Positions 1 to 64,000 of a stretch of 64,000 nt of DNA are shown piece by piece. The DNA is taken from the sequence record PQ657784; one strand, written 5' to 3'. Under the pieces are notes generated by a model. That model was not told the DNA's origin. It was given only the letters and a program-made list of their open reading frames with translations, and made no database searches. The stretch comes from Escherichia phage EPIMRB01. The position numbers and the translations under genes are program-made. How positions within the stretch are numbered: the stretch's first letter is position 1; each line of letters opens with the position of its first letter.

Positions 1-171
1 AACTTCCAACCAGTAATGGGATTCAAAACTCGTTACGGTATCGGTATCAACCCATTTGCAGAATCCGCTGCTCAGGCTCCGGCTTCTCGCATCCAGAGCG
101 GTATGCCTTCTATTCTGAATAGCCTTGGTAAAAACGCTTACTTCCGCCGTGTATATGTTAAAGGTATCTAA
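1..171 (+). CDS. 23: Major capsid protein gp23, C-terminal end (5' part lies outside window)
   Basis: Frame open from window edge, ends ...NAYFRRVYVKGI* at 169-171; lies directly upstream of gene 24 as in T-even phages. Confidence 0.8.
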   Translation, partial: NFQPVMGFKTRYGIGINPFAESAAQAPASRIQSGMPSILNSLGKNAYFRRVYVKGI

Positions 172-186
172 TCTTTGACGATTTAA

Positions 187-215
187 GGGACCTTCGGGTC
201 CCTTTAGTTGTTTTT
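187..215 (+). terminator. Rho-independent terminator after gene 23
   Basis: Stem GGGACC, loop TTCG, stem GGTCCC, followed by T-rich run. Confidence 0.65.
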
Positions 216-219
216 ATGG

Positions 220-227
220 TATAAATA
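220..227 (+). promoter_or_regulatory. T4-type late promoter box TATAAATA upstream of gene 24
   Basis: Exact TATAAATA about 28 nt upstream of the gene 24 ATG; late promoters of T4 are defined by this box. Confidence 0.6.
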
Positions 228-254
228 AATCATATAAACCAAAAGGAAAGCGCA

Positions 255-1538
255 ATGGCTAAAATCAACGAACTTCTGCGCGAATCAACCACAACGAATA
301 GCAACTCAATCGGTCGCCCAAATCTCGTTGCTTTGACTCGCGCTACCACTAAATTAATATATTCTGACATTGTAGCAACGCAAAGAACTAATCAACCTGT
401 TGCTGCTTTTTATGGTATCAAATACCTTAACCCAGATAACGAATTTACATTTAAAACTGGTGCTACTTACGCCGGCGAAGCTGGGTATGTAGACCGAGAA
501 CAAATCACAGAATTAACAGAAGAGTCTAAATTAACTCTCAATAAAGGCGATTTATTCAAATATAATAATATCGTTTATAAAGTATTAGAAGATACACCAT
601 TTGCTGATATTGAAGAAAGCGATTTAGAATTAGCTCTTCAGATTGCAATCGTTCTTTTAAAGGTTCGTCTATTTTCTGATGCTGCAGTAACAAGCAAATT
701 TGAAAGCTCTGATAGTGAAATTGCGGATGCTAGATTCCAGATTAATAAATGGCAAACCGCAGTTAAATCTCGTAAACTTAAAACTGGCATCACAGTTGAA
801 TTAGCACAAGATTTAGAAGCAAATGGATTCGATGCTCCTAATTTCTTGGAAGATTTGCTTGCAACCGAAATGGCGGATGAAATCAATAAAGATATTCTGC
901 AGTCTTTGATTACAGTATCAAAACGCTATAAAGTTACAGGAATTACTGATACTGGATTCATTGATTTGAGTTATGCATCTGCACCTGAAGCTGGTCGTTC
1001 ATTATACCGAATGGTATGCGAAATGGTTTCACATATCCAGAAAGAATCAACTTATACTGCAACGTTCTGTGTTGCTTCAGCTCGTGCCGCTGCGATTCTT
1101 GCTGCATCAGGTTGGTTAAAACATAAACCAGAAGATGACAAATATCTTTCACAAAATGCCTACGGGTTCTTAGCTAATGGTTTACCGCTTTATTGCGATA
1201 CCAACAGCCCATTAGATTATGTAATCGTGGGTGTAGTAGAAAATATAGGTGAAAAAGAAATTGTTGGATCAATTTTCTATGCTCCGTATACAGAAGGCCT
1301 TGACTTAGATGACCCTGAACATGTAGGTGCATTTAAAGTTGTAGTTGATCCAGAAAGTTTGCAGCCATCTATCGGTTTATTAGTTAGATATGCTTTATCT
1401 GCAAATCCTTACACTGTAGCAAAAGATGAAAAAGAAGCAAGAGTAATTGACGGTGGAGACATGGATAAAATGGCGGGTCGTTCAGATTTGTCTGTTTTAT
1501 TAGGTGTTAAGCTACCAAAAATTATCATTGATGAATAA
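255..1538 (+). CDS. 24: Head vertex protein gp24
   Basis: 427 aa, same length as T4 gp24; ATG preceded by AAGGAAAG; position after gene 23. Confidence 0.93.
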   Translation: MAKINELLRESTTTNSNSIGRPNLVALTRATTKLIYSDIVATQRTNQPVAAFYGIKYLNPDNEFTFKTGATYAGEAGYVDREQITELTEESKLTLNKGDLFKYNNIVYKVLEDTPFADIEESDLELALQIAIVLLKVRLFSDAAVTSKFESSDSEIADARFQINKWQTAVKSRKLKTGITVELAQDLEANGFDAPNFLEDLLATEMADEINKDILQSLITVSKRYKVTGITDTGFIDLSYASAPEAGRSLYRMVCEMVSHIQKESTYTATFCVASARAAAILAASGWLKHKPEDDKYLSQNAYGFLANGLPLYCDTNSPLDYVIVGVVENIGEKEIVGSIFYAPYTEGLDLDDPEHVGAFKVVVDPESLQPSIGLLVRYALSANPYTVAKDEKEARVIDGGDMDKMAGRSDLSVLLGVKLPKIIIDE

Positions 1539-1545
1539 AACAAAG

Positions 1546-1566
1546 GGACCTTTCGGTCCCTTTTTA
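1546..1566. terminator. Stem-loop between convergent genes 24 (+) and rnlB (-)
   Basis: GGGACC-TTTC-GGTCCC flanked by A-run and T-run, usable in both orientations. Confidence 0.6.
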
Positions 1567-1567
1567 T

Positions 1568-2572
1568 TTAACTTACCAATTCAATCCAAGCCGGACGAAG
1601 TACATCTTGTACCATTTTAACTAATTCCTTTTTAACCAAAGAAGGACTATCCGCTTGAGTTAGAGTAATACCTTCACGAGAAGTTTCTTCCAAAATATCT
1701 TGAACAGTTAGTCCCATCACCTTTCCAAAATCTTTTGGACCAATTTCGCCAATTTTAGAAATAACGTTATTTACTCGGTTCAGTGTAACGTAACAAGCTA
1801 AAATTCCCACCAATTTGTTATCAGCTTCTGACAGTTCAACTTTAGCTTTAATAGGCTTATCAGACTTTTTCTTTTCACTAAATTTAGAGTTCTTGCATTT
1901 GATGGCTACACGATTGCGATTAGGCAGCCAAGAAGGATAACAAGGTTTCAATACATATCCTTCAGCGGTAAATACTTCGCCTTTTGCTTCGGCATTCCAA
2001 ACGCATTTATTTGCATCAACTAATCCAGCGTGGTCTACCGTAAAATTATAATCTTGGACGACGGAATCTAAATCATTTGGCAATTTAATAAGTTCTTCAA
2101 ATTTACCGCGACCTAAAAGTGGAGCCATTTTAAATTTAAATGTATTACAGAATGATTCCATCATATAATCATCGACATAAGTCACATCACCACTTTCTGT
2201 AGTAACAATAATGTCAAATACATAAAAATCTTTATCGCCATAATCGACATTCTTCTGAATGCCAGGTCCAGCGAATTCGCCAAAGACTTGATAAGATACA
2301 ACCGCTGAAGTTTCCATAATATCTTGTACTGCTTTAATGGAATCAGCGTAATTCTTTAAAACAATTTCATACCCAAAGAAATCTTCAGCAGGAAGAATAG
2401 GACCAGTGCGTTTAGCACAAGTTACTTTATCACGCTCAATAATCAATGAGAAATTTGTGCCGTGAATCTTTTCACGAGCTACCCATTCGCCGCCAGTCAA
2501 TCCTAAACTGTAAAGTTTTTCAATAAATTTAGAGTTGTAATGATTTTCAAGACTGCTATACTTTTTAAACAT
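1568..2572 (-). CDS. rnlB: RNA ligase 2 (Rnl2)
   Basis: 334 aa as in T4 Rnl2; N-terminal nucleotidyltransferase motif I KIHGTN (adenylylated lysine). Confidence 0.92.
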
Positions 2573-2581
2573 AATTAATCC

Positions 2582-2860
2582 TCAAAATGTAATTTCTAAC
2601 CAATCACCATCACGCTGATCACTATTGACTTTAAAGCTAAATCCTTCTTTTCTCAGCCAATCACCAATTTCTTCAGTAATCAATTTATCGCGAGCAGTAC
2701 AATAATAACTAAAATATGTTTTACCTTGTTCAGCTGCTTTATTAGCAAGTTCCGAAAAATCTTTAATAAAACACTCTAGCTTAAACTGTTTACTTTTAAG
2801 TGCTTTTTCGCGTAATCGATTAGCAAAAGATTCATTTTCATAAAGATCATACTGTTCCAT
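2582..2860 (-). CDS. Hypothetical protein (position of T4 24.2)
   Basis: 92-aa ORF in minus-strand array between rnlB and hoc; no recognisable motif. Confidence 0.5.
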   Translation of the reverse strand: MEQYDLYENESFANRLREKALKSKQFKLECFIKDFSELANKAAEQGKTYFSYYCTARDKLITEEIGDWLRKEGFSFKVNSDQRDGDWLEITF

Positions 2861-3062
2861 TTTTCACCTTTTTATTAATATGCCTTTTTCTATAAACAAC
2901 TTTTTCTCGAGTTTCAAATTTATTCTTAGCAGTCATAGCTCGAGCCCATAATACAGCCACTTCCTTTGCCTGTAAGTTTAATTCACGAGCAATTTCAATG
3001 AATGACTTTCCAGACTCATGAAGAGTAAACACCACAACCTCAGTTCTCATAATCAATCTCAT
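2847..3062 (-). CDS. Hypothetical protein (position of T4 24.3)
   Basis: 71-aa ORF, 14-nt overlap with downstream ORF; basic. Confidence 0.45.
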   Translation of the reverse strand: MRLIMRTEVVVFTLHESGKSFIEIARELNLQAKEVAVLWARAMTAKNKFETREKVVYRKRHINKKVKNGTV

Positions 3063-3124
3063 GTTATCGAGTTGATGCCATTATATACATCATTTTCTGA
3101 GCGTGTTTTGTGTGCTTTCAAAAT

Positions 3125-3150
3125 GAAGAAAGGGGCAGAAGCCCCTTATG
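3125..3150 (-). terminator. Terminator stem-loop downstream of hoc
   Basis: GGGGC-TTCT-GCCCC on minus strand followed by T-rich tract. Confidence 0.5.
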
Positions 3151-3151
3151 A

Positions 3152-4570
3152 TTATGGATAGGTATAGATGATACCAGTTTCTAAAGCAGTTTTATGAATG
3201 ATGTATCCATTACGTGATTCTTGAACATCAACTTCTGGATAGTCTTTCATCATCTTCTGAAGGGTGTAACGATGCAGGTAGTATTTACTATCTGGATCTT
3301 CAGTTTTCCAATCTTTACCTTCTTCAGTCATTTTTTGGATTTCATCCATAACCCACCAACCGCACCAGATATAAGCTGAAGTACGATGTGGAAGAGGATG
3401 AACATAAGGCAATTCACCTTCTGGTTCTGGAGCAACTTTATCAGTTACCTGAACTTGACCTTCTGCTGTGATAGTTTTGCTATCATAATCAGTAGCAGTA
3501 ACAGTTGCAGTAACTTCAATAGTTTGACTTCCAATAGATGATGTATCAACAGTGTATACATTAGTTGACCCTTCTACTGGAGAAGAATCTTTCTTCCATG
3601 AATATTCGATTTGTGCTTCTTCTGGAGCATCCGTAACATTAGCAGTAAATGTAGCCGAAGCATCTTGCTGAACGTTAATAGAAGGAGGAGTCAATGTAAC
3701 CTGTGGATTCATTGTCTTCTTATTAACTGTCAATGATACTTCATTAGAAGTAACTTCCTTTTCATTGTAATTTTCAGCCGTTACTTGGGCTACACACTTA
3801 ACTGTTTTAGCTCCAACTGTGGTAGGAGTATAGTTAAATGTAGTAGTAGTTTCTCCATCGACCAGAGAACCGTCAACATACCACTGATACGTAGCAGACG
3901 CTCCATCGGGTTGAGAAACTAAGGCAGCAGTAAATTGAACTGGGGTTCCAATAACTCCTGCTGGAGGATTAGCAGGAGTTACGGCTAACGTAGTTGTCTG
4001 TGTTTTCTTATTAACAGTCAGTGACACTTCATTAGAAGTAACTTCCTTTGCATCATAATCTGTCGCGGTTACTTGAGCTACACACTTAATTGTTTTAACT
4101 CCGCTTGCGTCAGGAGTGTAATTGAATGTAGTGCCAGTTGCTTCGCCCACAGGAGAACCGTCAACGTACCATTGATATGTAGCGTTTGCACCTGATGGCT
4201 GTGAAGCTAAGGCAGCGGTAAATTCAATTGGAGTTCCAATCACTCCAGCATCAGGGCTACCAGGAGTTACAGCTAAAGTAGTTGTTTGTGTCTTATTTTG
4301 AACTGTGATAGTTGTACTAATTTCTGCTGTTTCAGGTTCAGATTCTGCAACTTGATTGGTTGCAACTACTTTAATAGTCTTTTGACCGGCAGGTCCTTTT
4401 AGTACATAACTAAAAGTTGCTGACGTTTCTTCCTGTGGAGCGTCGTCTACAGTCCAAGCATATGTAATAGGTCCATCTCCAGTTTGACCACTGGGTGTAG
4501 CAGTAAACTGCTGAGTCTGATCTATAACTCCAGTAGGTGTTTTAGGAGTTATATCAACTGTAAAAGTCAT
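3152..4570 (-). CDS. hoc: Highly immunogenic outer capsid protein Hoc, variant with four tandem Ig-like domains plus C-terminal capsid-binding domain
   Basis: 472 aa; N-terminus MTFTVDITPKTPTGVID and C-terminus ...HKTALETGIIYTYP as in T4 Hoc; internal 96-aa repeat present twice. Confidence 0.9.
   Translation of the reverse strand: MTFTVDITPKTPTGVIDQTQQFTATPSGQTGDGPITYAWTVDDAPQEETSATFSYVLKGPAGQKTIKVVATNQVAESEPETAEISTTITVQNKTQTTTLAVTPGSPDAGVIGTPIEFTAALASQPSGANATYQWYVDGSPVGEATGTTFNYTPDASGVKTIKCVAQVTATDYDAKEVTSNEVSLTVNKKTQTTTLAVTPANPPAGVIGTPVQFTAALVSQPDGASATYQWYVDGSLVDGETTTTFNYTPTTVGAKTVKCVAQVTAENYNEKEVTSNEVSLTVNKKTMNPQVTLTPPSINVQQDASATFTANVTDAPEEAQIEYSWKKDSSPVEGSTNVYTVDTSSIGSQTIEVTATVTATDYDSKTITAEGQVQVTDKVAPEPEGELPYVHPLPHRTSAYIWCGWWVMDEIQKMTEEGKDWKTEDPDSKYYLHRYTLQKMMKDYPEVDVQESRNGYIIHKTALETGIIYTYP
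3719..4294 (-). repeat. Two tandem 288-bp units encoding near-identical Ig-like domains inside hoc
   Basis: Unit 1 at 4007-4294 and unit 2 at 3719-4006, roughly 80-85 percent nucleotide identity; both begin KTQTTTLAVTP and end EVTSNEVSLTVNK. Confidence 0.85.
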
Positions 4571-4579
4571 AAGTTATCC

Positions 4580-5260
4580 TTATTTTAATGTTACGAAAGA
4601 AGAATTGCGTGTTTCACGAATTAGAACTGATCCGTCACGATTAATGTAATAAATTAAGCTAAACAAAGTTTGGTGTGCCGACGCGTGTTCAAAACTAGTT
4701 GGGTGAGATTTCCAATCCGGAGTTTCAGCAATCCATTGGTAAATCCACCAAGGAACAGTGCAGAATCCTGGATTTTTTCCAATCAGCTGAAGATTCGGAC
4801 TAAAGTTTTCCGGAAGAGTAAATACAGACGGCTTTTCAGATTCAATAATCTCAGCTACAGCCTGCTCGAATTTTTCTTCAACAAAAGGAGTGTCTTCAAT
4901 CAAAACATCGGTATTTTCAGGAATTTTATCCGTTTCTACTACTTCAATTTTAATGTCAGATTTAACCGGAGAATCAATCAGAAGTGCTGCTTCTGGATTG
5001 ACTTCTTCATCGTCATATTTTAATCCGTCTGCAGCATCAGCAGCATCAATTAAGTCTTTAATAGATAACCCATCAGTCTCTGGCATAGGTTCACTAGCGA
5101 GCTTCTGGAGGGCTTCTTCAATATCATTAACGATATTATCAAAAGATTTATTCTTTTTGACCTTTATACCAAACTGTTCAGCATATTCAGCTAATTTAGC
5201 TTTAGCTTCTTTGTTATCATCAAGAGCCTTCAGCTCTGCAATATAATCTTTATCTATCAT
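4580..5260 (-). CDS. inh: Inhibitor of prohead protease gp21 (Inh), putative
   Basis: 226-aa acidic protein at the position of T4 inh between hoc and segD; SD GAGGAAA; assignment by synteny and length. Confidence 0.6.
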   Translation of the reverse strand: MIDKDYIAELKALDDNKEAKAKLAEYAEQFGIKVKKNKSFDNIVNDIEEALQKLASEPMPETDGLSIKDLIDAADAADGLKYDDEEVNPEAALLIDSPVKSDIKIEVVETDKIPENTDVLIEDTPFVEEKFEQAVAEIIESEKPSVFTLPENFSPNLQLIGKNPGFCTVPWWIYQWIAETPDWKSHPTSFEHASAHQTLFSLIYYINRDGSVLIRETRNSSFVTLK

Positions 5261-5273
5261 AATATTTCCTCAG

Positions 5274-5281
5274 TATAAATA
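5274..5281 (+). promoter_or_regulatory. TATAAATA late-promoter-like box upstream of segD
   Basis: Exact TATAAATA about 29 nt upstream of the segD ATG. Confidence 0.4.
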
Positions 5282-5309
5282 TAGATATATTTATTACTCG
5301 GAAAATAGT

Positions 5310-5927
5310 ATGTACCACTTTGTATATGAAACAACAAATCTAATAAATGGTAAAAAGTATATAGGAAAACACTCTACTGATGACTTGAATGATGGTTACC
5401 TTGGTTCCGGTAAGGCAATTCAGCAGGCTATAAAGAAATATGGTGAAAACAATTTCTCTAGAACAATACTAAAAGAGTTTAAAACTTCCGAAGAAGCGTA
5501 CATGTATGAAGAAGAAATTATAACTCCTGAAATAATAAAAAGCAAAAATTATTATAATATGAAACCTGGTGGAATTGGTGGAATTGTTATGACTACAGAG
5601 GTTATAGCAAAGATGAAAGAATCTTCCGCTAAGAGATTTGAAAACTCACCGGGCACGGTATTAGGTACAACTTGTTACACTAATGGAACTAAAAATATTT
5701 TTATTAAGCCTGGAGAACTTGTTCCAGAAGGATTTGTAAAAGGGATGGTTCATCCTAATAGAAAGTCCAGAAAAGGATGTAAAGTCAAACCGACTACCAC
5801 AGGAACTTTTTGGGTCAATAATGGTGCAATAAATAAATTAATACAACCAGACGGTATTATTCCCGACGGATTTATTAAAGGTCGTCTCATGAAAAGAGAT
5901 TCTAAAGGCAAATTTAGTAAGGCATAA
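5310..5927 (+). mobile_element. segD: Freestanding GIY-YIG homing endonuclease (SegD-like), coding 5310-5927
   Basis: 205 aa; N-terminal GIY-YIG module (FVYETTNL...KKYIGKH) and downstream NxxPGG segment; sits between inh and uvsW as T4 segD does. Confidence 0.8.
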
Positions 5928-5929
5928 TT

Positions 5930-7438
5930 ATGGATATTAAAGTACATTTTCACGACTTCAGTCATGTACGCATCGATTGTGAAGAGAGCACGTTCCACGA
6001 ATTAAGAGATTTCTTTTCGTTTGAGGCCGATGGATATAGATTTAACCCTCGCTTCAGATATGGCAACTGGGATGGACGAATCCGTCTTTTAGATTATAAT
6101 CGTCTTCTTCCATTCGGCTTAGTCGGGCAAATTAAAAAGTTCTGTGATAACTTTGGCTATAAAGCCTGGATTGACCCGCAAATTAACGAAAAAGAAGAAT
6201 TATCAAGAAAAGATTTTGATGAATGGCTTTCTAAGTTAGAAATCTATTCAGGAAATAAAAGAATTGAACCACACTGGTATCAAAAAGATGCAGTGTTCGA
6301 AGGATTAGTTAATCGTCGCAGAATTCTTAATCTTCCAACATCCGCAGGTAAATCTTTAATTCAAGCTTTGCTTGCACGTTATTATTTGGAAAATTATGAA
6401 GGTAAAATTCTTATCATTGTTCCAACAACTGCTCTGACAACTCAGATGGCTGATGACTTTGTTGACTATCGTTTATTCAGTCATGCAATGATAAAGAAAA
6501 TTGGCGGCGGAGCATCAAAAGATGATAAATATAAAAATGATGCACCGGTAATTGTCGGTACATGGCAAACTGTAGTAAAACAACCGAAAGAATGGTTCTC
6601 ACAGTTTGGAATGATGATGAATGATGAATGCCATCTTGCTACAGGAAAAAGTATTTCATCTATCATATCGGGTTTAAATAACTGCATGTTCAAATTCGGT
6701 TTGTCTGGTTCATTACGTGATGGCAAAGCCAATATCATGCAGTATGTTGGAATGTTTGGTGAAATATTTAAGCCAGTAACGACTTCTAAATTAATGGAAG
6801 ATGGACAAGTAACTGAGTTAAAAATTAATAGTATTTTTCTTCGTTATCCTGATGAGTTTACTACTAAATTAAAGGGAAAAACTTACCAAGAAGAAATAAA
6901 AATTATTACTGGGCTCAGTAAAAGAAATAAATGGATCGCTAAATTAGCTATTAAACTTGCGCAAAAAGATGAAAACGCTTTTGTCATGTTTAAGCATGTA
7001 TCGCATGGTAAAGCTATTTTCGATTTAATTAAAAATGAATACGATAAAGTTTATTACGTATCAGGGGAAGTTGATACCGAAACCCGTAATGTAATGAAAA
7101 CCTTAGCTGAAAACGGTAAAGGAATAATTATAGTAGCAAGTTATGGTGTATTTTCTACTGGTATTTCAGTTAAAAATCTGCATCACGTTGTTTTAGCGCA
7201 CGGTGTTAAATCTAAAATTATTGTATTGCAAACAATAGGTCGTGTATTACGTAAGCATGGTTCTAAAACAATCGCAACGGTCTGGGACCTCATTGATGAT
7301 TGCGGTGTTAAGCCAAAATCTGCTAATACGAAAAAGAAATATGTTCATTTGAACTATCTTTTAAAACACGGCATTGATCGTATTCAGCGCTACGCAGATG
7401 AAAAATTTAATTACGTAATGAAAACAGTTAATTTATAA
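5930..7438 (+). CDS. uvsW: UvsW SF2 DNA helicase (recombination/repair)
   Basis: 502 aa; Walker A LPTSAGKS and DECH box (MMMNDECH). Confidence 0.92.
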   Translation: MDIKVHFHDFSHVRIDCEESTFHELRDFFSFEADGYRFNPRFRYGNWDGRIRLLDYNRLLPFGLVGQIKKFCDNFGYKAWIDPQINEKEELSRKDFDEWLSKLEIYSGNKRIEPHWYQKDAVFEGLVNRRRILNLPTSAGKSLIQALLARYYLENYEGKILIIVPTTALTTQMADDFVDYRLFSHAMIKKIGGGASKDDKYKNDAPVIVGTWQTVVKQPKEWFSQFGMMMNDECHLATGKSISSIISGLNNCMFKFGLSGSLRDGKANIMQYVGMFGEIFKPVTTSKLMEDGQVTELKINSIFLRYPDEFTTKLKGKTYQEEIKIITGLSKRNKWIAKLAIKLAQKDENAFVMFKHVSHGKAIFDLIKNEYDKVYYVSGEVDTETRNVMKTLAENGKGIIIVASYGVFSTGISVKNLHHVVLAHGVKSKIIVLQTIGRVLRKHGSKTIATVWDLIDDCGVKPKSANTKKKYVHLNYLLKHGIDRIQRYADEKFNYVMKTVNL

Positions 7439-7455
7439 GGGCTTCGGCCCTTTGG
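7439..7455 (+). terminator. Stem-loop after uvsW
   Basis: GGGC-TTCG-GCCC followed by TTTGG. Confidence 0.5.
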
Positions 7456-7694
7456 AGAAAAAGATGTTACTAGAATTTAAACAATTTCTTTATGAAGCTT
7501 CTATTGATGAATTTATGGGTAAAATTGCCTCTTGTCAAACATTAGAAGGTTTAGAAGAACTTGAAGCTTATTATAAGAAAAGAGTCAAAGAAACTGAATT
7601 AAAAGATACTGATGACATCTCTGTGAGAGATGCTTTGGCAGGAAAAAGAGCTGAATTAGAAGATTCAGACGATGAAGTAGAAGAAAGCTTTTAA
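7452..7694 (+). CDS. uvsW.1: UvsW.1 small acidic protein
   Basis: 80-aa ORF immediately after uvsW; acidic C-terminus. Confidence 0.65.
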   Translation: MEKKMLLEFKQFLYEASIDEFMGKIASCQTLEGLEELEAYYKKRVKETELKDTDDISVRDALAGKRAELEDSDDEVEESF

Positions 7695-7749
7695 ATTAAA
7701 AAAGGCCCAACCAAAAAGGAAGGGCCAAAACTATAGACTAAAGGTCACA

Positions 7750-7917
7750 CTATAGCAAAAGTTGTGTTTCATTTAATTGTTCTTCCGAACTTTCTGAAAC
7801 TGGTAGTTCTTTAATGTAATTATAGCAAGGCCCAGGATGTACAGGACCTTTGTCTGTTTCAACAACCAATGCAGAATCGATTGGAGTTTTACAGACAACA
7901 CAAATCTTATCTGACAT
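7750..7917 (-). CDS. Small Cys-containing protein (position of T4 uvsY.-2)
   Basis: 55-codon ATG ORF read by hand (below the ORF-track cutoff): MSDKICVVCKTPIDS...; CxxC pair. Confidence 0.45.
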   Translation of the reverse strand: MSDKICVVCKTPIDSALVVETDKGPVHPGPCYNYIKELPVSESSEEQLNETQLLL

Positions 7918-7945
7918 GATTGTCTCCTCTGAATTATATATCTAT

Positions 7946-8170
7946 TTATACAACTCTCATATGCATATCAATGCCCATATCTTTAGAATAAAAATATTCA
8001 TCAAGATATCCGGCAAATTTTCCTTTAATATAAAGGACATCTTCACCGCACGGGTGGTCGGCCAGGATACGAATATCCTGACGCTTAAGATTATGCTTTT
8101 TCATTAAGAATTGAATTTCCGTTTCAAATTCTTCTTCATAATTAAAAGCATCATCAATGCTATATCTCAT
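7946..8170 (-). CDS. Hypothetical protein (position of T4 uvsY.-1)
   Basis: 74-aa ORF abutting uvsY stop. Confidence 0.55.
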   Translation of the reverse strand: MRYSIDDAFNYEEEFETEIQFLMKKHNLKRQDIRILADHPCGEDVLYIKGKFAGYLDEYFYSKDMGIDMHMRVV

Positions 8171-8583
8171 TATTTTCCAGCCTCAAACGCTCGCATGTCT
8201 TGAATATGCTTAATAGCAAATCCACGTGATTTAATAGCATCAAGAGCTCCGCTACAGAAATCTAATAAAATCCCCCAATACTGTAACGAGGTATCAACCT
8301 TTAAAACATCCTTATCAGCTGATAGAACTGTCTTCATTTCTGATTTCTCGTAACGATCCATACTAAATTCATCACCGTCTCCTCGTCCCGAGTAGTAGTC
8401 TAATTTAGCTTTAAGAGCAACTTTTTTCTGTGCGTCAATTCTAAGCATTTCCTTTTTAATACTTGAATGCTTATTAAGCCATTTACTATATAACATCACA
8501 TTATTAGCTGCTTCATACTGTAATTTAGTCGAATCTATAAACACATCTTTCTTCAATTCTTCTTGAAGATCTTCTAATCTCAT
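8170..8583 (-). CDS. uvsY: UvsY recombination mediator protein
   Basis: 137 aa as in T4 UvsY; N-terminus MRLEDLQEELKKD. Confidence 0.92.
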   Translation of the reverse strand: MRLEDLQEELKKDVFIDSTKLQYEAANNVMLYSKWLNKHSSIKKEMLRIDAQKKVALKAKLDYYSGRGDGDEFSMDRYEKSEMKTVLSADKDVLKVDTSLQYWGILLDFCSGALDAIKSRGFAIKHIQDMRAFEAGK

Positions 8584-8616
8584 ATTGTTCTCTATTCAAT
8601 TGTTATTGGATGGACT

Positions 8617-8651
8617 TAGATTCATTATACCACGTTTTAACGTGAAGCATT
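8617..8651 (-). promoter_or_regulatory. MotA-dependent middle promoter for uvsY
   Basis: Minus strand reads a-TGCTTCA (MotA box), 13-nt spacer, TATAAT -10; about 34 nt upstream of uvsY ATG. Confidence 0.6.
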
Positions 8652-9048
8652 ATACTCTATTACTAGAAGCCAATTGCAGTTTTATCTGCTCAATATCATC
8701 AGGGTTATCGATGACCGAAAAGCGTATTTCTACTATCAGAGTATAATCGTCATAAACGGGTATCACATTAACTGATAATTTATCAATACGTGGCTCATAG
8801 TTTCTTACTGCGCTTTCGATATTGCGCTCAACCGTATCAGCAGTAAGAGGAGTCATATTTTCAAAAAGCTGGTCTGATAAATCACATCCAAATTCAGGGT
8901 CAAACGGTCTTGAACCTTTTCTTGTTGTAATAATTCCCAAAAGACTGTTTTTAATTGACCTTAATCCAAGCGATCTGGAAACGTCTTTGTTCCAATCCAT
9001 TTTCATTTCCGGGTCAATGTCAGAATAAAGCTTATTAATATTTGACAT
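8650..9048 (-). CDS. 25: Baseplate wedge protein gp25
   Basis: 132 aa as in T4 gp25; start overlaps gp26 stop. Confidence 0.9.
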   Translation of the reverse strand: MSNINKLYSDIDPEMKMDWNKDVSRSLGLRSIKNSLLGIITTRKGSRPFDPEFGCDLSDQLFENMTPLTADTVERNIESAVRNYEPRIDKLSVNVIPVYDDYTLIVEIRFSVIDNPDDIEQIKLQLASSNRV

Positions 9049-9674
9049 TATAGTAACTCAAAGAACTCTTTGAGGCCTCTTATTACGTGAGCATGGGTTT
9101 TTCCACACTCTGGACACTTAATTGGAACAGCCAAATAAACAGTAGGCTTTAAAAGCATATCTTTTATAGCTACAATATCTGACTCTGTGATGATAGAATA
9201 TAAATCTTCCAGTTCTTTTTCATTTAAGTCTTCAACTGGAATGCTTTCCCCGTTAGCATGAATCGTTTCTATGCATGATACTATCATGTGGGCTATATTT
9301 TTATCATCAAAAATTTTAGGGTATCGGAATTTAATTTTAATGTCACCCAGTGTATACCAGAGGTCTTCTGGTGCATCTATTTGTGTATGTAATAGATTTA
9401 TATGGGTTGGTATTTCAGTTCCACAGGTGCACTTCCAGGAGTTTTCGTGATTAACTTCGCCGAGAGAATGTGCCCATAAATGAATCAACAATAGTTCTGA
9501 TTCTTGGCGGTTTAAATCTTTTGCATTTGTGCAGTCTTTGATTAGCTTTTTAACAATTACTTCTACGGAACCATTATTTTTGGCAGTAATAAGTTCTAGA
9601 TATTCTTTAAGCGTGAATGCGCGACAATTGATTATTTTAGAACCAACTCTCACATCAAATTTGTATTCATACAT
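9048..9674 (-). CDS. 26: Baseplate hub protein gp26
   Basis: 208 aa; synteny 26-25; SD AAGGAG. Confidence 0.85.
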
Positions 9675-9695
9675 ATTTAGCTCCTTTATTTATCA

Positions 9696-9707
9696 TATTT
9701 ATAAATA
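9696..9707. promoter_or_regulatory. Overlapping divergent late-promoter boxes for gene 26 (-) and gene 51 (+)
   Basis: Near-palindrome TATTTATAAATA gives TATAAATA on each strand, each about 20 nt from its ATG. Confidence 0.5.
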
Positions 9708-9724
9708 GAATAAAAGGAGCATCT

Positions 9725-10474
9725 ATGGCAAACATTATTCGTTGTAAATTACCAGATGGTGTTCATCGTTTTAAACCATTTACGGTAGAAGATTATCGAG
9801 ATTTTTTGTTAGTTCGAAACGATATAGAACATCGGTCACCACAAGAGCAAAAAGAAATAATTACTGATTTAATTGATGATTATTTTGGAGACTATCCGAA
9901 GACTTGGCAACCATTTATATTTTTGCAGGTATTTGTAGGGTCAATAGGTAAAACTAAAGTACCAGTCACATTCGTATGTCCAAAATGTAAAAAAGAAAAG
10001 ACAGTTCCATTTGAAATATATCAAAAAGAATTAAAGGAACCTGTTTTTGATGTAGCTAATGTTAAAATTAAATTAAAGTTTCCTTCTGAGTTTTATGAAA
10101 ATAAAGCAAAGATGATTACTGAAAATATTCATTCTGTTCAAGTAGATGAAATATGGTATGATTGGAAGGAAATTAGTGAATCAAGTCAAATAGAACTAGT
10201 TGACGCCATCGAGATAGAAACATTAGAAAAAATTCTCGATGCAATGAATCCTATTAATTTAACTCTACATATGTCATGCTGTAATAAGTACATTAAAAAA
10301 TACACTGATATAGTAGACGTGTTTAAGCTATTAGTTAACCCAGATGAGATATTTACTTTTTATCAAATTAATCACACACTCGTAAAAAGTAATTATAGCT
10401 TAAATTCAATAATGAAAATGATTCCTGCTGAGCGCGGATTCGTATTAAAACTGATTGAGAAGGATAAACAATAA
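9725..10474 (+). CDS. 51: Baseplate hub assembly protein gp51
   Basis: 249 aa; SD AAGGAG; stop overlaps gene 27 start. Confidence 0.85.
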
Positions 10475-11649
10475 TGAGTATGTTGCAACGCCCAGGATAT
10501 CCAAATCTCAGCGTTAAATTATTTGATAGCTACGACGCTTGGAGTAATAATAGATTTGTTGAATTAGCTGCTACTATTACCACATTAACTATGCGGGATT
10601 CTCTTTATGGCCGAAATGAAGGAATGCTGCAGTTTTATGATTCTAAAAATATCCATACAAAAATGGATGGAAATGAAATAATTCAGATTTCTGTAGCTAA
10701 TGCAAACGATATTAATAATGTTAAAACACGAATTTATGGATGTAAGCATTTTTCAGTGTCAGTAGATTCAAAGGGTGATAACATCATTGCTATTGAATTG
10801 GGAACTATTCATTCTATAGAAAATCTTAAATTTGGCAGACCGTTTTTCTCTGATGCAGGTGAATCTATAAAGGAAATGCTTGGTGTAATTTATCAAGACC
10901 GCACATTATTAACTCCAGCAATAAATGCTATAAATGCTTATGTTCCTGATATTCCGTGGACTAGCACATTTGAAAACTATTTGTCATATGTCAGAGAAGT
11001 TGCTCTAGCTGTAGGAAGTGACAAATTTGTATTTGTGTGGCAAGACATCATGGGAGTTAACATGATGGACTATGATATGATGATAAATCAAGAACCATAT
11101 CCAATGATTGTCGGTGAGCCATCTTTAATAGGTCAATTCATCCAAGAATTAAAATATCCATTAGCATATGATTTCGTTTGGTTGACTAAATCGAATCCTC
11201 ACAAACGTGACCCAATGAAAAACGCTACTATCTATGCTCATTCATTTTTGGATTCTTCATTGCCAATGATTACTACAGGAAAGGGCGAAAACTCTATTGT
11301 AGTATCAAGGTCAGGTGCTTATTCTGAAATGACTTATAGGAATGGATATGAAGAAGCTATTCGTCTTCAAACTATGGCACAATACGATGGTTATGCTAAA
11401 TGTTCTACTGTCGGTAATTTTAACTTGACTCCTGGCGTTAAAATTATTTTTAATGATAGTAAAAACCAATTTAAAACAGAATTTTACGTTGATGAAGTCA
11501 TCCATGAATTATCAAATAATAATTCAGTAACTCATCTATATATGTTCACTAATGCAACGAAACTGGAAACAATAGACCCAGTTAAGGTTAAAAATGAATT
11601 TAAATCTGATACTACCACTGAAGAAAGTAGTTCTTCCAATAAGCAATAA
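10474..11649 (+). CDS. 27: Baseplate hub protein gp27
   Basis: 391 aa as in T4 gp27. Confidence 0.9.
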
Positions 11650-12127
11650 AGAAGTTTCTATTCCTAAAATGGGTCTTAAACATTATAACATTTTAAAAGA
11701 TGTTAAAGGTCCTGATGAAAATTTAAAACTTCTTATTGATTCTATTTGTCCGAATTTATCACCAGCAGAAGTTGATTTCGTTTCCATTCATTTATTAGAA
11801 TTTAATGGAAAGATTAAATCTCGTAAAGAAATAGATGGTTATACTTATGACATTAATGATGTTTATGTATGCCAAAGATTGGAATTTCAATACCAAGGAA
11901 ATACATTTTATTTTAGACCTCCTGGAAAATTTGAACAATTTTTAACGGTGAGCGATATGTTATCCAAATGCTTGCTTAAGGTCAATGATGAAGTTAAAGA
12001 AATTAATTTTCTTGAGATGCCAGCATTCGTTTTAAAATGGGCAAATGATATTTTTACAACTTTAGCAATTCCTGGCCCTAATGGTCCAATAACTGGAATT
12101 GGCAATATTATTGGATTATTTGAATGA
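11594..12127 (+). CDS. 28: Baseplate hub distal protein gp28
   Basis: 177 aa; overlaps gene 27 end by 56 nt; exact start uncertain. Confidence 0.75.
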
Positions 12128-13896
12128 AAAAGCCACAAGAAATGCAAACGATGCGTAGAAAAGTTATTTCAGATAATAAACCAACACAGGAAGCGGCTAA
12201 ATCCGCTTCTAATACTTTATCTGGACTTAATGACATATCTACGAAATTGGATGATGCTCAAGCTGCTTCTGAATTAATTGCTCAAACTGTCGAAGAAAAA
12301 TCGAATGAAATAATTGGAGCAATTGACAACGTTGAAAGCGCAGTGAGTGATACTACCGCAGGTTCTGAGTTAATTGCCGAGACTGTTGAAATTGGCAATA
12401 ATATCAATAAAGAAATAGGCGAATCACTCGGAAGCAAATTAGATAAATTAACGAGTTTATTAGAACAAAAAATTCAGACAGCTGGAATTCAACAGACGGG
12501 AACTAGTTTAGCCACGGTTGAAAGCGCTATTCCTGTTAAAGTTGTTGAGGATGATACAGCCGAATCTGTGGGTCCTTTATTACCGGCCCCCGAAGCAGTT
12601 AATAATGATCCTGATGCTGATTTTTTCCCGACCCCTCAGCCAGTTGAGCCAAAGCAAGAATCACCAGAAGAAAAACAGAAAAAAGAAGCATTTAACTTAA
12701 AATTATCTCAAGCTTTAGATAAATTAACAAAGACAGTTGATTTTGGATTTAAGAAATCTATTTCAATTACTGATAAAATATCAAGCATGCTATTTAAGTA
12801 CACCGTCAGTGCTGCTATTGAAGCTGCTAAAATGACTGCAATGATATTGGCTGTTGTTGTTGGAATAGACCTTTTGATGGTTCACTTTAAATACTGGTCA
12901 GGTAAATTTTCACAAGCCTGGGACTTGTTTAGTGCAAACTTTACTAAATTCTCTAGCGAAACCGGAACATGGGGTCCTTTATTACAGAGCATCTTTGGTT
13001 CTATTGATAAAATTCAACAATTTTGGGAAAAGGGAGATTGGGGTGGATTGACAGCAGCTATCATAGAAGGACTCGGAAGTGTTCTTTTTAATTTAGGAGA
13101 GCTTATTCAATTAGGTATGGCTAAATTATCTGCTGCAATTCTTCGAGTCATTCCTGGCATGAAAGACACTGCTGATGAAGTAGAAGGAAGAGCACTGGAA
13201 AATTTCCAAAATACTACTGGAGCATCTCTCAATAAAGAAGACCAGGAAAAAGTTGCAAATTATCAGTACAAAAGAATGAATGGAGACCTTGGTCCAATAG
13301 CAAAAGGATTAGACAAAATTGCGAACTGGAAAACTCGTGCATCTAACTGGATTCGTGGTGTAGATAATAAAGAAGCACTAACATCTGATGAAGAGAGAGC
13401 AGAGGAAGAAGAAAAATTAAAGCAGCTTTCTCCGGAGGAAGCTAAAATTGCTTTAATGAAAGCTAATGAAGCTCGTGCTGCTATGAATCGTTTTGAAAAA
13501 TATGCTGATTCAGCTGATATGAATAAAGACTCAACGGTTAAATCTGTTGAATCTGCCTATGAAGACCTTAAAAAACGGATGGATGACCCGGATTTAAACA
13601 ATTCACCGGCAGTTAAAAAAGAACTTGCTGCTAGATTTTCTAAAATTGATGCTACTTATCAAGAGCTCAAGAAAAATCAGCCTAATGCCAAACCTGAAAC
13701 TTCTGCTAAATCGCCAGAAGCGAAACAGGTCCAGGTTATTGAAAAGAACAAAGCACAGCAAGTTCCTGTTCAGCAAGCATCTCCTTCAATCAATAATACT
13801 AATAATGTTATTAAGAAAAATACTGTCGTTCATAATATGACACCTGTCACAAGCACAACTGCTCCTGGTGTATTTGATGCGACTGGAGTTAATTAA
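12124..13896 (+). CDS. 29: Baseplate hub / tail length determinant gp29
   Basis: 590 aa as in T4 gp29; start overlaps gene 28 stop. Confidence 0.9.
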   Translation: MKKPQEMQTMRRKVISDNKPTQEAAKSASNTLSGLNDISTKLDDAQAASELIAQTVEEKSNEIIGAIDNVESAVSDTTAGSELIAETVEIGNNINKEIGESLGSKLDKLTSLLEQKIQTAGIQQTGTSLATVESAIPVKVVEDDTAESVGPLLPAPEAVNNDPDADFFPTPQPVEPKQESPEEKQKKEAFNLKLSQALDKLTKTVDFGFKKSISITDKISSMLFKYTVSAAIEAAKMTAMILAVVVGIDLLMVHFKYWSGKFSQAWDLFSANFTKFSSETGTWGPLLQSIFGSIDKIQQFWEKGDWGGLTAAIIEGLGSVLFNLGELIQLGMAKLSAAILRVIPGMKDTADEVEGRALENFQNTTGASLNKEDQEKVANYQYKRMNGDLGPIAKGLDKIANWKTRASNWIRGVDNKEALTSDEERAEEEEKLKQLSPEEAKIALMKANEARAAMNRFEKYADSADMNKDSTVKSVESAYEDLKKRMDDPDLNNSPAVKKELAARFSKIDATYQELKKNQPNAKPETSAKSPEAKQVQVIEKNKAQQVPVQQASPSINNTNNVIKKNTVVHNMTPVTSTTAPGVFDATGVN

Positions 13897-13904
13897 GGAA
13901 TAAT

Positions 13905-14999
13905 ATGGCAATTGTTAAAGAAATAACTGCTGATTTAATTAAAAAGTCCGGTGAGAAAATTTCAGCCGGACAGAGCACTAAATCAGAAGTAGTAACTAAA
14001 ACATACACTGCCCAGTTTCCAACTGGGCGTGCTAGTGGTAATGACACTACAGGGGACTTCCAGGTAACAGATCTATATAAGAATGGATTATTATTTACTG
14101 CATACAATATGTCATCTAGGGATTCTGGAAGTCTTAGATCGATGAGATCTAACTACTCTTCTTCATCTTCTAGTATTTTACGTACAGCCAGAAACACTAT
14201 CAGTAATACAGTATCAAAACTGTCAAATGGATTAATATCAGATAATAATTCAGGAACAATAAGTAAAGTTCCTGTTGCAAATATTCTTTTACCGAGATCT
14301 AAATCCGATGTTGATACATCATCACATAGATTTAACGATGTTCAAGATAGTCTTATTACAAAAGGTGGAGGTACTGCTACTGGCGTGTTAAGCAATATGG
14401 CTTCAACTGCAGTATTTGGAGCACTGGAAAGTATAACACAAGGTATAATGGCTGATAATAATGAACAGATTTATACGACAGCCAGAAGTATGTATGGTGG
14501 TGCTGAGAATAGAACTAAAGTGTTCACTTGGGATTTGACTCCGCGCTCCACAGAAGATTTAATGGCTATTATTAATATCTATCAATATTTTAACTATTTT
14601 TCTTATGGTGAAACGGGTAAATCTCAATATGCTGCTGAAATAAAAGGATATCTAGATGAGTGGTATCGCTCTACTTTTATTGAGCCATTAACTCCAGAAG
14701 ATGCAGTTAAAAATAAGACGTTATTTGAGAAAATGACATCGAGTTTAACTAACGTTCTTGTAGTTTCAAACCCGACAATTTGGATGGTTAAAAACTTTGG
14801 CGCAACTTCTAAATTTGACGGAAAAACAGAAGTGTTTGGACCGTGTCAAATTCAAAGTATTAGATTTGATAAAACTCCGAATGGTAATTTTAACGGATTA
14901 GCTATTGCTCCTAACCTTCCAAGTTCTTTTACGCTCGAGATTACTATGAGAGAGATTATCACGTTAAACCGTGCTTCTTTATATACGGGGACTTTCTAA
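13905..14999 (+). CDS. 48: Baseplate-tail tube junction protein gp48
   Basis: 364 aa; Ser/Thr-rich. Confidence 0.88.
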   Translation: MAIVKEITADLIKKSGEKISAGQSTKSEVVTKTYTAQFPTGRASGNDTTGDFQVTDLYKNGLLFTAYNMSSRDSGSLRSMRSNYSSSSSSILRTARNTISNTVSKLSNGLISDNNSGTISKVPVANILLPRSKSDVDTSSHRFNDVQDSLITKGGGTATGVLSNMASTAVFGALESITQGIMADNNEQIYTTARSMYGGAENRTKVFTWDLTPRSTEDLMAIINIYQYFNYFSYGETGKSQYAAEIKGYLDEWYRSTFIEPLTPEDAVKNKTLFEKMTSSLTNVLVVSNPTIWMVKNFGATSKFDGKTEVFGPCQIQSIRFDKTPNGNFNGLAIAPNLPSSFTLEITMREIITLNRASLYTGTF

Positions 15000-15964
15000 T
15001 GTATTCTTTAGAGGAATTTAATAACCAAGCAATAAACGCAGACTTCCAACGTAATAATATGTTTAGCTGCGTTTTTGCCACTACTCCATCAACTAAAAGC
15101 TCATCATTAATAAGCTCAATTAGTAACTTTGCTTATAACAACTTGGGGCTAAATTCAGACTGGTTAGGATTGACTCAAGGCGATATTAATCAGGGAATTA
15201 CCACGCTAATTACTGCTGGTACACAAAAACTGATAAGAAAATCAGGGGTTAGTAAATATCTTATTGGTGCAATGAGTCAACGCACAGTTCAAAGTTTATT
15301 AGGTTCATTTACAGTTGGTACATATTTAATTGACTTCTTTAACATGGCATATAACTCATCTGGATTGATGATATATTCTGTAAAAATGCCAGAGAATAGA
15401 TTATCCTATGAAACTGACTGGAACTATAACTCTCCTAATATTCGTATAACTGGGAGAGAATTAGACCCTTTGGTTATTTCATTTAGAATGGATTCAGAAG
15501 CTTGTAACTATCGTGCAATGCAAGACTGGGTTAACGCTGTTCAAGACCCAGTAACTGGACTGCGTGCTTTGCCACAAGATGTCGAGGCAGATATTCAGGT
15601 TAATCTTCATGCTCGTAATGGATTACCTCATACTGCGGTGATGTTCACCGGATGCATTCCAGTGTCAGTGAGCGCTCCTGAGTTATCATATGATGGAGAT
15701 AACCAAATAACTACATTTGATGTTACTTTTGCATATAGAGTCATGCAGGCTGGAGCAGTTGATAGACAAGCTGCCCTTGAATGGCTTGAATCTGCTGCTA
15801 TAAATGGCATTCAAAGCGTTCTCGGAAATAGTGGAGGTGTTACTGGATTATCTAATTCGCTTTCACGACTTAGTAGATTAGGTGGAACTGCTGGAAGCAT
15901 TTCAAACATTAATACTATGACGGGAATTGTCAATTCGCAAAGTAAAATATTAGGAGCAATATAA
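14999..15964 (+). CDS. 54: Baseplate-tail tube initiator gp54
   Basis: 321 aa; start overlaps gene 48 stop. Confidence 0.88.
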   Translation: MYSLEEFNNQAINADFQRNNMFSCVFATTPSTKSSSLISSISNFAYNNLGLNSDWLGLTQGDINQGITTLITAGTQKLIRKSGVSKYLIGAMSQRTVQSLLGSFTVGTYLIDFFNMAYNSSGLMIYSVKMPENRLSYETDWNYNSPNIRITGRELDPLVISFRMDSEACNYRAMQDWVNAVQDPVTGLRALPQDVEADIQVNLHARNGLPHTAVMFTGCIPVSVSAPELSYDGDNQITTFDVTFAYRVMQAGAVDRQAALEWLESAAINGIQSVLGNSGGVTGLSNSLSRLSRLGGTAGSISNINTMTGIVNSQSKILGAI

Positions 15965-15968
15965 CAAT

Positions 15969-15998
15969 GGGGACCTTTCGGTCCCCATATTTTTATTT
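15969..15998. terminator. Stem-loop terminator after gene 54
   Basis: GGGGACC-TTTC-GGTCCCC followed by ATATTTTTATTT. Confidence 0.65.
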
Positions 15999-16283
15999 AC
16001 GGAATGAAATAAAAGCAGCAACTGAAGCAACTAAACTGTCTTCAATATAAACTTCAATTTTTACCGGAGCTTCTGACTCAAATTTACCTGTTACTACACC
16101 TTGGAAAATGCTTTCAGTCTGTTCTGGCTTTGAAAAATTTTCAGAAGGAAAAATTCCGAACTTTTTATCTGTTCCAAAAATTTTGATAAATTCATCATAA
16201 ACTGCTTCATTAAAAGCGTTATCAGCAGGAATAACGCCTTCAACTACAAGTTCTTGACCTAAAAAGCGTAAAGAAGATTTCAT
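15993..16283 (-). CDS. Hypothetical protein (position of T4 alt.-3)
   Basis: 96-aa ORF with SD GAGGAA downstream of an early-type promoter. Confidence 0.5.
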   Translation of the reverse strand: MKSSLRFLGQELVVEGVIPADNAFNEAVYDEFIKIFGTDKKFGIFPSENFSKPEQTESIFQGVVTGKFESEAPVKIEVYIEDSLVASVAAFISFRK

Positions 16284-16314
16284 TTTGTGTTCCTCATGTT
16301 ATGTTAGTAAGATT

Positions 16315-16344
16315 ATTATAACACAACACGAGGGACTTGTAAAC
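16315..16344 (-). promoter_or_regulatory. T4 early-type promoter
   Basis: Minus strand GTTTACA, 17-nt spacer, TATAAT. Confidence 0.6.
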
Positions 16345-18401
16345 TACATCTTGAACTTTTTAGACATTCCGTTGATGTTAACCAAAGAAGCCAAGATTTG
16401 AGAAACTTCGTTTTCCTCTTCTTTTGATTCTTCTACAAGGAATTGATTAAACCCAGCCATTGGACGAACTTCACCAGTTTCCATTAGATGATCGCCATCA
16501 TATACCGATTCTTCTAATTGTTCAGAAGGAGGAACGATTGTGCCTTCGATTAGATACTTGTTATAAGCAGTTTCTTTCATCATGTACGTGCTTACTTTAT
16601 TAATCTTCAACAAAATTCCACGCGGTAGAATAACTTCAGCTTCTGATGGAAATCCTGATAAATGACCTGGAACGATAACTTTGATTCGCTCAGCCCCTTT
16701 AATTACCATACCTACACTAGTTTCAGCATCTTCATTAGCATATGCAGAATGACTACCCATATGCATTAAATCTTCGGCATCAACGGAACCTTCTCCTTCA
16801 CCAGAAAATACTGCACCGGAATCATCTAGAGCCATATAGTTTTTACCATGCTCACCGAAGATATTTGGTTTAAGCGATGTTGATACGAAGTTCTTGAAAT
16901 AGAACATTTTATTTTCAATATTATGGCGTAAAGTTTTAAAAGTAACTTCTTGACCACGATAAAGCGTAGTTCCCGGAGGAAGAACTGATCCTTTGGCGAA
17001 TGCAGAATCCATTGTCTCGATGTGTTTAATAGCTCGTTCCATGTATTCTTCACGGGTAGAATCTGGTTTACCTAAAAGGAACGAGTTCATTTCAACATAT
17101 GAATCTGCACAATAATCTTCAATTACATCAGACTCAGCCTGAGTCAGTCCTTTTGGAGTTACTTCGGTGCTTGCGTATTCATATGCCTGAGCAGCAGATT
17201 CATTAATCAATTTATAAATGCCATTCATGACAAATTGAATAATAGCTACCTTTTCGTCTGGCGTGGCTTTAGAACCTTTAACTAAATCATTGATAATTTT
17301 CTTAATAACATCAAAGCTATTAGAAATATTAATGTCAGCGAGATCGCTCAAAATTTTATCTGTTTTATAATCAAAGAATTCTTTATTCTTTAAATATTCT
17401 TGAGAACCTTGATGTGTTATATCGCTCTGCAGTCTGATAGACGGATCACGTAAACGCGCATGGGCCAATGCAATATGATTTCGGAAGCTTTCTAGTTCAT
17501 AATCGTTAGATTTAAAACGAGAAGCACTTCTCATACCACCGATAGCTCCTTTGCCGAAGTTTGAACCAATCTGAATAACGCCAGAGTTCATTGGTCCTTC
17601 TGCTTTATATACCGGAACTTTAGATTCAAACTCTTGATATTTCTTAGCAGCGAAGCTATCGCCCTGGAGTGAAGCATCGACAGTAGAATATTGAGCTTGT
17701 GCTGCTAATCGACGACTAATTTTAGTTTTCTGAATAACAGCTTGATCCGTGCGCTTATCATTTTCTAAAGCAATAGAAGCAGCAACAGCAACAGCTTTAG
17801 GAACAGCATTACCTGTTTTGACATCTACATAAACATCACCAACCTTTGATTCAACTTTTGTGAATAACTCAGTTGAAATAGGAGGTACACCTGGAATGTC
17901 TTCTAAATTGGCATTTTTACGGTAAACCATAATATATGCATACTTTTTATCGTAATCCCAGATTTCCTTTAAAAGAACATATCGACCTGCTCCTTTAGTA
18001 CGTACTAAACGGTCAGCAATAACTTGCATTTGACGAGCAGCGCCATTTGTTTTACTTTTTAGTACGCGGAATAAGCATGCATCAATTTTATACTGTTTCA
18101 TTGTTTGAAGAGCAGTATCAAAAACAGCATTAATGACACCAATTGGATTTCCACCCAAGTTTTTAAGTTTAACTAATGATAGTTTCTCATTAACACCTAT
18201 CATTACGATATGCATCATTTTATCGCCTGGCTTAACGTTTTTATTTGTATCACCGCCAGAGGTGTATGTACAAAATCTAAATCCAGGAAGCACGCTTTCT
18301 TCACCAGCTTGAATAGCAAAAATTTGAGGTATTTTATGCTTAGGATTTAAGTTAACAACCGGCGCCGAAGCGCCGTCAAATAATTCTGTAATAAGTTCCA
18401 T
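16344..18401 (-). CDS. Alt-family ADP-ribosyltransferase paralog
   Basis: 685 aa; N-terminus MELITELFDG..PQIF..GFRFCTYTSGGDTN shared with Alt; C-terminal R-S-E triad motifs LYRGQ, NFVSTS, SEAEVILPRG; SD AAGGA; 3 nt after alt stop. Confidence 0.85.
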   Translation of the reverse strand: MELITELFDGASAPVVNLNPKHKIPQIFAIQAGEESVLPGFRFCTYTSGGDTNKNVKPGDKMMHIVMIGVNEKLSLVKLKNLGGNPIGVINAVFDTALQTMKQYKIDACLFRVLKSKTNGAARQMQVIADRLVRTKGAGRYVLLKEIWDYDKKYAYIMVYRKNANLEDIPGVPPISTELFTKVESKVGDVYVDVKTGNAVPKAVAVAASIALENDKRTDQAVIQKTKISRRLAAQAQYSTVDASLQGDSFAAKKYQEFESKVPVYKAEGPMNSGVIQIGSNFGKGAIGGMRSASRFKSNDYELESFRNHIALAHARLRDPSIRLQSDITHQGSQEYLKNKEFFDYKTDKILSDLADINISNSFDVIKKIINDLVKGSKATPDEKVAIIQFVMNGIYKLINESAAQAYEYASTEVTPKGLTQAESDVIEDYCADSYVEMNSFLLGKPDSTREEYMERAIKHIETMDSAFAKGSVLPPGTTLYRGQEVTFKTLRHNIENKMFYFKNFVSTSLKPNIFGEHGKNYMALDDSGAVFSGEGEGSVDAEDLMHMGSHSAYANEDAETSVGMVIKGAERIKVIVPGHLSGFPSEAEVILPRGILLKINKVSTYMMKETAYNKYLIEGTIVPPSEQLEESVYDGDHLMETGEVRPMAGFNQFLVEESKEEENEVSQILASLVNINGMSKKFKM

Positions 18402-18404
18402 GAT

Positions 18405-20498
18405 TTATCCTTGAACGAACTTGTAAGGCATGTTTGTAATATCTATGCAAGACGCAATAATTCCAAGAGATGATTCTACTTTCTGTTTAACATTTGATGA
18501 AACAAATGATGCAAAATCAACTCTGTCTTCTATTTCAATATCACCTGTCATTGCAACTACTTCACCAGTTTCCATTAGACGGTCACCGTCATAAATTACT
18601 GATTCGGTGAGTTCTTCCGTAGTCATAACTTCAGCTTGAATGAGTTTTGTATTATTAGATGTTGTTCCGTCATTATTAGAAGCATCAGTTATTTTATTAA
18701 CTTTGACCATCAATCCGCGTGGTAGAATAACTTCAGCTTCTGTTGCTATTCCGAGACTTCCTGGATATACAACATTAACTTTATGAGCTCCATCAATTGC
18801 CCATCCTATTTGAACTTTAACGTATTCAGGATTTTCTTTATACGCTCTTATTTCATTTGGATTAATAGTTATTCCTTCTTCATTTTTATCAACTGTCAAT
18901 TCATTACGAGCTTCTGGTTCTAAAAGACCAATACCAGCATGTGTAATTCCAAAACGTCCAAAAATGATAGGAGTTAAAGAAGTAGATACAAAATTTCTGA
19001 AATAGAACACTTTATTTTTAACTAGTGCTTCGTATATAGGAGCAGTCATACTTTGAGCACGATAAACTGTAATGCCTTCTGGTATACGGTCACCATTTTC
19101 AAAAGCTGAATCTAAGTTATTTATAGCAGATTCAATTTCTTTTTCACTCATTACATCATATCGTTCTGGATTGTAGCGTCCTAAAAGAAGATTATTGATG
19201 TCAGTATATCCTGAACCGCAATACTCTCTAATGCCGCGCTTTTGTGATGGAGTATATTTAGAACCATCACGGGCAATAGTAATATCAATCATTGGACCTG
19301 CACCAATTCCAGAAAAGCTATAAATCATTCGTTTGAGGAATTTAGTTTTTGCTGCGTTCCAGGAATTTTTAGTTATTTCTTCCCAGACTTCATCTGGCTG
19401 TCCTTTACGGGTTTTATTATGTTTATCAAGCCAATTATCTTTATATTCTTCAAAGAGTTGATTAACAGCTGCTGCGTATTTTTCTAAACATTTTATTGAA
19501 GTAGTTGGTTCATTTTTAATCGCATTAAGAATTACATCTTTAATTTTTTCAGAAACTTCACCAACCTCACTCATTGGAAAGAATTTATAGTCATAATGAA
19601 GTTCATCTGCAGTTCCTTCAGCAATAATTTTTGCTGCCTTAGTTTTAGAAGCTAATGAATTAATTCCAAGCTTCATTTCTTCTGCTTCGGGAATTAAAGG
19701 AGCTGTAGCAGGTTTATTGAAATTAGCTGCGGTAGATTCATACTTTTGGAATAATTCACTTTCAAATCTAGAAGATTCCAATGACTGACTTTGTGCAATT
19801 GCTCTACGGGAAATTTTAACTTTAACGATTACAGCTTGGTCAGAACGTTTATCGTTTTCTTGTGCAATAGATGCGGCAATTGCCTCATTTTTAGTTACTT
19901 GAGCTCCGGTATCTTTATTGATATAAACATCACCGACCTTCGATTCAACTTTAGTAAAGAGCTCGGTACTAATTTCAGGAACTCCTGGAATGTCTTCTAA
20001 TGATACATTTTTGCGATGTATAAGAATATATGCATACTTTTTATCGTAATCCCAGAGTTCCTTAAGAAGGACGTATCTGCCACCTGAACGACTACGGATA
20101 AGTCTATCAGCAATAAGTTGAATTTGACGAGCTTGACCAGCAGTTTTAGACTTAAGAATACGGAGCATACAGGCATCAATTTTATACTGACGCATCGTCT
20201 GCATCGCAACAGTAAAAACTGAATTGATGTAATTAATTGGGCTTGGACCGAGACCTTTTAATTTAGCAATTGAACCTTTGGCAGTTAATGTAAAAGGAAC
20301 AATATGCATCATTTTATCGCCCATCTTTAAATCGCGATTAGTATCACCTCCAGATGTATAGGTACATAAACGAAAGCCTGGTTGTTCAATTGCGTCATCA
20401 ACATGAACTGAAAAAATTTGCGGTATTTTCTTCTTTGGATTTAAGTTTGTAATCGGAAGAGTAGTATCTTCGTCAAATAATTCTGTAATGAGTTCCAT
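18405..20498 (-). CDS. alt: Alt ADP-ribosyltransferase (capsid-packaged, injected)
   Basis: 697 aa from second ATG (MELITELFDEDTTLPITNL...), colinear with T4 Alt; ART motifs YRAQ, NFVSTS, EAEVILPRG. Confidence 0.9.
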   Translation of the reverse strand: MELITELFDEDTTLPITNLNPKKKIPQIFSVHVDDAIEQPGFRLCTYTSGGDTNRDLKMGDKMMHIVPFTLTAKGSIAKLKGLGPSPINYINSVFTVAMQTMRQYKIDACMLRILKSKTAGQARQIQLIADRLIRSRSGGRYVLLKELWDYDKKYAYILIHRKNVSLEDIPGVPEISTELFTKVESKVGDVYINKDTGAQVTKNEAIAASIAQENDKRSDQAVIVKVKISRRAIAQSQSLESSRFESELFQKYESTAANFNKPATAPLIPEAEEMKLGINSLASKTKAAKIIAEGTADELHYDYKFFPMSEVGEVSEKIKDVILNAIKNEPTTSIKCLEKYAAAVNQLFEEYKDNWLDKHNKTRKGQPDEVWEEITKNSWNAAKTKFLKRMIYSFSGIGAGPMIDITIARDGSKYTPSQKRGIREYCGSGYTDINNLLLGRYNPERYDVMSEKEIESAINNLDSAFENGDRIPEGITVYRAQSMTAPIYEALVKNKVFYFRNFVSTSLTPIIFGRFGITHAGIGLLEPEARNELTVDKNEEGITINPNEIRAYKENPEYVKVQIGWAIDGAHKVNVVYPGSLGIATEAEVILPRGLMVKVNKITDASNNDGTTSNNTKLIQAEVMTTEELTESVIYDGDRLMETGEVVAMTGDIEIEDRVDFASFVSSNVKQKVESSLGIIASCIDITNMPYKFVQG

Positions 20499-20521
20499 CA
20501 TATCCTCTCTAGTGTTTATTC

Positions 20522-20529
20522 TATTTATA
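20522..20529 (-). promoter_or_regulatory. Late promoter TATAAATA for alt
   Basis: Minus-strand TATAAATA about 24 nt upstream of alt ATG; consistent with alt being a late, packaged protein. Confidence 0.6.
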
Positions 20530-20534
20530 AAATT

Positions 20535-20552
20535 AAAGGCCCGAAGGCCTTT
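20535..20552 (-). terminator. Stem-loop upstream of alt
   Basis: AAAGGCC-CGAA-GGCCTTT overlapping the stop of the 62-aa ORF. Confidence 0.45.
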
Positions 20553-20739
20553 AATAATCTATTGGTAAGAGAGTACGGTATATTTCAAACTTTGGACCTT
20601 TTTCATAGGCATCAAATGTTTCTGTGAATTTATTATAAGCATATGCATCTATAAATTCAATCATAATTTGTGATACAGAAGTAGAAACATCTCCACCTTC
20701 TTTTTGAGCAACGACAATTGTTTCTAAGTAAGCTTTCAT
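20551..20739 (-). CDS. Hypothetical protein
   Basis: 62-aa ORF, start overlaps gene 30 stop. Confidence 0.5.
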   Translation of the reverse strand: MKAYLETIVVAQKEGGDVSTSVSQIMIEFIDAYAYNKFTETFDAYEKGPKFEIYRTLLPIDY

Positions 20740-22196
20740 AGACCAGTTACCTCATGAAAATCACCAAATACATCCTCAAATGTATTAGCTTTAGTTTTAT
20801 CTTCACGTAAACGAATCGCAATCGGAAGAAATAATTTAACGTAATCAGTGCGGCCGTCAGATTTTAACCAACCATTGCATTCACATTCTAGAATTTTTCC
20901 AATATAATAATTTTGGTTTTCCATAATGCGAGTACGGTCAAGTTCATGCGATTTTACACCGGCTTTATCTTTTAAGCCTGAACCAGCATTTACTTTAATT
21001 TTTCCACACTCTGATTCAAGAATAAATCCACCTGCTTTAGTAGGGTCTTTACGGTGAGGATAAATTCCTACAATTTTTAAATCAACATCAATTACTTCTT
21101 TAAATTTATAAAGATTTTTTGAACGAGCATTTTCCCACAATCCATCGGTATTTTTGAGAATAATACCTTCAAGACCTTGGTCAATATACTTTTTATAAAT
21201 TACCTTAGCTTCATCTAGGTTATTTACTACTTGGTTTTCAATTAAAATTACTTTATCATATCCTGATGTCATTTGTTCTAGTTTAGAAAAACGTACATCA
21301 TATTTTAAACGAAACGCCGGAAGACCGTATATTTCTACCAACGGAACATAATCCCAGACCTGAAACTTCATGCATTTGGCTTCTTTTTCTGAAATAGTTC
21401 CCTTTAAAGATTTATTGGCAATTCCATTAGAAGCAGTACGTGATTCAGCTACTTCGGAAAACTCTTTAGCTTTACTGATTTCAGGAGCATCAAAAAGAAA
21501 ATCTAGGCCTTCTGGCTCTTTTTCAACTTGCTCATGGTATACCAATTCACCATCAATTAACACACCTTCTGGATGAATCTGGCGGGCTTCGGCAGTCATT
21601 TTGATTAACTCTTCTTTAAGAAGATCTAATCCTAGATATTCATTACCAGCTCGTGATAAAAGACGAACATCATCTAATTCATCGCCTCGGACTTCAGCAA
21701 AACACCGAGCTCCATCTGCTTTTAACTGTGCAAAAGCTGGAAATTTGATATTCTTACTAATGCCTTTTTCATCATAAGAACTTGCCAACATTTGAGGTTG
21801 TTCAGGAATTAAACCTGGCCAAACTTTATTTGCAATAGATACTGAAGCACCGCATTCAAGGTCTCGCATCATAACTCGACGCAAAACTTCAACATCATCC
21901 TTTTTACCATCAGTGATATATCCAGTTAATTCCTCAATTGCAGCATTTCCAGTCAATTTCCGAGTAGCTAACGTGAATTCAATGAAGTCAAGCATATCGG
22001 TAATAGTCAGCATTCCAAAACTCTGGGTAGCAATACCAGGTTTAGGCCATTTCTTGATATAATACTGTAACCCACGAGAATAAGTCAGACGATATACTCG
22101 TTTAAGCAATTCATTATCTTTATTCTTTTCAAGAATTGCTTGCTTCTGCTTAGTTGATCCAATAGATGCTATTTCATTCAGAATTTTAAGAATCAT
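20736..22196 (-). CDS. 30: ATP-dependent DNA ligase
   Basis: 486 aa; KxDG adenylation motif (AQLKADGARCF); near-colinear with T4 DNA ligase. Confidence 0.95.
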   Translation of the reverse strand: MILKILNEIASIGSTKQKQAILEKNKDNELLKRVYRLTYSRGLQYYIKKWPKPGIATQSFGMLTITDMLDFIEFTLATRKLTGNAAIEELTGYITDGKKDDVEVLRRVMMRDLECGASVSIANKVWPGLIPEQPQMLASSYDEKGISKNIKFPAFAQLKADGARCFAEVRGDELDDVRLLSRAGNEYLGLDLLKEELIKMTAEARQIHPEGVLIDGELVYHEQVEKEPEGLDFLFDAPEISKAKEFSEVAESRTASNGIANKSLKGTISEKEAKCMKFQVWDYVPLVEIYGLPAFRLKYDVRFSKLEQMTSGYDKVILIENQVVNNLDEAKVIYKKYIDQGLEGIILKNTDGLWENARSKNLYKFKEVIDVDLKIVGIYPHRKDPTKAGGFILESECGKIKVNAGSGLKDKAGVKSHELDRTRIMENQNYYIGKILECECNGWLKSDGRTDYVKLFLPIAIRLREDKTKANTFEDVFGDFHEVTGL

Positions 22197-22462
22197 TGCT
22201 CATCCTTCAAGGTTTGGTTTACAGCTCTATTATAAATCAATTCATCATTAAGCTCAGGCAAAGACTTATGATATGTAGTTCTAACTTTATTTCCTTGCAT
22301 CCAGTGCTTGACGTAAATGAAACCTTGCTCTACGCATTTTTTAAAAATTCGTTCGTCTTTTTGAGCTCGGAATTCTGGATTGCATCTAAAAAATTGATTT
22401 ACGTGACCGTAATCACGTGTAGTATTACCTTCATTTTCATAAATAGTATGAACAACAAACAT
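22193..22462 (-). CDS. Hypothetical protein (30.1 position)
   Basis: 89-aa ORF overlapping neighbours by 4 nt. Confidence 0.5.
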   Translation of the reverse strand: MFVVHTIYENEGNTTRDYGHVNQFFRCNPEFRAQKDERIFKKCVEQGFIYVKHWMQGNKVRTTYHKSLPELNDELIYNRAVNQTLKDEQ

Positions 22463-23301
22463 TAGAATGCTCCTTGAAAAATATTATCACCACTAGTAGG
22501 TCTATTATACAAATACTCTATGCCACCAGGTTTAATATAGTTCCATGTCTGAAATGGATGTGTCTGATATGGATGGTATAGATGATTATAAGGATTAAAT
22601 CCAGGCGTTCTCCAGGTAGTGTTCCAAGGAAAAGAATCGTTTTTAATCATCTTTTCAATTAAATCTTTTATAGCTTTTTCACTATCAAAACTTTCTTTAT
22701 TTTCCTTCGGCGAAAAAAGCTTATTTTCTACATCATTCCATGTATAAACTCGCTGAGCAGTTTTTGGAATATTGTCACGCTCTCCTCGAGCCATCCAATA
22801 AACCGGAACATTTAATATTTCACTCGCGTGGTCGCAGTGGTGAGCGAGATCGTCAATATAACAAATTACGTTATATTTCTCTTTTGCCTTTTTGAATAAC
22901 TCTTCTTTTGAAGAATCATGACCACACATCATTACTTCTGAGAAGGCACCAGGAAAAAGAGCATTCAAATTAAATTGACGATTCAGCAGAGCGTCAATAG
23001 AATCACCCAATGCTGTAACAGCTACAAAATTATAATCTTCTTTTAGTTTGTTAATTACGCACAATGCATCTTTATATGGAGACAAGTAACGAATAAAATC
23101 TGAACGATTGTATTTTTCAATTAGCTTGACACCGAGTTCTTCATCACAATTAAAGAGTTTACCCGGAGAAATAAATTTCTCATCTTGGATCATTTTTAAA
23201 ATATGTTCTAACGGAAGATTATATTTCTGAGCAAAATAAGGAAGACCTGATTGCCAGCTTAAACATACTCCATCAATATCAGTCAAAATAGTAGGCTTCA
23301 T
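22462..23301 (-). CDS. HAD-superfamily phosphatase-like protein (possible 5'(3')-deoxyribonucleotidase type)
   Basis: 279 aa; HAD motif I ILTDIDGV at N-terminus, motif II VAVT, motif IV YIDDLAHH. Confidence 0.6.
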   Translation of the reverse strand: MKPTILTDIDGVCLSWQSGLPYFAQKYNLPLEHILKMIQDEKFISPGKLFNCDEELGVKLIEKYNRSDFIRYLSPYKDALCVINKLKEDYNFVAVTALGDSIDALLNRQFNLNALFPGAFSEVMMCGHDSSKEELFKKAKEKYNVICYIDDLAHHCDHASEILNVPVYWMARGERDNIPKTAQRVYTWNDVENKLFSPKENKESFDSEKAIKDLIEKMIKNDSFPWNTTWRTPGFNPYNHLYHPYQTHPFQTWNYIKPGGIEYLYNRPTSGDNIFQGAF

Positions 23302-23762
23302 AGAGAGTCTCTTAGTAGGTTTAACACATCAATAAATTCAGCTTCGGTTAGTATTGTATCATCTTTTGTTAGACCACTAGCCATGCTGTGCTTCAAAACT
23401 TTTCCTTTCGAGGCTTGTAATGCATCGCGAAAGCCCCTGTTTTGGATCGCTGCTTCAAAATATGCATTTGTGTATAATTCTTTCCACGCCGGGGAGTATC
23501 TTGAAAACGGAACTCCAAGCCAGAAGAGGGTCCCACGGTCCTGAGCTCTAGCATAAGACCTTCCAGCTTGTTGGGCGGCAAGCCCGGATAACCCAAATAT
23601 ACGACGTTGCTGTTCAATATTTTTCACCTTACACCCTTGGAGGAATCCTTCGAGACCTCCAAATTGGATACCATCCATAACAAAAGGCCATTGGGCGAAA
23701 TTACTTAATGCGCATGATGGCCATCTAAAATTGCTTCTTATCTCTAGCTCAGACATTTTCAA
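23298..23762 (-). CDS. NADAR / YbiA-like (DUF1768-type) protein, putative
   Basis: 154 aa; LSNFAQWPFVMDG...EGFLQGCK resembles the YbiA/NADAR signature SNFAAWP..VDG...EHYFQAQK; recalled from memory, not searched. Confidence 0.55.
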   Translation of the reverse strand: MKMSELEIRSNFRWPSCALSNFAQWPFVMDGIQFGGLEGFLQGCKVKNIEQQRRIFGLSGLAAQQAGRSYARAQDRGTLFWLGVPFSRYSPAWKELYTNAYFEAAIQNRGFRDALQASKGKVLKHSMASGLTKDDTILTEAEFIDVLNLLRDSL

Positions 23763-23955
23763 TACTTATAATTTCAACATCAGCCCAATGACCATAGCAA
23801 GGAAGACGAAATTCAACTGGCCAGTTAGGGTCCTTTTCTAATATAATAGACTGAACTTGTGGCTCTTCATATTCATCGGTATACGGACCTTTATACGTTA
23901 CTTTATATGTGACCTTAATGTACTTAATTCCAAAAATCTTATTAATTATATTCAT
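23749..23955 (-). CDS. Hypothetical protein
   Basis: 68-aa ORF in tightly overlapping array. Confidence 0.45.
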   Translation of the reverse strand: MNIINKIFGIKYIKVTYKVTYKGPYTDEYEEPQVQSIILEKDPNWPVEFRLPCYGHWADVEIISIENV

Positions 23956-24149
23956 ACTAATTCCTTTAATCCGTAAATAGGAGATAATTCATCGCCCATA
24001 CGAAGGTCTTCATTTCCATCTACCCAGGAAACAATATAAGCCTCTTTTATTTGAATACCACTCCATTTAAATGGAGGTAGAACCTTAGAAATTAATCCAG
24101 GTATACCAACTCCCTTTAATTCAACAGTTTGACCTAAAAAGAATTTCAT
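23952..24149 (-). CDS. Hypothetical protein
   Basis: 65-aa ORF, 4-nt overlaps on both sides. Confidence 0.45.
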   Translation of the reverse strand: MKFFLGQTVELKGVGIPGLISKVLPPFKWSGIQIKEAYIVSWVDGNEDLRMGDELSPIYGLKELV

Positions 24150-24436
24150 TAGAACCTCATCTGAAAACCGTGCGATTTAACATTACCGCCGCCAATATCA
24201 GAAATGTTAATTTCACGCGCAATTGAAGGGTCAATGTCAATTTCACGATTGAGTTTAGTGATAGCTAAAGTATCGCGGCCATTTACAGTACGGAACTCTA
24301 AAGGACATACTACATTAACGTAGTTTTTAATCGATTCACTAGTAGGTTGCAAATGAGCAGGAAGGTCTTTAGGCGCCTTAGAGAAAACTACTTCGCAGAA
24401 ATTTTTACGGGTATCAAAATAAGTAGTCATAAACAT
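24149..24436 (-). CDS. Hypothetical protein
   Basis: 95-aa ORF with SD GAGGAAAA. Confidence 0.5.
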   Translation of the reverse strand: MFMTTYFDTRKNFCEVVFSKAPKDLPAHLQPTSESIKNYVNVVCPLEFRTVNGRDTLAITKLNREIDIDPSIAREINISDIGGGNVKSHGFQMRF

Positions 24437-24477
24437 AGTATTTTCCTCAGTAAGGGGCCGAAGCCCCTCATTTTATT

Positions 24478-24843
24478 TTAAATATCAAATTCGTTAAGAA
24501 CTACATCAAAGATTGCTTCAAGATGCTCAGGTTTAGCTCTGTTACTCAGAATATGACGAATCCAAGTTTTAACCAGAAGCTTGCGATTAACGCCATTCCA
24601 GCAAGGATGAGTCCCTAAATCGCGTTGACGAAAATCATCATCCAAAGCGATTTTGAAGTTGGAACCTTCCATTGTGATTGAAACCGTGATGCCATTTTCA
24701 AATCGCATATAAACGTAGTTAGGAGTCATATACTGTTCAATTTCGCATACTGATCCATTTTGATGTTTCCAAAGGCAAATAGTATCAATAGAACCTGCAA
24801 TACCATTAGAAACATATTTACGTTCAAAGTTGATGTAGTTCAT
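24478..24843 (-). CDS. Hypothetical protein
   Basis: 121-aa ORF. Confidence 0.5.
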   Translation of the reverse strand: MNYINFERKYVSNGIAGSIDTICLWKHQNGSVCEIEQYMTPNYVYMRFENGITVSITMEGSNFKIALDDDFRQRDLGTHPCWNGVNRKLLVKTWIRHILSNRAKPEHLEAIFDVVLNEFDI

Positions 24844-24911
24844 TTTTATTCTCCGAGATGTTTAATTGCGGTACAGGTATATAATATCATATCCTGTACC
24901 AAAGTAAACAA

Positions 24912-25244
24912 TTATTTTACTACTTTCCAGTGCTGCATGTCAAGTTTACCAACTTTTTTCATCTTCTCAATTAAGCGTTCGGCGCGTTGGCGAGCTGTAA
25001 CATAATACCATTCACCTAATTCATTTTGTTCAATTTTTCCAACGATTACTGTATTCAATTCATAAATCCAACCAGTAAAGAAATTATGAACTTGAATTGT
25101 AAAGGTGAAATCTGTTCCCATACCTTCTGTTGTTTCTACTTCAATAATATCACCTTCAACTGCCATTAAGAACCACATAGTTTCATCATATTTACCGTTG
25201 AAGCATTTAGTTTTAACTGCAGCGTTCAGATTAATTGTTTTCAT
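24912..25244 (-). CDS. Hypothetical protein
   Basis: 110-aa ORF downstream of an early promoter / stem-loop cassette. Confidence 0.5.
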   Translation of the reverse strand: MKTINLNAAVKTKCFNGKYDETMWFLMAVEGDIIEVETTEGMGTDFTFTIQVHNFFTGWIYELNTVIVGKIEQNELGEWYYVTARQRAERLIEKMKKVGKLDMQHWKVVK

Positions 25245-25271
25245 TTTATTCTCCTTTGTTTGTGTAAGATA

Positions 25272-25301
25272 ATACTATCACAAAGGAACTATACTGTAAA
25301 C
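25272..25301 (-). promoter_or_regulatory. Early-type promoter
   Basis: Minus strand TTTACA, 17-nt spacer, TAGTAT. Confidence 0.5.
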
Positions 25302-25331
25302 AACTTTGTGCAATCTTTGGAAAATAAAAAA

Positions 25332-25349
25332 GGACTCCCGAAGGAGTCC
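25332..25349 (-). terminator. Rho-independent terminator
   Basis: GGACTCC-TTCG-GGAGTCC followed by T7 run on minus strand. Confidence 0.65.
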
Positions 25350-25354
25350 TCAAC

Positions 25355-25573
25355 TTATGCTTTCTGCTTACCAAAACGAGAAGCATCATCTCGAAGAACC
25401 GCACGTGCTCGGCGCATGATCTTCTCAACAGTTTGATTGATACGAGAGTTCGACCCACGCTTGTAACCAGCGCGTTTAGAATCACCAACTTTCTTTTCAA
25501 CTGCTTTCTTTGCTTTAGCTTGTTTTGCCATTATAAATTCTCTTTTAAATGAAAATGCAGGACTTATTGGCAT
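25355..25573 (-). CDS. Small highly basic protein of unknown function
   Basis: 72-codon ORF (58 aa if started at internal MAKQAKAKK); Lys/Arg-rich; start not resolved. Confidence 0.45.
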   Translation of the reverse strand: MPISPAFSFKREFIMAKQAKAKKAVEKKVGDSKRAGYKRGSNSRINQTVEKIMRRARAVLRDDASRFGKQKA

Positions 25574-25928
25574 TGCCTGCGCAAGCCCTCAAGGGGAACA
25601 TAGGTTTTTGAATATTTAACGACCAGGATAATCATAAACCCGTCATCATACCTTATAGCTCTTATCTGTTGCACACCGTTAGCTTAAAGGTTCCGGGTTC
25701 GATTTCTCGAGGATAAGATATATACTGATGGATATATAGGCCTTGAGGCGTACTCCCGATTAGCCATCACCTCGGGGTAGCATGCACTTGCCGCTATAAA
25801 ATAACATTCAAGAGGTACACCGTAAAACTGCCGGGGTCTTAAAACTATAATGATTCGCAAATCATTAATCAGACAGTTCGACGGCTCCTCGTTTTAACTT
25901 CACACTAAGGCAGTGACTCTCCAATAAA

Positions 25929-26177
25929 TTACTTCAGTGTTACCACAAAGTGACGAACTGCTTTTCGTGCAGCAGAAGCCAGTGGCTTAGCATATTTAAG
26001 TTCATCTTTTTCCTGAAGCTCAGCAGCTAATGCAGTTTGAGCAGGATTCAGATGTTTGAAATAACGCAGGATTTCAAGAGCTTCGGCTTCAACATCAATA
26101 GATGCGCCATAGTTTTCGTGACCATTATTCCATGCGTTTCGTTGCAGTTCAAGAGCGTGTTGTAATTGTTTAATCAT
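25929..26177 (-). CDS. rIII: rIII lysis-inhibition accessory protein
   Basis: 82 aa as in T4 RIII; located upstream of gene 31. Confidence 0.85.
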   Translation of the reverse strand: MIKQLQHALELQRNAWNNGHENYGASIDVEAEALEILRYFKHLNPAQTALAAELQEKDELKYAKPLASAARKAVRHFVVTLK

Positions 26178-26324
26178 TTAAAAATTCTCGTTAGAGATTA
26201 AAACTCGGTAGTCACGTTCTTCTGAATTTCATCTTCTTTCGACAGATCTCTCAGTTGTAGACTACCACATAGAATTGTTCGGTTAACTTATTATTCCGAC
26301 ACCCAATTCATATTATTATTTATA

Positions 26325-26660
26325 TCACTTATAAAGACACGGAATAGCTTTATAGTGACAGGTAACGAATTTTTGTTTAATTTCTTTTGGCTGCTTAAGA
26401 CCCAGAGCTACAAAAGGATGCGGAACGTTTCGAATTTGACCAACTGGAAGAGAAGTCAAATCACCAACTTCGCAGAAACCTTCAGGAACATCAGGACCAA
26501 CAGAGTGAACTACACACAGTTCAGGAACTTCACCTTGAACACGTTTACCGATAATAAGTCCTGATTCTGTAACTTCTTCATCACCGGCTTGTGCAGGTTC
26601 AGAAACTAAAATAACATATTCACCGACAGCACGAATTGGTAGCTGTTGTACTTCAGACAT
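26325..26660 (-). CDS. 31: Co-chaperonin gp31 (GroES analogue for capsid folding)
   Basis: 111 aa as in T4 gp31; GroES-like mobile loop region. Confidence 0.9.
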
Positions 26661-26716
26661 CGTTTTTCCTTTTTGTTAACAGATGAATTAATAATAACAA
26701 ATAATTCTTAAAGCAT

Positions 26717-27025
26717 TTATTTACCAATAAATTGAAGCAAATGCTCAACTTTCATACCATTAACGGAAATCAATTTGTCAATAGAAAAACCTCGCCATGC
26801 ACCAAGCTCAACATCAAATACTGGAATCATATCAGTAGATTCTTTCCGAGTAGATTCAGTCAATTTACCGGTTTGCATGGTTGGCATAAAGTCCGCATCA
26901 CGAGTGCCTTTCATAGTACGAATAGTACCATCAGACTTTTCAAAAACTACGTTTGAAACCCCCATGGACAATTTAGTTTTCAAAATTTCACGAATTGCTA
27001 CTTTCTGTTCAGTTGTCAGTTTCAT
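26717..27025 (-). CDS. Hypothetical protein (31.1 position)
   Basis: 102-aa ORF. Confidence 0.5.
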   Translation of the reverse strand: MKLTTEQKVAIREILKTKLSMGVSNVVFEKSDGTIRTMKGTRDADFMPTMQTGKLTESTRKESTDMIPVFDVELGAWRGFSIDKLISVNGMKVEHLLQFIGK

Positions 27026-27262
27026 TTATTTACCTATTACAGTTTTAATATGGGTTGTTCCACGTTCTTTAAGAGTGGAAAGCAATTTTTGGCATTTTTC
27101 TAAATCAGATTTCCAACTATACGGTCTATCAATACAAACCCATTCTGACTTATAATACTGCTTCCATTTAGAGAAAAAATATTTCTTATACTCTACAGCA
27201 AATGAAATATTCTCGTTAGAATAAGAACTAATTGCTGTGAGCTGTACCAAGCGAAATTTCAT
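27026..27262 (-). CDS. Hypothetical protein (31.2 position)
   Basis: 78-aa ORF abutting cd. Confidence 0.5.
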   Translation of the reverse strand: MKFRLVQLTAISSYSNENISFAVEYKKYFFSKWKQYYKSEWVCIDRPYSWKSDLEKCQKLLSTLKERGTTHIKTVIGK

Positions 27263-27843
27263 TATTCACCACAGAATTCGTTGATATTTTCCCAGTTTAA
27301 CTTATTCAAGTTTTTCTTAGGAACATTAAACACTTCAATACCCGCATTTCGCAGAATATCATCCCAGCCAGGTTTATTTTTATCATATGTTTCACAATAA
27401 ACCAGCTTTTTAATACCAGATTGAGCTATCGCTTTTGCGCAATCTGGGCAAGGAGAAAGTGTTACATACATAGTAGCACCTTCAATTGAAGAACCGTTTC
27501 GTGCAGCAAACAAAATCGCATTTAGTTCAGCATGAATTTCATTTTTAGACGACCATTCAGAGTGAGCGCTACGGTGTTCTTTCGCTAAGACAAAACGATC
27601 AGTTGAACCAAACGATACGCATTCGGGCTTATGACCTTGAATGATAGTATGTTTAGGCTTATTCAGCAACCAACCTTGCTCGGCAGCATAATCACAACAG
27701 TTCACACCCCCGGCAGGTGAACCATTATATCCGGTAGAAATAATACGTCCATTCTTTTCAATTACTGCTCCTACCTTCCAGGAGCAACATTTTGATTCTT
27801 GCGATACTAAATATGCAATTTGAAGTACTGTACTCGCTTTCAT
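27262..27843 (-). CDS. cd: dCMP deaminase
   Basis: 193 aa; zinc-binding HAE (HAELNAI) and PCxxC (PCPDCAKAI) motifs. Confidence 0.93.
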   Translation of the reverse strand: MKASTVLQIAYLVSQESKCCSWKVGAVIEKNGRIISTGYNGSPAGGVNCCDYAAEQGWLLNKPKHTIIQGHKPECVSFGSTDRFVLAKEHRSAHSEWSSKNEIHAELNAILFAARNGSSIEGATMYVTLSPCPDCAKAIAQSGIKKLVYCETYDKNKPGWDDILRNAGIEVFNVPKKNLNKLNWENINEFCGE

Positions 27844-28178
27844 TTCATAATCACCAGATAAGCAGATTTAGCAGTTTCAACACGATAAATTTCGTGGCGA
27901 AGTTTAGTTATACTTTTAATAACAGAACTAATTATATTCTGCCCATCTTTAAAGCGGTTTTTCTTATCAATAAAAATTGCGCCAACCATCTTTTTGTGAA
28001 GCTCAACTGGGTACTTCGTCACAATAATAGCATCATACACAGAAGGATGAATACTATTCACTAAAGTGTCATTCATTAAAGTTATTCTAATGAACTGTGC
28101 TGTTTCAGAGTCAAGCGCTCTATGATCGCCAGTATCATTTTCAAGACAATTATCAATTATATCAGTTAAATTCATCAT
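27840..28178 (-). CDS. Hypothetical protein
   Basis: 112-aa ORF, 4-nt overlap with cd. Confidence 0.5.
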   Translation of the reverse strand: MMNLTDIIDNCLENDTGDHRALDSETAQFIRITLMNDTLVNSIHPSVYDAIIVTKYPVELHKKMVGAIFIDKKNRFKDGQNIISSVIKSITKLRHEIYRVETAKSAYLVIMK

Positions 28179-28411
28179 AGTACGCCATACACCCTTTGTG
28201 CTTCAACTAATCCATCAAAATCCAATTTGAGATGTGTTATTTGGTCACCATCACCTGGATTCACAATTACTAATACTGAACGAGGAGTTTCGGTAATAAC
28301 GCGAACCGATGTTTCTGGAAATCGTTCAGAAACCTTATTTACCAATTCCTGAGCAAATAGTTTAACTTTTTCTTGGAATTCTTTGACAGTAATTGGTTTT
28401 TCACTTAGCAT
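28175..28411 (-). CDS. Hypothetical protein
   Basis: 78-aa ORF. Confidence 0.5.
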   Translation of the reverse strand: MLSEKPITVKEFQEKVKLFAQELVNKVSERFPETSVRVITETPRSVLVIVNPGDGDQITHLKLDFDGLVEAQRVYGVL

Positions 28412-28935
28412 GTTGATCCCAGCTCCTTACTTTCAACGTTTTTGACTAATTTAACAGAAACTAATTCAGCATCTTGTGTAATCATTACCGGGCCTTCTTC
28501 ATACTCTTCAAGATATTCTAGAGCTTTCTTTTTAGCTTCTTCCTTCGTGTCAGTTTGAGCATAGATATAAAACATGCAACCACCAGTAATACCTACTACT
28601 TTCCACTTAATTTCTTTATCAGTTTTAATTTCAAATTTACTGACAGAATCATCTTTTTGAACTTCTTCGAAAAAAGAATATTCTAACATATAAGCAATTG
28701 AAAATAGCGGGCTAACTTTATAGGATTCGCCCATTACATCAACAGCTTTATACCAGCGGTCATCAATTTCGCGTTTAATGCTAATAACATTTTTCGCAGG
28801 ATCTATTTTTACTTTAAATGAATTTTCCCCAATAAACTGGGCAATTCGTTTATTAGCCCCGCAAGTTTCATTAAAAATATCTTTATATCCAGCTTTAAAG
28901 CGATAAACCTTATCTTCTTCAAACCATTCGCTCAT
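28405..28935 (-). CDS. Hypothetical protein
   Basis: 176-aa ORF. Confidence 0.55.
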   Translation of the reverse strand: MSEWFEEDKVYRFKAGYKDIFNETCGANKRIAQFIGENSFKVKIDPAKNVISIKREIDDRWYKAVDVMGESYKVSPLFSIAYMLEYSFFEEVQKDDSVSKFEIKTDKEIKWKVVGITGGCMFYIYAQTDTKEEAKKKALEYLEEYEEGPVMITQDAELVSVKLVKNVESKELGSTC

Positions 28936-28997
28936 TTCAATTTCCTCATTTGTTTCGGTAGAGCTATAATATCACAACTCTACCACAAAGTAAACTA

Positions 28998-29273
28998 TTA
29001 AATTGCTTTGAATTCTGATGTCTGCGATTCAAAACGAATATCACCTTTGATGACTAACTCAGCGTCAAGACCGAATACGACAATGATATGCGCGGAACCT
29101 GGATACAGCGTAATGGCAATAGAATCCACCTGGTCTGGAAGCAAAGTGTTCAATACATGAGTCACTTGAGCATGAATTCTAAGCTCGGCTGCGTTATCAA
29201 GCTTTTCAAACATATTATTAGCAATAATTTGGCTAAACACTACTTCTACGATTTTAGAATAAGTCGGAAACAT
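28998..29273 (-). CDS. Hypothetical protein
   Basis: 91-aa ORF. Confidence 0.5.
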   Translation of the reverse strand: MFPTYSKIVEVVFSQIIANNMFEKLDNAAELRIHAQVTHVLNTLLPDQVDSIAITLYPGSAHIIVVFGLDAELVIKGDIRFESQTSEFKAI

Positions 29274-29275
29274 AT

Positions 29276-29468
29276 TTACCTCACATAATTTTCTTCAAGC
29301 CAATCAATAACATCTAACGCATTATCAAAAGTTGAACCATCTACTTTGTCTTCTGTTTCATAATCAAGAACATCTAAGCCTACTCTTCCATTAACAATAG
29401 GCCATAAACAAAATAAATATTTCTTTTCTTTTTCAATTTTATCACAAAGTTGATAAATCTTTTCTATG

Positions 29469-29476
<8 letters not shown>
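29276..29476 (-). CDS. Hypothetical protein
   Basis: 66-aa ORF. Confidence 0.45.
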
Positions 29477-30891
<1,415 letters not shown>

Positions 30892-30894
30892 TTA

Positions 30895-31125
30895 TTATTT
30901 CTCAACCAACGATTGAATATAATCATGCAGGTCTTTAGATGCTTTACCCCACTTATTTTGGTATTCATTTTTAAGATTAGCACGTGATTGAGCTAATAAA
31001 ACATCATTAGTTGGAGGTAAAGATTCTAATCGTTGAATCTGGCGTCCGTAAATCATTGCAGCCATCTCGGATTCATAAATCAATCCTTTGAGATGTTCAA
31101 ATTGATGCCATGAAATCATTTGCAT
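30895..31125 (-). CDS. Hypothetical protein
   Basis: 76-aa ORF. Confidence 0.45.
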   Translation of the reverse strand: MQMISWHQFEHLKGLIYESEMAAMIYGRQIQRLESLPPTNDVLLAQSRANLKNEYQNKWGKASKDLHDYIQSLVEK

Positions 31126-31415
31126 TTATCCTCTTTTAACTCTTGGCGATAATAACATATCATAGTTTTCTGATCATGTACATATCGTTTTACATCATTA
31201 AGCCAAATGCGAAATTCCTGGGAATCTTCAAATGGCATACCGATCCAAGCTTTACCATCAATAACTTTAACTTGCCAAGATAGTTTAGCTTCATCATATG
31301 ACTTTATCTGCACAGGCCAATTAGGATGAACTGTTTCTTTCTTTACTTCTAGAGGCTTTGTCGAACAACCAACTAGAAGACCAATAGATAATATTACTGC
31401 TGATAGTTTAATCAT
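31116..31415 (-). CDS. Outer-membrane spanin (Rz1-like lipoprotein)
   Basis: 99 aa; signal peptide with lipobox LLVGC; 4-nt overlap with the upstream i-spanin ORF. Confidence 0.7.
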   Translation of the reverse strand: MIKLSAVILSIGLLVGCSTKPLEVKKETVHPNWPVQIKSYDEAKLSWQVKVIDGKAWIGMPFEDSQEFRIWLNDVKRYVHDQKTMICYYRQELKEDKCK

Positions 31416-31765
31416 TTAGAAAGGTCCTGGATGTCTTCTGCGAACTTGTTGAAGGAGTTGTTGATTTGTTTTTCAACCAATCCTGGCTTATGAGCCACCA
31501 CATCCGCCTTCTTTGCGTCTTTGCGCAGTTTTTCATTTTCACGCTCAATAGCAGCAATTGCCTCACGATTTTTATTATTCATCGCATCAATATAATTATA
31601 CTGAATTCGCAAATTATCTAATGCTAAAGCGTTTTCATTGGCTGTTTTTGTAATTTCAGTAACCGATGTTTCTAATCTTTCTACCTTATTTTTTAAAATA
31701 ATAGATGTTCCGCCAAATGCTATTACAAGTAATAACAATCCAGCTGTAAAATTACTTACATGCAT
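31412..31765 (-). CDS. Inner-membrane spanin (Rz-like)
   Basis: 117 aa; N-terminal transmembrane segment FTAGLLLLVIAFGGTSIIL then coiled-coil-rich periplasmic region. Confidence 0.7.
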   Translation of the reverse strand: MHVSNFTAGLLLLVIAFGGTSIILKNKVERLETSVTEITKTANENALALDNLRIQYNYIDAMNNKNREAIAAIERENEKLRKDAKKADVVAHKPGLVEKQINNSFNKFAEDIQDLSK

Positions 31766-32262
31766 AAAGTTTTAATAACCTCTACAATATCGTCTTGAGA
31801 AAGACCGTTAATTAAAATATGATGTTCAGCTGGAGATTTAGAAATTTTAAAGCATGCCTTAACATCTTCTGCCATATCCGATGCACTACGATTTGGATTA
31901 CTAATTCCAAGACGATGTTTTCCCGTCAAAGGATTAACGATGATATAGCATTTACAGCTATTAATGTGAACATTAGGTTGAGTCTGATTAATGAACACAT
32001 CACAATCATATTTCGCAAGCTGATTTTCTAAAAAGACTTTCATCTCCTCAACCGCATCAGGAAGCATATCACGGGCTTGCTCAAGACGACGATTTCGATA
32101 TTCTTTAATGGTCGTTTTCCGCTTGACTTGCTTAGCTAAATCTTTCTTAAGATCGGTGATATATCCAACTCGACGATTTCCTTTAAATACAGAAATCCCA
32201 TCTGTAGTATCACCGTATGCTTCAACGACCATCTCAGTAGTAATAAGCTGCAAATCCATCAT
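31756..32262 (-). CDS. alc: Alc, host transcription shut-off on cytosine DNA (putative)
   Basis: 168-codon ORF (167 aa from second ATG) at the T4 alc position upstream of the spanins; downstream of an early promoter. Confidence 0.65.
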   Translation of the reverse strand: MMDLQLITTEMVVEAYGDTTDGISVFKGNRRVGYITDLKKDLAKQVKRKTTIKEYRNRRLEQARDMLPDAVEEMKVFLENQLAKYDCDVFINQTQPNVHINSCKCYIIVNPLTGKHRLGISNPNRSASDMAEDVKACFKISKSPAEHHILINGLSQDDIVEVIKTLCM

Positions 32263-32290
32263 AAAGTCCTCATGTTATGTCAGTAAGTCT

Positions 32291-32320
32291 ACTATAACAC
32301 AACACGAGGGACTTGTAAAC
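32291..32320 (-). promoter_or_regulatory. Early-type promoter, near-copy of the 16315-16344 element
   Basis: GTTTACA, 17-nt spacer, TATAGT; about 53 bp nearly identical to 16292-16344. Confidence 0.6.
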
Positions 32321-32323
32321 AGC

Positions 32324-33911
<1,588 letters not shown>

Positions 33912-33917
33912 AATAAA

Positions 33918-33933
33918 ATGGGCCTTGCGGCCC
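33918..33933 (-). terminator. Stem-loop between nrdB and denA
   Basis: GGGCC-GCAA-GGCCC directly after nrdB stop. Confidence 0.45.
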
Positions 33934-33938
33934 ACTCC

Positions 33939-35117
33939 TTAAAAATATTTTTTAAAACTCATCATAACTTTATCATCAACGTCATTATCAATCTGCGCAA
34001 CAAGATAAGATGACAGTTCTACTTCTTGCGGTGCGGATTGAACATTATCAGAATTAAGATATTCACGAATCCAAGGATATGGATGTTTAACCGGAGCATC
34101 GGTAATTGGGCATGGAAGACCACACTGCTTCATACGAGATACAGTTAAGTAATCAATAAAGCTCCACATGCTATTTGTATTTAATCCAGGAACATCGCCA
34201 TCTTTAAATAAATGAACTGCCCAATCTTTTTCTTGGCGGTTAACTTCCATGAAAATATCAACTGCTTCTTGCTCACACTCTTGAGCAATTTTAACCCATT
34301 CATCACCATCAGTGCCAAGTTGAAGTTGACGAATAATATATTGAGTGCCTTTAAGGTGAAGCTGTTCATCACGTGCAATGAACTTCATAATCTTGGCATT
34401 ACCTTCCATGATTTCCATGTTTTTATGGAAGTTAAAGGTACATGCGAAAGATACATAAAAACGAATAGCTTCCAATGCGTTGATTACATGCAAACAGAGG
34501 TAAAGAGATTTCATTAGCTCATGCTTCCAATATGTCTCATGCTCAATAGCATCTTCAATAACGTCTTCGTCTGCATTAATTTCTTTTTGGTATTCGATAT
34601 CAGCTTTAGCGTTTTCCCAATAACGAGTTTTAATCAGAACATCATCATAATAACGTCCAATGGATTCAGCACGTTTCATAATAGCTTCATCTAATACAAT
34701 TTCATCAAATACCTTCGATGGATCAGTATAAAGATTTCGCATGATATGTGTATATGAACGGCTGTGAATAGTTTCACTAAAAGTCCACGTAGCAACCCAT
34801 GTATCAAGGCTTGGGTCTGAAATTAATGACATAAGTACAGCAGACGGCGCACGACCCTGAATGCTATCCAAAAGTGATTGATACTTCAGGTTATTAGTAA
34901 AAATATTTTGCTGATACTGAGGAAGTTTATTAAATTGTGCAGCATCCATCATCAAGTTTACTTCTTCAGGACGCCAGAAAAATGATAAAGATTTCTCAAT
35001 AAGTTCTTCAAATACTCTATGTCGTTGAATATCATAACGCGCAATACCAAGACCTGAACCAAAAAACATAGGTTCTTTTAAAACATCAACTGGATTTGTA
35101 TTAAAAACTGTGCTCAT
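33939..35117 (-). CDS. nrdB: Ribonucleotide reductase small subunit NrdB, uninterrupted
   Basis: 392-aa continuous ORF; ferritin-like diiron subunit. Confidence 0.93.
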   Translation of the reverse strand: MSTVFNTNPVDVLKEPMFFGSGLGIARYDIQRHRVFEELIEKSLSFFWRPEEVNLMMDAAQFNKLPQYQQNIFTNNLKYQSLLDSIQGRAPSAVLMSLISDPSLDTWVATWTFSETIHSRSYTHIMRNLYTDPSKVFDEIVLDEAIMKRAESIGRYYDDVLIKTRYWENAKADIEYQKEINADEDVIEDAIEHETYWKHELMKSLYLCLHVINALEAIRFYVSFACTFNFHKNMEIMEGNAKIMKFIARDEQLHLKGTQYIIRQLQLGTDGDEWVKIAQECEQEAVDIFMEVNRQEKDWAVHLFKDGDVPGLNTNSMWSFIDYLTVSRMKQCGLPCPITDAPVKHPYPWIREYLNSDNVQSAPQEVELSSYLVAQIDNDVDDKVMMSFKKYF

Positions 35118-35168
35118 AAATTTTCCGCTTAGTTAATAGTTGGTGACTCGTCCGTGAGTCAAATTATA

Positions 35169-37433
35169 TCATAATTTACAGGATGAACAATCTTCAGCTT
35201 TTGGAGTTTCTATTTCATAATCATCAGTACCAGAACCATCGCGGGTATTATGATAATAGAAATTTTTAATGCCATAATACCATCCGTATAGCATGTCATC
35301 AATCATTATTGACATTGGAACCTTTCCTTTTGGAAAAATCTGCGGGTCATAATATGTATTTGCTGAAGCTGATTGACATACCCATTTCAGCATAATAGCT
35401 ACCTGCGTAAGATAAGGTTTATTACCTTTCTTAGCTAATTTCCACGTATAATCATATAGGTCTATGTTATGCTCAATATTGGGCACGACTTGATTAAAGG
35501 AACCCTCTTTTGATTCTTTAACAGAGACTGGTCCACGTGGAGGCTCGATGCCGTTTGTACTGTTAGAAACTTGGGAAGATGACTCACATGGCATAAGTGC
35601 TGATAATGTGCTATTACGGATGCCAAAGAGCTTAAGGTCTTCCCGCAGCGACGACCAGTCACAAACGTATTTTGGAGCTGCTATTTGGTCAATCTTTTTA
35701 TTGTACCAGTCGATAGGTAATTCGCCTCGAGACCAACGAGTGTCTGAATAATATTCGCAAGGTCCTTTTTCTTTGGCGAGCTTAATGGATGCTTTAATGA
35801 GTCCATACTGTAGTCTCTCAAATAGTTCATGTGTTAAATCGTTAGCATCTTCATAAGAAGCAAAATTACTTGCCAGCCAAGCTGCATAGTTAGTAACACC
35901 TACGCCAAGGTTTCGACGCTTTTTAGCTTTTTCTGCTTCAGGAACTGGATATCCTTGGTAGTCCAAAAGATTATCAAGAGCACGAACTTGGACTTCTGCC
36001 AATTCATTAATTTTATCTTGGTCTTGCCAATCGAAGTTATCCAACACAAATGCAGATAACGTGCACAATCCAATTTCAGCATCAGGACTATTCACATCAT
36101 TTGTTGGAATAGCAATTTCACAACACAAGTTACTCTGACGAATCGGTGCCTTTTCACGAATAAACGGAGTATAGTTATTCGTATTATCAATGAACTGCAC
36201 ATAAATCCTTGCTGTTCCTGAACGTTCAGTCATGAGTAATTCAAACAGTTCACGTGCTTTAATACGCTTTTTACGAATATTAGGGTCTTTTTCTGCGGCT
36301 TCATACAATTCACGGAAACGGTCTTGGTCTTTAAAATAAGAATAATAAAGCTCGCCACCCATTTCATGCGGACTGAACAAAGTAATGTAGTCGTTCTTTC
36401 CAAAACGTTCCATCATCAAATCATTCAACTGGACGCCATAATCCATATGACGGATACGGTTTTCTTCTACGCCTTTGTTATTTTTCAAAACGAGAAGATT
36501 TTCAACTTCCAAATGCCAAATAGGATAATAAGCAGTAGCAGCGCCGCCACGAATTCCGCCCTGTGAACATGATTTAACAGCAGTCTGAAAATGTTTCCAA
36601 AAAGGAATAACACCAGTATGGCGTACTTCACCTGTGCCAATCTTAGAACCTTCGGCACGAATCATACCAACGTTAATGCCGATTCCAGCTCGCTTGGAGA
36701 TATATTCAACAATTGAAGCAGAAGCTTTGTTGATAGACTTCAGCGAATCACCTGCCTCAATAACAACGCATGAACTAAACTGTCGAGTTGGAGTACGACA
36801 TCCAGCCATAATAGGAGTTGGCAGTGAAATCTGTCGAGTAGATACTGCTTCATAAAAACGAATAACATGTTTTAATCTGTCAACAGGTTCATCTTGATGC
36901 AATGCCATTCCAATAGTCATAAATGCAAACTGCGGAGTTTCATAAATTTGACCAGTGGTTTTATCTTTAATGAGATATTTTTCTTTTAATTGCATCGCCC
37001 CGGAATAAGTAAATTCCATATCCCGCTCGTGCTTAATTTTTGATTCTAAAAATGTAATTTCTTCTGCTGAATATTTTGACAGCAGTTCAGGGTCGTATTT
37101 ACCTTCATTTACACAGTAAGAAATATGGTCAATAAATGAACGCGGTTCATACTGTCCGTAAACATGCTTACGAAGAGCAAACATTAAACAGCGAGCGGCT
37201 ACGTATTGATAATCAGGCTCTTCAACTGAAATAGAATTCGCAGCAGTCTTAATGACAATAGTCTGAATGTCGTCAGTTGTCATTCCATCACGGAGATATG
37301 ATTTAATATTTTCATATAATTCATAAGGATCTACAGATGTTCCTTCAGCTGCCCAAGATAAAACTTTAATAATTTTTTGCGGGTCAAAGCTCTGAGAAAC
37401 ACCACTACTTTTGATAACATTAATTAATTGCAT
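35169..37433 (-). CDS. nrdA: Ribonucleotide reductase large subunit NrdA
   Basis: 754 aa as in T4 NrdA; class Ia active-site region NLCCEI. Confidence 0.95.
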   Translation of the reverse strand: MQLINVIKSSGVSQSFDPQKIIKVLSWAAEGTSVDPYELYENIKSYLRDGMTTDDIQTIVIKTAANSISVEEPDYQYVAARCLMFALRKHVYGQYEPRSFIDHISYCVNEGKYDPELLSKYSAEEITFLESKIKHERDMEFTYSGAMQLKEKYLIKDKTTGQIYETPQFAFMTIGMALHQDEPVDRLKHVIRFYEAVSTRQISLPTPIMAGCRTPTRQFSSCVVIEAGDSLKSINKASASIVEYISKRAGIGINVGMIRAEGSKIGTGEVRHTGVIPFWKHFQTAVKSCSQGGIRGGAATAYYPIWHLEVENLLVLKNNKGVEENRIRHMDYGVQLNDLMMERFGKNDYITLFSPHEMGGELYYSYFKDQDRFRELYEAAEKDPNIRKKRIKARELFELLMTERSGTARIYVQFIDNTNNYTPFIREKAPIRQSNLCCEIAIPTNDVNSPDAEIGLCTLSAFVLDNFDWQDQDKINELAEVQVRALDNLLDYQGYPVPEAEKAKKRRNLGVGVTNYAAWLASNFASYEDANDLTHELFERLQYGLIKASIKLAKEKGPCEYYSDTRWSRGELPIDWYNKKIDQIAAPKYVCDWSSLREDLKLFGIRNSTLSALMPCESSSQVSNSTNGIEPPRGPVSVKESKEGSFNQVVPNIEHNIDLYDYTWKLAKKGNKPYLTQVAIMLKWVCQSASANTYYDPQIFPKGKVPMSIMIDDMLYGWYYGIKNFYYHNTRDGSGTDDYEIETPKAEDCSSCKL

Positions 37434-37750
37434 AAGTCCTCAACTTGAAAATCGTCTTTAAACAATCGGTTAACTATATGAGCTATTATATCACCATGAC
37501 ACGGCTTTGGTTTACATGTGCATCCTAGCCTCATTCCACGTAAAGGCTCTAAATGTGCTTTAGTTATTTCTCCGGATTTAATTCGACGTATAAAATCTTT
37601 TTTGAATAATTCAATGGCAGCCTCCCGGCTGCCAGCATCTTTACCGACGTAATTTCCCCAAAATGTACCACGGTGAATATTAACATCAAAGTCGGATTTA
37701 TATTTATTCACTACCTGGCATAGACGGCCCGCGCGGTGATAATTCGTCAT
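37424..37750 (-). CDS. Hypothetical Cys-rich protein
   Basis: 108-aa ORF overlapping nrdA start by 10 nt; [12 protein letters not shown] motif. Confidence 0.5.
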
Positions 37751-37979
37751 ATTGTTTTTCCGTTAAAACAGTAATATCATAATAACAGTCAGAAGAAGTT
37801 TTAACTGTGGAAATTTTATTATCAAAATACTCACGAGTCATTTTATGAGTATAATATTTTTTGCCATAAATGATAATAGGCTGATTTGGTCCTGGAACTT
37901 CTAACTCGCTTGGATTAGGAAGTGTAAAAAGAACGACACCAGAAGTATCTTTAAATCGTAAAATCATATATCCTCGCAA
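37704..37979 (-). CDS. Hypothetical protein
   Basis: 91-aa ORF. Confidence 0.45.
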
Positions 37980-37990
37980 TTAAATTAAAA

Positions 37991-38850
37991 TTACACCGCC
38001 ATCTTTCCTTTAATTGGCGGGTGAGATACATAGTTTTTAAGAACAAAATCATGTGGCTTTGCGAATTGACTCAACCAAAATACCTGCGATTCTGTGTTCC
38101 ATTCATCAAATTCATCTGGAAATTTTAATTGTAATTCGCATAAATCCATAGGTTCACGACGCAAAATTTCTTTACATTGTTCTACGTGATTCATATAGAT
38201 ATGAGTATTACCACCAGAAAATATCAAATCTCCTGGAATAAGATTACACATCTTAGCTACAATATGAACTAACGTAGCATATGATGCAATATTAAATGGA
38301 AGACCGAGGAAAACATCTACCGAACGTTGATACCACTGCAAATCCAAATAGCCATTACGCACATTAAACTGATAGAACATATGACAAGGTGGTAATGCCA
38401 TATATTTAAGTTCAGCTGGATTCCATGCAGAAACAATTTGACGCCTATCATTTGGTAGTTTTTTAATACGATCAACAACTTCTATAATTTGGTCTACACC
38501 ACCAAAATCGCGCCATTGTTTTCCATAAATTGGACCAAGTTCACCACTATGGTATCCTAAATCTTTTGCTTGATTTTCGTAATTTTCATCCCAGACTGTT
38601 TTGCCTTGAATTAATGAATCATGTTGAATTAATCGCAAATCATTGACATTTGTGCTTCCCGATAAAAACCATATTAGCTCAGCAATGCAAGCTTTCCAGG
38701 CGAGCTTCTTAGTCGTTACTGCAGGAAAACCTTTAGTTAAATCCCAGCGTAATTTAGTACCGAACAAAGCAATTGTTCCTGTGCCTGTTCGGTCATCGGT
38801 TTCATAGCCATTTTCCAGGATATCTTTAATTAAAAATTGGTATTGTTTCA

Positions 38851-38851
<1 letters not shown>
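37991..38851 (-). CDS. td: Thymidylate synthase, uninterrupted
   Basis: 286 aa from ATG (MKQYQFLIKD...); ORF-track start is a TTG extension; DRTGTGT and catalytic PCH motifs; single continuous ORF. Confidence 0.93.
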
Positions 38852-39641
<790 letters not shown>

Positions 39642-39884
39642 TCAAAACCCCCTTTCAATAAACCATTCAGTGGCTTTATTAGCATCAAAGAATAATTCTT
39701 CATATGTCTTTTCTTTGTTTTCAAAAACTGTCACACAAACACGTTGACATTCTCCACAGTATTCTTCTGACATACTCAAAGCGTCAGAAAACATTTCATT
39801 AAATTCATTTAAATCAGGATTATGCAATGCGTTAAAAATTGCATAATCGAATTCATCATTCATAAATTCAAATACAAAAATCAT
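39642..39884 (-). CDS. Hypothetical protein
   Basis: 80-aa ORF; Cys-containing (CGECQRVC). Confidence 0.5.
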   Translation of the reverse strand: MIFVFEFMNDEFDYAIFNALHNPDLNEFNEMFSDALSMSEEYCGECQRVCVTVFENKEKTYEELFFDANKATEWFIERGF

Positions 39885-39892
39885 ATTATCTC

Positions 39893-40228
39893 CTAATATA
39901 AAGGATCGGGAACATATCCACTAGCTTTAATCATTTTAATTAACGTTAACATTCCTTTATTAACTGCTCGTGAGATTTCATCAAAAACTTCATCACTAAA
40001 AAGTTCTAACACGCCCTTCTGAACTTTTAATTTACAGCCAACAATTTCGTCATCGCCTATAGTAAATTCGTTTCCGCCAATTCCACCGAAAAACTTAATT
40101 GCACCAGTCAACTGTCTTCCACGAGAATATGGGTCGTGTGATAAAGTAATATGAGTCACCCCAGGTACAGTTTTAAATTGGCAACGGATGTTTACTTGGG
40201 CAATTCCAGTTACGTGAATGTCAGACAT
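39893..40228 (-). CDS. Hypothetical protein
   Basis: 111-aa ORF. Confidence 0.5.
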   Translation of the reverse strand: MSDIHVTGIAQVNIRCQFKTVPGVTHITLSHDPYSRGRQLTGAIKFFGGIGGNEFTIGDDEIVGCKLKVQKGVLELFSDEVFDEISRAVNKGMLTLIKMIKASGYVPDPLY

Positions 40229-40238
40229 AATATTTTCC

Positions 40239-40538
40239 TCAAACAGACTTTTTCACAATTTTCCAATCAGCTTTAAACTGATCGACGTCAGAATGGTAAA
40301 TCCAGAATCCTGCGCTTTCTCCATCCTCATAAAGAGGGCATCCATCGCATTCATCTTCCCATCCCATATCACGCAAAAGACGTTCAGCTTTTTCAACAAG
40401 TTCAGAATCTTTACCGATGATATTAAAATACCATTTACCTCTAACTTCTGAATCTTTAATGCTCTGACGTTGTAATCTCATTTTATTCTCCTTAGTTAAT
40501 AAGGCTATAGTATCACTACTATAGCCTGTTGTAAACAA
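40239..40538 (-). CDS. Hypothetical protein
   Basis: 99-aa ORF. Confidence 0.5.
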   Translation of the reverse strand: MFTTGYSSDTIALLTKENKMRLQRQSIKDSEVRGKWYFNIIGKDSELVEKAERLLRDMGWEDECDGCPLYEDGESAGFWIYHSDVDQFKADWKIVKKSV

Positions 40539-40841
40539 TTATTTTTGAATTTTATCGAGCCACTTACCAAGCTTAATCATTTCTTTAGTAGCCTTTTCCA
40601 TACTTCTGAACTTAACCAATAGAGGATAGGTATCGACACCCATAACTAAACTGGTTACAAGACTGTGTTCACCCACAAGCCATAACGAATACGTTTGAAT
40701 ATCGAGTCCGTAATTTCTGTCTTTATGGACCCGTACACCCATCACTTCAAATTTCTCACTAGCTTTTTCTACCGCATCCAGGAAATCATCTTTAGTCATA
40801 TTAGGCCTTAAAAGTTTTTCGCAAAAGTTCAATGATTTCAT
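40539..40841 (-). CDS. Hypothetical protein
   Basis: 100-aa ORF. Confidence 0.5.
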   Translation of the reverse strand: MKSLNFCEKLLRPNMTKDDFLDAVEKASEKFEVMGVRVHKDRNYGLDIQTYSLWLVGEHSLVTSLVMGVDTYPLLVKFRSMEKATKEMIKLGKWLDKIQK

Positions 40842-41166
40842 CTACATTGTTTTCGTCAACAATGCAGTGAATTTTCGTTACGCCAGAAACCTTGTCTTTA
40901 ACTTCATCTTCTTCAGAAGTTGGTTCTTTATACTCACGAAAACAATGAAATTCATCTTCGCAGACGTTAAAGTAAAAATGCTTTCCATTTGCGCATTCAA
41001 TGTGTTTTATTACTTTAAATCCGTCAGCAAAGAAAGATTCTTTAACTTCAAACCATCCGCCATTTTCTTGAATAATTTTAACTATTGATGAATTAGAACG
41101 TGGGCGATAACTAATAAATGTATCAATAAGTCTTGGAACAAGCTCATACTTTTTGCCATTATACAT
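40801..41166 (-). CDS. Hypothetical protein
   Basis: 121-aa ORF with SD GAGGAAAA. Confidence 0.5.
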   Translation of the reverse strand: MYNGKKYELVPRLIDTFISYRPRSNSSIVKIIQENGGWFEVKESFFADGFKVIKHIECANGKHFYFNVCEDEFHCFREYKEPTSEEDEVKDKVSGVTKIHCIVDENNVDEIIELLRKTFKA

Positions 41167-41210
41167 TACGTTTTCCTCATTTTAATAGGGGCTATAAAGC
41201 CCCTTGATAA

Positions 41211-41459
41211 TTATTGTTCAATCAGTCCCATGTAAAATTCTGCGTCTTCAGAATCCATACCATCACAATATTCATTAGCCATAAAACGAGTGAGGTCTTC
41301 AAGAGGACCTTCAATAACGATTTGAATACTCCAAAACTTAGAATCTTGTACGCTTGTGATACTAAGTTCAGGATAACGATTACGAATAACTTCTTCAATA
41401 TATTCAAAATCAACGATGTCAATATCAACTTTAGCCATATTATTTTCCTCTTTAATCAT
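41211..41459 (-). CDS. Hypothetical acidic protein
   Basis: 82-aa ORF downstream of an early promoter. Confidence 0.5.
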
Positions 41460-41482
41460 CAGCAGTATTGCCGATAGTTGTA

Positions 41483-41512
41483 TAGTACCACAGTCCTTGT
41501 GGTATGTAAACC
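41483..41512 (-). promoter_or_regulatory. Early-type promoter
   Basis: GTTTACA, 17-nt spacer, TACTAT with upstream TG. Confidence 0.6.
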
Positions 41513-41530
41513 GTTTTGTGAAAAAATTTT

Positions 41531-41561
41531 TGAAATAAAAAAGGGGACCTCTAGGGTCCCC
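41531..41561 (-). terminator. Rho-independent terminator after gene 32
   Basis: GGGGACC-CTAGA-GGTCCCC followed by T6 run on minus strand. Confidence 0.7.
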
Positions 41562-41583
41562 AATTAATTAGTAATATAATCTA

Positions 41584-42492
41584 TTAAAGGTCATTCAAAA
41601 GGTCATCCAGGTCCGTGTCATCAGCACTAGATGAACTGCCAGAGCTTGAGCTCATAAAATCATCTTCAGTTTTTGTATTGAAGTCATCAACATTGAATGC
41701 ATCCAAATCATCAGCAACTTTATCAGCTTTCTTAGCGGCAGTCGCTGCGGCACCACCCATAGCAGCAGTTCCCATAACTTGACTGAACTTAGTGCTCAGT
41801 TCTTCAAACGATTTGAATTTATCTTTAGAAGTCATTTCAGAAAGGTCAACCATTTGTTCAAACAGTTCTTTCTGGAAAGATTCATCATCAATGTTTGGAA
41901 TCGCAGATTGATTCAGGAATTTAGATTCGTCGTAGTTACTAAAACCAGAAACTTGTTTAACTTTCAGTACAAAGTTAGCACCTTCCCACGGACAAGTTAC
42001 ATCAACCGGAGTTTCACCCATTTCAACATCAACTGCAATCATTGCATTGATTTTATCCCAGATTTTTTTACCGAAACGGTATTTAAATACTTTACCTTCA
42101 TTTTCTGGAGCAGCTGGGTCTTTTACTACAAGAATGTTAGCCCAGTAAGAAGTTTTACGTTTAACAAGACCATATTCTTTATTGTCAGTGTTGTACAAAT
42201 CATTTTTACTGATGTACTGACATACTGGACAGGAATCGTAATCACCGTGGGTAGATGAACAGTTTTCAATATACCATTTACCATTTTTCTTGAAACCGTG
42301 ATTTACAAGAATTGCGAATGGTGCTTGTTCATCATTTTTAGACGGAAGAAAACGAATTACTGCTTGACCGTTACCCGCATTATCGAGTTTCAGTTTCCAC
42401 TCGCCTTTATCTTCAGAAGAAAAACCACCTTTATTTCCAGCCAGTTTAGCCATTTGTGCAGCGAGTTCAGCAGTAGATTTACGTTTAAACAT
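41584..42492 (-). CDS. 32: Single-stranded DNA-binding protein gp32
   Basis: 302 aa; zinc-binding H/C cluster ([11 protein letters not shown]), acidic Ser/Asp-rich C-terminal tail. Confidence 0.95.
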
Positions 42493-42585
42493 TTTTATTT
42501 CCTTTTTAATTTAATTAACAGTTGGTGCTATGACGATGTATGACCTCATAGCTGGTCAGTGAGATAATTATAATCTATTTATAAT
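42493..42585 (-). promoter_or_regulatory. Gene 32 translational operator region (autoregulated leader)
   Basis: Leader reads ...UUAAUUAAAUUAAAAAGGAAAUAAAAAUG, an unstructured A/U-rich tract preceded by a GC-containing segment able to form a stem / pseudoknot. Confidence 0.6.
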
Positions 42586-42591
42586 AAGCAA

Positions 42592-43245
42592 TTAATACTT
42601 GCAAGATTTCACAGTTTCAATAAAAACACTTTTAGCTTTCTGTGAATCAATATTTAAAATTTTTCTATAAGCCTTTAACTTTATAGAATAATTATTCCAG
42701 ACTAAATTATCAGTCTGTTCATCATGTTTATCGATTATATTTAAAAACGAATCAAGCAAGATAAACGTCTCAAACGAAATTATATTCGATTGAAGTAGTT
42801 TAAAAATATAACTTGATTGAACTTTTGGATTATACTCAAAGATTTCTTTAAAAGCAGAAACTTCAACTTTTTTACTAAAATAATAAATGTTGCGAATATC
42901 TTCTTCAAACTTAAATTTAATTTGCTTTAAGCGTCCGATATATTCACGATAAAACACAAGTGCATCAGCGTCAGAGATGTCACCAATCCAAGCATCTTGG
43001 TTAGCAACAAGATTGCTTATAAAGATTAAAGCAAGTTCCTTTAATTTATATTTTTCTGATAACTTCTGGAAAAAATACTTATCCCTTCGCTTTTGATAAG
43101 CGGCATCAGACACCCGCATGCACCAATTATACTTAATTACATCATACTTTCCATTCATATGTTGTTTTATCATTAAGTATAATTTATAAACTGATTTACC
43201 ATCAATGTATCTTTCACCACCAGCAGGCATGCGGAGTTTAATCAT
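42592..43245 (-). CDS. 59: Helicase loader gp59
   Basis: 217 aa as in T4 gp59; synteny 32-59-33. Confidence 0.88.
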   Translation of the reverse strand: MIKLRMPAGGERYIDGKSVYKLYLMIKQHMNGKYDVIKYNWCMRVSDAAYQKRRDKYFFQKLSEKYKLKELALIFISNLVANQDAWIGDISDADALVFYREYIGRLKQIKFKFEEDIRNIYYFSKKVEVSAFKEIFEYNPKVQSSYIFKLLQSNIISFETFILLDSFLNIIDKHDEQTDNLVWNNYSIKLKAYRKILNIDSQKAKSVFIETVKSCKY

Positions 43246-43580
43246 AGTAGAAAATCTAATGTATTAGTTTTTTCACAACGAATAACAGAAGGACGTAAAA
43301 GATTTTCGTCAATAGCTTCTGACTGAATTTTTTCAATTATACCCGAAGGAATAAATTTAGCAAATTGAGTTTCAGGAATAGAATTTTCTTCCAAGAATGC
43401 TGTTGTAGCTTCAAGATAACTCATTCCAAACTCTTCTACCATTTTTTCAATAATAAATCCATTTTCTTGACGGTCAAGAAGCTTTGCTATTTCATCCTTT
43501 TCTTTTTTAATTGAAAGTTCTTTTTCTGAAAGACCGGTCTCATCGACCGGACGAATATCATTTAGAGAAAACTGTGTCAT
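43242..43580 (-). CDS. 33: Late transcription co-activator gp33
   Basis: 112 aa from ATG (MTQFSLNDI...); ORF-track start is a TTG extension. Confidence 0.85.
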   Translation of the reverse strand: MTQFSLNDIRPVDETGLSEKELSIKKEKDEIAKLLDRQENGFIIEKMVEEFGMSYLEATTAFLEENSIPETQFAKFIPSGIIEKIQSEAIDENLLRPSVIRCEKTNTLDFLL

Positions 43581-43827
43581 AAAGTTCAACTACCTCTTCG
43601 GTTTCAGCTTCAAACACATCACGGTTATCTTTATGATACAAAGCTAACAGACGATTAAACATCTTTCCATCAACGCCAAGTTCATCTTTGGCGCGAATTC
43701 GAATATCTTTAATCAATTCATTATAACCGGAAATTTTCAGTTTATGATCAGATGCTTCTTTAATAAATTTAGCCAAGTCTTCACCATGGATAGCTTCATC
43801 AAATTCAACCATTTCTTTTTTAGCCAT
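43558..43827 (-). CDS. dsbA: dsDNA-binding protein DsbA
   Basis: 89 aa as in T4 DsbA; sits between rnh and gene 33. Confidence 0.8.
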   Translation of the reverse strand: MAKKEMVEFDEAIHGEDLAKFIKEASDHKLKISGYNELIKDIRIRAKDELGVDGKMFNRLLALYHKDNRDVFEAETEEVVELYDTVFSK

Positions 43828-43835
43828 TATTCACC

Positions 43836-44753
43836 TCAAAATTCATTAATGCTATTAGTTAATTTAGAAAGACCCGCTTTTACAAAATATGAATAAATTT
43901 TGCCACGCGGTGGTAATTTATATGAATTATAGTAATTCACAATGTTTGAAGCAATATTATCAGGAATATAATCAAAATCAATTAGAACTAAATTTTCTTT
44001 ATAACGATTATATTCAGATTCTGTGAGAAGCACCTTAGCTTGCTCACGGTCATTAGCAATGGCTTCAACGATTGAAGTTTTCATTGAAGGAGTTCGTTCA
44101 CCTTCAACTTTGGTAAACCAAAAGTCAGATCGCACTTTAACTGAAGCAACGTTATCCTTTTTGTCGCCTTTAAGGATTTTAGTCATACAGTCAATTTCAG
44201 CAGAACCGCTTTTAATTTTAACCCATTTCTTGTGCATCGGTGACCATTGCTTAACATTTGGGTATTTGTGAAGTTGAGTAAAGTCACCATCCGATGAAAT
44301 GATTAAAATCTTATGCCCTTCTAAAGAGAACTTTTTAACAAGAACAGCAATATGGTCATCTGCTTCATACTTATCAATATCCATAACGATGTATGGCATA
44401 TAAGCTTTCAATTCATCTATAACTTTATGACTGGATTCAAAATAACCTTCCCAGTCCCAAGTAGATTCTTCTCGTGCTTTTCCACGGTTTTTCTTATAAT
44501 AATAAGCGAAATCACGACGCCAGTATCCAGATTTCGCATTATCAATACACAGTACAATTTTAGTGTATCCAAGAGCTTTTGCTTTTTTGACATTAAACTT
44601 AATTGAGTTCAATATCAAATGACGAACCATTGATAAATTAATTTTTTCTTTATCTGGGAAGTTTACTAGAGCAGTCGAAAGTGCAATTTGACTAAAGTCA
44701 ATTAAGCAGATTCCTTCTTTGTAATCTTCATCCAGCATCATTTCTAAATCCAT
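43836..44753 (-). CDS. rnh: RNase H (5'-3' exonuclease / flap endonuclease)
   Basis: 305 aa from ATG preceded by GAGG (MDLEMMLDEDYKEG...); ORF-track start is a TTG extension. Confidence 0.93.
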   Translation of the reverse strand: MDLEMMLDEDYKEGICLIDFSQIALSTALVNFPDKEKINLSMVRHLILNSIKFNVKKAKALGYTKIVLCIDNAKSGYWRRDFAYYYKKNRGKAREESTWDWEGYFESSHKVIDELKAYMPYIVMDIDKYEADDHIAVLVKKFSLEGHKILIISSDGDFTQLHKYPNVKQWSPMHKKWVKIKSGSAEIDCMTKILKGDKKDNVASVKVRSDFWFTKVEGERTPSMKTSIVEAIANDREQAKVLLTESEYNRYKENLVLIDFDYIPDNIASNIVNYYNSYKLPPRGKIYSYFVKAGLSKLTNSINEF

Positions 44754-44815
44754 ATGAACCTCGTTCAATTAGTGAGATTTCTATTATATACTATCCAAAT
44801 CTTAAAGTAAACAAG

Positions 44816-44823
44816 TATAAATA
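44816..44823 (+). promoter_or_regulatory. Late promoter TATAAATA for gene 34
   Basis: Exact box about 35 nt upstream of gene 34 ATG. Confidence 0.6.
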
Positions 44824-44857
44824 CTTATTATTGAAAACACAATAGGAGCCCGGGAGA

Positions 44858-47800
44858 ATGGCCGAGATTAAAAGAAAGTTCAGAGCAGAAGATGGTCTGG
44901 ACGCAGGTGGCGATAAAATAATCAACGTAGCTTTAGCTGATCGTGCCGTAGGAACTGACGGTGTTAACGTTGATTACCTAATTCAAGAAAACACAGTTCA
45001 ACAATATGATCCAACTCGTGGATATTTAAAAGATTTTGTAATCATTTATGATAACCGCTTTTGGGCTGCTATAAATGATATTCCAAAACCAGCAGGAGCT
45101 TTTAATAGTGTACGCTGGAGAGCATTACGTACTGATGCTAATTGGACAACTGTTTCATCAGGACCTTATCAATTAAAGTCAGGCGAATCAATTTCAGTTG
45201 ATACTGCAGCTGGTAATGACATTACATTTACTTTGCCATCTTCTCCAATTGATGGAGATACTATCGTTCTTCAAGATATTGGTGGAAAACCTGGTGTTAA
45301 CCAAGTTTTAATTGTAGCTCCAGTGCAAAGTATTGTAAACTTCAGAGGCGAACAAGTACGTTCAGTACTAATGACTCATCCAAAATCGCAGATAGTTTTA
45401 ATTTTTAGTAATCGTCTGTGGCAAATGTATGTTGCTGATTATAGCAGAGAAGCTGTAGTCGTAACACCGGCAAGTCTTTATCAGGCGCAATCTAACGATT
45501 TTATCGTGCGCAGATTTACTTCAGCCGCGGCGATTAATATTAAACTTCCGAGATTTGCTAATCATGGCGATATTATTAATTTCGTCGATTTAGACAAATT
45601 AAATCCACTTTATCATACAATTGTTACTACATACGATGAAACAACTTCAGTGCAAGAAGTTGGAACTCATTCCATTGAAGGCCGTACATCGATTGATGGT
45701 TTCTTGATGTATGATGATAATGAAAAATTGTGGAGATTGTTTGACGGGGATAGTAAAGCACGTTTACGTATTATAACAACTAATTCTAGTATTCGTCCAA
45801 ATGAAGAAGTTATGGTATTTGGAGCGAATAACGGAACAACCCAAACAATTGAACTTCAGCTTCCGACCGATATTTCCATTGGCGATACTGTTAAAATTTC
45901 CATGAATTACATGAGAAAAGGCCAAACAGTTAAAATCAAAGCTGCCGGTGAAGATAAAATTGCTTCTTCAGTTCAATTGCTGCAATTCCCAAAACGTTCA
46001 GAATATCCGCCTGAAGCTGAATGGGTGACTGTTCAAGAATTAGTTTTTAATGGTGAAACTAATTATGTTCCAGTTTTACAACTTGCTTATATAGAAGATT
46101 CTGACGGAAAATACTGGGTTGTACAGCAAAACGTGCCAACAGTTGAAAGAGTTGATTCTTTAAATGATTCTACTAGAGCAAGATTAGGCGTAATTGCTTT
46201 AGCTACACAAGCTCAAGCTAACGTCGATTTAGAAAATTCTCCACAAAAAGAATTAGCAATTACTCCAGAAACATTAGCTAACCGTACTGCTACAGAAACT
46301 CGTAGAGGTATCGCAAGAATAGCAACTACCGCCCAAGTGAATCAGGATACTACATTCTCTTTTGCTGATGATATTATCATCACTCCTAAAAAGTTGAATG
46401 AAAGAACTGCTACAGAAACTCGTAGAGGTGTTGCTGAAATTGCTACGCAACAAGAAACTAATACAGGTACTGATGATACTACAATCATCACTCCTAAAAA
46501 GCTTCAAGCTCGACAAGGTTCTGAGTCATTATCTGGTATTGTAACCTTTGTATCTACTGCAGGAGCTACTCCAGCTTCTAGTCGTGAATTAAATGGTACA
46601 AACGTTTATAATAAAAACACTAATAATTTAGTTGTTTCGCCTAAAGCTTTGGATCAGTATAAAGCTACTCCAACGCAACAAGGTGCAGTAATTCTAGCAG
46701 TCGAAAGTGAAGTAATTGCTGGACAAAGCCAAGAAGGATGGGCAAATGCGGTTGTAACGCCAGAAACGTTACATAAAAAGACATCAACTGATGGAAGAAT
46801 TGGTTTAATTGAAATTGCTACGCAAAGTGAAGTTAATACAGGAACTGATTATACACGTGCAGTCACTCCTAAAACTTTAAATGACCGTAGAGCAACTGAA
46901 AGTTTAAGTGGTATAGCTGAAATTGCTACACAAGTTGAATTCGACGCAGGCGTCGACGATACTCGTATCTCTACACCATTAAAAATTAAAACTAGATTTA
47001 ATAGTACTGATCGTACTTCTGTTGTTGCTCTATCTGGATTAGTTGAATCAGGAACTCTCTGGGACCATTATACCCTTAATATTCTTGAAGCAAATGAGAC
47101 ACAGCGTGGTACACTTCGTGTAGCTACACAGGTCGAAGCTGCTGCAGGAACATTAGATAATGTTTTAATAACTCCTAAAAAGCTTTTAGGTACTAAATCT
47201 ACTGAAGCGCAAGAAGGTGTTATTAAAGTTGCAACTCAGTCTGAAACTGTGACTGGAACGTCGGCAAATACTGCTGTATCTCCAAAAAATTTAAAATGGA
47301 TTGTGCAGAGTGAACCTACTTGGGCAGCTACTACTGCGATAAGGGGCTTTGTTAAAACTTCATCTGGTTCAATTACATTCGTTGGTAATGATACAGTAGG
47401 TTCTACCCAAGATTTAGAACTGTATGAGAAAAATAGTTATGCAGTATCACCATATGAATTAAATCGTGTATTAGCAAATTATCTGCCGTTAAAAGCAAAA
47501 GCTGTAGATAGTAATTTATTGGATGGTCTAGATTCATCTCAGTTCATTCGTAGGGATATTGCACAGACGGTTAATGGTTCACTAACCTTAACCCAACAAA
47601 CGAATCTGAGTGCCCCTCTTGTATCATCTAGTACTGCTACGTTCGGTGGTTCAGTTACAGCAAATAGTGTACTAACTATTTCTAATACTGGAACAGAAAC
47701 TCATCTGATTTTTGAGAAAGGACCTCAAACTGGAACTAACCAAGCACAGACGGTGACTATTAGAGTGTGGGGTAATCAATTTAGTGGGGAATCAAACACA

Positions 47801-48727
47801 ACACGTTCTACCGTATTTGAAGTTAGTGATGAAACATCTTATCACTTTTATTCTCAACGCGATAAAGATGGTAATATAGCATTTAGCATTAATGGTACTG
47901 TAATGCCAATAAATGTGAATGCTTTAGGAACATTGAATGCAAATGGTGTAGCAACATTTGGTAATTCAGTCACTGCAAGTGGTGAAATTATTTCTCGAAG
48001 CGCAAATGCTTTCCGTGCTATTAACGGAAATTATGGTTTTATTGTTCGCAATGACGGGTCAGTAACGAATTTTATGCTTACTGCATCGGGCGATCAGACT
48101 GGTGGATTTAATGGATTACGTCCATTAACTATTAATAATGCATCTGGTCAAGTAACGATTGGTGAAAGCTTAATCATTGCCAAAGGTGCTACTATAAATT
48201 CAGGCGGTTTGACTGTTAACTCGAGAATTCGTTCTCAGGGTACTAAAACATCTGATTTATATACCCGCGCACCAACATCTGATACTGTAGGATTCTGGTC
48301 AATCGATATTAACGATTCAGCCACTTATAACCAGTTCCCGGGTTATTTTAAAATGGTTGAAAAAACTAATGAAGTGACTGGACTTCCATACTTAGAACGT
48401 GGCGAAGAAGTTAAATCTCCTGGTACACTGACTCAGTTTGGTAACACACTTGATTCGCTTTACCAAGATTGGATTACTTATCCAATAACACCAGAAGCGC
48501 GTACCACTCGTTGGACGCGTACATGGCAGAAAACCAAAAACTCTTGGTCAAGCTTTGTTCAGGTATTTGATGGAGGTAACCCTCCTCAGCCATCTGATAT
48601 CGGTGCTTTACCATCTGATAATGCTATAATGGGGAATCTTACTATTCGTGATTTCTTACGAATTGGTAATGTTCGCATTATTCCTGACCCAGTGAATAAA
48701 ACGGTTAAATTTGAATGGGTTGAATAA
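44858..48727 (+). CDS. 34: Long tail fibre proximal subunit gp34
   Basis: 1289 aa as in T4 gp34; repetitive beta-rich sequence. Confidence 0.95.
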   Translation: MAEIKRKFRAEDGLDAGGDKIINVALADRAVGTDGVNVDYLIQENTVQQYDPTRGYLKDFVIIYDNRFWAAINDIPKPAGAFNSVRWRALRTDANWTTVSSGPYQLKSGESISVDTAAGNDITFTLPSSPIDGDTIVLQDIGGKPGVNQVLIVAPVQSIVNFRGEQVRSVLMTHPKSQIVLIFSNRLWQMYVADYSREAVVVTPASLYQAQSNDFIVRRFTSAAAINIKLPRFANHGDIINFVDLDKLNPLYHTIVTTYDETTSVQEVGTHSIEGRTSIDGFLMYDDNEKLWRLFDGDSKARLRIITTNSSIRPNEEVMVFGANNGTTQTIELQLPTDISIGDTVKISMNYMRKGQTVKIKAAGEDKIASSVQLLQFPKRSEYPPEAEWVTVQELVFNGETNYVPVLQLAYIEDSDGKYWVVQQNVPTVERVDSLNDSTRARLGVIALATQAQANVDLENSPQKELAITPETLANRTATETRRGIARIATTAQVNQDTTFSFADDIIITPKKLNERTATETRRGVAEIATQQETNTGTDDTTIITPKKLQARQGSESLSGIVTFVSTAGATPASSRELNGTNVYNKNTNNLVVSPKALDQYKATPTQQGAVILAVESEVIAGQSQEGWANAVVTPETLHKKTSTDGRIGLIEIATQSEVNTGTDYTRAVTPKTLNDRRATESLSGIAEIATQVEFDAGVDDTRISTPLKIKTRFNSTDRTSVVALSGLVESGTLWDHYTLNILEANETQRGTLRVATQVEAAAGTLDNVLITPKKLLGTKSTEAQEGVIKVATQSETVTGTSANTAVSPKNLKWIVQSEPTWAATTAIRGFVKTSSGSITFVGNDTVGSTQDLELYEKNSYAVSPYELNRVLANYLPLKAKAVDSNLLDGLDSSQFIRRDIAQTVNGSLTLTQQTNLSAPLVSSSTATFGGSVTANSVLTISNTGTETHLIFEKGPQTGTNQAQTVTIRVWGNQFSGESNTTRSTVFEVSDETSYHFYSQRDKDGNIAFSINGTVMPINVNALGTLNANGVATFGNSVTASGEIISRSANAFRAINGNYGFIVRNDGSVTNFMLTASGDQTGGFNGLRPLTINNASGQVTIGESLIIAKGATINSGGLTVNSRIRSQGTKTSDLYTRAPTSDTVGFWSIDINDSATYNQFPGYFKMVEKTNEVTGLPYLERGEEVKSPGTLTQFGNTLDSLYQDWITYPITPEARTTRWTRTWQKTKNSWSSFVQVFDGGNPPQPSDIGALPSDNAIMGNLTIRDFLRIGNVRIIPDPVNKTVKFEWVE

Positions 48728-48735
48728 GAGGTATT

Positions 48736-49851
48736 ATGGAAAAATTTATGGCAGAGTTTGGACAAGGATACGTCCAAACGCCATTTTTATCGGAAAGTAA
48801 TTCAGTAAGATACAAAATAAGTATAGCGGGTTCTTGCCCGCTTTCTACCGCAGGACCATATGTTAAATTTCAGGATAATCCTGTAGGAAGTCAAACATTT
48901 AGCGCAGGTCTTCATTTAAGAGTTTTTGATCCTTCTACAGGATCATTAGTTGATAGTAAGTCATATGCTTTTTCTACTTCAAATGATACTACATCAGCTG
49001 CTTTTGTTAGTTTCATGAATTCTTTGACGAATAATAGAATTGTTGCTATATTAACTAGTGGAAAGGTTAATTTTCCTCCTGAAGTAGTATCTTGGTTAAG
49101 AACCGCCGGAACGTCTGCTTTTCCATCTGACTCTATATTGTCAAGATTCGACGTATCATATGCTGCTTTTTATACTTCTTCTAAAAGAGCTATTGCATTA
49201 GAGCATGTTAAATTAAGTAATAGAAAAAGCACAGATGATTATCAAACTATTTTAGATGTTGTATTTGACAGTTTAGAAGACGTCGGAGCTACCGGGTTTC
49301 CAAGAAGAACATATGAAAGCGTTGAGCAATTTATGTCAGCGGTTGGTGGAACCAATAACGAAATTGCGCGTCTACCAACTTCAGCTGCTATAAGTAAACT
49401 TTCTGACTACAATTTAATTCCTGGCGATGTTCTTTATCTTAAAGCACAACTATATGCTGATGACGATTTACTTTCTCTTGGAACTACTAATATATCCATT
49501 AGATTTTATAATGAATCGGATGGATATATTTCTTCAACATACGCTGAGTTTACCGGTCAAGCTGGGTCATGGGAATTAAAGGAAGACTATGTAGTTGTTC
49601 CTGAAAATGCGGTAGGATTTACGATATATGCACAAAGAACTGCCCAAGCAGGTCAAGGCGGCATGAGAAATTTAAGCTTTTCTGAAGTATCAAGAAATGG
49701 CGGCATTTCAAAACCTGCTGAATTTGGCGTCAACGGTATTCGCGTTAATTATGTCTGTGAATCCGCTTCACCTCCAGATATAATGGTACTTCCTACACAA
49801 GCATCGTCTAAAACTGGTAAAGTGTTTGGACAAGAATTTAGAGAAGTATAA
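48736..49851 (+). CDS. 35: Long tail fibre hinge connector gp35
   Basis: 371 aa; SD AAGAGG; synteny 34-35-36. Confidence 0.9.
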   Translation: MEKFMAEFGQGYVQTPFLSESNSVRYKISIAGSCPLSTAGPYVKFQDNPVGSQTFSAGLHLRVFDPSTGSLVDSKSYAFSTSNDTTSAAFVSFMNSLTNNRIVAILTSGKVNFPPEVVSWLRTAGTSAFPSDSILSRFDVSYAAFYTSSKRAIALEHVKLSNRKSTDDYQTILDVVFDSLEDVGATGFPRRTYESVEQFMSAVGGTNNEIARLPTSAAISKLSDYNLIPGDVLYLKAQLYADDDLLSLGTTNISIRFYNESDGYISSTYAEFTGQAGSWELKEDYVVVPENAVGFTIYAQRTAQAGQGGMRNLSFSEVSRNGGISKPAEFGVNGIRVNYVCESASPPDIMVLPTQASSKTGKVFGQEFREV

Positions 49852-49852
49852 A

Positions 49853-49880
49853 TTGAGGGAGCCTTCGGGTTCCCTTTTTC
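49853..49880 (+). terminator. Stem-loop terminator after gene 35
   Basis: GGGAGCC-TTCG-GGTTCCC then T-run. Confidence 0.6.
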
Positions 49881-49882
49881 TT

Positions 49883-49890
49883 TATAAATA
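49883..49890 (+). promoter_or_regulatory. Late promoter TATAAATA for gene 36
   Basis: Exact box about 24 nt upstream of gene 36 ATG. Confidence 0.6.
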
Positions 49891-49913
49891 CTATTAAAAT
49901 AAAGGGGCATACA

Positions 49914-50697
49914 ATGGCTGATTTAAAAGTAGGTTCAACAACCGGAGGCTCTGTCATTTGGCATCAAGGAAATTTTCCATTGAATCCAGCCGGTGACGAT
50001 GTACTCTATAAATCATTTAAAATATATTCAGAATATAATAAACCGCAAGCTGCTGATAACGATTTCGTTTCTAAAGCTAATGGTGGTACTTATTTAAATA
50101 AAGTAATTTTTAATAAAGGAATGACTGTTCCTGGCGCAGGGTCAGGTGATAATGGTATTTTTGCTGGTCCTGGTGATAGTGCCACGTATGATACTACAAA
50201 TATGGATATTGTTTCGTGGTATGGTATTGGTTTTAAATCATCACAAGGAACAGCAGGTAGAACTGTAGTAATTAACACGCGAAATGGAGATATTAGCTCA
50301 AAGGGCGTAATTGAAGCATCACAAATCCGTGTAACTTCGTTATCACCAGTAAATAATTATGACCTTACGCGGAAAGATTATGTTGATGGAGCAATAAATA
50401 TTGTTACCGCAAACGCAAACTCTAGCAAAGGGCGTAATTGAAGCATCACAAATCCGTGTAACTTCGTTATCACCAGTAAATAATTATGACCTTACGCGGA
50501 AAGATTATGTTGATGGAGCAATAAATATTGTTACCGCAAACGCAAACTCTAGGGTATTACGCTCTGGAGACACTATGACAGGAAATTTAACTGCGCCAAA
50601 CCTTTTTTCACAGAATCCTGCATCTCAACCTTCACATGTTCCACGATTTGATCAAATTGTTATTAAGGATTCTGTTCAAGATTTCGGCTATTATTAA
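49914..50697 (+). pseudogene. 36: Long tail fibre protein gp36, reading frame broken by an internal 127-bp tandem duplication
   Basis: Frame 1 (49914-50441) ends ...TANANSSKGRN*; the C-terminal 48 codons (RVLRSGDTMTGNL...QDFGYY) continue in another frame to 50697; removing one repeat copy gives a single ORF of about 218 codons. Confidence 0.8.
50299..50552 (+). repeat. Perfect direct tandem duplication, 2 x 127 bp
   Basis: 50299-50425 and 50426-50552 are identical base for base (caaagggcgtaattgaag...caaactctag). Confidence 0.9.
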
Positions 50698-50705
50698 GAG
50701 GACTT

Positions 50706-53700
50706 ATGGCTACTTTAAAACAAATACAATTTAAAAGAAGCAAAACTGCAGGAGCACGTCCTGCCGCTTCAGTATTAGCCGAAGGTGAATTGGCTATAAA
50801 CTTAAAAGACCGTGTACTTTTTACTAAAGATGACCAAGGAAATATTATTGATCTGGGTTTTGCTAAAGGCGGTAGTATTGACGGGAATGTTATTCATACA
50901 GGCAATTATAACCAAACTGGCGATTATACTTTAAATGGCACCTTCACTCAGACTGGTAATTTTAATTTAACTGGTATTGCTCGAGTAACTCGCGATATTA
51001 TTGCCGCTGGGCAGATTATGACTGAAGGCGGAGAACTTATTACAAAAAGTTCAGGTACAGTGCATGTTCGTTTTTTCGATAACAATAGTCGCGAACGCGG
51101 AATCATTTATGCCCCGGCTAATGATGGTTTAACTACACAAGTACTTAATATCAGGGTTCAAGACTACGCCGCTGGTAGCGAAAGCACTTATGCATTTTCA
51201 GGCAGTGGACTATTTACTTCACCTGAAGTATCAGCATGGAAATCTATTTCGTCTCCACAAATTCTAACCAACAAAGTCATTACTAATAATAAATCTACTG
51301 GTGATTATGACATCTATTCGATGGCAGACAATGTTCCATTGTCTGAAAGCACTACTGCTATTAATCATCTTCGTGTCATGCGTAATGCCGTTGGTTCTGG
51401 TATTTTCCATGAAGTTAAAGATAATGATGGAATAACTTGGTATGCAGGTGATGGACTTGACACCTATCTTTGGTCATTTACTTGGAGCGGCGGAATTAAA
51501 TCGAGTCACTCAATTTCTATTGGTTTAACACCTGGTAATAAAGATTATTCAATATTAGGACCATCTAGTATTGCTTTAGGAGATAATGATACTGGATTTA
51601 AATGGCATCAAGATGGATATTATTTTAGCGTTAATAATGGAACAAAAACGTTTTTATTTAGTCCTAGCGAAACAACTAGCCTAAGAAAATTTGTAGCTGG
51701 ATATTCTACTAACGGAACCGATTTAACTACTCCTCCAACTGAAAACTATGCTCTCGCTACTGTCGTGACATATCACGATAATAACGCGTTTGGAGATGGT
51801 CAGACTCTTTTAGGATATTATCAAGGCGGTAATTATCATCACTATTTCCGCGGTAAAGGTACTACAAACATTAATACTCATGGCGGTTTGTTAGTTACTC
51901 CAGGTAATATTGATGTTATTGGCGGTTCTGTTAATATAGATGGTAGAAATAATTCTTCTACACTAATGTTTAGAGGCAACACAACAGGATACAGCTCGGT
52001 TGATAATATGGATATTAAAGTTTGGGGTAATACGTTTGTTGATCCAAGCGGAGGTATCCGTAAAAACATTATGGAAATTTCTGATGCAACTAGCTGGATG
52101 AGCTATATTCAAAGACTTACTACTGGCGAAGTAGAAATGAACGTTAATGGTTCATTTGAATCATCTGGTGTTACTGCTGGAGATAGAGGAGTTCACACAA
52201 CAGGTGAAATTTCATCTGGGGCTGTGAATGCGCTTCGTATTTGGAACGCAGATTATGGAGCTATTTTTAGACGTTCAGAAGGCAGTCTTCATATTATTCC
52301 AACTGCTTACGGTGAAGGTAAACATGGTGATATCGGTCCACTTCGCCCGTTTAGTATGGCTTTAGATACCGGTAAAGTTACTATTCCAGATTTACAATCA
52401 AGTTACAATACGTTTGCTGCTAACGGTTATATTAAATTTGTTGGTCATGGAGCGGGTGCCGGCGGTTATGACATTCAATATGCTCAAGCGGCTCCTATTT
52501 TCCAGGAAATTGATGATGATGCTGTAAGCAAATATTATCCTATTGTTAAACAGAAGTTTTTAAATGGTAAAGCTGTTTGGTCTTTAGGTACTGAAATTAG
52601 TTCAGGTACATTCGTTATTCATCATCTGAAAGAAGATGGTTCACAAGGCCATACGTCTCGTTTTAATCAAGACGGTACTGTTAACTTCCCAGATAACGTT
52701 TCTGTCGGCGGCGGTGAAGCTACTATTGCTCGCAATGGTAATATCTGGTCTGATATCTGGAAAACGTTTACTTCAGCAGGCGACGTAACTAATATTCGCG
52801 ATGCAATAGCTACTCGTGTTGCTAAAGAAGGTGATACGATGACCGGTAGGTTGACTTTATCTGCTGGAAATGATGCCCTTGTTTTAACTGCAGGCACGGG
52901 CGCTTCATCGCACATCCGTAGTGATGTAGGTGGTACAAATAATTGGTTTATAGGCAAAGGCGGCGGCGACAATGGTCTAAGTTTTTACAGTTACATTACA
53001 CAAGGCGGTGTGAACATAACAAATAACGGCGAAATAGCGCTTTCTCCTCAAGGACAAGGAGCGTTTAATTTTAATAGAGACCGCCTTCATATAAACGGTA
53101 CACAATGGACCGCACACCAGGCTGGCGATTGGGGAAATCAATGGCGCCAGGAAGCTCCTGTATTTGTGGATTTTGGTAATGTCGGTAATGATAGTTATTA
53201 TCCTATTATTAAAGGAAAATCTGGTATTACTAATGAAGGGTATATATCTGGTGTAGATTTTGGTATGCGACGCATTCCTAATAACTGGGCACAAGGTATT
53301 ATTCGTGTAGGTAATCAGGAAAACGGTTCCGACCCACAAGCTATCTTCGAATTCCACCATAATGGAAACATGTACGTTCCTGACATGGTTAAAGCTGGAG
53401 TAAGAATATCAGCTGGTGGAGGTGACCCTGCATGGACAGACGCATGTGTTGTTATTGGTGATAATGACACCGGATTAGTTCATGGTGGTGACGGCCGAAT
53501 CAATATGGTTGCCAATGGTATACATATTGCTTCATGGTCGTCCGCTTACCATCTCCATGAAGGTCTTTGGGATACTACTGGTGCTTTGTGGACTGAGCAA
53601 GGAAGAGCTATTATTTCTTTTGGTCATTTAATCCAACAGAGTGATGCCTATTCTACGTTTGTCCGTGATGTTTATGTCCGCTCTGATATTCGTGTTAAAA

Positions 53701-54017
53701 AAGACCTCGTTAAATTTGAAAATGCTTCTGAAAAGCTTTCTAAAATTAACGGTTACACTTATATGCAGAAACGTGGAACTGACGAAGAAGGTAATCAGAA
53801 ATGGGAACCTAACGCCGGTTTAATTGCTCAAGAAGTTCAAGCTATTTTACCAGAATTAGTTGAAGGCGACCCGGATGGTGAAGCTTTACTTCGTTTGAAC
53901 TATAACGGTGTAATTGGTTTAAATACAGCTGCAATCAATGAGCATACTGCAGAAATTGCGGAACTTAAATCAGAAATTGAAGAACTTAAAGCATTAGTTA
54001 AATCATTGTTAAAATAA
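50706..54017 (+). CDS. 37: Long tail fibre distal subunit gp37 with C-terminal intramolecular-chaperone-like domain
   Basis: 1103 aa; last ~111 aa (SDIRVKKD...[14 protein letters not shown]...coiled coil) resemble the autoproteolytic chaperone domain of phage fibres/tailspikes. Confidence 0.9.
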
Positions 54018-54018
54018 T

Positions 54019-54036
54019 AAGAGGGGCTTCGGCCCC
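54019..54036 (+). terminator. Stem-loop between genes 37 and 38
   Basis: GGGGC-TTCG-GCCCC. Confidence 0.45.
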
Positions 54037-54048
54037 TTGGAGGTTTAT

Positions 54049-54825
54049 ATGGCAGTAACAGGACCGTGGGTAGGATCGTCTGCAGTAGTTAATACAGGAC
54101 AAAATTGGATGGGTGGTGCCGCGCAGAGATTGAGAATGGGAATTCCGTTTTGGATGAGTAATATGATAGGTCGATCTGTTGAAATAATTCACACGCTTGG
54201 AGCAGACCATAACTTCAATGGTCAATGGTTCCGAGATAGATGTTTTGAGGCAGGTAGTGCACCTATAGTGTTTAATATCACTGGAGATTTAGTATCATAT
54301 TCTAAAGATGTTCCTTTATTCTTCATGTATGGAGATACACCCAATGAATATGTTCAGTTGAATATACACGGCGTAACGATGTATGGTCGTGGCGGTAATG
54401 GCGGTAGCAATAGTCCTGGCTCAGCTGGAGGTCATTGTATTCAAAACGATATTGGTGGGAGACTAAGAATTAATAATGGTGGAGCTATTGCAGGCGGCGG
54501 TGGCGGCGGTGGCGGCGGATATTATTCTCCTTTTTCACAAATGAGATTGACCTTTGGCGGCGGCGGTGGGCGTCCGTTTGGTGCACCTGGCGGATCTATT
54601 GATATGCAATCAGGAGCGACTGGCGGTACTATTTCTGCACCTGGCTCAGGATCCGTGAATGGTATCTATAATGGTGGAAACGGTGGTGAAGTAGGTTCCG
54701 CGGGAGGTAGATGCAATATTCGCGGTCAAGGATCTGAATATAATGGCGGCGATGCTGGTTATGCCGTCATAGGGTCCGCTCCAACGTGGATAAATGTTGG
54801 AGCAATATATGGTCCAAGAGTATAA
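54049..54825 (+). CDS. 38: Tail fibre tip adhesin gp38 (T2-type, glycine-rich motifs)
   Basis: 258 aa from ATG with SD GGAGG (ORF-track start is a TTG extension); several poly-Gly motifs (GGGGGGGGG, GGGGG) separated by variable segments. Confidence 0.85.
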
Positions 54826-54855
54826 TTTGAATAAATATCCTTAAAAGGAGGGTCT

Positions 54856-55512
54856 ATGGCAGCACCTAGAATATCATTTTCGCCCTCTGATATTCTGTTG
54901 GGTGTTCTAGATCGCTTGTTCAAAGATAACGCTACCGGGAAGGTTCTTGCTTCCCGAGTAGCTGTCGTAATTCTTTTATTTATGATGGCGATTGTTTGGT
55001 ATAGGGGAGATAGTTTCTTTGAGTACTATAAGCAATCAAAGTATGAAACATACAGTGAAATTATTGAAAAGGAAAGAAATGCACGCTTTGAATCTGTCGC
55101 CCTGGAACAACTCCAGATAGTTCATATATCATCTGAGGCAGACTTTAGTGCGGTGTATTCTTTCCGCCCTAAAAACTTAAACTATTTTGTTGATATTATA
55201 GCATATGAAGGAAAATTACCTTCAACAATAAGCGAAAAATCACTTGGAGGATATCCTGTTGATAAAACTATGGATGAATATGCAGTTCATTTAAATGGAC
55301 GTCATTATTATTCCAACTCAAAATTTGCTTTTTTACCAACTAAAAAGCCTACTCCCGAAATAAATTACATGTACAGTTGTCCATATTTCAATTTGGATAA
55401 TATCTATGCTGGAACAATAACTATGTACTGGTATAGAAATGATCACATAAGTAATGACCGCCTTGAATCAATATGTGCTCAGGCGGCCAGAATATTAGGA
55501 AGGGCTAAATAA
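54856..55512 (+). CDS. t: Holin T
   Basis: 218 aa as in T4 T; single N-proximal transmembrane segment VAVVILLFMMAIVW, large periplasmic domain. Confidence 0.92.
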   Translation: MAAPRISFSPSDILLGVLDRLFKDNATGKVLASRVAVVILLFMMAIVWYRGDSFFEYYKQSKYETYSEIIEKERNARFESVALEQLQIVHISSEADFSAVYSFRPKNLNYFVDIIAYEGKLPSTISEKSLGGYPVDKTMDEYAVHLNGRHYYSNSKFAFLPTKKPTPEINYMYSCPYFNLDNIYAGTITMYWYRNDHISNDRLESICAQAARILGRAK

Positions 55513-55785
55513 TTATTTGTTTGTATACATCTCTAGATATCGATATACACCCTCAAAACCCTCGTTGAATTCGTCGATGAGGGTTTTCTTATCTTCTTGG
55601 GTTAATTCAGAAACAATTTTACGGAATGAATTCTGATTTAACTTTCTACCTTCATGCGTTACTCCAATCTCATTCAGAAATGCAATAAAATTAGCACGAT
55701 TCTCAACAATATCTTCTCTGGAAAATTTAATCAAAATAGACGCAACAGTAATAATTTCACGAACTGTATCAATGTTTTTATTCAT
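55513..55785 (-). CDS. asiA: Anti-sigma70 factor AsiA
   Basis: 90 aa; sequence MNKNIDTVREIITVASILIKFSREDIVENRANFIAFLNE matches recalled T4 AsiA. Confidence 0.9.
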   Translation of the reverse strand: MNKNIDTVREIITVASILIKFSREDIVENRANFIAFLNEIGVTHEGRKLNQNSFRKIVSELTQEDKKTLIDEFNEGFEGVYRYLEMYTNK

Positions 55786-55797
55786 TAACTATACCAC

Positions 55798-55950
55798 TCA
55801 ATTAGTTGACTTTATTATAATATCATCAGACACTTGATTTGTAAACTGGTCTGTGTTATTTTCTTCAAAAATTTTTTCTACGAATTCCTTGAACGACTCA
55901 CGTTCCTGAGCTACATTATGCTCGATTACCTTTTCAAGATTATGACTCAT
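55798..55950 (-). CDS. Possible small acidic protein
   Basis: 50-codon ATG ORF read by hand (below ORF-track cutoff) between asiA and arn. Confidence 0.3.
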   Translation of the reverse strand: MSHNLEKVIEHNVAQERESFKEFVEKIFEENNTDQFTNQVSDDIIIKSTN

Positions 55951-56225
55951 TCGAAATAATCTTCAATTTCGTAATCATGGACGTAAATCATTATAGTTTT
56001 TAATACATCATCGATACTTTTTCCCGGAGCTGGAATTACGTAAAAATATCCTGCTTTTGAGAGGTCTTTATAAGTTCCAACCAAGAAATCATTATTCTCA
56101 AGATGCAGTTCTTCAACTAATTCATTAACAATTGAACGGTATAAATTTGGTAAAAACTTATATAGCTTTTCTAGAATATCAATTTTGATTGTATATTGAA
56201 CCACGGACTGAGAATCAATAATCAT
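55947..56225 (-). CDS. arn: Anti-restriction nuclease Arn (McrBC inhibitor), putative
   Basis: 92-aa acidic protein at the T4 arn position next to asiA; assignment by length, charge and synteny. Confidence 0.6.
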   Translation of the reverse strand: MIIDSQSVVQYTIKIDILEKLYKFLPNLYRSIVNELVEELHLENNDFLVGTYKDLSKAGYFYVIPAPGKSIDDVLKTIMIYVHDYEIEDYFE

Positions 56226-56308
56226 AGACCTTCCCCTTATGTTTCTGTTTGCGATTAGATTCTTTAAACGCTTTCTTCTTATCCTTATGAACAGAAGCTT
56301 TATTAAAA

Positions 56309-56527
56309 TTATGTTTTGCGACTAAATTGTTCATAGTGCTGAATTACCTCTCTTAAACATTTGCATGTGAATGAAAACTTTTTAGCTACACCACATTCAA
56401 ATATATGTTCTCTTAAATCGCGTGTATCGGTATATCCCATCTCAACAATAAAATGCCGTATTAGATTTTTATCTTTATCATTGAGAGAGTTAAAATAATC
56501 GGATTTTGAATTAATTTCCCTGGCCAA
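56309..56527 (-). CDS. Hypothetical protein
   Basis: 72-aa ORF. Confidence 0.45.
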   Translation of the reverse strand: MAREINSKSDYFNSLNDKDKNLIRHFIVEMGYTDTRDLREHIFECGVAKKFSFTCKCLREVIQHYEQFSRKT

Positions 56528-56807
56528 ATTGAATCACCTTCAGTTGACGTTTTAATTCTTTTATAATTTCTTCGTTCATCGCAATATAAAGATCGCGTAA
56601 AGCAGGTTTTAGCATTCCATTTACCGGAGAACTAAATGGGCATACATAATCTTTTCCTACAAGCTTTTTGGTAAATTCCATATCACAAAATTTAAATGCT
56701 GGCTCATTCGCATAAATTCCCCAATTAGTTGACATCATTTTATTGGCATATTCCAGTGCCTGAATTTGATTCATAATTCCATCGATTTGAAACTTTTTAA
56801 TATTCAT
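56511..56807 (-). CDS. Hypothetical protein
   Basis: 98-aa ORF. Confidence 0.5.
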   Translation of the reverse strand: MNIKKFQIDGIMNQIQALEYANKMMSTNWGIYANEPAFKFCDMEFTKKLVGKDYVCPFSSPVNGMLKPALRDLYIAMNEEIIKELKRQLKVIQFGQGN

Positions 56808-57268
56808 TAGTAAAGGTCCTCAGAGTAAAGTTCTTTTTCACTACCACCACGTTCAATACGTACTTGTCCAGCGTAAGTTGCAATAATCATTGCTTCTTCA
56901 CGTGTCCAATAATTACTGTATTGGTCAATAAACCCTTGGTCATCATCACAAACTTGTTGAGTAACTAATTGAGGTTTAACTACATCTAAAACTTCGGCCA
57001 TATCTTTAGAATAATGACGAGCACCTGGAATAATAAGAGTTCGTCCATCTTTTAATTTAAAACGGTTGGCCGCGCAGACAATTCGTCGTTGATACTTTTG
57101 GTTTTCATCCCAATATGCAGTCTGCCAACATATTTCAGGAACTTCTTTTAGAATATCTTCTTCTGTGCATTTATAACCATGCGCTTTAAATTTTTCAGCA
57201 AGACTTTCTGGAGTTTCACGAGATAAAGGAACATTCAGCATTTTTAAACGATTGATAAATGGGTTCAT
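56807..57268 (-). CDS. Hypothetical protein
   Basis: 153-aa ORF. Confidence 0.5.
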
Positions 57269-57594
57269 TTAAACCATCCTTTAATACGTTGCCACAAAGT
57301 TTTCTGTTGAGCTTTGTTAACACCAATTGAGCGAATAACTGGTTGAGATTCCTGGAATTCTTTATAATCGGCAAGGTAAATTTCGTAAGCTGCATCTGTA
57401 AAGGAACTTATCGCTGCCATGAAATTATTGCGAATACCTACTGGAGCATCTTTACTTTCACGAATAATCATGTATTTACCAGTCTTAATCTTTACAATAG
57501 TTCCAAGATAAGCTCCATGGTACCAAATATCCCAACCCTCTTGAGTAGGTTCTGCACAACGACGAAGTTCATTGATAATTTCTAACTTGTTCAT
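57265..57594 (-). CDS. Hypothetical protein (motA.1 position)
   Basis: 109-aa ORF abutting motA. Confidence 0.5.
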
Positions 57595-57604
57595 TATTTA
57601 TTCC

Positions 57605-58240
57605 TCACAGTTCAGATGCTACAGTGATTACTGCTTCAATGTTTTCTTCCGAGCGTTTAATGTCAAGATACACATTACCGTTTTTAGCGATTTTACATGA
57701 CATTCCGATATCAGTAAATTTCTGAATATGATGTTCCATCATTTTGTATCCAAAAATTCGCATATTTCCATTGTTGTTAATTTCAAAATTACGAATTCCG
57801 TGAGTGCGTTTTTCTAAAATAGCGAGATAGTTACTACGATAAGTTTCGACCTTTTTAAGAACAAATCCATTTTCATCTAAAAGTTTTAACATGAGGTCTT
57901 TATCTTCTTCCATATCAGAAGTAATCTCACGAGCTTTACGAGTTGCTCGTTTTTTCAGTAGTTCCGGAGCATTTTCCTGTGCGTATAAAGTTGCTGCATT
58001 TGAAATAATATCCTGAGCTTCACCAGTAATGATTAATCCATCACCTGATTTCTCCACCAGGCCTTTTTTAATCAACACCCCAATATTACTATTAACTACT
58101 GCGTTACCTAAATCTGGATGCACCTCACGAACTTCTGCAGCTGTAATGAAATCTTTCTTAGCAATAGTAATTAAAATCGCAGCAGTTTTTTCATTCAGAA
58201 CATCGTTAGAAGCTTTGATGATGTAAGTTACTTTAGACAT
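57605..58240 (-). CDS. motA: Middle-transcription activator MotA
   Basis: 211 aa as in T4 MotA; downstream of a strong early-type promoter. Confidence 0.9.
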   Translation of the reverse strand: MSKVTYIIKASNDVLNEKTAAILITIAKKDFITAAEVREVHPDLGNAVVNSNIGVLIKKGLVEKSGDGLIITGEAQDIISNAATLYAQENAPELLKKRATRKAREITSDMEEDKDLMLKLLDENGFVLKKVETYRSNYLAILEKRTHGIRNFEINNNGNMRIFGYKMMEHHIQKFTDIGMSCKIAKNGNVYLDIKRSEENIEAVITVASEL

Positions 58241-58281
58241 TTTCTAATCTCCGTAATTCTGTATCAGTAGTTGATAGTTGT

Positions 58282-58311
58282 ATAGTACCACAGTATGCTT
58301 TGGTTGTAAAC
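58282..58311 (-). promoter_or_regulatory. Early-type promoter for motA
   Basis: GTTTACA, 17-nt spacer, TACTAT with upstream TG. Confidence 0.65.
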
Positions 58312-58339
58312 CGTTTTGTGAAAAAAAAATTTTTGAAAT

Positions 58340-58368
58340 AAAAAGGGAGAGCCGAGGCTCTCCCTAAA
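58340..58368 (-). terminator. Rho-independent terminator
   Basis: GGGAGAGCC-TC-GGCTCTCCC followed by T-rich tract on minus strand. Confidence 0.65.
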
Positions 58369-58370
58369 AA

Positions 58371-58520
58371 TTACTGCATGACTGTGATAACTGTCATGAT
58401 AACACGTTGAATGCCGAACGCAAGAAGACCTCCTGCTACGGCTGGAACAACACCTAAACCCGCCAGTAAAATGCTACCGGATACTAATGCAGCGCTTGTA
58501 ATACCTATGAATGGACTCAT
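58371..58520 (-). CDS. Small hydrophobic membrane protein
   Basis: 49-codon ATG ORF read by hand; ATGA overlap with gene 52 stop; one long hydrophobic stretch. Confidence 0.4.
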   Translation of the reverse strand: MSPFIGITSAALVSGSILLAGLGVVPAVAGGLLAFGIQRVIMTVITVMQ

Positions 58521-59845
58521 TTGATTTCCTCTAAATCTTTAGTGTATTCGGTAACTACATTAGTAGTTTTCCAATATTCGTTTTCTTCTTTCTTAGCTTT
58601 AGCTTCTTCAGCAAGTTTCTTTGCTTCGTCGGAAGTCATATGAAAAATATTCATTCCAACTAGTTTATCAACATAAGAAGAATACATATCGATTTTCGAA
58701 AGTTCTTCGGTCAGTTCTTTGCGAGTTTTACCCTGCACAACGATTTCACCTGAAATTACTTTCTTAATGAAATGTGCCTTGGCAAAGGCTAAACGAAAAG
58801 CTGACTCAGTTTCTTTGATTTTGTTATCAATTCGTTTTTGGACATAAGTTTTACGAACTTCAACAAAGTCTTTAATTAAATCAACTACGTTATCGTAAAC
58901 TTGTAGTTTTCCTTTCTCATTAATAACCGTAATATTCTGAGAACGACGCTCAATCAACCCGAAGTCTTTCATAATTTTTGCATGGCGTTCTTCTTCGTTA
59001 TCGCTCAAAGAATATTCTTTACGGAATTTAACTTTGAATCCAAAACCATGCTCACCACAAGCATCATCCCATGTAATGAAGCCTTTATCTTCAAGTGGGT
59101 CTAAGATTTTACTCACATAAGTTTCACGATCATACTTATACGGAATCTCAGTGATATGCATTTGAGTTCGTGAAGTAAACTTATATGTTCCACGAATTTC
59201 ATATTGGCCATCAATCTCAACGACTTCACCACGAAATTCTGGGAATTCTACCTTCGGTTTAGTTACTTTCTTTCCTTGAAGAGCTTGTAATACAGCTTTC
59301 TTAACAGAAGAAACACTATGAGGAAGAATGTAAGTTGCATAACCAGTTGCAATACCGGAAACACCATTAAGAAGAACAGTAGGAATAATAGGCAAATAGA
59401 AAGCAGGCGGAATGTGTTCTTTATCTTGATGTACCGGAGCATATTCAGTATCTTTATATACGTTATAGAAATTTTTACTTACACGAGCAAAAATATAACG
59501 ACTTGCTGCTGCTTTTTGGACGGTACGAGAACCAAAGTTTCCTTGACCATCTAACAGAGGAAAATTATTATTCCAAGTGTTAGCCATCAAAGCACCTGCG
59601 TCTTGCGCAGAGTTTTCACCATGATGATATCCAAGGTCCGCTACACCACCTGCAATAGAAGCGAGTTTGTGAAACTTATCTTTATTTCCTCGTGCCAAAT
59701 CAAGAGCTCGAGCAATAACAAATCGTTGAACTGGCTTAAATCCGTCAATCATATTTGGAATGGCACGATTTTCAACCGTGTACATAGCATAAGCCAATGC
59801 TTCATTATCAATGATACTTTTTAAATCGCGATTATTCAGTTGCAT
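58517..59845 (-). CDS. 52: DNA topoisomerase II medium subunit gp52
   Basis: 442 aa as in T4 gp52; GyrA-like cleavage/religation domain. Confidence 0.93.
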   Translation of the reverse strand: MQLNNRDLKSIIDNEALAYAMYTVENRAIPNMIDGFKPVQRFVIARALDLARGNKDKFHKLASIAGGVADLGYHHGENSAQDAGALMANTWNNNFPLLDGQGNFGSRTVQKAAASRYIFARVSKNFYNVYKDTEYAPVHQDKEHIPPAFYLPIIPTVLLNGVSGIATGYATYILPHSVSSVKKAVLQALQGKKVTKPKVEFPEFRGEVVEIDGQYEIRGTYKFTSRTQMHITEIPYKYDRETYVSKILDPLEDKGFITWDDACGEHGFGFKVKFRKEYSLSDNEEERHAKIMKDFGLIERRSQNITVINEKGKLQVYDNVVDLIKDFVEVRKTYVQKRIDNKIKETESAFRLAFAKAHFIKKVISGEIVVQGKTRKELTEELSKIDMYSSYVDKLVGMNIFHMTSDEAKKLAEEAKAKKEENEYWKTTNVVTEYTKDLEEIK

Positions 59846-59849
59846 AAAT

Positions 59850-59990
59850 TTACCATACTAGTGAATGTAGTGCCATAATAACATCAGAAATGAAAAGCAC
59901 GACTTGAATTAATCCGAACATTACTCCATAATATAGTGCTACTAATAAAGTAGCAAGGGCTAATGAATAGCCCAAGATTTTCTTAATCAT
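59850..59990 (-). CDS. Small hydrophobic membrane protein (52.1 position)
   Basis: 46-codon ORF read by hand; start overlaps upstream ORF stop (ATGATTAA). Confidence 0.35.
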   Translation of the reverse strand: MIKKILGYSLALATLLVALYYGVMFGLIQVVLFISDVIMALHSLVW

Positions 59991-60135
59991 TTTCATTTAA
60001 TAGCCAAAACAATGATAAAATTGCTAATACGCCTTGAGCTGTTGCTTGTAAAAATACTGAAGTTTCTCCAGTTATTACTGTTCCGGCGAATAAAAAGGAC
60101 CAGCAGAAAAAGGCTATACCATAAACAAATTTCAT
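59980..60135 (-). CDS. Small hydrophobic membrane protein (position of T4 ac)
   Basis: 51-codon ORF read by hand with SD GAGGAAAA; hydrophobic. Confidence 0.4.
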
Positions 60136-60142
60136 ATTTTCC

Positions 60143-60223
60143 TCACTGGCGTCCGAAGACGCCTTTAGTTTTAAAATTATTACGATAGAACTGCATCACA
60201 TGTTCGTTATGGAAATTACTCAT
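60143..60223 (-). CDS. stp: Stp peptide (activator/modulator of host restriction and anticodon nuclease systems)
   Basis: 26-codon [29 protein letters not shown] read by hand, matching recalled T4 Stp; start overlaps ndd stop. Confidence 0.7.
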
Positions 60224-60681
60224 TAATATGCCTGCAAAACGAATTTAAAGTTATCAGCCAACATACGGTTCATTTCTTCAAGTGTTTGATACTCAGAATG
60301 ATGATTACGAGTAAACGCTAAAGCTAACTGTCCTTTTCCAAATCCCGTCGTCAGAGGTTTCATCTTAGAAGCAGGCAGATAAAACACTGTGTATGGAACA
60401 TTGTTATTTGCAATAGTACGTGCAAGCTGAGACCGACGTTGACGAATATGACTTAGAACTGCACTGAATCCTTGCTTAGAACGCTGATTACCTACATAAA
60501 ATCGTGCTGACACACATGGATTACTAAATGGACGACCATCTAATTTACTTACTAAAAAGTAAAATCCAGGTTTAGATAAAATATCTTTATGCGGAGTTCC
60601 CAAAAACCACTCACCACCCTTGATTGTACCAATAACAGTAGCACCTGCATCATTCAGATCAGTAACAGTCATATATTTCAT
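60223..60681 (-). CDS. ndd: Nucleoid disruption protein Ndd
   Basis: About 152 aa from ATG with SD GAGGAAA (MKYMTVTDL...); ORF-track 178-aa form is a 5' extension. Confidence 0.85.
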
Positions 60682-60739
60682 ATTAATTTCCTCTAAATTA
60701 TTTTCTACTCCAAGGCCGCATGAATACGCGGCCATTAAA

Positions 60740-60955
60740 TTAATCGTCGCAGTCGACACTCAATTCCCAAAACTCTTCTACGGTATAAGTTTCAGTATCA
60801 TTTTCAATACAGAAACGTTCATTACTGTTATTTGCTAAAGTAGCATTAACTGTCGGTTTCTCACTAGTGCTCTTAAGAGGTGAAATACGAATTAACTGAT
60901 CACCGTTATCTAAACAGAAAATTTCACCAACTTTTACATCTTTAAAACTTTTCAT
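60740..60955 (-). CDS. Hypothetical protein
   Basis: 71-aa acidic ORF. Confidence 0.45.
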
Positions 60956-61070
60956 AATTCACCTCAAGGAGTATAAAACCCAAATGCAGTTGTTGACCAT
61001 CCCATCCAATATGGAAAATTTGCACCAATGTAAAACATAAGAATATAAAACCAACCGCTCAGCAAATTCA

Positions 61071-61289
61071 TCATTTTACACCATTCCAAATTGTTTCAAC
61101 CACGGATTTTAAACCATTTTGATGAATATCCATTCCGACTACCGCCATCAAATAGATTCCAACTACAACTGAACCTAAGGCAAAAATCAGCATGAAAATG
61201 AATAAAGCCGGAAAAATATTATCGAAAAACCATTCAATAAATGTAAAAGCACTGCGTTTACGCTTCATATTTTCCTCACATAAATCCAA
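61071..61289 (-). CDS. Hypothetical membrane protein
   Basis: 72-codon ORF with long hydrophobic segment; true start may be internal. Confidence 0.4.
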   Translation of the reverse strand: MDLCEENMKRKRSAFTFIEWFFDNIFPALFIFMLIFALGSVVVGIYLMAVVGMDIHQNGLKSVVETIWNGVK

Positions 61290-61389
61290 AGTAAACGTTT
61301 AATACATCAATCATTAAAACGATTGGGAATATACTCAAAACTATTAGTATTATAACTACATTCCATATAGCTTTAATAATCTTTTTCAT
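61276..61389 (-). CDS. Possible small membrane peptide
   Basis: 37-codon ORF MKKIIKAIWNVVIILIVLSIFPIVL... with SD GGAGGAACAG directly downstream of an early promoter. Confidence 0.4.
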   Translation of the reverse strand: MKKIIKAIWNVVIILIVLSIFPIVLMIDVLNVYFGFM

Positions 61390-61416
61390 TTTCTGTTCCT
61401 CCGTAGTTGATAGAGT

Positions 61417-61447
61417 AATAATACCACAGAGGAACAGTCTTGTAAAC
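61417..61447 (-). promoter_or_regulatory. Early-type promoter
   Basis: GTTTACA, 18-nt spacer, TATTAT with upstream TG. Confidence 0.55.
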
Positions 61448-61631
61448 AACTTTTTAAAAATATTCGTAATAAATGTGAATACCAATCACTACTGCCGAAA
61501 CTTGTGCAACCCACCACGCACAAGCAATAAGTACAGAATTAAAAATTTTCATAATAACCTCATCACAAAAGTAAATGTTAAACAAATTACTGGAATACTA
61601 ATTAACCAAACAAAACACCACCATAGTGAAC

Positions 61632-61895
61632 TCATAGCTCAATCTCAGCGATTTTCATTTCATTACTATTAATAGCCGCTTTAAGACTATCTGAAAGAAT
61701 TACATTCCAATGGTCATTCATATGACCACTAACTAAGCGTGTAATTTCTTCAGGAGTTGAAAAATAAGGCGTATCAGACTCCCAATGCGATAGTCCCAAG
61801 CGAGTATAAATCATACCTTCATCATCGCTAGAATATTCAACTGACACAAACTCATCAGTTATTTTATGTTTAGCATAATAAAATTTAAATTTCAT
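61632..61895 (-). CDS. Hypothetical protein
   Basis: 87 aa from ATG with SD GGAGGAACAG (MKFKFYYAKHK...); the ORF-track 118-aa form runs through the promoter. Confidence 0.5.
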   Translation of the reverse strand: MKFKFYYAKHKITDEFVSVEYSSDDEGMIYTRLGLSHWESDTPYFSTPEEITRLVSGHMNDHWNVILSDSLKAAINSNEMKIAEIEL

Positions 61896-61923
61896 TTTCT
61901 GTTCCTCCGTAGTTGATAGTTGT

Positions 61924-61953
61924 ATAGTACCACGGTCCTTGTGGTATGTAAAC
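61924..61953 (-). promoter_or_regulatory. Early-type promoter
   Basis: GTTTACA, 17-nt spacer, TACTAT; same family as the 41483 and 58282 elements. Confidence 0.6.
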
Positions 61954-61969
61954 CGTTTTGTGAAAATTT

Positions 61970-62527
61970 TTAAATGGAAAGATACCATCCGTTGTAGTTG
62001 CTTTTTCTTACAACCTTACGAAGGTCTTCTCTATCACCGATGAACTTCGGAGTGTACTGGATGACACCTGGATGAATTTCTTTAGTGTTGAATATAATTA
62101 TACAGTCCGCGACTTGATGATTTAGAATGGGCCCTAGATTTATTCCAGAACCATATGGATACTCTCCGCTGCATCCCGTTGTTACCGAAATCCAACGCGA
62201 GTCAGTTTGATGTGTCTTAACTTCTACACGGAGCCCACAGTATTTTGGATGTGCTAAAACATCCCATGCATACGTGTACGGATCATCGACATCTTCTTGG
62301 CCTTTATTGACATATCCGCTTAGCCAATCTGCCACCACATACTCGGCATACACTGCGATACGGCATCTTTCGATAACTTCTGCCTTATCCTGATTTGGGT
62401 TTTGTTTTAAAGAGTATCTCGCAGTATCAGCAATTTTGACCTTCATTTCACTGGTCAAATCACTGTTCGATAGGGTAAATGTCGGAATCTGAAATAGTCT
62501 CTGTAACCCCGGATTCGTTTTCTGCAT
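61970..62527 (-). CDS. denB: Endonuclease IV (DenB)
   Basis: 185 aa as in T4 DenB; position between rIIB side and ndd cluster. Confidence 0.75.
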   Translation of the reverse strand: MQKTNPGLQRLFQIPTFTLSNSDLTSEMKVKIADTARYSLKQNPNQDKAEVIERCRIAVYAEYVVADWLSGYVNKGQEDVDDPYTYAWDVLAHPKYCGLRVEVKTHQTDSRWISVTTGCSGEYPYGSGINLGPILNHQVADCIIIFNTKEIHPGVIQYTPKFIGDREDLRKVVRKSNYNGWYLSI

Positions 62528-62789
62528 TTAGACTTTCCTTTTTACCGCTGAGATAAGCGTTATATACTTTAAGAGTACCATAATAAATTCGGTCATTTTC
62601 ATCTAAAGACTCGAGGTCAAGTTCATCGAGCTCCTTTTTATCCATGACTATAACATCATTACAGTAAAGAAACCCAAGTTTTTCGTGACCAAACTCAAAT
62701 TTATTACAGTACACAATATTAGCGTGATGATTTCCGTGCAGTTTAATCTCTTTTATGTCGGAATCGCCGATATTCATACAATAAATCAT
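62460..62789 (-). CDS. Hypothetical protein
   Basis: 109-aa ORF overlapping denB 5' end by 68 nt; Cys/His-containing N-terminus. Confidence 0.45.
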   Translation of the reverse strand: MIYCMNIGDSDIKEIKLHGNHHANIVYCNKFEFGHEKLGFLYCNDVIVMDKKELDELDLESLDENDRIYYGTLKVYNAYLSGKKESLNAENESGVTETISDSDIYPIEQ

Positions 62790-62800
62790 AATTTTTCCTT

Positions 62801-62824
62801 AAAACAAAAGGGCCGAAGCCCTTT
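62801..62824. terminator. Stem-loop flanked by A and T runs
   Basis: AAAAGGGCC-GAAG-CCCTTTATTTT. Confidence 0.55.
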
Positions 62825-62827
62825 ATT

Positions 62828-63022
62828 TTACTTGAATTGTGCAATTCTTTTCTCTAGACATTCAGCATAAGATTTCATTGAGATGAACTGTGAAAGCAGC
62901 AGTTCTTGCTCAACTGTACTAACCGTTAGAAACTTCGTGCTTTCTAAAAATTTGCTCAGTGCATTAATTTTGAGCATTAATTGATCGTATTCTTCTTTTA
63001 CTCGTGCTTGATAACCTAACAT
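62828..63022 (-). CDS. Hypothetical protein
   Basis: 64-aa ORF. Confidence 0.45.
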   Translation of the reverse strand: MLGYQARVKEEYDQLMLKINALSKFLESTKFLTVSTVEQELLLSQFISMKSYAECLEKRIAQFK

Positions 63023-63034
63023 AATTTTCCTTAG

Positions 63035-63052
63035 TTAAGGGCCGAAGCCCTT
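63035..63052 (-). terminator. Stem-loop after rIIB
   Basis: GGGCC-GAAG-CCC just downstream of rIIB stop. Confidence 0.5.
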
Positions 63053-63989
63053 ATTTAAATTGTTCAGTAACGTCTTCAACTACTTCGTATTGACAGGTAC
63101 GCATTTTAGCATCGTTGTAATCAATCGGAATTGATACTACATCGCGAGGATGAACTTTAACTTTTACAACTCGACTAGTTGAACCACCGAAGTGACGAAT
63201 ATAAGATTTAGAACACACATGCAGACCACGAGAACAAGTTTGTGTATCATCGTCATTCACACGAGTACGCGGCATTTTAACTACTTTACCCGGACTGTTA
63301 TCAAAGGTATTTGAGTGACAGTCAAAGTAATTGCTGCGAACTACTTTCCAAGCATAGAAGTAACCATCTTCTGTAATTTCAATATCGTTTGCTACCAAGA
63401 AATCAAAGAGTCGAGATACCGCTTTCTGGCTTGGGTTTTCCAGCAGATTTTCCAAGAACGGAAAATAAAATTCAAAGTTTTCGCCTTTTTCCATCGAATC
63501 AAGAATACGATCAACCAAACCAGACCGCAATTCAATATTTTGATAGAACAAGCTTCCACCTTCAATTCGAACATCGCCGGAAATATATTTTTCAACAGCG
63601 CGACGAACATTAATTTTTTGTGCCGCTTCTTCTAACTTATCTGCTACGAGCAGATTAAGAATTTCCTGGAAGTTTGAATGAGTATTAGGTGTTGCATTAT
63701 AAGTTACACCATCAACAGTAATCGAAATGAATTTTTTAGATGCATTCCAAATAATGTCAGATTTAGCAACTGGAGCAATAACTGCATCGCTATTAACTTT
63801 AACTGTAATATCACCGCTAATAGTAATTTTAGAGTGTTTAGCTTCTTCAGCATTTTTCAAAACACGACGGATTGTATCAACCGATACACCTTGCCAATCA
63901 GCCAATTCCTGCTGAGTATAATTACCGCTTGAATACAGTTTAACAATTTCAGCTTGTTCGTTTTTGGTCAGGCATTTAATATTGTACAT
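63051..63989 (-). CDS. rIIB: rIIB membrane-associated protein
   Basis: 312 aa as in T4 rIIB; start MYNIKCLTKNEQAEIVKLY. Confidence 0.9.
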   Translation of the reverse strand: MYNIKCLTKNEQAEIVKLYSSGNYTQQELADWQGVSVDTIRRVLKNAEEAKHSKITISGDITVKVNSDAVIAPVAKSDIIWNASKKFISITVDGVTYNATPNTHSNFQEILNLLVADKLEEAAQKINVRRAVEKYISGDVRIEGGSLFYQNIELRSGLVDRILDSMEKGENFEFYFPFLENLLENPSQKAVSRLFDFLVANDIEITEDGYFYAWKVVRSNYFDCHSNTFDNSPGKVVKMPRTRVNDDDTQTCSRGLHVCSKSYIRHFGGSTSRVVKVKVHPRDVVSIPIDYNDAKMRTCQYEVVEDVTEQFK

Positions 63990-64000
63990 AATTTTCCTTA

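Follow-up and report, generated by a model that had tools for sequence, protein, structure and literature searches.

The hoc gene of Escherichia phage EPIMRB01 is very likely a common long allele in which the second Ig-like domain (D2) occurs twice in tandem, with a D2 copy number that is polymorphic in Tequatrovirus through recombination, both copies being kept under purifying selection and adding one extra domain to the capsid fiber. The gene was analyzed in a window of 64,000 nt from the sequence record PQ657784, and all positions given for this phage are those of the window.

The EPIMRB01 gene is an intact ORF of 1419 nt on the minus strand encoding a protein of 472 aa (Table 1). Its CDS is 100% identical to the hoc CDS of Escherichia phage AUBRB02 (OY979771.1), which is annotated there as "hoc: Highly immunogenic outer capsid protein"; AUBRB02 is a published Tequatrovirus isolated from Beirut sewage, and Hoc is unmentioned in its genome paper (PMC12108427). 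In a phmmer search against the PDB, the protein matched T4 Hoc (5vf3_Z, 376 aa, encoded by a CDS of 1131 nt) with E = 4e-246. Residues 377–472 align end to end with T4 Hoc 281–376, with differences at 3 of the 96 positions, and this C-terminal domain is largely invariant across 38 homologues. The genes around it follow the order gp24, rnlB, 24.2, 24.3 (DUF2774), hoc, inh, segD, and uvsW, and both order and orientation are as in T4, where hoc lies in the late region between 24.3 and inh. The T4-like capsid-binding domain together with T4 synteny identifies the gene as hoc at the sequence level. Directly 3' of the hoc stop codon, at 3147–3130, a hairpin rich in G+C (AAGGGGCTTCTGCCCCTT) precedes a T-run and resembles an intrinsic terminator, as predicted by a terminator scan. 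An exact copy of the T4 late-promoter sequence TATAAATA was sought immediately upstream of hoc on the minus strand and was not found.

Table 1. Features of the hoc locus of EPIMRB01 (window positions).
Feature	Position	Strand	Basis
hoc CDS, long four-Ig allele	3152..4570	minus	ORF; 100% match to OY979771.1 hoc; phmmer to 5vf3_Z
Ig-like domain 1 (D1), aa 1-92	4295..4570	minus	Aligns with T4 Hoc 1-92; all-beta in AlphaFold2 model, pLDDT ~90
Ig-like (PKD-type) domain 2 copy a (D2a), aa 93-188	4007..4294	minus	Repeat searches; Pfam PKD and BiPBP_C; seven-strand AlphaFold2 pattern
Ig-like (PKD-type) domain 2 copy b (D2b), aa 189-284, "extra" relative to T4	3719..4006	minus	78% nt/77% aa identity to copy a; best Pfam PKD stretch 196-265
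Ig-like domain 3 (D3), aa 285-376	3443..3718	minus	Aligns with T4 Hoc 189-280; Pfam Ig_3 and I-set 289-373; all-beta in AlphaFold2 model
Linker and C-terminal capsid-binding domain, aa 377-472	3155..3442	minus	Equivalent to T4 Hoc 281-376
Terminator-like hairpin and T-run	3120..3147	minus	Terminator scan: AAGGGGCTTCTGCCCCTT then TCTTCATTTT

Tandem Repeats Finder reported a single array at 3713–4294 (period 288, 2.0 copies, 78% matches, score 724), and an independent repeat search returned the identical pair at a spacing of 288 nt. The two units share 224 of 288 nt and 74 of 96 residues, an in-register similarity far above chance. In the phmmer alignment, residues 1–190 of EPIMRB01 Hoc align with T4 Hoc 1–190, and residues 195–472 align with T4 Hoc 99–376; the two T4 stretches overlap, so T4 domain 2 is represented a second time by the extra 96 aa. 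The preliminary description of the sequence had claimed that the 472-aa product exceeds T4 Hoc by exactly 96 aa and that a 96-aa unit occurs twice in tandem at aa 93–188 and 189–284, and both claims were borne out by the ORF, the phmmer match, and the repeat searches.

From the N-terminus, the protein reads D1-D2a-D2b-D3 and then the capsid-binding domain. Pfam gave PKD-type matches in both D2 copies, and Ig_3, Ig_2, and I-set were also matched. An AlphaFold2 model built on 38 homologues (mean pLDDT 84.8) contained four all-beta domains at residues 1–91, 93–188, 189–284, and 285–376, with a pLDDT mostly above 90 within these blocks. Low confidence was confined to the linker and the C-terminal domain, which was modeled in isolation; this may reflect a domain that has been seen folded only on the gp23* hexamer (PMC10385173). 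In the model, D2a and D2b share their DSSP assignment at 96 of 96 positions, and the 22 residue differences between the copies are enriched in loops (15/43 loop positions versus 7/53 strand positions, p = 0.015). The best Foldseek matches in the PDB were strings of four Ig domains, namely Sidekick Ig1–4, Dscam1 Ig1–4, and ICAM-5 D1–D4 (E ~1e-13, probability 1.0); their global TM-scores were low due to a different inter-domain bend in the matched proteins, and from this search only the Ig similarity of the single domains and their number, four, were used. RB49 Hoc was absent from the top 50 of these PDB matches, and the Foldseek search of BFVD matched Hoc proteins. The predicted structure thus supports the view that the duplicated unit is an independent Ig-like domain and that the protein has four Ig-like folds, in agreement with the one-domain expansion originally suggested from its length.

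The four-Ig Hoc is an old, widespread allele that roughly half of the sampled T4-like records carry, and it is an ordinary form already present in the databases. The whole hoc gene matches 680 phage records, which include phages of E. coli, Shigella, Yersinia, Salmonella, and Hafnia. Prevalence was counted in an evenly spaced sample down the ranking of these records, in which 50 rows span the entire gene: 24 are 1419–1425 nt long and correspond to the four-Ig form (U115, JK23, KRT47, phiD1, teqhal, PP01, wV7, AR1, ime09, and the BASEL phages AndreasVesalius and AlbertHofmann, among others; phiD1, PP01, wV7, AR1, and ime09 are long-known phages), and 26 are 1125–1137 nt long and correspond to the three-Ig form (including T4, RB32, and RB18). 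The initial impression of an unusual or novel Hoc was therefore not upheld, as the four-Ig form is common among reference Hoc proteins of related phages. A 90-nt probe across the D2a/D2b junction, which gave matches over 80% or more of its length in 341 of 606 records, was dropped as a prevalence count, because the search joins out-of-order half-matches lying 288–306 nt apart in one-copy genes; it was replaced by the span of the whole-gene match in the even sample.

Length classes were also taken from the best 120 protein clusters of a large protein collection. Proteins of 376 aa with one D2-type unit made up 77 of these clusters, proteins of 472 aa with two units made up 29, and proteins of about 568 aa with three units, and hence five Ig domains, made up 9, including those of Escherichia phages UGKSEcP1 and UGKSEcP2. 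BFVD holds a 568-aa Hoc model (A0A653G060, 79% identity) as well as Hoc proteins of more than 1000 aa.

Some individual records deserve separate mention. In several T4-like genomes, hoc is divided into a pair of annotated CDSs ("Hoc part 1 / part 2", "PKD domain protein (x2)", or a protein of 439 aa with a hypothetical protein), reflecting either frameshifts or sequencing errors in a dispensable gene. The 32-kb record MG010123.1, "Staphylococcus phage SAJK-IND", contains a full four-Ig T4-type hoc (93% identity) and is probably mislabeled or contaminated. A 567-aa five-Ig Hoc (P0096) is only 54% identical to EPIMRB01 Hoc. Of its D2-type units, the second and the third have diverged strongly, scoring 93 and 72 bits with the HMM compared with about 185, a sign that the D2 cassette expanded here separately and much earlier.

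For comparison of the units themselves, 172 D2-type units were cut from 122 proteins. They group by position rather than by genome: the first copies of two- and three-copy proteins form one type ("a") and the later copies another ("b"), and single-copy proteins carry a D2 of either type. When 31 other 472-aa proteins are compared, EPIMRB01 unit 1 falls among their first copies and unit 2 among their second copies. Only two alignment columns, adjacent to each other, are strictly diagnostic between first and second copies, so the separation of the types is fuzzy, which indicates mosaicism of the D2 pool. A model of two clean D2 paralogue lineages was dropped for this reason, and a mosaic pool with a profile-based classifier was used in its place.

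The number of D2 copies (1, 2, or 3) is uncoupled from the rest of the gene and varies on near-identical backgrounds. The 280 aa of EPIMRB01 Hoc outside D2 are identical to those of a one-copy protein (P0054) and differ at a single position (279/280 identical) from those of a three-copy protein (P0002). A neighbor-joining tree built for 121 proteins from the sequence outside D2 requires no fewer than 27 changes of copy number, compared with a mean of 36 when the labels are shuffled.

Several single-copy genes carry both unit types within one D2. The one-copy isolate teqhad (MN895434) has EPIMRB01-like flanks (275/276 identical in D1 and 553/567 in D3 plus the C-terminus), and its single D2 follows D2a up to nt ~204–218 of the unit and D2b thereafter (Fisher p = 8e-9). 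A one-copy contig with EPIMRB01-like flanks (L003) switches from a to b at nt 107–108 (p = 5e-14), although it is a short-read metagenome contig in which an assembly chimera is possible; the breakpoints of these two a>b hybrids differ. Unit 2 of pSs-1 and the single D2 of vB_Eco_Geo are "b"-like except for one short "a" stretch each, a pattern resembling gene conversion. Relative to the EPIMRB01 copies, the single D2 of T4 is a mosaic with a b-like 5' end and an a-like 3' end.

Unequal crossover inside an A-B tandem can leave only a>b single copies, whereas equal recombination between single-copy alleles should give both polarities. With the profile-based classifier, the 81 single-copy units comprised 12 "a", 23 "b", 35 a>b, and 11 b>a units, an imbalance of the hybrids for which the binomial p-value of 5e-4 is optimistic due to the phylogenetic non-independence of the cluster representatives. 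The 35 a>b hybrids have 12 distinct breakpoint positions, and the 19 named isolates alone include 8 a>b and 3 b>a hybrids. Repeated contraction of the tandem would fit this excess of a>b hybrids, with three-copy forms as the reciprocal products; given the non-independence of the samples, the result is supportive but not conclusive. Equal recombination between single-copy "a" and "b" alleles could alternatively have produced the a>b hybrids, and mosaics of the opposite b>a polarity are known.

In another history, the two-copy gene did not originate by duplication and divergence in place; a single illegitimate or unequal recombination joined already-diverged D2 "a" and "b" units from co-infecting phages, and the one-copy hybrids arose by ordinary allelic recombination rather than contraction. 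Single-copy phages with pure "a", pure "b", and both hybrid polarities are in line with such a history, as are the high mosaicism of the D2 pool with its two strictly diagnostic columns and the b>a mosaic D2 of T4 itself. It is at odds with the predominance of a>b over b>a, with the one-copy hybrids on near-EPIMRB01 flanks whose halves match its D2a and D2b respectively, and with the three-copy forms, which require unequal exchange between units. We consider it improbable, and prefer a copy number that is repeatedly changed by recombination between D2 units.

The age of the duplication was estimated from the divergence of the two copies. D2a and D2b differ with dS 0.73 and dN 0.15, and the ratio (dN/dS 0.21) indicates purifying selection on both copies; their longest identical in-register run is 24 nt. 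Because of this dS, the short run, and a nucleotide identity of only 78%, the duplication is old rather than fresh. The tandem duplication first described is thus real and in register, but its copies are not near-identical. A recent duplication specific to this phage or laboratory stock, making an unusual and unstable Hoc variant, would account for two units that match precisely in register and have the length of precisely one domain, but this divergence makes it extremely unlikely, as does the two-copy arrangement with orthologous copies in roughly half of the T4-like records sampled, which come from many hosts and countries. Equally little credence can be given to an assembly or annotation artifact in which no real four-Ig gene exists: repeats are prone to mis-assembly and hoc is divided between two CDSs in several database entries, but 64 differences in 288 nt leave no read ambiguity that could collapse or expand the copies, and the intact ORF has an uninterrupted 1419-nt match in many independent genome records, including RefSeq.

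The same divergence bears on the earlier suggestion that the repeats are a substrate for expansion and contraction. This holds on evolutionary timescales, over which D2 expansion and contraction probably occur, as judged from the one-, two-, and three-copy forms. It does not extend to rapid change within one stock: the 78% identity and the 24-nt run make the repeats a poor substrate for slippage, and we infer that frequent slippage within a single stock is unlikely. The observed expansions and contractions probably took place by recombination between co-infecting phages.

Taken together, D2 behaves as a cassette present in one, two, or three copies across Tequatrovirus, and this polymorphism was probably made and reshuffled by homologous recombination between units, that is, by unequal crossover and gene conversion. 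In T4, one Hoc monomer sits at the center of each gp23* hexamer (155 per capsid), is dispensable for infectivity, and forms an 18-nm (180 Å) linear fiber built from three Ig-like domains along with a capsid-binding domain (PMC10385173). By analogy, the C-terminal domain of EPIMRB01 Hoc would anchor one Hoc per gp23* hexamer center, and its four Ig-like domains would project as a linear fiber longer than that of T4 by one domain, or ~4–4.5 nm. If the Ig string projects linearly, the extra 96 aa should therefore lengthen the fiber by roughly a quarter, from ~18 nm to ~22 nm. The extra domain would provide a second, loop-diverged D2 surface including the SLT motif. This motif occurs at residues 183–185 and again at 279–281 and is conserved in homologues; in ΦPNJ-9 Hoc, which has no domain 3, S183, L184, and T185 of domain 2 form the MUC2-binding site (PMC11853027). 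The long allele may thus present two candidate MUC2-binding sites with different surrounding loops. Binding of mucin glycans by Hoc Ig-like domains has been shown for T4, ΦPNJ-6, ΦPNJ-9, and PMBT63 (PMC11853027, PMC13435897).

The neighborhood of hoc is itself variable. Between inh and uvsW, EPIMRB01 has an ORF for a 205-aa GIY-YIG homing endonuclease (5310–5927, plus strand; Pfam SegE_GIY-YIG, E = 3e-9), which is the counterpart of T4 segD and is labeled merely "hypothetical protein" in OY979771.1. segD is found in EPIMRB01/AUBRB02 and T4 and is absent in teqhad, vB_Eco_Geo, pSs-1, and two contigs (L003 and L004), and the inh-uvsW gap is ~50 nt in the phages and contigs without it. This presence/absence polymorphism lies ~1 kb from the D2 cassette of hoc; a contribution of seg-driven gene conversion to the shuffling of hoc alleles is speculation. 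In the pSs-1 locus (L007, 4539–4988), the 24.3 (DUF2774) and 24.2 (Y10B) CDSs downstream of hoc are shorter or fragmentary compared with those of AUBRB02, T4, and teqhad, which may be a local disruption or an annotation difference.

Variation in the number of Hoc domains is well documented. Fokine et al. (2023) described about 650 Hoc homologues with the same architecture and an Ig string of 1 to 10 domains (PMC10385173). T4 Hoc (376 aa; PDB 5vf3, 8t1x, and others) is collinear with EPIMRB01 Hoc in D1, D3, and the capsid-binding domain and has one D2 unit where EPIMRB01 Hoc has two. The 472-aa Hoc proteins of pSs-1, ime09, HP3, AR1, wV7, PP01, phiD1, and several BASEL phages have the same D1-D2a-D2b-D3-C-terminal layout. 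Their genes and those of other Tequatrovirus phages encoding a 472-aa Hoc are 86–97.5% identical to EPIMRB01 hoc over 1419 nt with orthologous copies, and the proteins differ from EPIMRB01 Hoc solely by point differences and short conversion patches, such as that in pSs-1 unit 2. The 568/570-aa Hoc proteins (UGKSEcP1/UGKSEcP2, A0A653G060, and metagenome contigs) have three D2-type units and five Ig-like domains, one D2 more than EPIMRB01 Hoc.

More distant Hoc proteins vary in other ways. The Hoc-like protein of Klebsiella phage PMBT63 (468 aa) also has four Ig-like domains and has been shown experimentally to mediate mucin retention, but it belongs to another phage genus, is 46% identical to T4 Hoc, and its extra domain is not described as a tandem copy of D2 (PMC13435897). 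The Hoc proteins of ΦPNJ-9 (without D3; PMC11853027), Serratia phage Muldoon (10 Ig domains, 1174 aa), and PG7 (1 Ig domain) (PMC10385173) likewise combine a conserved capsid-binding domain with a variable Ig string; they have other numbers or types of Ig domains and do not represent the T4 sequence with a changed number of D2 cassettes. No explicit account of the T-even D2 duplication or of its copy-number series was found in the literature searched.

In summary, the annotation of the gene as hoc, the presence of the four-Ig allele in hundreds of public T4-like genomes, and the variable number of Hoc domains were already known. What is added here, and is of modest value, is that otherwise near-identical Hoc backgrounds differ in their D2 copy number and bear signatures of unequal crossover. 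As D2 occurs in one, two, or three copies, the three-Ig Hoc of T4 is one state of this polymorphism and not the norm. Users of Hoc as a display scaffold, and those comparing the mucus adherence or immunogenicity of therapeutic T4-like phages, should therefore record the hoc length allele, and the natural series of alleles can be used to test fiber length against adherence. A further proposal, which we put forward only tentatively and think rather less likely to be right than wrong, is that the A-B two-copy form is the older state of the hoc lineage and that many 376-aa alleles are products of recurrent contraction. The D2 number would then be a fast, recombination-driven polymorphism in length and avidity, kept because different mucus or host-surface environments favor different fiber lengths or D2 surfaces. 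If this is true, the hoc genes of Tequatrovirus would offer a natural set of alleles on which the bacteriophage-adherence-to-mucus model could be tested.

Follow-up and report, generated by a model that had tools for sequence, protein, structure and literature searches.

The window, a stretch of 64,000 nucleotides from Escherichia phage EPIMRB01 (PQ657784), carries an ordinary Tequatrovirus alt locus with two ancient tandem paralogs that are common to most T-even phages. The tandem pair is already known and carries annotation in most T4-like phages, T2 and T6 among them; phage T4 is the exception, having deleted most of the second gene. In the ORF list, the two Alt-family genes are adjacent and both lie on the minus strand:

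18405..20498, minus strand: AltA, 697 aa, the upstream alt gene and positional ortholog of T4 Alt (ORF, PF03496, PHROG 802)
16344..18401, minus strand: AltB, 685 aa, the downstream paralog and intact form of T4 alt.-1/alt.-2 (ORF, PF03496, PHROG 802)

The AltA stop codon (TAA, 18407-18405) is separated from the AltB start codon (ATG, 18401-18399) by a 3-nt gap (18404-18402), and the ORFs of 685 and 697 aa lie 3 nt apart as first described, with AltA counted from the ATG at 20498. An alternative in-frame first ATG at 20501 would give a protein of 698 aa (18405..20501). The ATG at 20498 is better spaced from its Shine-Dalgarno sequence and is also where the gene begins in the annotation of Escherichia phage AUBRB02, which is 100% identical to the window and in which the tandem genes are annotated as alt_1 and alt_2 (AltA being alt_2). 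The gene order gp48-gp54-alt.-3-AltB-AltA-alt.1-ligase is that of T4. The pair sits between gene 30/alt.1 and alt.-3/gene 54 and is transcribed leftward, the position of the Alt family. The minus-strand orientation of both genes was absent from the preliminary description.

Both proteins are full-length members of the Alt family of ADP-ribosyltransferases (ARTs). AltA and AltB share 41% identity across their full length, and a chance resemblance is excluded by the BLASTP E-value of 4e-156. Pfam PF03496 (ADPrib_exo_Tox) matches both (E = 9.8e-38 and 3.2e-20), and PHROG 802 (Alt-like RNA polymerase ADP-ribosyltransferase) matches both from end to end, which bears out the claim of two full-length tandem paralogs. 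PF26846 and PF03496 are also precomputed on close cluster representatives (99% for AltB; 95-100% by segment for the AltA cluster), and NCBIfam returned no match for either protein. Similarity to T4 Alt extends over the full length of AltA and AltB, including the Tevenvirinae-specific N-terminal domain. The two proteins have the same four-part layout, comprising a basic N-terminal alpha/beta domain, an all-helical middle region, an ART core and an acidic disordered tail. The ART core of both is of the R-S-E type (VIP2/C3/Vis-like) and has the VIP2/C3-type fold.

Divergence between the paralogs is distributed unevenly over these parts. Identity is 67% in the N-terminal segment (residues 1-237), where both proteins begin with the expected MELITELFD, 13% in the middle (238-410), 31% in the ART segment (411-628) and 39% in the tail. 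The divergent middle reported earlier is therefore real at 13% identity, and its size is ~175 aa instead of the ~200 aa first given:

19263..19784, minus strand: AltA middle region, aa 239-412, predicted all-helical, unalignable with AltB
17172..17690, minus strand: AltB middle region, aa 238-410, predicted all-helical, 13% identity to AltA, no Pfam family

A sliding identity profile revealed that ~43 aa lying between the STS and ExE motifs cannot be aligned either. In Pfam, neither the N-terminal domain nor either middle region had a match, save a meaningless one to CesA (E = 0.029). A profile of the N-terminal domain had no match in the PDB up to E = 10, and fold matches of the middle regions were limited to generic helical bundles. 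Weak GNAT-like fold matches were observed for the shared basic N-terminal domain.

The catalytic motifs of the ART core are complete in both proteins:

19059..19061, minus strand: AltA catalytic Arg480 (YRAQ), motif conserved in homologs
18978..18986, minus strand: AltA Ser505-Thr-Ser507, motif conserved in homologs
18732..18740, minus strand: AltA Glu587-Ala-Glu589 (ExE, arginine-specific type), motif conserved in homologs
16956..16958, minus strand: AltB catalytic Arg482 (YRGQ), motif conserved in homologs
16875..16883, minus strand: AltB Ser507-Thr-Ser509, motif conserved in homologs
16635..16643, minus strand: AltB Glu587-Ala-Glu589 (ExE), motif conserved in homologs

All the C-terminal ART motifs initially listed (YRGQ/YRAQ, STS, EAEVILPRG) were found, and no catalytic residue was lost on alignment. 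FVSTS and EAEVILPRG (with E587 and E589) are present in both proteins, and 26 homologs drawn from both lineages show no variation at the residues R, S, S, E and E. A PDB sequence search yielded only binary-toxin ARTs, weakly, and no solved Alt structure; the arginine and ExE of the Alt proteins align with those of CDTa.

AltA is the ortholog of T4 Alt, although its central and catalytic part is a different allele. T4 Alt (NP_049811.1) is 70% identical to AltA and 41% identical to AltB over the full length. By segment, AltA shares 99% identity with T4 Alt at the N-terminus (three differences in residues 1-240) and 90% in the tail, with the C-terminal ~115 residues mostly identical. The central 350 aa are only about 33-60% identical, which is why AltA is regarded as a different allele.

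AltB is the intact version of a gene that is left in T4 only as the alt.-1/alt.-2 remnant. At the AltB position T4 has only these two short ORFs (NP_049810.1 and NP_049809.1), as the preliminary description had it. At the DNA level they match AltB nt 1-357 with 96% identity, and the match resumes at AltB nt 2048, while the PHROGs of T4 alt.-1 and alt.-2 give AltB much higher scores than AltA. In T4, 1,699 bp are gone between two 9-bp direct repeats, CTAAAAAGT, with the junction inside the repeat, and the remnant is also frameshifted by a 1-nt deletion in an A-run. Both copies of the repeat are present in the window:

18054..18062, minus strand: left CTAAAAAGT copy, AltB nt 340-348, one end of the T4 deletion
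16355..16363, minus strand: right CTAAAAAGT copy, AltB nt 2039-2047, other end of the T4 deletion

The opposite origin, in which a short ORF like that of T4 grew into the full-length gene through an insertion, is excluded by JS10, T2 and T6 together with the repeat-flanked junction. T2 and T6 have both tandem alt genes, and Dhakavirus JS10 has the same pair (694 and 707 aa) with the same 3-nt gap, the upstream gene being A-like and the downstream gene B-like. Full-length AltB was found in 401 of 498 matching phage records, T2 and T6 included (401 records at ≥90% protein identity), and its 90% cluster has 772 member sequences. The alt paralogs have been described in papers from 2006 and 2026 (PMC1524935, PMC13600099). 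The preliminary description had made its claim of novelty depend on intact tandem paralogs not being standard in annotated relatives; they are standard, and annotated as Alt-like in many of them, and the claim falls on its own terms.

AltB is under strong purifying selection. The dN/dS of AltB orthologs is 0.027-0.055 at dS 0.09-0.27 and is low in every segment, including the middle region, and the ORF length is exactly equal in the five genomes compared. Together with the presence of the gene in T2, T6 and JS10, these values support the suggestion that an intact second paralog is the ancestral and functional state. It is hardly credible that AltB is a duplicate in decay, or one without catalytic activity, heading for the condition seen in T4: loss is clearly possible, as seen in T4, phage sutha and the contigs bearing hybrid genes, but constancy of length, low dN/dS, full-length retention in 401 records and invariant catalytic residues all count against it, and a pseudogene is refuted at sequence level by dN/dS. 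AltB has been lost independently several times, through the T4-type deletion, a deletion in phage sutha and the formation of single A::B hybrid genes, so that it must be dispensable at least under some conditions. The hybrids are unlikely to be assembly chimeras, as no exact word shared by the two genes exceeds 32 nt, the crossovers fall at other places and one contig was assembled at k=99. That the N-termini are conserved through gene conversion still going on between the paralogs was rejected for six complete genomes, in which diagnostic sites stay A-type upstream and B-type downstream. Two-piece BLAST matches that hinted at conversion were an artefact of piece joining.

Sequence signals around the pair are consistent with joint expression:

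20522..20529, minus strand: T4-type late promoter consensus TATAAATA, ~24 nt upstream of the AltA start
18408..18412, minus strand: AltB Shine-Dalgarno sequence AAGGA, overlapping the AltA end

A protein must be expressed from a late promoter to be incorporated into proheads. Consensus matches to a late promoter do not prove function, and here TATAAATA stands 24 nt upstream of AltA with none adjoining AltB. Across the whole window TATAAATA occurs 11 times against 9.2 expected, which is not significant; its placement upstream of alt is what counts. The window motif scan found no late promoter dedicated to AltB near its start, the nearest TATAAATA being ~720 nt upstream within AltA (19118-19125), and sequence scans found neither a promoter nor a terminator between the two genes. 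Since no terminator intervenes and no late promoter is adjacent, expression of AltB would rely on read-through from AltA.

Packaging of both proteins is suggested by predicted cleavage sites of the gp21 prohead protease, at ITE-6 and at an L-x-E motif ~60 residues from the C-terminus:

20481..20489, minus strand: AltA codons 4-6 (I-T-E), N-terminal gp21 cleavage motif, E6 invariant in 26 homologs
18384..18392, minus strand: AltB codons 4-6 (I-T-E), N-terminal gp21 cleavage motif, E6 invariant
18603..18611, minus strand: AltA codons 630-632 (L-T-E), aligning with T4 Alt LTE-619, E632 invariant
16509..16517, minus strand: AltB codons 629-631 (L-E-E), aligning with the C-terminal gp21 site of T4 Alt, E631 invariant

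The T4 head contains 40 copies of Alt (PMC9026906), from which gp21 removes 6 N-terminal and 63 C-terminal residues, with cuts at ITE-6 and LTE-619 shown by mass spectrometry (PMC5694885); the feature note of X15811 also gives cleavage at ITE-6. The ~220-aa N-terminus had been proposed as the region used for gp21 processing and packaging. Processing does involve the N-terminus, but gp21 trims both ends of T4 Alt (PMC5694885), and a packaging role for the whole domain is an assumption. Presence in the head and injection with the DNA are established for T4 Alt only (PMC9026906, PMC2988021). In the searchable literature, which includes few subscription journals and leaves most outside, we found no direct evidence that AltB is present in virions, cleaved, injected or active, and no report on proteomics or biochemistry of the second paralog; such absence is not proof.

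AltB might instead be left out of the head and act in the infected cell, either late or after new synthesis in the next round, in the manner of ModA/ModB. Such a role would fit its want of a late promoter of its own and the lack of virion proteomics for AltB in that literature. We nevertheless regard it as distinctly improbable, because the MELITE propeptide is identical in AltA and AltB, the C-terminal L-x-E is kept with an invariant Glu, the N-terminal domain shares 67% of its residues with the paralog that is packaged, and the gene begins 3 nt downstream of a late-transcribed gene, from which no terminator divides it.

The best explanation, in which we have considerable confidence, is an ordinary tandem alt locus whose two products would be co-transcribed, packaged, trimmed and injected, most likely acting on different targets. 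The late promoter upstream of AltA would drive transcription of both genes, and AltA and AltB would be built into the prohead core, where gp21 would cut after Glu6 and after Glu632 (AltA) or Glu631 (AltB) to leave mature proteins of ~70 kDa. Both would be injected with the DNA and, within seconds of infection, would catalyse NAD+-dependent mono-ADP-ribosylation of host arginines. Packaging of AltB and distinct targets are plausible. The sets of host proteins modified by AltA and AltB are most likely different, possibly overlapping, since no sequence relationship links their helical middle regions and identity between the catalytic domains reaches only 31%; that judgement is drawn purely from sequence divergence.

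Among the host proteins that T4 Alt ADP-ribosylates is the RNA polymerase alpha subunit, at Arg265 (PMC2988021). AltB could be functional and packaged yet largely redundant with AltA, serving as extra dosage or back-up on the same main target (alpha Arg265). The arginine-specific ExE motif and overall architecture are common to both proteins, T4 manages without AltB, and some natural phages retain a single hybrid gene. Redundancy appears unlikely, however, given the unalignable middle regions, the divergent ART domains with a variable insert between STS and ExE, and the separation of the paralog lineages across genera; the strong purifying selection on every AltB segment also argues against it, because redundant copies are not normally so maintained. 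A tentative extension of the tandem-locus explanation, to which we give slightly less than even odds, is that AltB is a second injected effector whose helical middle steers it to host targets other than those of Alt. In place of RNA polymerase alpha, these could be, for example, proteins of translation, of toxin-antitoxin systems or of defence. More speculatively, the shared basic N-terminal domain may be a dedicated head-delivery module.

The finding itself adds almost nothing, as hundreds of GenBank records already annotate the pair and published genome papers mention it. T4 is atypical here, with a 1.7-kb deletion in a conserved and strongly constrained gene that is kept by T2, T6 and most natural Tequatroviruses. 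What T4 has taught about ‘alteration’ thus concerns only one of two injected-type ARTs. If AltB is a second effector, most T-even phages would deliver two distinct ADP-ribosyltransferases at infection, and half a century of work would have missed its activity owing to the deletion of the gene in T4, the model phage. Should AltB have its own targets, T2, T6 or an AltB-restored T4 would offer a ready system in which to find them, a modest extension of known biology and not a new kind of system.

Compared with T4 Alt, AltA occupies the same position (beside alt.1 and gene 30) and agrees with it in the catalytic motifs and the two gp21 sites. AltB is built like T4 Alt, with the same motifs and cleavage sites, but belongs to a separate paralog lineage with an unrelated middle region. 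It lies in the same place as T4 alt.-1/alt.-2, downstream of alt and upstream of alt.-3, and is intact where the T4 copy is broken. The R-S-E toxins (VIP2/iota/CDTa/C2/C3/Vis) have in common with Alt the ART fold and the R / S-T-S / E-x-E active site, at an identity of only 10-26%; Alt has its own N-terminal domain (PF26846, Tevenvirinae_ADPRT) and helical middle region, and is delivered from the phage head, not by way of a toxin pore. ModA and ModB of T4 are much smaller than Alt. They are phage arginine ARTs of the same Alt/VIP2 clade (PMC5512222) but differ from Alt in being early products made after infection and not injected from the head (PMC2988021, PMC5512222). The tandem alt genes of T2, T6, RB7, phiD1, slur02, JS10, 6phi13/SHFML-11 and 44RR have the same order and 3-nt spacing as the pair in the window. 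In the Tequatroviruses the lengths also match; there is no substantive difference, and the window is one more instance of this arrangement.

The two adjacent long ORFs that the preliminary description had reported (697 and 685 aa, 3 nt apart) are present on the minus strand in both the ORF listing and the sequence. The 3 nt separate the stop codon of the upstream gene (AltA) from the start codon of its downstream paralog (AltB), whose Shine-Dalgarno sequence, AAGGA, overlaps the 3′ end of AltA.

20498 (or 20501) to 18405, minus strand: AltA ORF, 697 aa
18401 to 16344, minus strand: AltB ORF, 685 aa

Their assignment as Alt-family paralogs is upheld by BLASTP (41% full-length identity, E = 4e-156), by Pfam ADPrib_exo_Tox, which both match, and by end-to-end matches of both to PHROG 802, ‘Alt-like RNA polymerase ADP-ribosyltransferase’. 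Every motif cited in that description was found in the two proteins. The genes follow the T4 order (gp48, gp54, alt.-3, AltB, AltA, alt.1, DNA ligase gp30), and Escherichia phage AUBRB02 matches the 4.9-kb region at 100% identity, its two alt genes being named alt_1 and alt_2.

AlphaFold models of AltA and AltB (mean pLDDT about 75) share one layout. An alpha/beta domain occupies the N-terminus up to residue ~215 and is followed by an all-helical region (~240–470), an ADP-ribosyltransferase (ART) beta core (~475–625) and a disordered tail. Alignments of 26 homologs spanning the two lineages showed no loss of catalytic residues: the catalytic Arg, the two Ser of S-T-S and the two Glu of E-x-E never vary. 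Glu6 is likewise invariant, and so is the Glu at the position of the T4 C-terminal cleavage site. In C3/iota-type ARTs, the clade concerned, arginine-specific enzymes are known to carry E-x-E in place of Q-x-E. That AltB is a decaying gene is refuted by its pairwise dN/dS of 0.027–0.055 (at dS 0.09–0.27) among five Tequatrovirus orthologs, in which the ORF length is also identical. All four segments of AltB are constrained, the middle region showing a dN/dS of 0.03–0.09.

T4 Alt is a prohead core protein, present at ~40 copies per head and injected with the DNA, that ADP-ribosylates Arg265 of one RNA polymerase alpha subunit as well as other host proteins (PMC9026906, PMC2988021). It is cut by the prohead protease gp21 after ITE-6 and LTE-619 (PMC5694885). 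AltA and AltB both start with MELITE and carry L-x-E at the position aligned with the T4 C-terminal site (LTE-632 in AltA, LEE-631 in AltB); their predicted mature masses are 70.1 and 69.1 kDa, respectively. AltA is preceded, at a distance of 24 nt, by a match to the T4 late-promoter consensus, and scans of the window sequence found no promoter or terminator consensus between the two genes. We propose that AltA and AltB would be co-transcribed late and that both proteins would be packaged, trimmed and injected. For AltB, packaging, cleavage, injection and activity are predicted from motifs that are themselves plainly present. The conserved propeptide motifs of AltB argue against the alternative that it is not packaged and has an intracellular role.

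The N-terminal domain (aa 1–237; window 17691–18401 in AltB) is basic (pI ~9.6), and the tail that cleavage would remove at the C-terminus is acidic (pI 4.2–4.6). The domain is rare, with 69 matches among 1.84 billion representative proteins, nearly all of them N-terminal and in proteins of about 600–712 aa. A Pfam scan placed an ART domain at the C-terminus of eight of the ten sampled proteins. Exceptions are P0184 (541 aa), in which no ART is recognisable, and P0183 (485 aa), whose catalytic motifs are degenerate (LYKNI, TSCS, NSEIVLPRG).

The divergent middle region noted in the preliminary description is real, being unalignable between AltA and AltB at 13% identity; their ART domains share 31%. 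Because of these differences, and because of an unalignable insert of ~43 aa in the ART domain, we infer that the two proteins probably differ in target specificity.

~18825 to 18953: unalignable insert between S-T-S and E-x-E, AltA aa 516–558 (AltB aa ~518–558)

The stretch from S-T-S to E-x-E spans about 80 residues, including this segment, which is modelled with low confidence. The insert differs among AltA, AltB and T4 Alt, and is a candidate second specificity determinant besides the helical middle region. Redundancy of AltB with AltA is the less likely reading, given that the two lineages have been kept separately in more than one genus and are strongly constrained. A literature search of incomplete coverage turned up no experiments on the second paralog, and the residual value of the locus lies in the function of AltB as a putative ART.

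Several features flank the pair:

20551 to 20739: alt.1
20535 to 20552, minus strand: GC-rich hairpin AAAGGCC-TTCG-GGCCTTT, 3′ of alt.1 and directly before the AltA late promoter
16315 to 16343, minus strand: near-consensus sigma-70 promoter (TTTACA, 17-nt spacer, TG, TATAAT; 11/12 matches)
15967 to 15988: bidirectional terminator with a 9-bp stem, between alt.-3 and the convergent gene 54

The product of alt.1 (62 aa), upstream of AltA, matches Pfam PF24647, ‘Phage blade protein’. The hairpin is absent from the terminator scan list. The sigma-70 promoter candidate begins directly past the stop codon of AltB, in a position to drive alt.-3 (DUF5498, 96 aa).

T4 Alt (682 aa) shares 70% identity with AltA and 41% with AltB. 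AltA differs from it at three positions in residues 1–240 and is mostly identical over the C-terminal ~115 residues, with a far more diverged centre, all of which points to AltA as the positional ortholog of T4 Alt with a different central allele. The statement that T4 has only the shorter alt.-1 and alt.-2 at the position of AltB proved correct; the record annotates these ORFs, downstream of alt, as 61 and 67 aa. Their DNA is 96% identical to AltB nt 1–357 and then runs straight into the last few AltB codons and the downstream sequence, and the PHROG families of both ORFs score AltB about twice as high as AltA. The T4 junction falls inside the 9-bp sequence CTAAAAAGT, which occurs twice in intact AltB.

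L001 (T4 locus) 5034 to 5451: alt.-1/alt.-2 remnant, compared with intact AltB
Window 18062 to 18054, minus strand: first copy of the direct repeat (AltB nt 340–348)
Window 16363 to 16355, minus strand: second copy (AltB nt 2039–2047)

This placement indicates that T4 lost 1,699 bp between the repeats. A 1-nt deletion in a T4 A-run near AltB nt 160 produces the split into alt.-1 and alt.-2, and the two deletions together explain the remnant. In the T4 record, the two ORFs are taken for an ancient duplicate of the beginning of alt, and the T6 record notes an ‘apparent insertion in alt.-2’; relative to the deletion reading, both have the polarity reversed. The suggestion that an intact second paralog is the ancestral state is borne out by this junction and by the presence of the pair in phage JS10.

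The alt locus is recombinationally active. AltA itself proves to be a mosaic when window 18405–20498 is compared with T4 (L001 5455–7503) and two further loci (L006 243–2297 and L003 4321–6405). Nucleotide identity to T4 alt is 94% over the first ~810 nt and 73% over the remainder, with no nucleotide match across nt 808–1236; the central stretch is closer to the upstream alt gene of JS10 (78% nucleotide identity over nt 502–1937) than to T4 alt. The window-type central allele occurs in 316 of 538 records. In a spread sample, the other records, T4 included, mostly have common ends and a different middle. At least two AltA central alleles circulate in Tequatrovirus. Phage SfPhi01 carries the T4-type allele alongside an intact AltB.

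Other rearrangements were also observed. Escherichia phage sutha has lost AltB independently: its AltA is intact, and of AltB just the final ~128 nt remain, directly after AltA, where a 38-aa ‘Alt-like’ CDS is annotated. Hybrid alt genes join an A-type N-terminus to a B-type body (proteins P0003, P0004, P0005 and P0007).

L004 (sutha) 4004 to 6207: AltA and AltB remnant
L014 (ENA contig, 110 kb) 4001 to 6061: hybrid gene
L015 (Logan contig) 4001 to 6061: hybrid gene

In the contigs L014 and L015 (metagenome or isolate), the hybrid is the sole alt gene between alt.1 and alt.-3, an arrangement that unequal crossing-over of tandem paralogs would produce. Both hybrids switch from A-type to B-type sequence at a single clean crossover, near nt 150 in one contig and near nt 650 in the other. 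They are unlikely to be assembly artefacts, since AltA and AltB have no exact word in common longer than 32 nt, and that word is located away from the crossovers.

Full-length AltB (at least 80% coverage) was found in 401 of 498 matching phage records, mostly at 95–98% nucleotide identity, and tblastn likewise gave 401 records encoding a copy with at least 90% protein identity. In T2 and T6 the alt gene measures 2,094 nt and the second gene, directly after it, 2,058 nt, and the same pair occurs in RB7, phiD1, slur02, SfPhi01, MLF4 and ZJUN4. Many records carry the annotation ‘Alt-like RNA polymerase ADP-ribosyltransferase (x2)’. The paralogous alt duplications listed by Nolan et al. (2006; PMC1524935) include T4 alt.-1/alt.-2 as well as ORFs of RB49 and 44RR, among them a full-length copy in 44RR. 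[quoted passage not shown] The preliminary description had presented the intact pair as novel unless such pairs proved standard in annotated relatives; since the pair is common, annotated and published, that claim fails. The Dhakavirus JS10, a member of another genus, also has its two alt genes in this arrangement and 3 nt apart. Identity is 67% between AltA and the upstream JS10 gene and 48% between AltB and the downstream one, against 33–34% for each cross-comparison, so the duplication is older than the split of Tequatrovirus and Dhakavirus. The tandem alt pair in the window is of the standard, annotated T-even kind; T4 is the deletion variant.

What the first reader, a model, noticed from the sequence alone, without database searches (positions are those of the whole stretch)
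22462..23762. NADAR/YbiA-like protein next to a HAD-type phosphatase downstream of DNA ligase
The 154-aa ORF at 23298-23762 carries LSNFAQWPFVMDG...EGFLQGCK, resembling the YbiA/NADAR (DUF1768) signature. NADAR domains have been reported to hydrolyse ADP-ribose from guanine bases, so a phage copy is a candidate counter-defence against DNA ADP-ribosylating toxins, or a nucleotide-salvage enzyme. The neighbouring 279-aa ORF (22462-23301) has HAD motifs I (DIDGV), II and IV, consistent with a nucleotidase. They sit next to ligase and upstream of the Alt ADP-ribosyltransferases, placing ADP-ribose writers and a putative eraser in one region.
Basis: inference. Interest (0 to 1): 0.55.

Follow-up and report, generated by a model that had tools for sequence, protein, structure and literature searches.

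The report
Known phage anti-DarT enzyme plus phosphatase
The small gene is the T4-type adfN (30.3) gene, already shown by others to strip ADP-ribose off phage DNA and defeat the bacterial DarTG1 defence, and its neighbour is an uncharacterised HAD-family phosphatase that travels with the phage DNA ligase rather than with adfN.

Summary
The window is a Tequatrovirus, 100% identical here to Escherichia phage AUBRB02. Both ORFs lie on the minus strand.

**Gene 30.3/adfN (23298-23756, 152 aa from the ATG).** It is 149/152 identical to T4 AdfN and full length. The residues E36, K43 and H123 are present. My AlphaFold model matches only the three solved NADAR structures. T4 AdfN has been shown experimentally to remove DarT1-made ADP-ribose from guanine in DNA and to be required for growth on DarTG1 hosts.

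**Linkage.** The conserved neighbour of 30.2 is the DNA ligase, not adfN. The idea that the nearby Alt enzymes and AdfN form a writer/eraser pair is not supported.

Overall this is ordinary, known biology, with a modest open question about gp30.2.

The parts
23298..23756 (-). Gene 30.3 = adfN, a 152-aa NADAR-family DNA ADP-ribosylglycohydrolase. Key codons: E36 at 23649-23651, K43 at 23628-23630, H123 at 23388-23390. The C-terminal helix (aa 138-151) that is missing in the inactive RB69 allele is present here.
   Evidence: 149/152 identical to T4 NP_049816. Pfam PF08010 at E=1.2e-69. AF2 pLDDT 93, with top Foldseek hits being the three NADAR structures. E36 and H123 are invariant and K43 near-invariant across the family. 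Codon positions read.
23757..23762 (-). They are probably not translated.
   Evidence: The mechanical ORF call starts at the TTG. The AUBRB02 and T4 annotations, and the published residue numbering, start at the ATG at 23756.
22717..23301 (-). Gene 30.2, residues 1-195: HAD-superfamily phosphatase core with a helical C1 cap (aa ~16-86). Motif I is D8-x-D10-G-V, motif II is T96, motif III is K132, motif IV is D150-D151. Family-specific invariant residues are W16, R108 and N111.
22462..22716 (-). Gene 30.2, residues 196-279 plus the stop codon. After one confident helix (aa 207-220) comes an aromatic/Pro/Asn-rich tail of very low model confidence, probably disordered. It carries a short conserved motif, G-IEY[LW]xxxPT. 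Many homologues lack this tail.
   Evidence: pLDDT below 50 for residues 227-235, 239-261 and 267-279, and helix 207-220. Alignment A1 shows that roughly 200-aa homologues lack the tail and that the motif recurs across genera.
22193..22462 (-). Gene 30.1 (DUF3045, 89 aa), lying between 30.2 and the ligase. Its start overlaps the 30.2 stop by 1 nt.
   Evidence: Pfam PF11243 at E=6e-63. Coordinates. T4 synteny.
20736..22196 (-). Gene 30, the ATP-dependent DNA ligase. It is the conserved neighbour of gene 30.2.
   Evidence: Pfam PF01068 at E=2e-32. HAD-ligase adjacency seen.
16344..20501 (-). Two tandem Alt-like ADP-ribosyltransferase genes (16344-18401 and 18405-20501), downstream of the ligase in the direction of transcription.
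   Evidence: Pfam PF03496 at E=3e-20 and E=1e-37. AUBRB02 annotation as alt_1 and alt_2.

Best explanation
The locus is the T4-type 30.3-30.2-30.1-30 early-gene array of a Tequatrovirus. The genes are tightly packed, with overlapping stop and start codons.

**Gene 30.3 (adfN).** It encodes an orphan NADAR ADP-ribosylglycohydrolase. When the host DarT1 toxin ADP-ribosylates guanine N2 in single-stranded phage DNA, AdfN hydrolyses the N-glycosidic bond. Its catalytic glutamate is E36, lysine K43 holds the ADP-ribose phosphate, and H123 on the last strand replaces the Glu/Asp of cellular NADARs. The reaction releases ADP-ribose and restores replicable DNA, so the phage escapes DarTG1. This mechanism is shown experimentally for the 98%-identical T4 protein and is inferred for this allele.

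**Gene 30.2.** It encodes a Mg2+-dependent HAD phosphomonoesterase. D8 is the nucleophile and D10 the general acid/base, with T96, K132 and D150/D151 completing the active site. It has a helical C1 cap of the kind used by 5'(3')-(deoxy)nucleotidases, so it most likely dephosphorylates a nucleoside monophosphate. The fold and motifs are shown here. The substrate and physiological role are inferred and remain unknown.

**Relationship between the two genes.** They are neighbours by T-even synteny and are not a demonstrated functional pair. The evolutionarily conserved partner of gp30.2 is the DNA ligase.
For: **adfN**
- 149/152 identity to T4 gp30.3 and full length.
- PF08010 at E=1e-69.
- E36, H123 and the LSNF motif are invariant and K43 is at least 90% conserved in 44 diverse homologues.
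- Family profile to YbiA 2b3w at E=0.004, aligning E36 and K43 to the YbiA SEHYFQAQK motif.
- 18 of 44 members hit Pfam NADAR, best E=1.5e-7.
- AF2 pLDDT 93 and pTM 0.88. Foldseek's top three hits are the three NADAR structures at probability 0.99-1.00, and nothing else exceeds 0.09.
- Literature: T4 AdfN removes ADPr from DarT1-modified DNA in vitro; E36A and K43A weaken rescue; the truncated RB69 allele is defective; deletion sensitises T4 to DarTG1 (PMC11825919). Guanine-ADPr hydrolysis by the phage NADAR is shown in vitro (PMC11125620). His replaces Glu/Asp in phage NADARs (PMC11543638). Transposon insertions in 30.3 are lost on DarTG1 hosts.

**gp30.2**
- D8, D10, G11 and K132 are invariant, and T96, D150 and D151 are at least 90% conserved.
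- D8, D10, W16, R108, N111 and K132 are still invariant in remote relatives of 21-41% identity.
- AF2 pLDDT is above 90 for residues 1-195, and the motifs sit at the canonical strand ends.
- 9 of 44 close members and 20 of 45 remote members hit Pfam NT5C, best E=3e-9.
- The A3 profile hits Sdt1/SSM1 pyrimidine nucleotidase (E=6e-5) and 3bwv over its full length (E=8e-5).
Against: **adfN**
- The window protein itself gives no Pfam NADAR hit. Membership rests on structure, family-level links and the literature.
- No experiment exists on this exact allele, which differs from T4 by V47I, K107R and I125M.
- T4 AdfN does not neutralise DarT1 in uninfected cells and does not fully rescue non-T-even phages. 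The in-vivo mechanism therefore has an unexplained T-even-specific component.

**gp30.2**
- It gives no direct Pfam, NCBIfam or PADLOC hit.
- The mdN and cdN sequence hits are only E=0.1-0.5.
- No paper found in the held library describes gp30.2's function.
Confidence: 0.88

Rival explanations
1. gp30.2 is a DNA-end (nick) 3'-phosphatase, or another ligase-accessory phosphatase, that prepares or cleans substrates for the neighbouring ATP-dependent DNA ligase. On this reading it is not a free-nucleotide nucleotidase.
For: - The HAD gene lies within about 1 kb of the ligase in Tequatrovirus, Hadassahvirus, Marfavirus, Schizotequatrovirus and metagenomic L007.
- It also lies there in the opposite gene order, with otherwise different neighbours, in L010-L012.
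- From my own knowledge, not tested here: NT5C enzymes intrinsically accept 3'-phosphates.
Against: - The domain has a 70-residue C1 cap, typical of small-molecule HAD phosphatases. Known polynucleotide 3'-phosphatases (T4 Pnkp) are essentially capless and align only over the core: 126 residues, against 162-174 for nucleotidases.
- T4-like genomes are broadly syntenic, so adjacency may be partly inherited.
- In Pseudomonas phage Ettore the homologue is not next to a ligase.
Confidence: 0.2
2. gp30.2 and AdfN form a two-enzyme module. The HAD phosphatase would be the unidentified T-even-specific factor that AdfN needs in vivo, or it would process the released ADP-ribose.
For: - The genes are adjacent with an ATGA stop/start overlap at 23298-23301. 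The same 30.3-30.2 order is kept in Acinetobacter phage Melin, where gp30.3 is 41% identical.
- The AdfN paper suggests an additional T-even protein may be needed.
Against: - The two genes are uncoupled in PWKp18, 57 kb apart, and in L005, L007, L010-L012 and R10Z.
- AdfN alone works in vitro, and plasmid-borne adfN alone rescues RB69.
- In the text retrieved from the T4 transposon screen (a term search), 30.3/adfN is the gene described for DarTG1, and the term '30.2' occurs nowhere in the main text.
Confidence: 0.06
3. The NADAR is the eraser for the neighbouring Alt ADP-ribosyltransferases, reversing protein arginine ADP-ribosylation. Alternatively it works on soluble ADP-ribose or riboflavin-pathway metabolites, as YbiA does, rather than on DNA.
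For: - It lies in the same early-gene region as two Alt-like ARTs.
- A comparative-genomics paper predating the experiments favoured soluble ADPr derivatives as targets of phage NADARs (PMC9503650).
- YbiA is the best structural match.
Against: - Direct experiments show DNA guanine-ADPr hydrolysis and a DarTG1-specific phenotype for the T4 orthologue.
- The NADAR gene has moved away from the Alt-ligase block in PWKp18, while Alt stays next to the ligase.
- Phage NADARs carry His where the YbiA subfamily has its defining Glu.
Confidence: 0.04

Closest known systems
T4 AdfN (gp30.3, NP_049816), anti-DarT factor NADAR
   Same: 152 aa and 98% identical, in the same genomic position. E36, K43, H123 and the C-terminal helix are all present.
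   Different: Three substitutions: V47I, K107R and I125M, the last matching the family consensus. This allele has not been tested experimentally.
DarG1 / DarT1-associated (BC4488-type) NADAR antitoxins, e.g. Geobacter lovleyi NADAR 8BAT and E. coli C7 NADAR
   Same: The same fold (Foldseek probability 0.99), the same Glu...Lys pair with 7-residue spacing, and the same reaction, guanine-N2 de-ADP-ribosylation.
   Different: - It is an orphan with no DarT partner.
- It has His instead of Asp on the last strand.
- It is shorter.
- The T4 protein cannot act as an antitoxin in uninfected E. coli.
E. coli YbiA (2B3W), the NADAR/DUF1768 founder
   Same: It is the best structural match (E=2e-5, TM 0.69) and the only significant PDB sequence-profile hit.
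   Different: The YbiA subfamily has Glu on the last strand. YbiA is described as an N-glycosidase for riboflavin intermediates. Sequence identity is about 17%.
NT5C-type 5'(3')-deoxyribonucleotidases (human and mouse cdN/mdN; S. epidermidis 3BWV) and the yeast Sdt1 pyrimidine nucleotidase, for gp30.2
   Same: - C1-capped HAD fold.
- DxDGV motif I followed by an aromatic residue at +8 (W16 aligned to Phe of cdN in 'DGVLADFESGL').
- DD motif IV.
- Best TM-scores normalised to the target (0.63-0.71).
- Profile hits.
- NT5C is the most frequent Pfam hit among remote relatives.
   Different: - gp30.2 itself is below every Pfam threshold.
- It has family-specific invariant residues R108 and N111.
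- It carries an extra 85-residue C-terminal region, largely predicted disordered.
- It is phage-restricted and ligase-linked.
- No activity data exist.
T4 polynucleotide kinase/3'-phosphatase (Pnkp) HAD domain
   Different: Pnkp's phosphatase domain is capless and fused to a kinase. gp30.2 has a large cap and no kinase.

Membership tests
NADAR superfamily (phage gp30.3/AdfN subfamily) | NADAR alpha+beta fold | tested here: met
   AF2 model has pLDDT 93. The only confident Foldseek PDB hits are YbiA 2b3w, PnNADAR 8bau and GlNADAR 8bat.
NADAR superfamily (phage gp30.3/AdfN subfamily) | Catalytic Glu and phosphate-binding Lys seven residues apart (PnNADAR E43/K50; E. coli C7 E88/K95; T4 E36/K43) | tested here: met
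   E36 is invariant and K43 at least 90% conserved. They align to the YbiA SEHYFQAQK motif.
NADAR superfamily (phage gp30.3/AdfN subfamily) | Charged residue on the last beta-strand: His in the phage subfamily, Glu in YbiA, Asp in DarT1-linked NADARs | tested here: met
   H123 is invariant in 44 homologues and lies in the last strand of the model, residues 120-123.
NADAR superfamily (phage gp30.3/AdfN subfamily) | Match to the curated family HMM | tested here: met
   PF08010 Phage_30_3 matches at 232.9 bits against a cutoff of 36. The general NADAR model PF08719 does not match this protein (no hit at E up to 1), but it matches 18 of 44 family members.
NADAR superfamily (phage gp30.3/AdfN subfamily) | Full-length C-terminal helix, whose loss in RB69 reduces activity | tested here: met
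   The protein aligns end to end with T4 over 152 aa, and the model has a helix at residues 138-151. The requirement is described.
NADAR superfamily (phage gp30.3/AdfN subfamily) | Hydrolysis of guanine-linked ADP-ribose on DNA, and protection from DarTG1 | not testable with these tools
   Shown for the T4 orthologue only (PMC11825919, PMC11125620 and the HIDEN-SEQ preprint).
HAD (haloacid dehalogenase-like) phosphatase superfamily | Rossmannoid HAD core fold | tested here: met
HAD (haloacid dehalogenase-like) phosphatase superfamily | Motifs I (DxDx[TV]), II (S/T), III (K/R) and IV (DD or equivalent) at the ends of the core strands | tested here: met
   Motif I is D8-I-D10-G-V12 after strand 4-7. 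Motif II is T96, ending strand 91-96. Motif III is K132, before helix 133-142. Motif IV is D150-D151, ending strand 145-150. The second Asp (D10) marks phosphoryl-transfer enzymes rather than dehalogenases; that point is from my own knowledge.
HAD (haloacid dehalogenase-like) phosphatase superfamily | Match to a curated HAD HMM | tested here: not met
   The window protein gives no Pfam hit at E up to 5 and no NCBIfam hit. Among close homologues, 12 of 44 reach PF00702 with a best E of 3.5e-4.
NT5C-type 5'(3')-deoxyribonucleotidases | Sequence-family membership (PF06941) | tested here: inconclusive
   There is no direct hit. 9 of 44 close and 20 of 45 remote relatives hit NT5C, best E=3e-9. The profile hits 3bwv at E=8e-5 but mdN and cdN only at E=0.1-0.5.
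NT5C-type 5'(3')-deoxyribonucleotidases | Four-helix C1 cap with an aromatic base-stacking residue shortly after motif I | tested here: inconclusive
   A helical cap spans residues 16-86. Invariant W16 aligns with the Phe of cdN. The role of that Phe is recalled from the mdN/cdN literature and was not checked here, and no coordinates were available for inspection.
NT5C-type 5'(3')-deoxyribonucleotidases | Mg2+-dependent dephosphorylation of (d)NMPs | not testable with these tools
   This needs an enzyme assay.

The most novel reading that the evidence does not exclude
gp30.2 is not a generic nucleotidase. It would be a ligase-coupled phosphatase conserved across T4-like phages: an NT5C-like enzyme that removes blocking 3'-phosphates at nicks, or clears a nucleotide by-product, so that gp30 ligase can seal phage DNA. 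A less likely variant is that it is the missing T-even-specific helper of AdfN. The evidence does not exclude this reading. HAD-ligase adjacency survives gene-order rearrangement in distant lineages. The substrate is unknown, and I found no paper describing the protein's function.
Probability: 0.2. Interest if true: 0.5.

Novelty: already known. Interest (0 to 1): 0.22.

Why it matters
For adfN nothing new is at stake. The gene's fold, chemistry and anti-DarTG1 role were published between 2023 and 2025. This window simply carries an intact, presumably active allele, which predicts that the phage resists DarTG1.

The residual value lies in gp30.2. It is a widespread phage HAD phosphatase, present in more than 1400 phage records, with an intact active site and no assigned function. 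It stays next to the DNA ligase across distant T4-like lineages. Identifying its substrate could reveal an unrecognised step in phage DNA repair or nucleotide-pool management. Testing it alongside AdfN would also cheaply address the published puzzle of why T4 AdfN works fully only during T-even infection.

Tried and rejected
- **Direct HMM scans.** I scanned both window proteins against Pfam, NCBIfam and PADLOC. No NADAR, HAD or NT5C hit appeared.
- **Other neighbours of NADAR homologues.** The 199-aa gene upstream of a distant NADAR homologue (L003) is not a gp30.2 relative (hhalign probability 0.2). Neither is a weak 'T5 dNMPase' gene near another NADAR homologue (L005, probability 6).
- **Small ORFs next to remote HAD homologues.** The ORFs directly upstream of the HAD homologues in L010 and L011 are not NADARs.
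- **Promoter and terminator scan of 20400-26400.** Counts equal the shuffled expectation, so the scan says nothing about operon structure.
- **Literature on gp30.2.** The searches returned nothing relevant.
- **Third homologue search with the A1 profile.** It returned only the same phage family, with no Pfam labels. The exhaustive representative search was needed to reach NT5C-labelled relatives.
- **Fusion proteins containing the gp30.2 domain** (P0261, P0322, P0216, P0253). Pfam gave no informative partner domain.
- **Alt/AdfN writer-eraser pairing.** Considered and rejected; see the rival explanations.
Full report
**What is there.** The window is a T4-type phage. Region 22100-24000 is 100% identical to Escherichia phage AUBRB02 and 97% identical to many Tequatrovirus genomes. 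Gene order matches T4 genes alt, alt.1, 30, 30.1, 30.2, 30.3, 30.4 and onward, all on the minus strand.

The coordinates are right, with two corrections:
- The 154-aa length uses a TTG at 23762. The annotated start in AUBRB02 and T4 is the ATG at 23756, giving 152 aa, and the published residue numbering fits only that start.
- In the direction of transcription the pair lies upstream of the ligase, and the Alt genes lie downstream.

They are an ATP-dependent ligase (PF01068) and two tandem Alt-like ADP-ribosyltransferases (PF03496). Genes from 30.6 to alt.1 have overlapping or abutting stop and start codons. One example is the ATGA at 23298-23301 between 30.3 and 30.2.

**Gene 30.3.** The protein is 149/152 identical to T4 gp30.3, with substitutions V47I, K107R and I125M, and it is not truncated. 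Pfam places it in PF08010 (Phage_30_3, E=1e-69) and gives no hit to the general NADAR model PF08719.

The NADAR relationship is nevertheless solid:
- A profile of 44 diverse homologues hits E. coli YbiA (2b3w) at E=0.004. That alignment places E36 and K43 on YbiA's SEHYFQAQK motif.
- 18 of those 44 homologues hit PF08719 directly, with a best E of 1.5e-7.
- The AlphaFold2 model (pLDDT 93, pTM 0.88) retrieves exactly the three solved NADAR structures: YbiA, Phytophthora NADAR with ADP-ribose, and Geobacter lovleyi NADAR. Their probabilities are 0.99-1.00, and every other hit is at or below 0.09.
- E36, H123 and the LSNF motif are invariant, and K43 is at least 90% conserved.
- H123 lies on the last strand of the model. 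That is the position where published work places Glu in YbiA-type, Asp in DarT1-linked and His in phage NADARs.

**What the literature already shows.**
- Johannesman et al. (Nat Commun 2025, PMC11825919) renamed T4 30.3 adfN. They showed that it is necessary for T4 and sufficient for RB69 to grow on DarTG1 hosts. The purified protein removes ADP-ribose from DarT1-modified DNA. E36A and K43A weaken it, and RB69's naturally truncated allele, 15 residues short, is defective.
- A 2024 Toxins paper (PMC11125620) showed guanine-ADPr hydrolysis by the phage NADAR in vitro.
- Schuller et al. 2023 (PMC11543638) defined the catalytic residues.
- A 2025 transposon screen found 30.3 insertions lost specifically on DarTG1 hosts.

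The window's allele has every feature known to matter, so it is very probably active.

**Gene 30.2.** The protein is 97% identical to T4 gp30.2. Pfam, NCBIfam and PADLOC give nothing for it directly, and PHROG 420 is 'unknown function'.

An alignment of 44 homologues, all from T4-like phages or phage-like contigs, shows these conserved residues:
- Invariant: D8, D10, G11 and K132.
- Nearly invariant: T96, D150 and D151.

The AlphaFold2 model is very confident for residues 1-195. It places these residues where HAD motifs I-IV belong, and a helical C1 cap (residues about 16-86) is inserted right after motif I. Beyond residue 195 there is one confident helix (207-220), and the rest of the tail has very low confidence and is probably disordered.

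- The only near-significant PDB hit of the close-family profile is cytosolic 5'(3')-deoxyribonucleotidase. There 'DGVLADFESGL' aligns to 'DGVCLSWQSGL'.
- An exhaustive profile search found 1354 representatives at E of 1e-3 or better.
- Of 45 sequences sampled from that search (gp30.2 plus 44 remote relatives), 20 hit Pfam NT5C, with a best E of 3e-9. That is twice as many as hit either generic HAD model.
- These relatives still keep D8, D10, W16, R108, N111 and K132 invariant.
- Their profile hits the yeast Sdt1 pyrimidine nucleotidase (E=6e-5), the S. epidermidis deoxyribonucleotidase-like protein 3bwv over its full length (E=8e-5) and a plant XMP phosphatase.

I conclude that gp30.2 is a catalytically competent HAD phosphatase, most likely acting on a nucleoside monophosphate. 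The substrate and role remain inferences, and I found no paper describing its function.

**Are the two genes a unit?** The 30.3-30.2-ligase-Alt order is kept in Acinetobacter phage Melin, of subfamily Twarogvirinae. Elsewhere the two genes separate:
- In Klebsiella phage PWKp18 the NADAR gene lies among tRNA genes, 57 kb from the HAD-30.1-ligase-Alt block.
- Metagenomic loci carry one gene without the other nearby.

The HAD gene, by contrast, stays within about 1 kb of the ligase:
- This holds in Tequatrovirus, Hadassahvirus, Marfavirus, Schizotequatrovirus and contig L007.
- In three remote contigs the order is reversed (ligase, one or two small ORFs, HAD), among otherwise different neighbours: endonuclease VII, PhoH, UvsY and UvsW.
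- The one exception examined, Pseudomonas jumbo phage Ettore, places it beside the clamp loader and DNA polymerase.

The conserved association of gp30.2 is thus with the ligase and replication, not with AdfN. This is suggestive but not proof, because T4-like genomes are broadly syntenic.

The idea that gp30.2 is the 'additional T-even protein' invoked to explain AdfN's host-phage specificity is not excluded. It is weakened by three points: the uncoupling above, AdfN's solo activity in vitro and in trans, and the absence of any mention of 30.2 in the T4 transposon screen text.

**Writer/eraser idea.** Alt-type enzymes ADP-ribosylate protein arginines. This comes from the T4 annotation and the AUBRB02 annotation as NAD(+)-arginine ADP-ribosyltransferase. 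AdfN acts on guanine-ADPr and not on thymine-ADPr. Co-location reflects shared early-gene synteny, as a 2022 survey also noted, and it breaks down in PWKp18. I give a functional pairing about 4%.

**Verdict.** Interest is low. The only open element is the uncharacterised, ligase-linked HAD phosphatase gp30.2.

Noticed in passing
window 23393-23620 (-), inside gene 30.3: T4 annotates an out-of-frame internal ORF here, 30.3' (75 aa). In this phage its ATG start is ATA, the same base change that gives V47I in gp30.3, which leaves only a TTG one codon later. That frame is 69/75 identical to T4, against 149/152 for the 30.3 frame. This argues against 30.3' being a conserved gene.
   Followed up: partly
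window 22462-22716 (-), gp30.2 residues 196-279: After a confident helix at residues 207-220 comes an aromatic/Pro/Asn-rich tail of very low model confidence. It carries a short motif, G-IEY[LW]xxxPT, that recurs in several genera. About half of the homologues, roughly 200 aa long, lack the tail entirely. It might be a docking peptide for a partner protein.
   Followed up: partly
window 20736-23301 and loci L007, L008, L010-L014: The gp30.2 HAD gene stays next to the ATP-dependent DNA ligase across distant T4-like lineages, including lineages where gene order is reversed and the other neighbours differ. The NADAR gene does not.
   Followed up: partly
window 16344-20501 (-): There are two tandem Alt-like ADP-ribosyltransferase genes (685 and 698 aa, both PF03496). 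In the T4 stretch I retrieved (record 124000-134000), one alt gene is annotated at the corresponding position; I did not look further downstream in T4.
   Followed up: no
homologue list for gp30.3 (P0104-P0107, P0110, P0113-P0118, P0120, P0137, P0186): Many database entries for close gp30.3 relatives in T-even-like phages are fragments of 83-126 aa or fusions with unrelated small Pfam families. This suggests that natural adfN alleles are often truncated or disrupted, as in RB69, and so that DarTG1 sensitivity varies among phages.
   Followed up: no
L010 8333-8599, L012 8563-8657: The remote T4-like contigs that carry the ligase-HAD pair also encode a Tad2-like (anti-Thoeris) protein and a PTH2 domain protein nearby.
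   Followed up: no
PHROG 652: The PHROG profile containing gp30.3 is 296 positions long, and gp30.3 matches only positions 126-272. Some members may therefore carry an extra N-terminal domain.
   Followed up: no

Follow-up and report, generated by a model that had tools for sequence, protein, structure and literature searches.

The perfect 127-bp tandem duplication that splits the long-tail-fibre gene 36 in the sequence record of Escherichia phage EPIMRB01 is, in our view with high confidence, not a mutation of the phage but an end overlap of the assembler SPAdes (k = 127) that became internal when the contig was rotated; the real phage almost certainly contains a single copy of the 127-bp unit and encodes an intact gp36 of 218 aa. 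The analysis concerned a stretch of 64,000 nucleotides (hereafter the window, to which positions refer unless stated otherwise). The repeat, the identity with phage AUBRB02, the 127-bp fingerprints in other records and the origin of the record were computed here, and the use of SPAdes and the infectivity of the phage were taken from papers.

The window corresponds to positions 102871-166870 of PQ657784.1, on the basis of the published CDS coordinates and lengths: the CDSs 147728..151597, 151606..152721, 152784..153311, 153445..153567 and 153576..156887 (Suppl. Table S1, PMC13295566) equal the coordinates of five open reading frames (ORFs) of the window plus 102,870, and they place the pair of 175-aa and 40-aa gp36 products at the same offset. 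The possibility that the repeat had been added artificially to the window was considered and rejected, as the GenBank annotation already shows the 175-aa/40-aa split at matching coordinates.

The repeat and the reading frames of gene 36

String comparison demonstrated that 50299-50425 is followed without a gap by 50426-50552 and that the two stretches agree at 127 of 127 bases, and Tandem Repeats Finder returned a period of 127, 2.0 copies, 100% matches and a score of 508 for the same region. The perfect and adjacent 127-bp duplication that the original prediction had placed at 50299-50552 is therefore present in the sequence, and a perfect repeat of 127 bases cannot have originated by chance. 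The period-127 identity extends 0 bases past either edge of the repeat, and the junction therefore lacks microhomology. The parts of the repeat are as follows:

50299-50425, plus strand: copy 1 of the 127-bp unit, which is genuine sequence of gene 36 and covers roughly codons 129-171; present singly in AUBRB02 and in all relatives listed
50426-50552, plus strand: copy 2, the redundant 127 bp, read as the k = 127 overlap that SPAdes leaves at the ends of a circular contig and that was kept here
50406-50445, plus strand: junction of copy 1 and copy 2 (...ACTCTAG/CAAAGGG...), with the break between 50425 and 50426; missing from any single-copy genome

At the junction the letters read ...GCAAACTCTAG/CAAAGGGCGTAAT..., and we interpret the 50425/50426 break as the point where the old end of the contig meets its old start. 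A search with the junction 40-mer or with a 26-mer (ACGCAAACTCTAGCAAAGGGCGTAAT) gave 0 matches in the IMG/VR viral contigs, the JGI metagenome contigs and the GTDB genome contigs. When an 80-bp query spanning the junction was compared with the phage collection, it matched only as two separate pieces, one at each end of a single-copy unit.

A scan of the window for periods of 20 to 600 identified the gene 36 repeat as the only perfect tandem duplication. Elsewhere in the window, the hoc gene on the minus strand contains a 288-bp tandem repeat in two copies with 78% matches (3713-4294), which looks ordinary and fits the repeated Ig-like domains of Hoc. Two adjacent paralogues encoding alt-like ADP-ribosyltransferases, named alt_1 and alt_2 in the AUBRB02 annotation, are also located on the minus strand (16344-18401 and 18405-20498), and share about 71% DNA identity across about 580 bp at their ends.

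The region containing the repeat is a T4-type long-tail-fibre module with the synteny 34-35-36-37-38-t, of which the following features are relevant here:

44858-48727, plus strand: gene 34, proximal half-fibre, 1289 aa (EPIMRB01_00248)
48736-49851, plus strand: gene 35, 371 aa (EPIMRB01_00249)
49914-50441, plus strand: gene 36 ORF as written, 175 aa (GenBank CDS EPIMRB01_00250)
50401-50697, plus strand: ORF of 98 aa with a TTG start at 50401, containing in frame the C-terminal 91 residues of gp36
50575-50697, plus strand: ORF of 40 aa (MTGNL...QDFGYY), corresponding to the gp36 C-terminus and annotated as a CDS of its own (EPIMRB01_00251)
49914-50697, plus strand: extent of the true gene 36, composed of 49914-50425 and 50553-50697 (657 nt, 218 aa)
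50706-54017, plus strand: gene 37, 1103 aa (EPIMRB01_00252), for which the paper reports a Peptidase_S74 region at the C-terminus

Gene 37 is followed by a gene for a T2-type gp38 and then by the holin gene t. The gp38 (54049-54825) is a T2-type glycine-rich adhesin in which GGCGGCGGT is repeated 2.9 times at 54493-54518, and the end of gp37 contains a heptad-like 21-bp repeat (53950-53990). The combination of a T2-type gp38 adhesin with the Peptidase_S74 region reported for gp37 indicates that the fibre tip is T2-like and not T4-like.

Since 127 = 3 x 42 + 1 (127 mod 3 = 1), the repeat is out of frame, and gene callers, faced with a frameshift, report gp36 as two CDSs of 175 and 40 aa. The 175-aa product is composed of 170 native residues followed by SKGRN and a stop codon (...ANANSSKGRN, then stop), and the normal last 48 codons of gp36 (RVLRSGDTMTG...QDFGYY) are displaced to the +1 frame. 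The frameshift with its premature stop and the displacement of a 48-codon C-terminus had both been predicted, and both agree with the 175-codon ORF at 49914-50441 and with the frame observed here. The additional claim that the shifted frame is devoid of an ATG or a Shine-Dalgarno sequence is incorrect: the ATG at 50575 is preceded by GGAG at 50566-50569, 5 nt upstream, and the TTG at 50401 by GGAG at 50388-50391, 9 nt upstream. It should be noted that both GGAG motifs belong to ordinary codons (for D-G-A and S-G-D) and occur in intact relatives too; their position ahead of the ATG and TTG codons within the gp36 coding sequence explains how the 40-aa fragment came to be called as a CDS by the gene-finding program. 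The 98-aa ORF would be relevant only if the duplication were real.

Deletion of either 127-bp copy restores gene 36. The restored 218-aa gp36 is identical to CAK6624452.1 of AUBRB02 and matches the Pfam family Phage_T4_gp36 (PF03903) over residues 56-192 with a score of 99.9 bits (E = 1.5e-28), and the 175-aa product covers only positions 1-117 of the 131 positions of this profile. An exact-sequence look-up of the 175-aa product returned no gene on record, and the search for solved structures of gp36 returned no sequence-detectable relative in the PDB.

Single-copy relatives and 127-bp redundancies in records from one laboratory

The best match of the window is phage AUBRB02 (OY979771.1); after removal of one 127-bp copy, the window is the same as positions 66885-130757 of this record at 63,873 of 63,873 bases. 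The duplication is thus the sole difference between the window and AUBRB02, in which gp36 is annotated as an intact protein of 218 aa. Phages AUBRB02 and EPIMRB01 come from the same laboratory/institution, the latter being described in a paper of 2026 (PMC13295566). For a broader comparison, gene 36 was examined in the best 40 and in 60 evenly spread rows of the 660 matching phage records, down to about 77% identity. In these 100 relatives the gene 36 span measures 654-693 bp and is single copy, never 787 bp, and each of the 100 homologous genes listed is one uninterrupted ORF. The scenario in which related phages normally carry the repeat in frame, which would have spoken against the original prediction, is therefore not what the 100 relatives listed (of 660) show.

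According to the papers, EPIMRB01 (PMC13295566) and AUBRB02 were both sequenced with MiSeq 2x250-bp reads and assembled into single contigs with SPAdes v3.15.5. It has been described that SPAdes turns a circular or circularly permuted genome into a linear contig whose ends overlap by the largest k-mer (Philipson et al.; Paillet et al.), and a 127-bp end overlap is a documented SPAdes artefact, the largest k being 127 for reads of at least 250 bp. Artefactual DTRs can come from SPAdes (2026 INPHARED preprint), and in the case of terminally repeated genomes the redundancies may land internally within the contig (Turner et al. 2021, PMC8785237). The period of the gene 36 repeat, exactly 127, equals the largest k of SPAdes for 2x250 reads.

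The classical, terminal form of this overlap is present in the AUBRB02 record, where positions 1-127 of OY979771.1 equal positions 166745-166871, an exact 127-bp overlap of suffix and prefix. Since this overlap was left untrimmed, the published length of 166,871 bp exceeds the unique circle of 166,744 bp by 127 bp. An internal form was found in EPIMAM01 (PQ493298.1), which stems from the same paper and pipeline as EPIMRB01. The EPIMAM01 record is marked circular and starts with rIIA (complement(11..2188), CDS 00001), which implies that it was rotated to the T4 convention. Across the whole genome and for periods of 20-600, it contains exactly one perfect tandem duplication, which has a period of 127 (156881-157134), is located inside the gene 38 adhesin homologue and frameshifts it. 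The annotated gene 38 CDS of 250 aa has a nonsense C-terminus (...WRRWRRYRFSSSLW...) and is separated by a gap of 206 nt from holin t; without one of the copies, a gp38 adhesin of 266 aa is restored that ends 31 nt before the holin. In relatives that are up to 99.6% identical to EPIMAM01 the corresponding stretch measures 832 bp, versus 959 bp in EPIMAM01, a difference of 127.

A 127-bp redundancy is therefore present in three of the three records of the laboratory, at the termini of the unrotated AUBRB02 and internally in the rotated EPIMRB01 and EPIMAM01. The repeats of the latter two are alike in that each is the sole perfect internal 127-bp repeat, frameshifts an essential tail-fibre gene, has no counterpart in relatives and occurs in an rIIA-rotated record. 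They differ in that the gene affected in EPIMAM01 is gene 38 instead of gene 36, and in that it was annotated as one CDS with a nonsense C-terminus instead of as two CDSs. With respect to the orientation of the EPIMRB01 record, the end of the window is informative:

63987-64000, minus strand: rIIB start codon (63987-63989) and the 11-nt rIIB/rIIA spacer, at the end of the window

The window end, which is record position 166,870, lies 1 nt before the rIIA stop codon, the origin according to the T4 convention, and its coincidence with the rIIB/rIIA junction suggests that the EPIMRB01 record was re-oriented after assembly. We infer this rotation, a step that the paper does not describe, as well as the actual order of the editing steps.

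These observations can be accommodated in the following scheme. SPAdes, when run on 2x250-bp reads with k = 127, would write a circular genome with the same first and last 127 bases. The EPIMRB01 contig would have been opened by chance inside gene 36, and would start with CAAAGGGCGTAATTGAAG... and finish with ...GCAAACGCAAACTCTAG, having the same 127 bases at both ends. Upon rotation to the rIIA start, the old end would have been joined to the old start with the overlap untrimmed, and the terminal redundancy would in this way become a perfect and adjacent internal repeat of 127 bp, at an arbitrary place and without homology at its endpoints. The EPIMRB01 repeat shares with the terminal overlap of SPAdes (the 'artefactual 127-bp DTR') its 127-bp length, perfect identity, arbitrary position, assembler and read length. 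However, the SPAdes overlap is terminal in its classical form, whereas the redundancy in EPIMRB01 is internal and resembles a frameshifting tandem duplication, presumably because the overlap had not (yet) been trimmed off when the contig was rotated to the rIIA start.

One observation counts against reading the repeat as an artefact. The internal breakpoints of EPIMRB01 (position 153,295 of the record; window 50425/50426) and EPIMAM01 (position 157,007; 157007/157008) are about 3.7 kb apart in homologous coordinates and lie in the same tail-fibre module, and the chance of such proximity is roughly 4% on a circle of 167 kb. A branch of the de Bruijn graph at a 127-mer shared through cross-sample reads was considered as the cause of this proximity and rejected, since each of the two 127-mers is missing from the genome of the other phage. 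The proximity may be a coincidence, or it may be related to within-sample variation in a hypervariable module.

Infectivity of the phage and the case for a real duplication

In the distal half-fibre of T4, a gp36 trimer attaches to the N-terminal region of gp37 and is then bound by gp35, which completes the structure; infectivity needs at least three long fibres per particle (Leiman et al. 2010, PMC3004832). Phage EPIMRB01 was purified from single plaques three times and forms clear plaques; its adsorption exceeds 50% in 10 min and reaches about 90% by 20 min, and its burst is about 75 PFU per cell (PMC13295566). Such plaque, adsorption and burst data would hardly be expected of a phage whose gp36 lacks the last 48 residues. 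The prediction that the genome is tail-fibre defective is accordingly not supported, as the phage is infectious. Of the interpretations that had been put forward, the assembly artefact gains support from the single-copy AUBRB02 sequence and from a length that equals the SPAdes k, and a real recent duplication or a defective genome is not supported.

These phenotypic data also bear on the possibility that the stock was mixed, with wild-type phage acting as helper for a defective mutant whose duplication ended up in the assembled consensus. This had been suggested in the original prediction, and it is in line with the facts that T4-type phages recombine readily and that tandem duplications are unstable. 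Nevertheless, we consider it very improbable, because three single-plaque purifications preceded sequencing, because a lethal allele cannot form the majority in a plaque, and because a minority allele would not be picked as the consensus at a depth of >300x. Moreover, a mixed stock leaves the length of 127 and the fingerprints in EPIMAM01 and AUBRB02 unaccounted for.

A genuine and recent duplication of gene 36 could in principle be compatible with infectivity if low-level +1 ribosomal frameshifting generated a gp36 of 260 aa with an in-frame repeat of 42 aa. The deposited sequence does contain the repeat, and the gene 36 frame would be regained by a +1 shift at any point of 50398-50438; the most plausible event is the slipping of tRNA-Lys from AAA (50427-50429) to AAG before the GGG codon, and the predicted frameshift product spans ANANSSKGVIEAS. 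A real duplication is also favoured by the tolerance of T4-type fibre proteins for in-frame duplications in gene 37. Such tandem duplications in T4 are reportedly in frame and selected for function, and are said to occur in viable mutants with a broader host range. They resemble the EPIMRB01 repeat in being tandem and in affecting a long-tail-fibre gene of a T4-type phage. However, the EPIMRB01 repeat is out of frame, lacks homology at its endpoints, has the length of the assembler k and is missing from AUBRB02. A genuine functional fibre duplication would be in frame, or else the phage would be fibre defective, and EPIMRB01 displays neither. A natural event would have had to be exactly 127 bp long, to arise without microhomology at the endpoints, to be absent from an otherwise identical AUBRB02, and to have a second exact 127-bp case in gene 38 of the sibling EPIMAM01.

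Rescue by frameshifting meets further objections. The situation recalls the programmed frameshifting of phage tail genes (lambda G/GT), where there are likewise two overlapping frames that can in principle be joined by a shift, but gene 36 of EPIMRB01 has no conserved slippery site or stimulator, and its two-frame arrangement is due solely to the extra 127 bp. In addition, the 100 relatives listed each have one ORF, and three plaque purifications combined with normal adsorption and burst disfavour a fibre gene that relies on rare shifting. We therefore regard a duplication rescued by frameshifting as no less improbable than a mixed stock.

Even less likely is a genuine duplication rescued by fragment complementation, in which the 175-aa product and either the 98-aa ORF (TTG 50401) or the 40-aa ORF (ATG 50575) would together form a split gp36. 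The spacing of 9 nt and 5 nt between the GGAG motifs and the two downstream start codons is workable, and the 98-aa ORF alone clears the Pfam gp36 threshold (31.5 bits for a cut-off of 26). On the other hand, the arguments of coincidence based on the AUBRB02 identity, the AUBRB02 end overlap and the EPIMAM01 repeat apply in the same way, the presence of the GGAG codons in intact relatives means that they are no evidence of adaptation, and a split gp36 is without precedent among the listed rows of the 660 matching records, each of which has a single gene.

Although candidate sites for frameshifting and for reinitiation exist, no observation favours either form of rescue over the artefact, and the three alternatives taken together account for only a small residual probability. 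It is very doubtful, in particular, that the duplication is physically present in the stock and that the phage is infectious through a +1 shift at AAA-G (50427-50430) or through the co-assembly of two gp36 fragments; if this were true, it would mean that the fibre connector of T4-type phages tolerates a large insertion or a split.

Implications for the records and for the phage

Reading the repeat as an untrimmed SPAdes overlap has consequences for the public records. Two of them, PQ657784.1 (gene 36) and PQ493298.1 (gene 38), contain 127 surplus bp by which an essential tail-fibre gene is disrupted, and need correction, and so does the genome length of OY979771.1, which has an excess of 127 bp. 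Checks limited to terminal repeats presumably miss overlaps that are hidden by untrimmed rotation. Screening for perfect tandem repeats whose period equals a common k (127, 99, 77, 55) would catch errors of this kind in phage databases.

EPIMRB01 has been presented as a distinct phage, and it is base-for-base identical to the earlier AUBRB02 over the 64-kb window bar the repeat. In the paper on EPIMRB01 (PMC13295566), the phage is reported to be 92.3-94.2% similar to its closest references, and AUBRB02 is cited in the reference list only. EPIMRB01 and AUBRB02 are probably two names for one phage, which may have been re-isolated, carried over or re-used.

In the same 2026 paper (PMC13295566), the split gp36 (175 + 40 aa, '62.6% identity') is taken as localized divergence and as a possible cause of phenotypic differences between the two phages; the gene 38 CDS affected in EPIMAM01 was outside the comparison made there. 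At least the gp36 part of the published divergence appears to be an artefact, and the published interpretation needs correction. Since gene 36 is almost certainly normal in the phage itself, the duplication would be of no biological importance.

Follow-up and report, generated by a model that had tools for sequence, protein, structure and literature searches.

What kind of receptor-recognition tip does the long tail fibre of Escherichia phage EPIMRB01 carry, to which receptor is it directed, and is the tip a foreign element in the genome? We addressed these questions with a stretch of 64,000 nucleotides from this phage (sequence record PQ657784; hereafter the window), in which the genes for the distal fibre, g37 and g38, follow one another on the + strand. 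The domains of the tip proteins, their conserved motifs, their identities to relatives and the genes around them could be read directly from the window and its alignments. To judge from its encoded proteins, the fibre very probably ends in a canonical T-even distal tip of the T2/T6/S16 type.

The locus and its flanks

The source phage is a Tequatrovirus, and apart from one duplication the window matches OY979771.1 (Escherichia phage AUBRB02) at 100% identity. The DNA identity of the window to T4 is ∼92–97% up to position ∼50870 and again from ∼54830, and the initial description of an otherwise T4-like backbone is thus borne out on both flanks; between these two positions, blastn found no match to T4. 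T4 has the same locus with g34–g36 and t flanking it, and the protein identity is 80–98%. The right-hand flank is formed by the holin gene t (54856–55512, +), the product of which matches Pfam Phage_holin_T (E = 7e-117) and is 98% identical to T4 t. Gene 36 in the window is interrupted by a perfect 127-bp tandem duplication in the region 50299–50552, and OY979771.1, with a single copy, has the gene without it; we consider this duplication a data-quality concern, since a true duplication would abolish a protein that the fibre needs.

Gene 37 (50706–54017, +) is an ORF for the distal subunit of the long tail fibre and encodes a precursor of 1103 amino acids (118.9 kDa); its DNA similarity to T4 is confined to approximately the first 55 codons. 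An internal domain resembling the C-terminal trimerisation domain of gp34 is found at aa 453–550 (52062–52355, +; Pfam Gp34_trimer, E = 7e-7), and aa 418–561 match the gp34 structures 4uxe/5nxf (E ∼5e-12). T6 and T2 gp37 also attain the cut-off of the Gp34_trimer profile, but T4 gp37 falls below it (25.5 bits versus 27). The last part of the protein, aa 911–1103, aligns to the gp37 tip of phage S16 (PDB 6f45_A, E = 3.7e-43) and comprises two elements. The first is the distal tip (aa 911–992; 53436–53681, +), which ends in DVYVR and onto which gp38 is predicted to dock after departure of the chaperone. The second is the intramolecular chaperone domain itself (aa 993–1103, 12.3 kDa; 53682–54014, +; Pfam PF13884). 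The initial annotation had located this domain in the last 111 or so residues, from about nucleotide 53682, and both values are exact: the codon for Ser993 starts at nucleotide 53682 and the domain is 111 residues long.

A gap of 31 nt separates the g37 stop codon from g38. Between the stop codon and the Shine-Dalgarno sequence of g38 (GGAGG; 54039–54043, +) there is a hairpin, GAGGGGC-UUCG-GCCCCUU (54021–54038, +), with a predicted folding energy of −14.1 kcal/mol, which is weak compared to that of shuffled sequences (z = −1.66). A G+C-rich hairpin is nevertheless found at all 21 of the g37–g38 junctions examined, T4 included, with changed stem sequences, and the argument for the hairpin is its conservation, not its energy. 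An adhesin gene lies directly downstream of a g37 with a cleavable-type chaperone end in 19 of 20 compared loci; a scan of IMG/VR for gp37–gp38 junctions yielded 15 loci, in one of which the upstream ORF is truncated.

Gp38 has the domains of a T-even adhesin

Gene 38 (54049–54825, +) encodes a predicted monomeric tail-fibre adhesin of 258 amino acids (26.1 kDa), counted from an ATG; a mechanical ORF list opens the gene four codons earlier, at a TTG. The protein falls into PHROG 2056 (‘tail fiber protein; host specificity’, E = 1.4e-109) and matches two Pfam profiles, Gp38_N (PF21721; aa 1–40, E = 1.4e-21) and GP38 (PF05268; aa 45–258, E = 3.2e-71, profile positions 1–218 of 218), with scores well outside what chance would give. 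Residues 1–255 align to S16 gp38 (PDB 6f45_D, E = 7e-53), and the protein also matches the receptor-binding domain of PP01 gp38 (PDB 9v85, E = 1.1e-78). This full-length alignment to solved homologues settles the predicted fold. The two profiles, together with the lack of any blastp hit to T4 gp38 at E < 1e-3, uphold the earlier assignment of gp38 to the T2/T6-type adhesins, as opposed to the T4 chaperone; neither T4 gp38 nor T4 gp37 has the Pfam domains found here.

Three parts of gp38 can be delimited. The attachment domain (aa 1–45; 54049–54183, +) contains three Trp prongs, W7, W20 and W35, which are invariant in an alignment of six adhesins; in S16 gp38, the three Trp are the docking prongs (PMC6851490). 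Residues 46–112 (54184–54384, +) form the N-terminal part of the central β-helix, based on the alignment to S16 gp38. The specificity region (aa 113–240; 54385–54768, +) is a predicted polyglycine-II sandwich in which Gly-rich motifs alternate with hypervariable segments. Gly makes up 24% of gp38 overall and 34% of aa 111–258, and includes a run of nine (aa 149–157) and one of five (aa 170–174). The poly-glycine motifs separating variable segments that had been reported from the window alone could all be mapped (aa 113–119, 127–128, 149–157, 170–174, 181–182, 192–193, 199–201, 209–213, 219–220 and 233–234); the motifs are conserved across the six adhesins and the intervening segments are variable.

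The predicted receptor is Tsx

Published work has established that the outer-membrane receptor is specified by the variable segments that separate the Gly motifs (PMC3157838, PMC12032242, bioRxiv 10.64898/2026.04.02.716166), as had been proposed for this gp38. We therefore compared the window gp38 with adhesins of known specificity. Over aa 46–258, it is 99% identical to that of FL23, 97% to that of WilhelmHis (Bas35) and 93% to that of T6. The corresponding values are 99%, 93% and 85% for aa 46–112, and 99% (FL23 and Bas35) and 96% (T6) for the specificity region, aa 113–240. A tblastn comparison of aa 129–258 gave 99.2% for FL23/FL44, 98.5% for WilhelmHis, 97.7% for CM8 and 95.4% for T6. All of these phages are Tequatrovirus, and dependence on Tsx has been demonstrated experimentally for FL23 and FL44 (PMC12032242), WilhelmHis/Bas35 (PMC8594841), CM8 (bioRxiv 10.64898/2026.04.02.716166) and T6. 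Because aa 46–258 are 93–99% identical to gp38 of Tsx-dependent phages, the predicted receptor is most likely Tsx, the nucleoside channel of E. coli.

A receptor other than Tsx, either another porin or LPS, on the same architecture retains a small probability. Single substitutions can switch the receptor of a gp38, as in RB68, in which Q206L changes the specificity from OmpF to OmpW, and the window gp38 has an unusual residue, Asp235, in its last Gly-rich motif, a position occupied by Ala in every T6-like relative compared. Moreover, phage fPS-65, the specificity domain of which is 97.7% identical to that of gp38, has had its receptor mapped on Yersinia to the heptose of the LPS inner core and not to a protein (PMC7917993). 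However, D235A is the only difference from the Tsx-dependent FL23 and FL44 in aa 113–258, and it lies in a Gly-rich motif rather than in a hypervariable loop; five independently characterised Tsx phages are at least 95% identical in this domain. There is a slim chance that the combination of a T6-like Tsx domain bearing Asp235 with an S16-like tip, chaperone and attachment domain gives a receptor range or host range that differs from that of T6 and FL23, for instance towards Shigella; Shigella phages ESh32 and ESh34 have an identical gp38 specificity domain. We retain Tsx as the predicted receptor.

The module is a mosaic at two levels

The sequence affinities of the tip differ between its parts. 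The gp38 attachment domain is 87% identical to that of FL23 and 62% to that of S16, but only 57% to those of T6 and Bas35. The gp37 chaperone domain is similarly 97% identical to that of FL23 and 57% to that of S16, with 28–34% identity to those of T6, Bas35 and T2, and T6 and Bas35 differ from the window throughout the gp37 tip plus chaperone (28–29% identity). FL23 shares with the window gp36 (100% identity) and gp37 (88% identity over the full length) as well as the chaperone. The N-terminal domain of gp38 is S16-like, as are the tip and chaperone of gp37, while aa 46–258 of gp38 are T6-like; gp38 is therefore itself a chimera, joined near residue 45, in keeping with the known modular design of these proteins. 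The module as read from these alignments is thus a mosaic at two levels, with respect to T4 (g37 past codon ∼55, and g38) and within gp38.

The attachment domain varies together with the end of gp37 (chaperone and tip): in a sample of 18 loci, which is small and consists of loci related to one another, chaperone similarity tracks that of the gp38 N-terminus (ρ = 0.47, Mantel P = 2e-4) but hardly that of the specificity domain (ρ = 0.16). It has been reported that T2 gp37 is incompatible with PP01 gp38 and that a swap of the N-terminal 113 aa rescued the combination (PMC12892980).

The module had been called T2-type, which is correct for the architecture and not for the sequence. T2 agrees with the window in gene order and in Pfam domains (S74 in gp37; GP38 and Gp38_N in gp38), but its gp38 is just 47% and its gp37 ∼34% identical to those of the window, T2 gp37 has 1341 aa with a chaperone of 99 aa, and the T2 receptor is FadL (PMC8594841). 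From the sequence comparisons, the module is better described as combining a gp37 tip and chaperone of the S16 kind with a specificity domain of the T6/FL23 type.

The initial annotation had also taken the locus to reflect mosaic acquisition of host-range determinants; the mosaicism stands, but the polarity implied by acquisition into a T4-like backbone is probably reversed, with T4 as the exception. An unusual genome in which a T4-type phage recently gained a foreign T2-type receptor module would explain why DNA similarity to T4 is lost so sharply between ∼50870 and ∼54830, inside a backbone with 92–97% identity, and the tail-fibre locus is a known hot-spot of recombination (PMC3157838). We consider such a gain unlikely. 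The adhesin-type tip is predominant in T-even phages, and it is T4 in which the C-terminal part of g37 together with g38 is a lambda-like replacement (PMC3157838; PMC6851490); because the adhesin form is the common one and T4 the lambda-derived exception, acquisition into a T4-like backbone has the wrong polarity. We found an adhesin-type gp38 in 884 records of a phage collection, a gp38 with 80% or more identity to that of T4 in 91, and a holin at least 95% identical in 491, counts that are numbers of records and not proportions among Tequatrovirus. In 101 phage records, a single aligned place covers at least 80% of a 2.6-kb stretch of this locus.

The chaperone domain retains the residues for autocleavage

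The gp37 chaperone domain was examined for the features expected of an autoproteolytic fibre chaperone. Its Peptidase_S74 core (PF13884; aa 993–1052; 53682–53861, +) covers profile positions 1–57 of 58 (E = 9.3e-13, 48.7 bits versus a cut-off of 22). The helix at its C-terminus (aa 1073–1103; 53922–54014, +), that is, the last 31 residues of gp37, shows three heptads with I, L or V at positions a and d, in agreement with the coiled-coil segment noted previously; both the SDIRVKKD motif and the 14-residue segment that had been singled out are present. The S74 domain is also found in T2, T6 and Bas35 gp37 and is absent from T4 gp37, and in more than 25 PHROG families of tail fibres the match to the chaperone domain lies at the very C-terminus.

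The predicted autocleavage site is Arg992/Ser993 (53679–53684, +), at the SDIRVK motif, which places Ser993 and Lys998 at i and i+5. In an alignment of six proteins, Ser, Asp and Arg996 are invariant, and the position of Lys998 is Lys in five, the exception being the old T6 record AF052605 with Asn. SDIRVK aligns with SDRRIK of S16, SDERLK of 8jov and the matching positions of MYRF 7dc3, and a 10-residue stretch around it stands opposite VSSDRRIKKD of S16 (PDB 6f45_A). A search of PDB sequences with the chaperone domain alone returned S16 and two weak, non-significant matches, MYRF 7dc3 (E = 0.018) and the tail fibre 8jov (E = 0.026), and it did not reach the endosialidase structure directly; the two weak matches lend support to the proposed Ser/Lys alignment. 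In 19 of 20 loci, the sequence upstream of gp38 contains an SDxRxK motif. The initial annotation had made its reading of this domain depend on a catalytic Ser and Lys appearing on alignment, and that reading survives because the pair is in place as Ser993/Lys998. The S74 match and the Ser/Lys pair together favour a chaperone of the autoproteolytic type, in which cleavage would be expected by homology.

The closest known case is S16 (gp37)3–gp38 (PDB 6F45; Dunne et al. 2018), with which the window has in common an S74 chaperone cut, or predicted to be cut, before SDxRxKK. S16 gp37 is cleaved at DLNVS^SDRRIKK, releasing a chaperone of 113 aa (PMC7917993), compared to 111 aa in the window, and the residue before the cut is Ser in S16 and Arg in the window; in the fPS phages the predicted cut is at DVYIR^SD (PMC7917993). 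In MYRF, S578/K583 are the counterpart of the endosialidase dyad and have the same i, i+5 spacing as in gp37 (PMC3742443). The S74 domains of endosialidase and MYRF share with gp37 this Ser/Lys pair, and the conserved Arg996 may correspond to the Arg that stabilises the oxyanion in the endosialidase structure; the endosialidase chaperone likewise forms the C-terminal part of a trimeric fibre and has a helical heptad end. The two differ in what removal achieves: in endosialidase it frees the mature enzyme, whereas in the window it is predicted to expose the docking site of a separate adhesin.

A degenerate S74 remnant that is not cleaved and stays on the fibre is very improbable. The Asn in AF052605 suggests that the Lys might vary, but Ser993, Arg996 and Lys998 are all retained in gp37, the S16 chaperone, the cleavage of which is documented, shares 57% identity with the domain, and docking of gp38 needs an exposed tip. 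We thus favour an active chaperone.

Proposed working of the fibre tip and its significance

For cleavage, for the presence of gp38 in the virion and for the receptor, we infer by homology. Gp37 would be made as the 1103-aa precursor, and its last 111 residues, the S74 intramolecular chaperone, would aid folding of the trimeric β-helical fibre. After trimer formation, the chaperone would cut itself off between Arg992 and Ser993 by means of the Ser993/Lys998 pair, leaving a mature chain of 992 aa (∼107 kDa) ending in DVYVR. The exposed tip would present three hydrophobic pockets, into which one gp38 molecule may dock through Trp7, Trp20 and Trp35 of its attachment domain. The remainder of gp38 would be a β-helix bearing the polyglycine-II sandwich, the distal hypervariable loops of which are predicted to touch an outer-membrane protein, probably Tsx. 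S16 gp38 has the same three-Trp attachment domain, β-helix and polyglycine-II sandwich as the window gp38, but its specificity region is only ∼48% identical and S16 targets Salmonella OmpC.

It is hardly credible that the tip works as in T4, in which gp37 lacks S74 and binds the receptor itself while gp38, an unrelated lambda Tfa-like chaperone, stays outside the virion (PMC3157838): the gene position is that of T4 g38, but gp38 has no detectable similarity to T4 gp38 and can be aligned from end to end with adhesins of known structure, and T4 gp37 has Collar and Phage_fiber domains instead of S74.

The canonical tip arrangement is thus real and was correctly identified, but it is already known and not unusual, and both its biology and the prediction of a receptor from gp38 sequence are established in the literature. 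The value of the finding is practical. In OY979771.1, g37 and g38 are both labelled ‘hypothetical protein’; g37 can now be annotated as the gene for the distal subunit of the long tail fibre, with its chaperone domain, and g38 as that for the gp38 adhesin, with Tsx as its predicted primary receptor. The prediction of Tsx may be useful in the design of phage cocktails and in anticipating resistance that arises by loss of tsx.

The long-tail-fibre locus

The T-even long-tail-fibre operon is found on the + strand of the window, where the ORF list gives g34 (44858-48727), g35 (48736-49851), g36 (49914-50697, split into two ORFs), g37 (50706-54017; 1103 aa), g38 (54049-54825; 258 aa counted from ATG) and the holin gene t (54856-55512); asiA is on the minus strand. 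Over positions 53000-55600, the sequence matches Escherichia phage AUBRB02 (OY979771.1) at 100% identity, and by blastn this record is identical to the window throughout, save one 127-bp insertion. Both g37 and g38 are labelled ‘hypothetical protein’ in OY979771.1 (6707-10826 of that record, 50706-54825 of the window), despite strong family matches. Separately, aa 58-126 of the fibre hinge protein gp35 (48736-49851) match Pfam ILEI (interleukin-like EMT inducer/FAM3 domain) with a score that exceeds the family cut-off (E=7.3e-9).

The 127-bp difference is a perfect tandem duplication within g36 (50299-50425 and 50426-50552), which results in a frameshift that splits the gene into ORFs 49914-50441 and 50401-50697. 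AUBRB02, in contrast, has a single copy of the unit and an intact gp36 of 218 aa. Each of the eight top-ranked phage records has a single 244-bp copy, and the duplication is absent from the top-matching records listed, of 329 in the phage collection. The length of the unit equals the largest default SPAdes k-mer (127), which suggests that the duplication is an artefact of assembly, circularisation or processing rather than biology; it could plausibly have come from an assembly overlap left untrimmed.

The window backbone is ∼92-97% identical to T4 DNA, and no DNA alignment to T4 was found from ∼50870 (g37 codon ∼55) to ∼54830 (just past the g38 stop). Protein identity to T4 is 94% for gp34, 97% for gp35, 80% for gp36 and 98% for t, but only 33% for gp37, limited to its N-terminal part. 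Other stretches of the window (∼16000-20000, ∼28000-32000 and ∼38000-42000) also align poorly or not at all with T4 DNA (coverage 0.3-0.8, identity as low as ∼83%); thus, the fibre tip is not its sole variable island.

The gp38 adhesin and the gp37 chaperone domain

The initial annotation described gp38 as a glycine-rich adhesin with variable segments, an architecture distinct from the T4 arrangement, and we confirmed this observation far beyond chance. Pfam assigns the protein to GP38 (E=3.2e-71), with Gp38_N also matched (E=1.4e-21), and its PHROG match is family 2056 (E=1.4e-109), annotated ‘tail fiber protein; host specificity’; residues 111-258 are 34% glycine, with G9 and G5 runs, and in alignment the glycine-rich motifs are conserved while the intervening segments vary. 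It aligns over its full length with gp38 of Salmonella phage S16 (6f45_D; E=7e-53) and also with the receptor-binding domain of PP01 gp38 (9v85, E=1.1e-78; PMC12892980). No similarity to T4 gp38 was found. W7, W20 and W35 are invariant in the alignment; in S16, these three Trp are the residues that insert into the tip of gp37 (PMC6851490).

The last ∼111 aa of gp37, from about nt 53682, had been proposed to carry SDIRVKKD as part of a chaperone-like domain. Indeed, the codon of Ser993, with which this motif begins, starts at 53682, and the C-terminal segment from Ser993 is exactly 111 aa. Pfam Peptidase_S74 matches aa 993-1052 (E=9.3e-13), and the solved S16 tip complex contains a gp37 fragment (6f45_A) to which aa 911-1103 can be aligned (E=3.7e-43), with ten residues of window gp37 opposite VSSDRRIKKD of S16. 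S16 gp37 is cleaved at DLNVS^SDRRIKK, releasing the last 113 residues, and cleavage in fPS phages is predicted at DVYIR^SDGRLKI; the five residues preceding the cut are the gp38 docking surface (PMC7917993). By alignment, the predicted cleavage site of window gp37 is DVYVR^SDIRVKK, which would yield a mature chain of 992 aa (106.6 kDa) and a freed domain of 12.3 kDa.

The catalytic dyad of the S74 family is Ser/Lys at i and i+5 (PMC3742443). In a six-protein alignment, the Ser, Asp and Arg996 of the cleavage motif are invariant and the Lys is present in all except an old partial T6 record, which also has an X; the Ser/Lys pair that the chaperone reading calls for is therefore in place in gp37. 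In this T6 record (AF052605), the motif is SDSRLNINK, in which Asn takes the place of the catalytic Lys, and the X is nearby; the motif of the close relative Bas35 is SDSRLKINK. The Asn is probably a sequencing error of the 1998 record rather than a sign of a Lys-less chaperone. S74 is also found in gp37 of T2, T6 and Bas35; T4 gp37, in contrast, lacks it and has Collar and Phage_fiber domains instead. The window S74 domain matches the extreme C-terminus of >25 different tail-fibre PHROGs, as expected for a C-terminal module that is exchanged widely.

The adhesin form is the norm

The initial annotation identified the module correctly and suggested that a T4-like backbone had acquired it mosaically, but acquisition most likely ran in the opposite direction. 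Trojet et al. state that the adhesin form is predominant among T4-type phages and that the C-terminal part of T4 g37, together with g38, was replaced by lambda-derived sequence (PMC3157838); Dunne and Leiman call T4 the ‘less common representative’ (PMC6851490). Counts of records in the phage collection are consistent with this: adhesin-type gp38 is found in 884 records and gp38 at least 80% identical to that of T4 in 91, while a holin at least 95% identical is found in 491. In 101 records, one aligned place spans at least 80% of the 2.6-kb stretch 53000-55600. The published polarity and these counts thus make the arrangement in the window the norm.

From sequence comparison, there is a second junction within the gp37-gp38 module. 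In its attachment domain (aa 1-45), gp38 is 62% identical to that of S16 but only 57% to those of T6 and Bas35, and the gp37 chaperone is 57% identical to that of S16, compared to 28-29% for T6 and Bas35. Across 20 g37-g38 junctions (the window, four phage-record loci and 15 IMG/VR loci), there is one cleavage-site/chaperone sequence type per gp38 N-terminal type. In the 18 usable loci, chaperone similarity rises with similarity between gp38 N-termini (rho 0.47, Mantel p=2e-4); there is scarcely any such correlation for the gp38 specificity domain (rho 0.16). This co-variation fits both the modular design of Trojet et al. (PMC3157838) and the observation that PP01 gp38 is functional on T2 gp37 only once its N-terminal 113 aa are swapped for those of T2 (PMC12892980).

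The g37 stop and the g38 Shine-Dalgarno are separated by a hairpin, rich in G+C and capped by a UUCG loop (GAGGGGC-UUCG-GCCCCUU; 54021-54043 region). Its folding energy alone is unremarkable (z=-1.66), but a hairpin is found at the same position, with differing stem sequences, in 21/21 g37-g38 junctions compared (T4 included). Similar C(UUCG)G hairpins are known between genes in T4 mRNAs.

Predicted receptor

The best prediction from gp38 sequence is that the receptor is Tsx, because phages with near-identical specificity domains depend on Tsx. Residues 46-258 are 99% identical to FL23, 97% to WilhelmHis (Bas35) and 93% to T6, compared to 47% for T2 and 45% for S16; by tblastn, the specificity domain (aa 129-258) is 99.2% identical in FL23 and FL44, 98.5% in WilhelmHis, 97.7% in CM8 and 95.4% in T6. 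Tsx dependence was established by experiment for FL23 and FL44 (PMC12032242), by experiment with complementation for WilhelmHis (PMC8594841), and by RB-TnSeq and gp38 swapping for CM8 (bioRxiv 10.64898/2026.04.02.716166). Three points temper this prediction. A single substitution, such as RB68 Q206L, can switch the gp38 receptor (bioRxiv 10.64898/2026.04.02.716166); residue 235, within the last glycine-rich motif (GGDAG), is Asp in the window (GAT, 54751-54753) but Ala in the T6-like gp38s compared; and fPS-65, with a specificity domain 97.7% identical to that of the window, depends on LPS heptose in Yersinia (PMC7917993). The domain is 100% identical in the AUBRB02 record and in four phages, vB_Eco_CP, ESh32, ESh34 and Shinka.

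Nothing in the biology of the fibre tip is new; all that the analysis adds for AUBRB02 is an improved annotation together with a predicted receptor.
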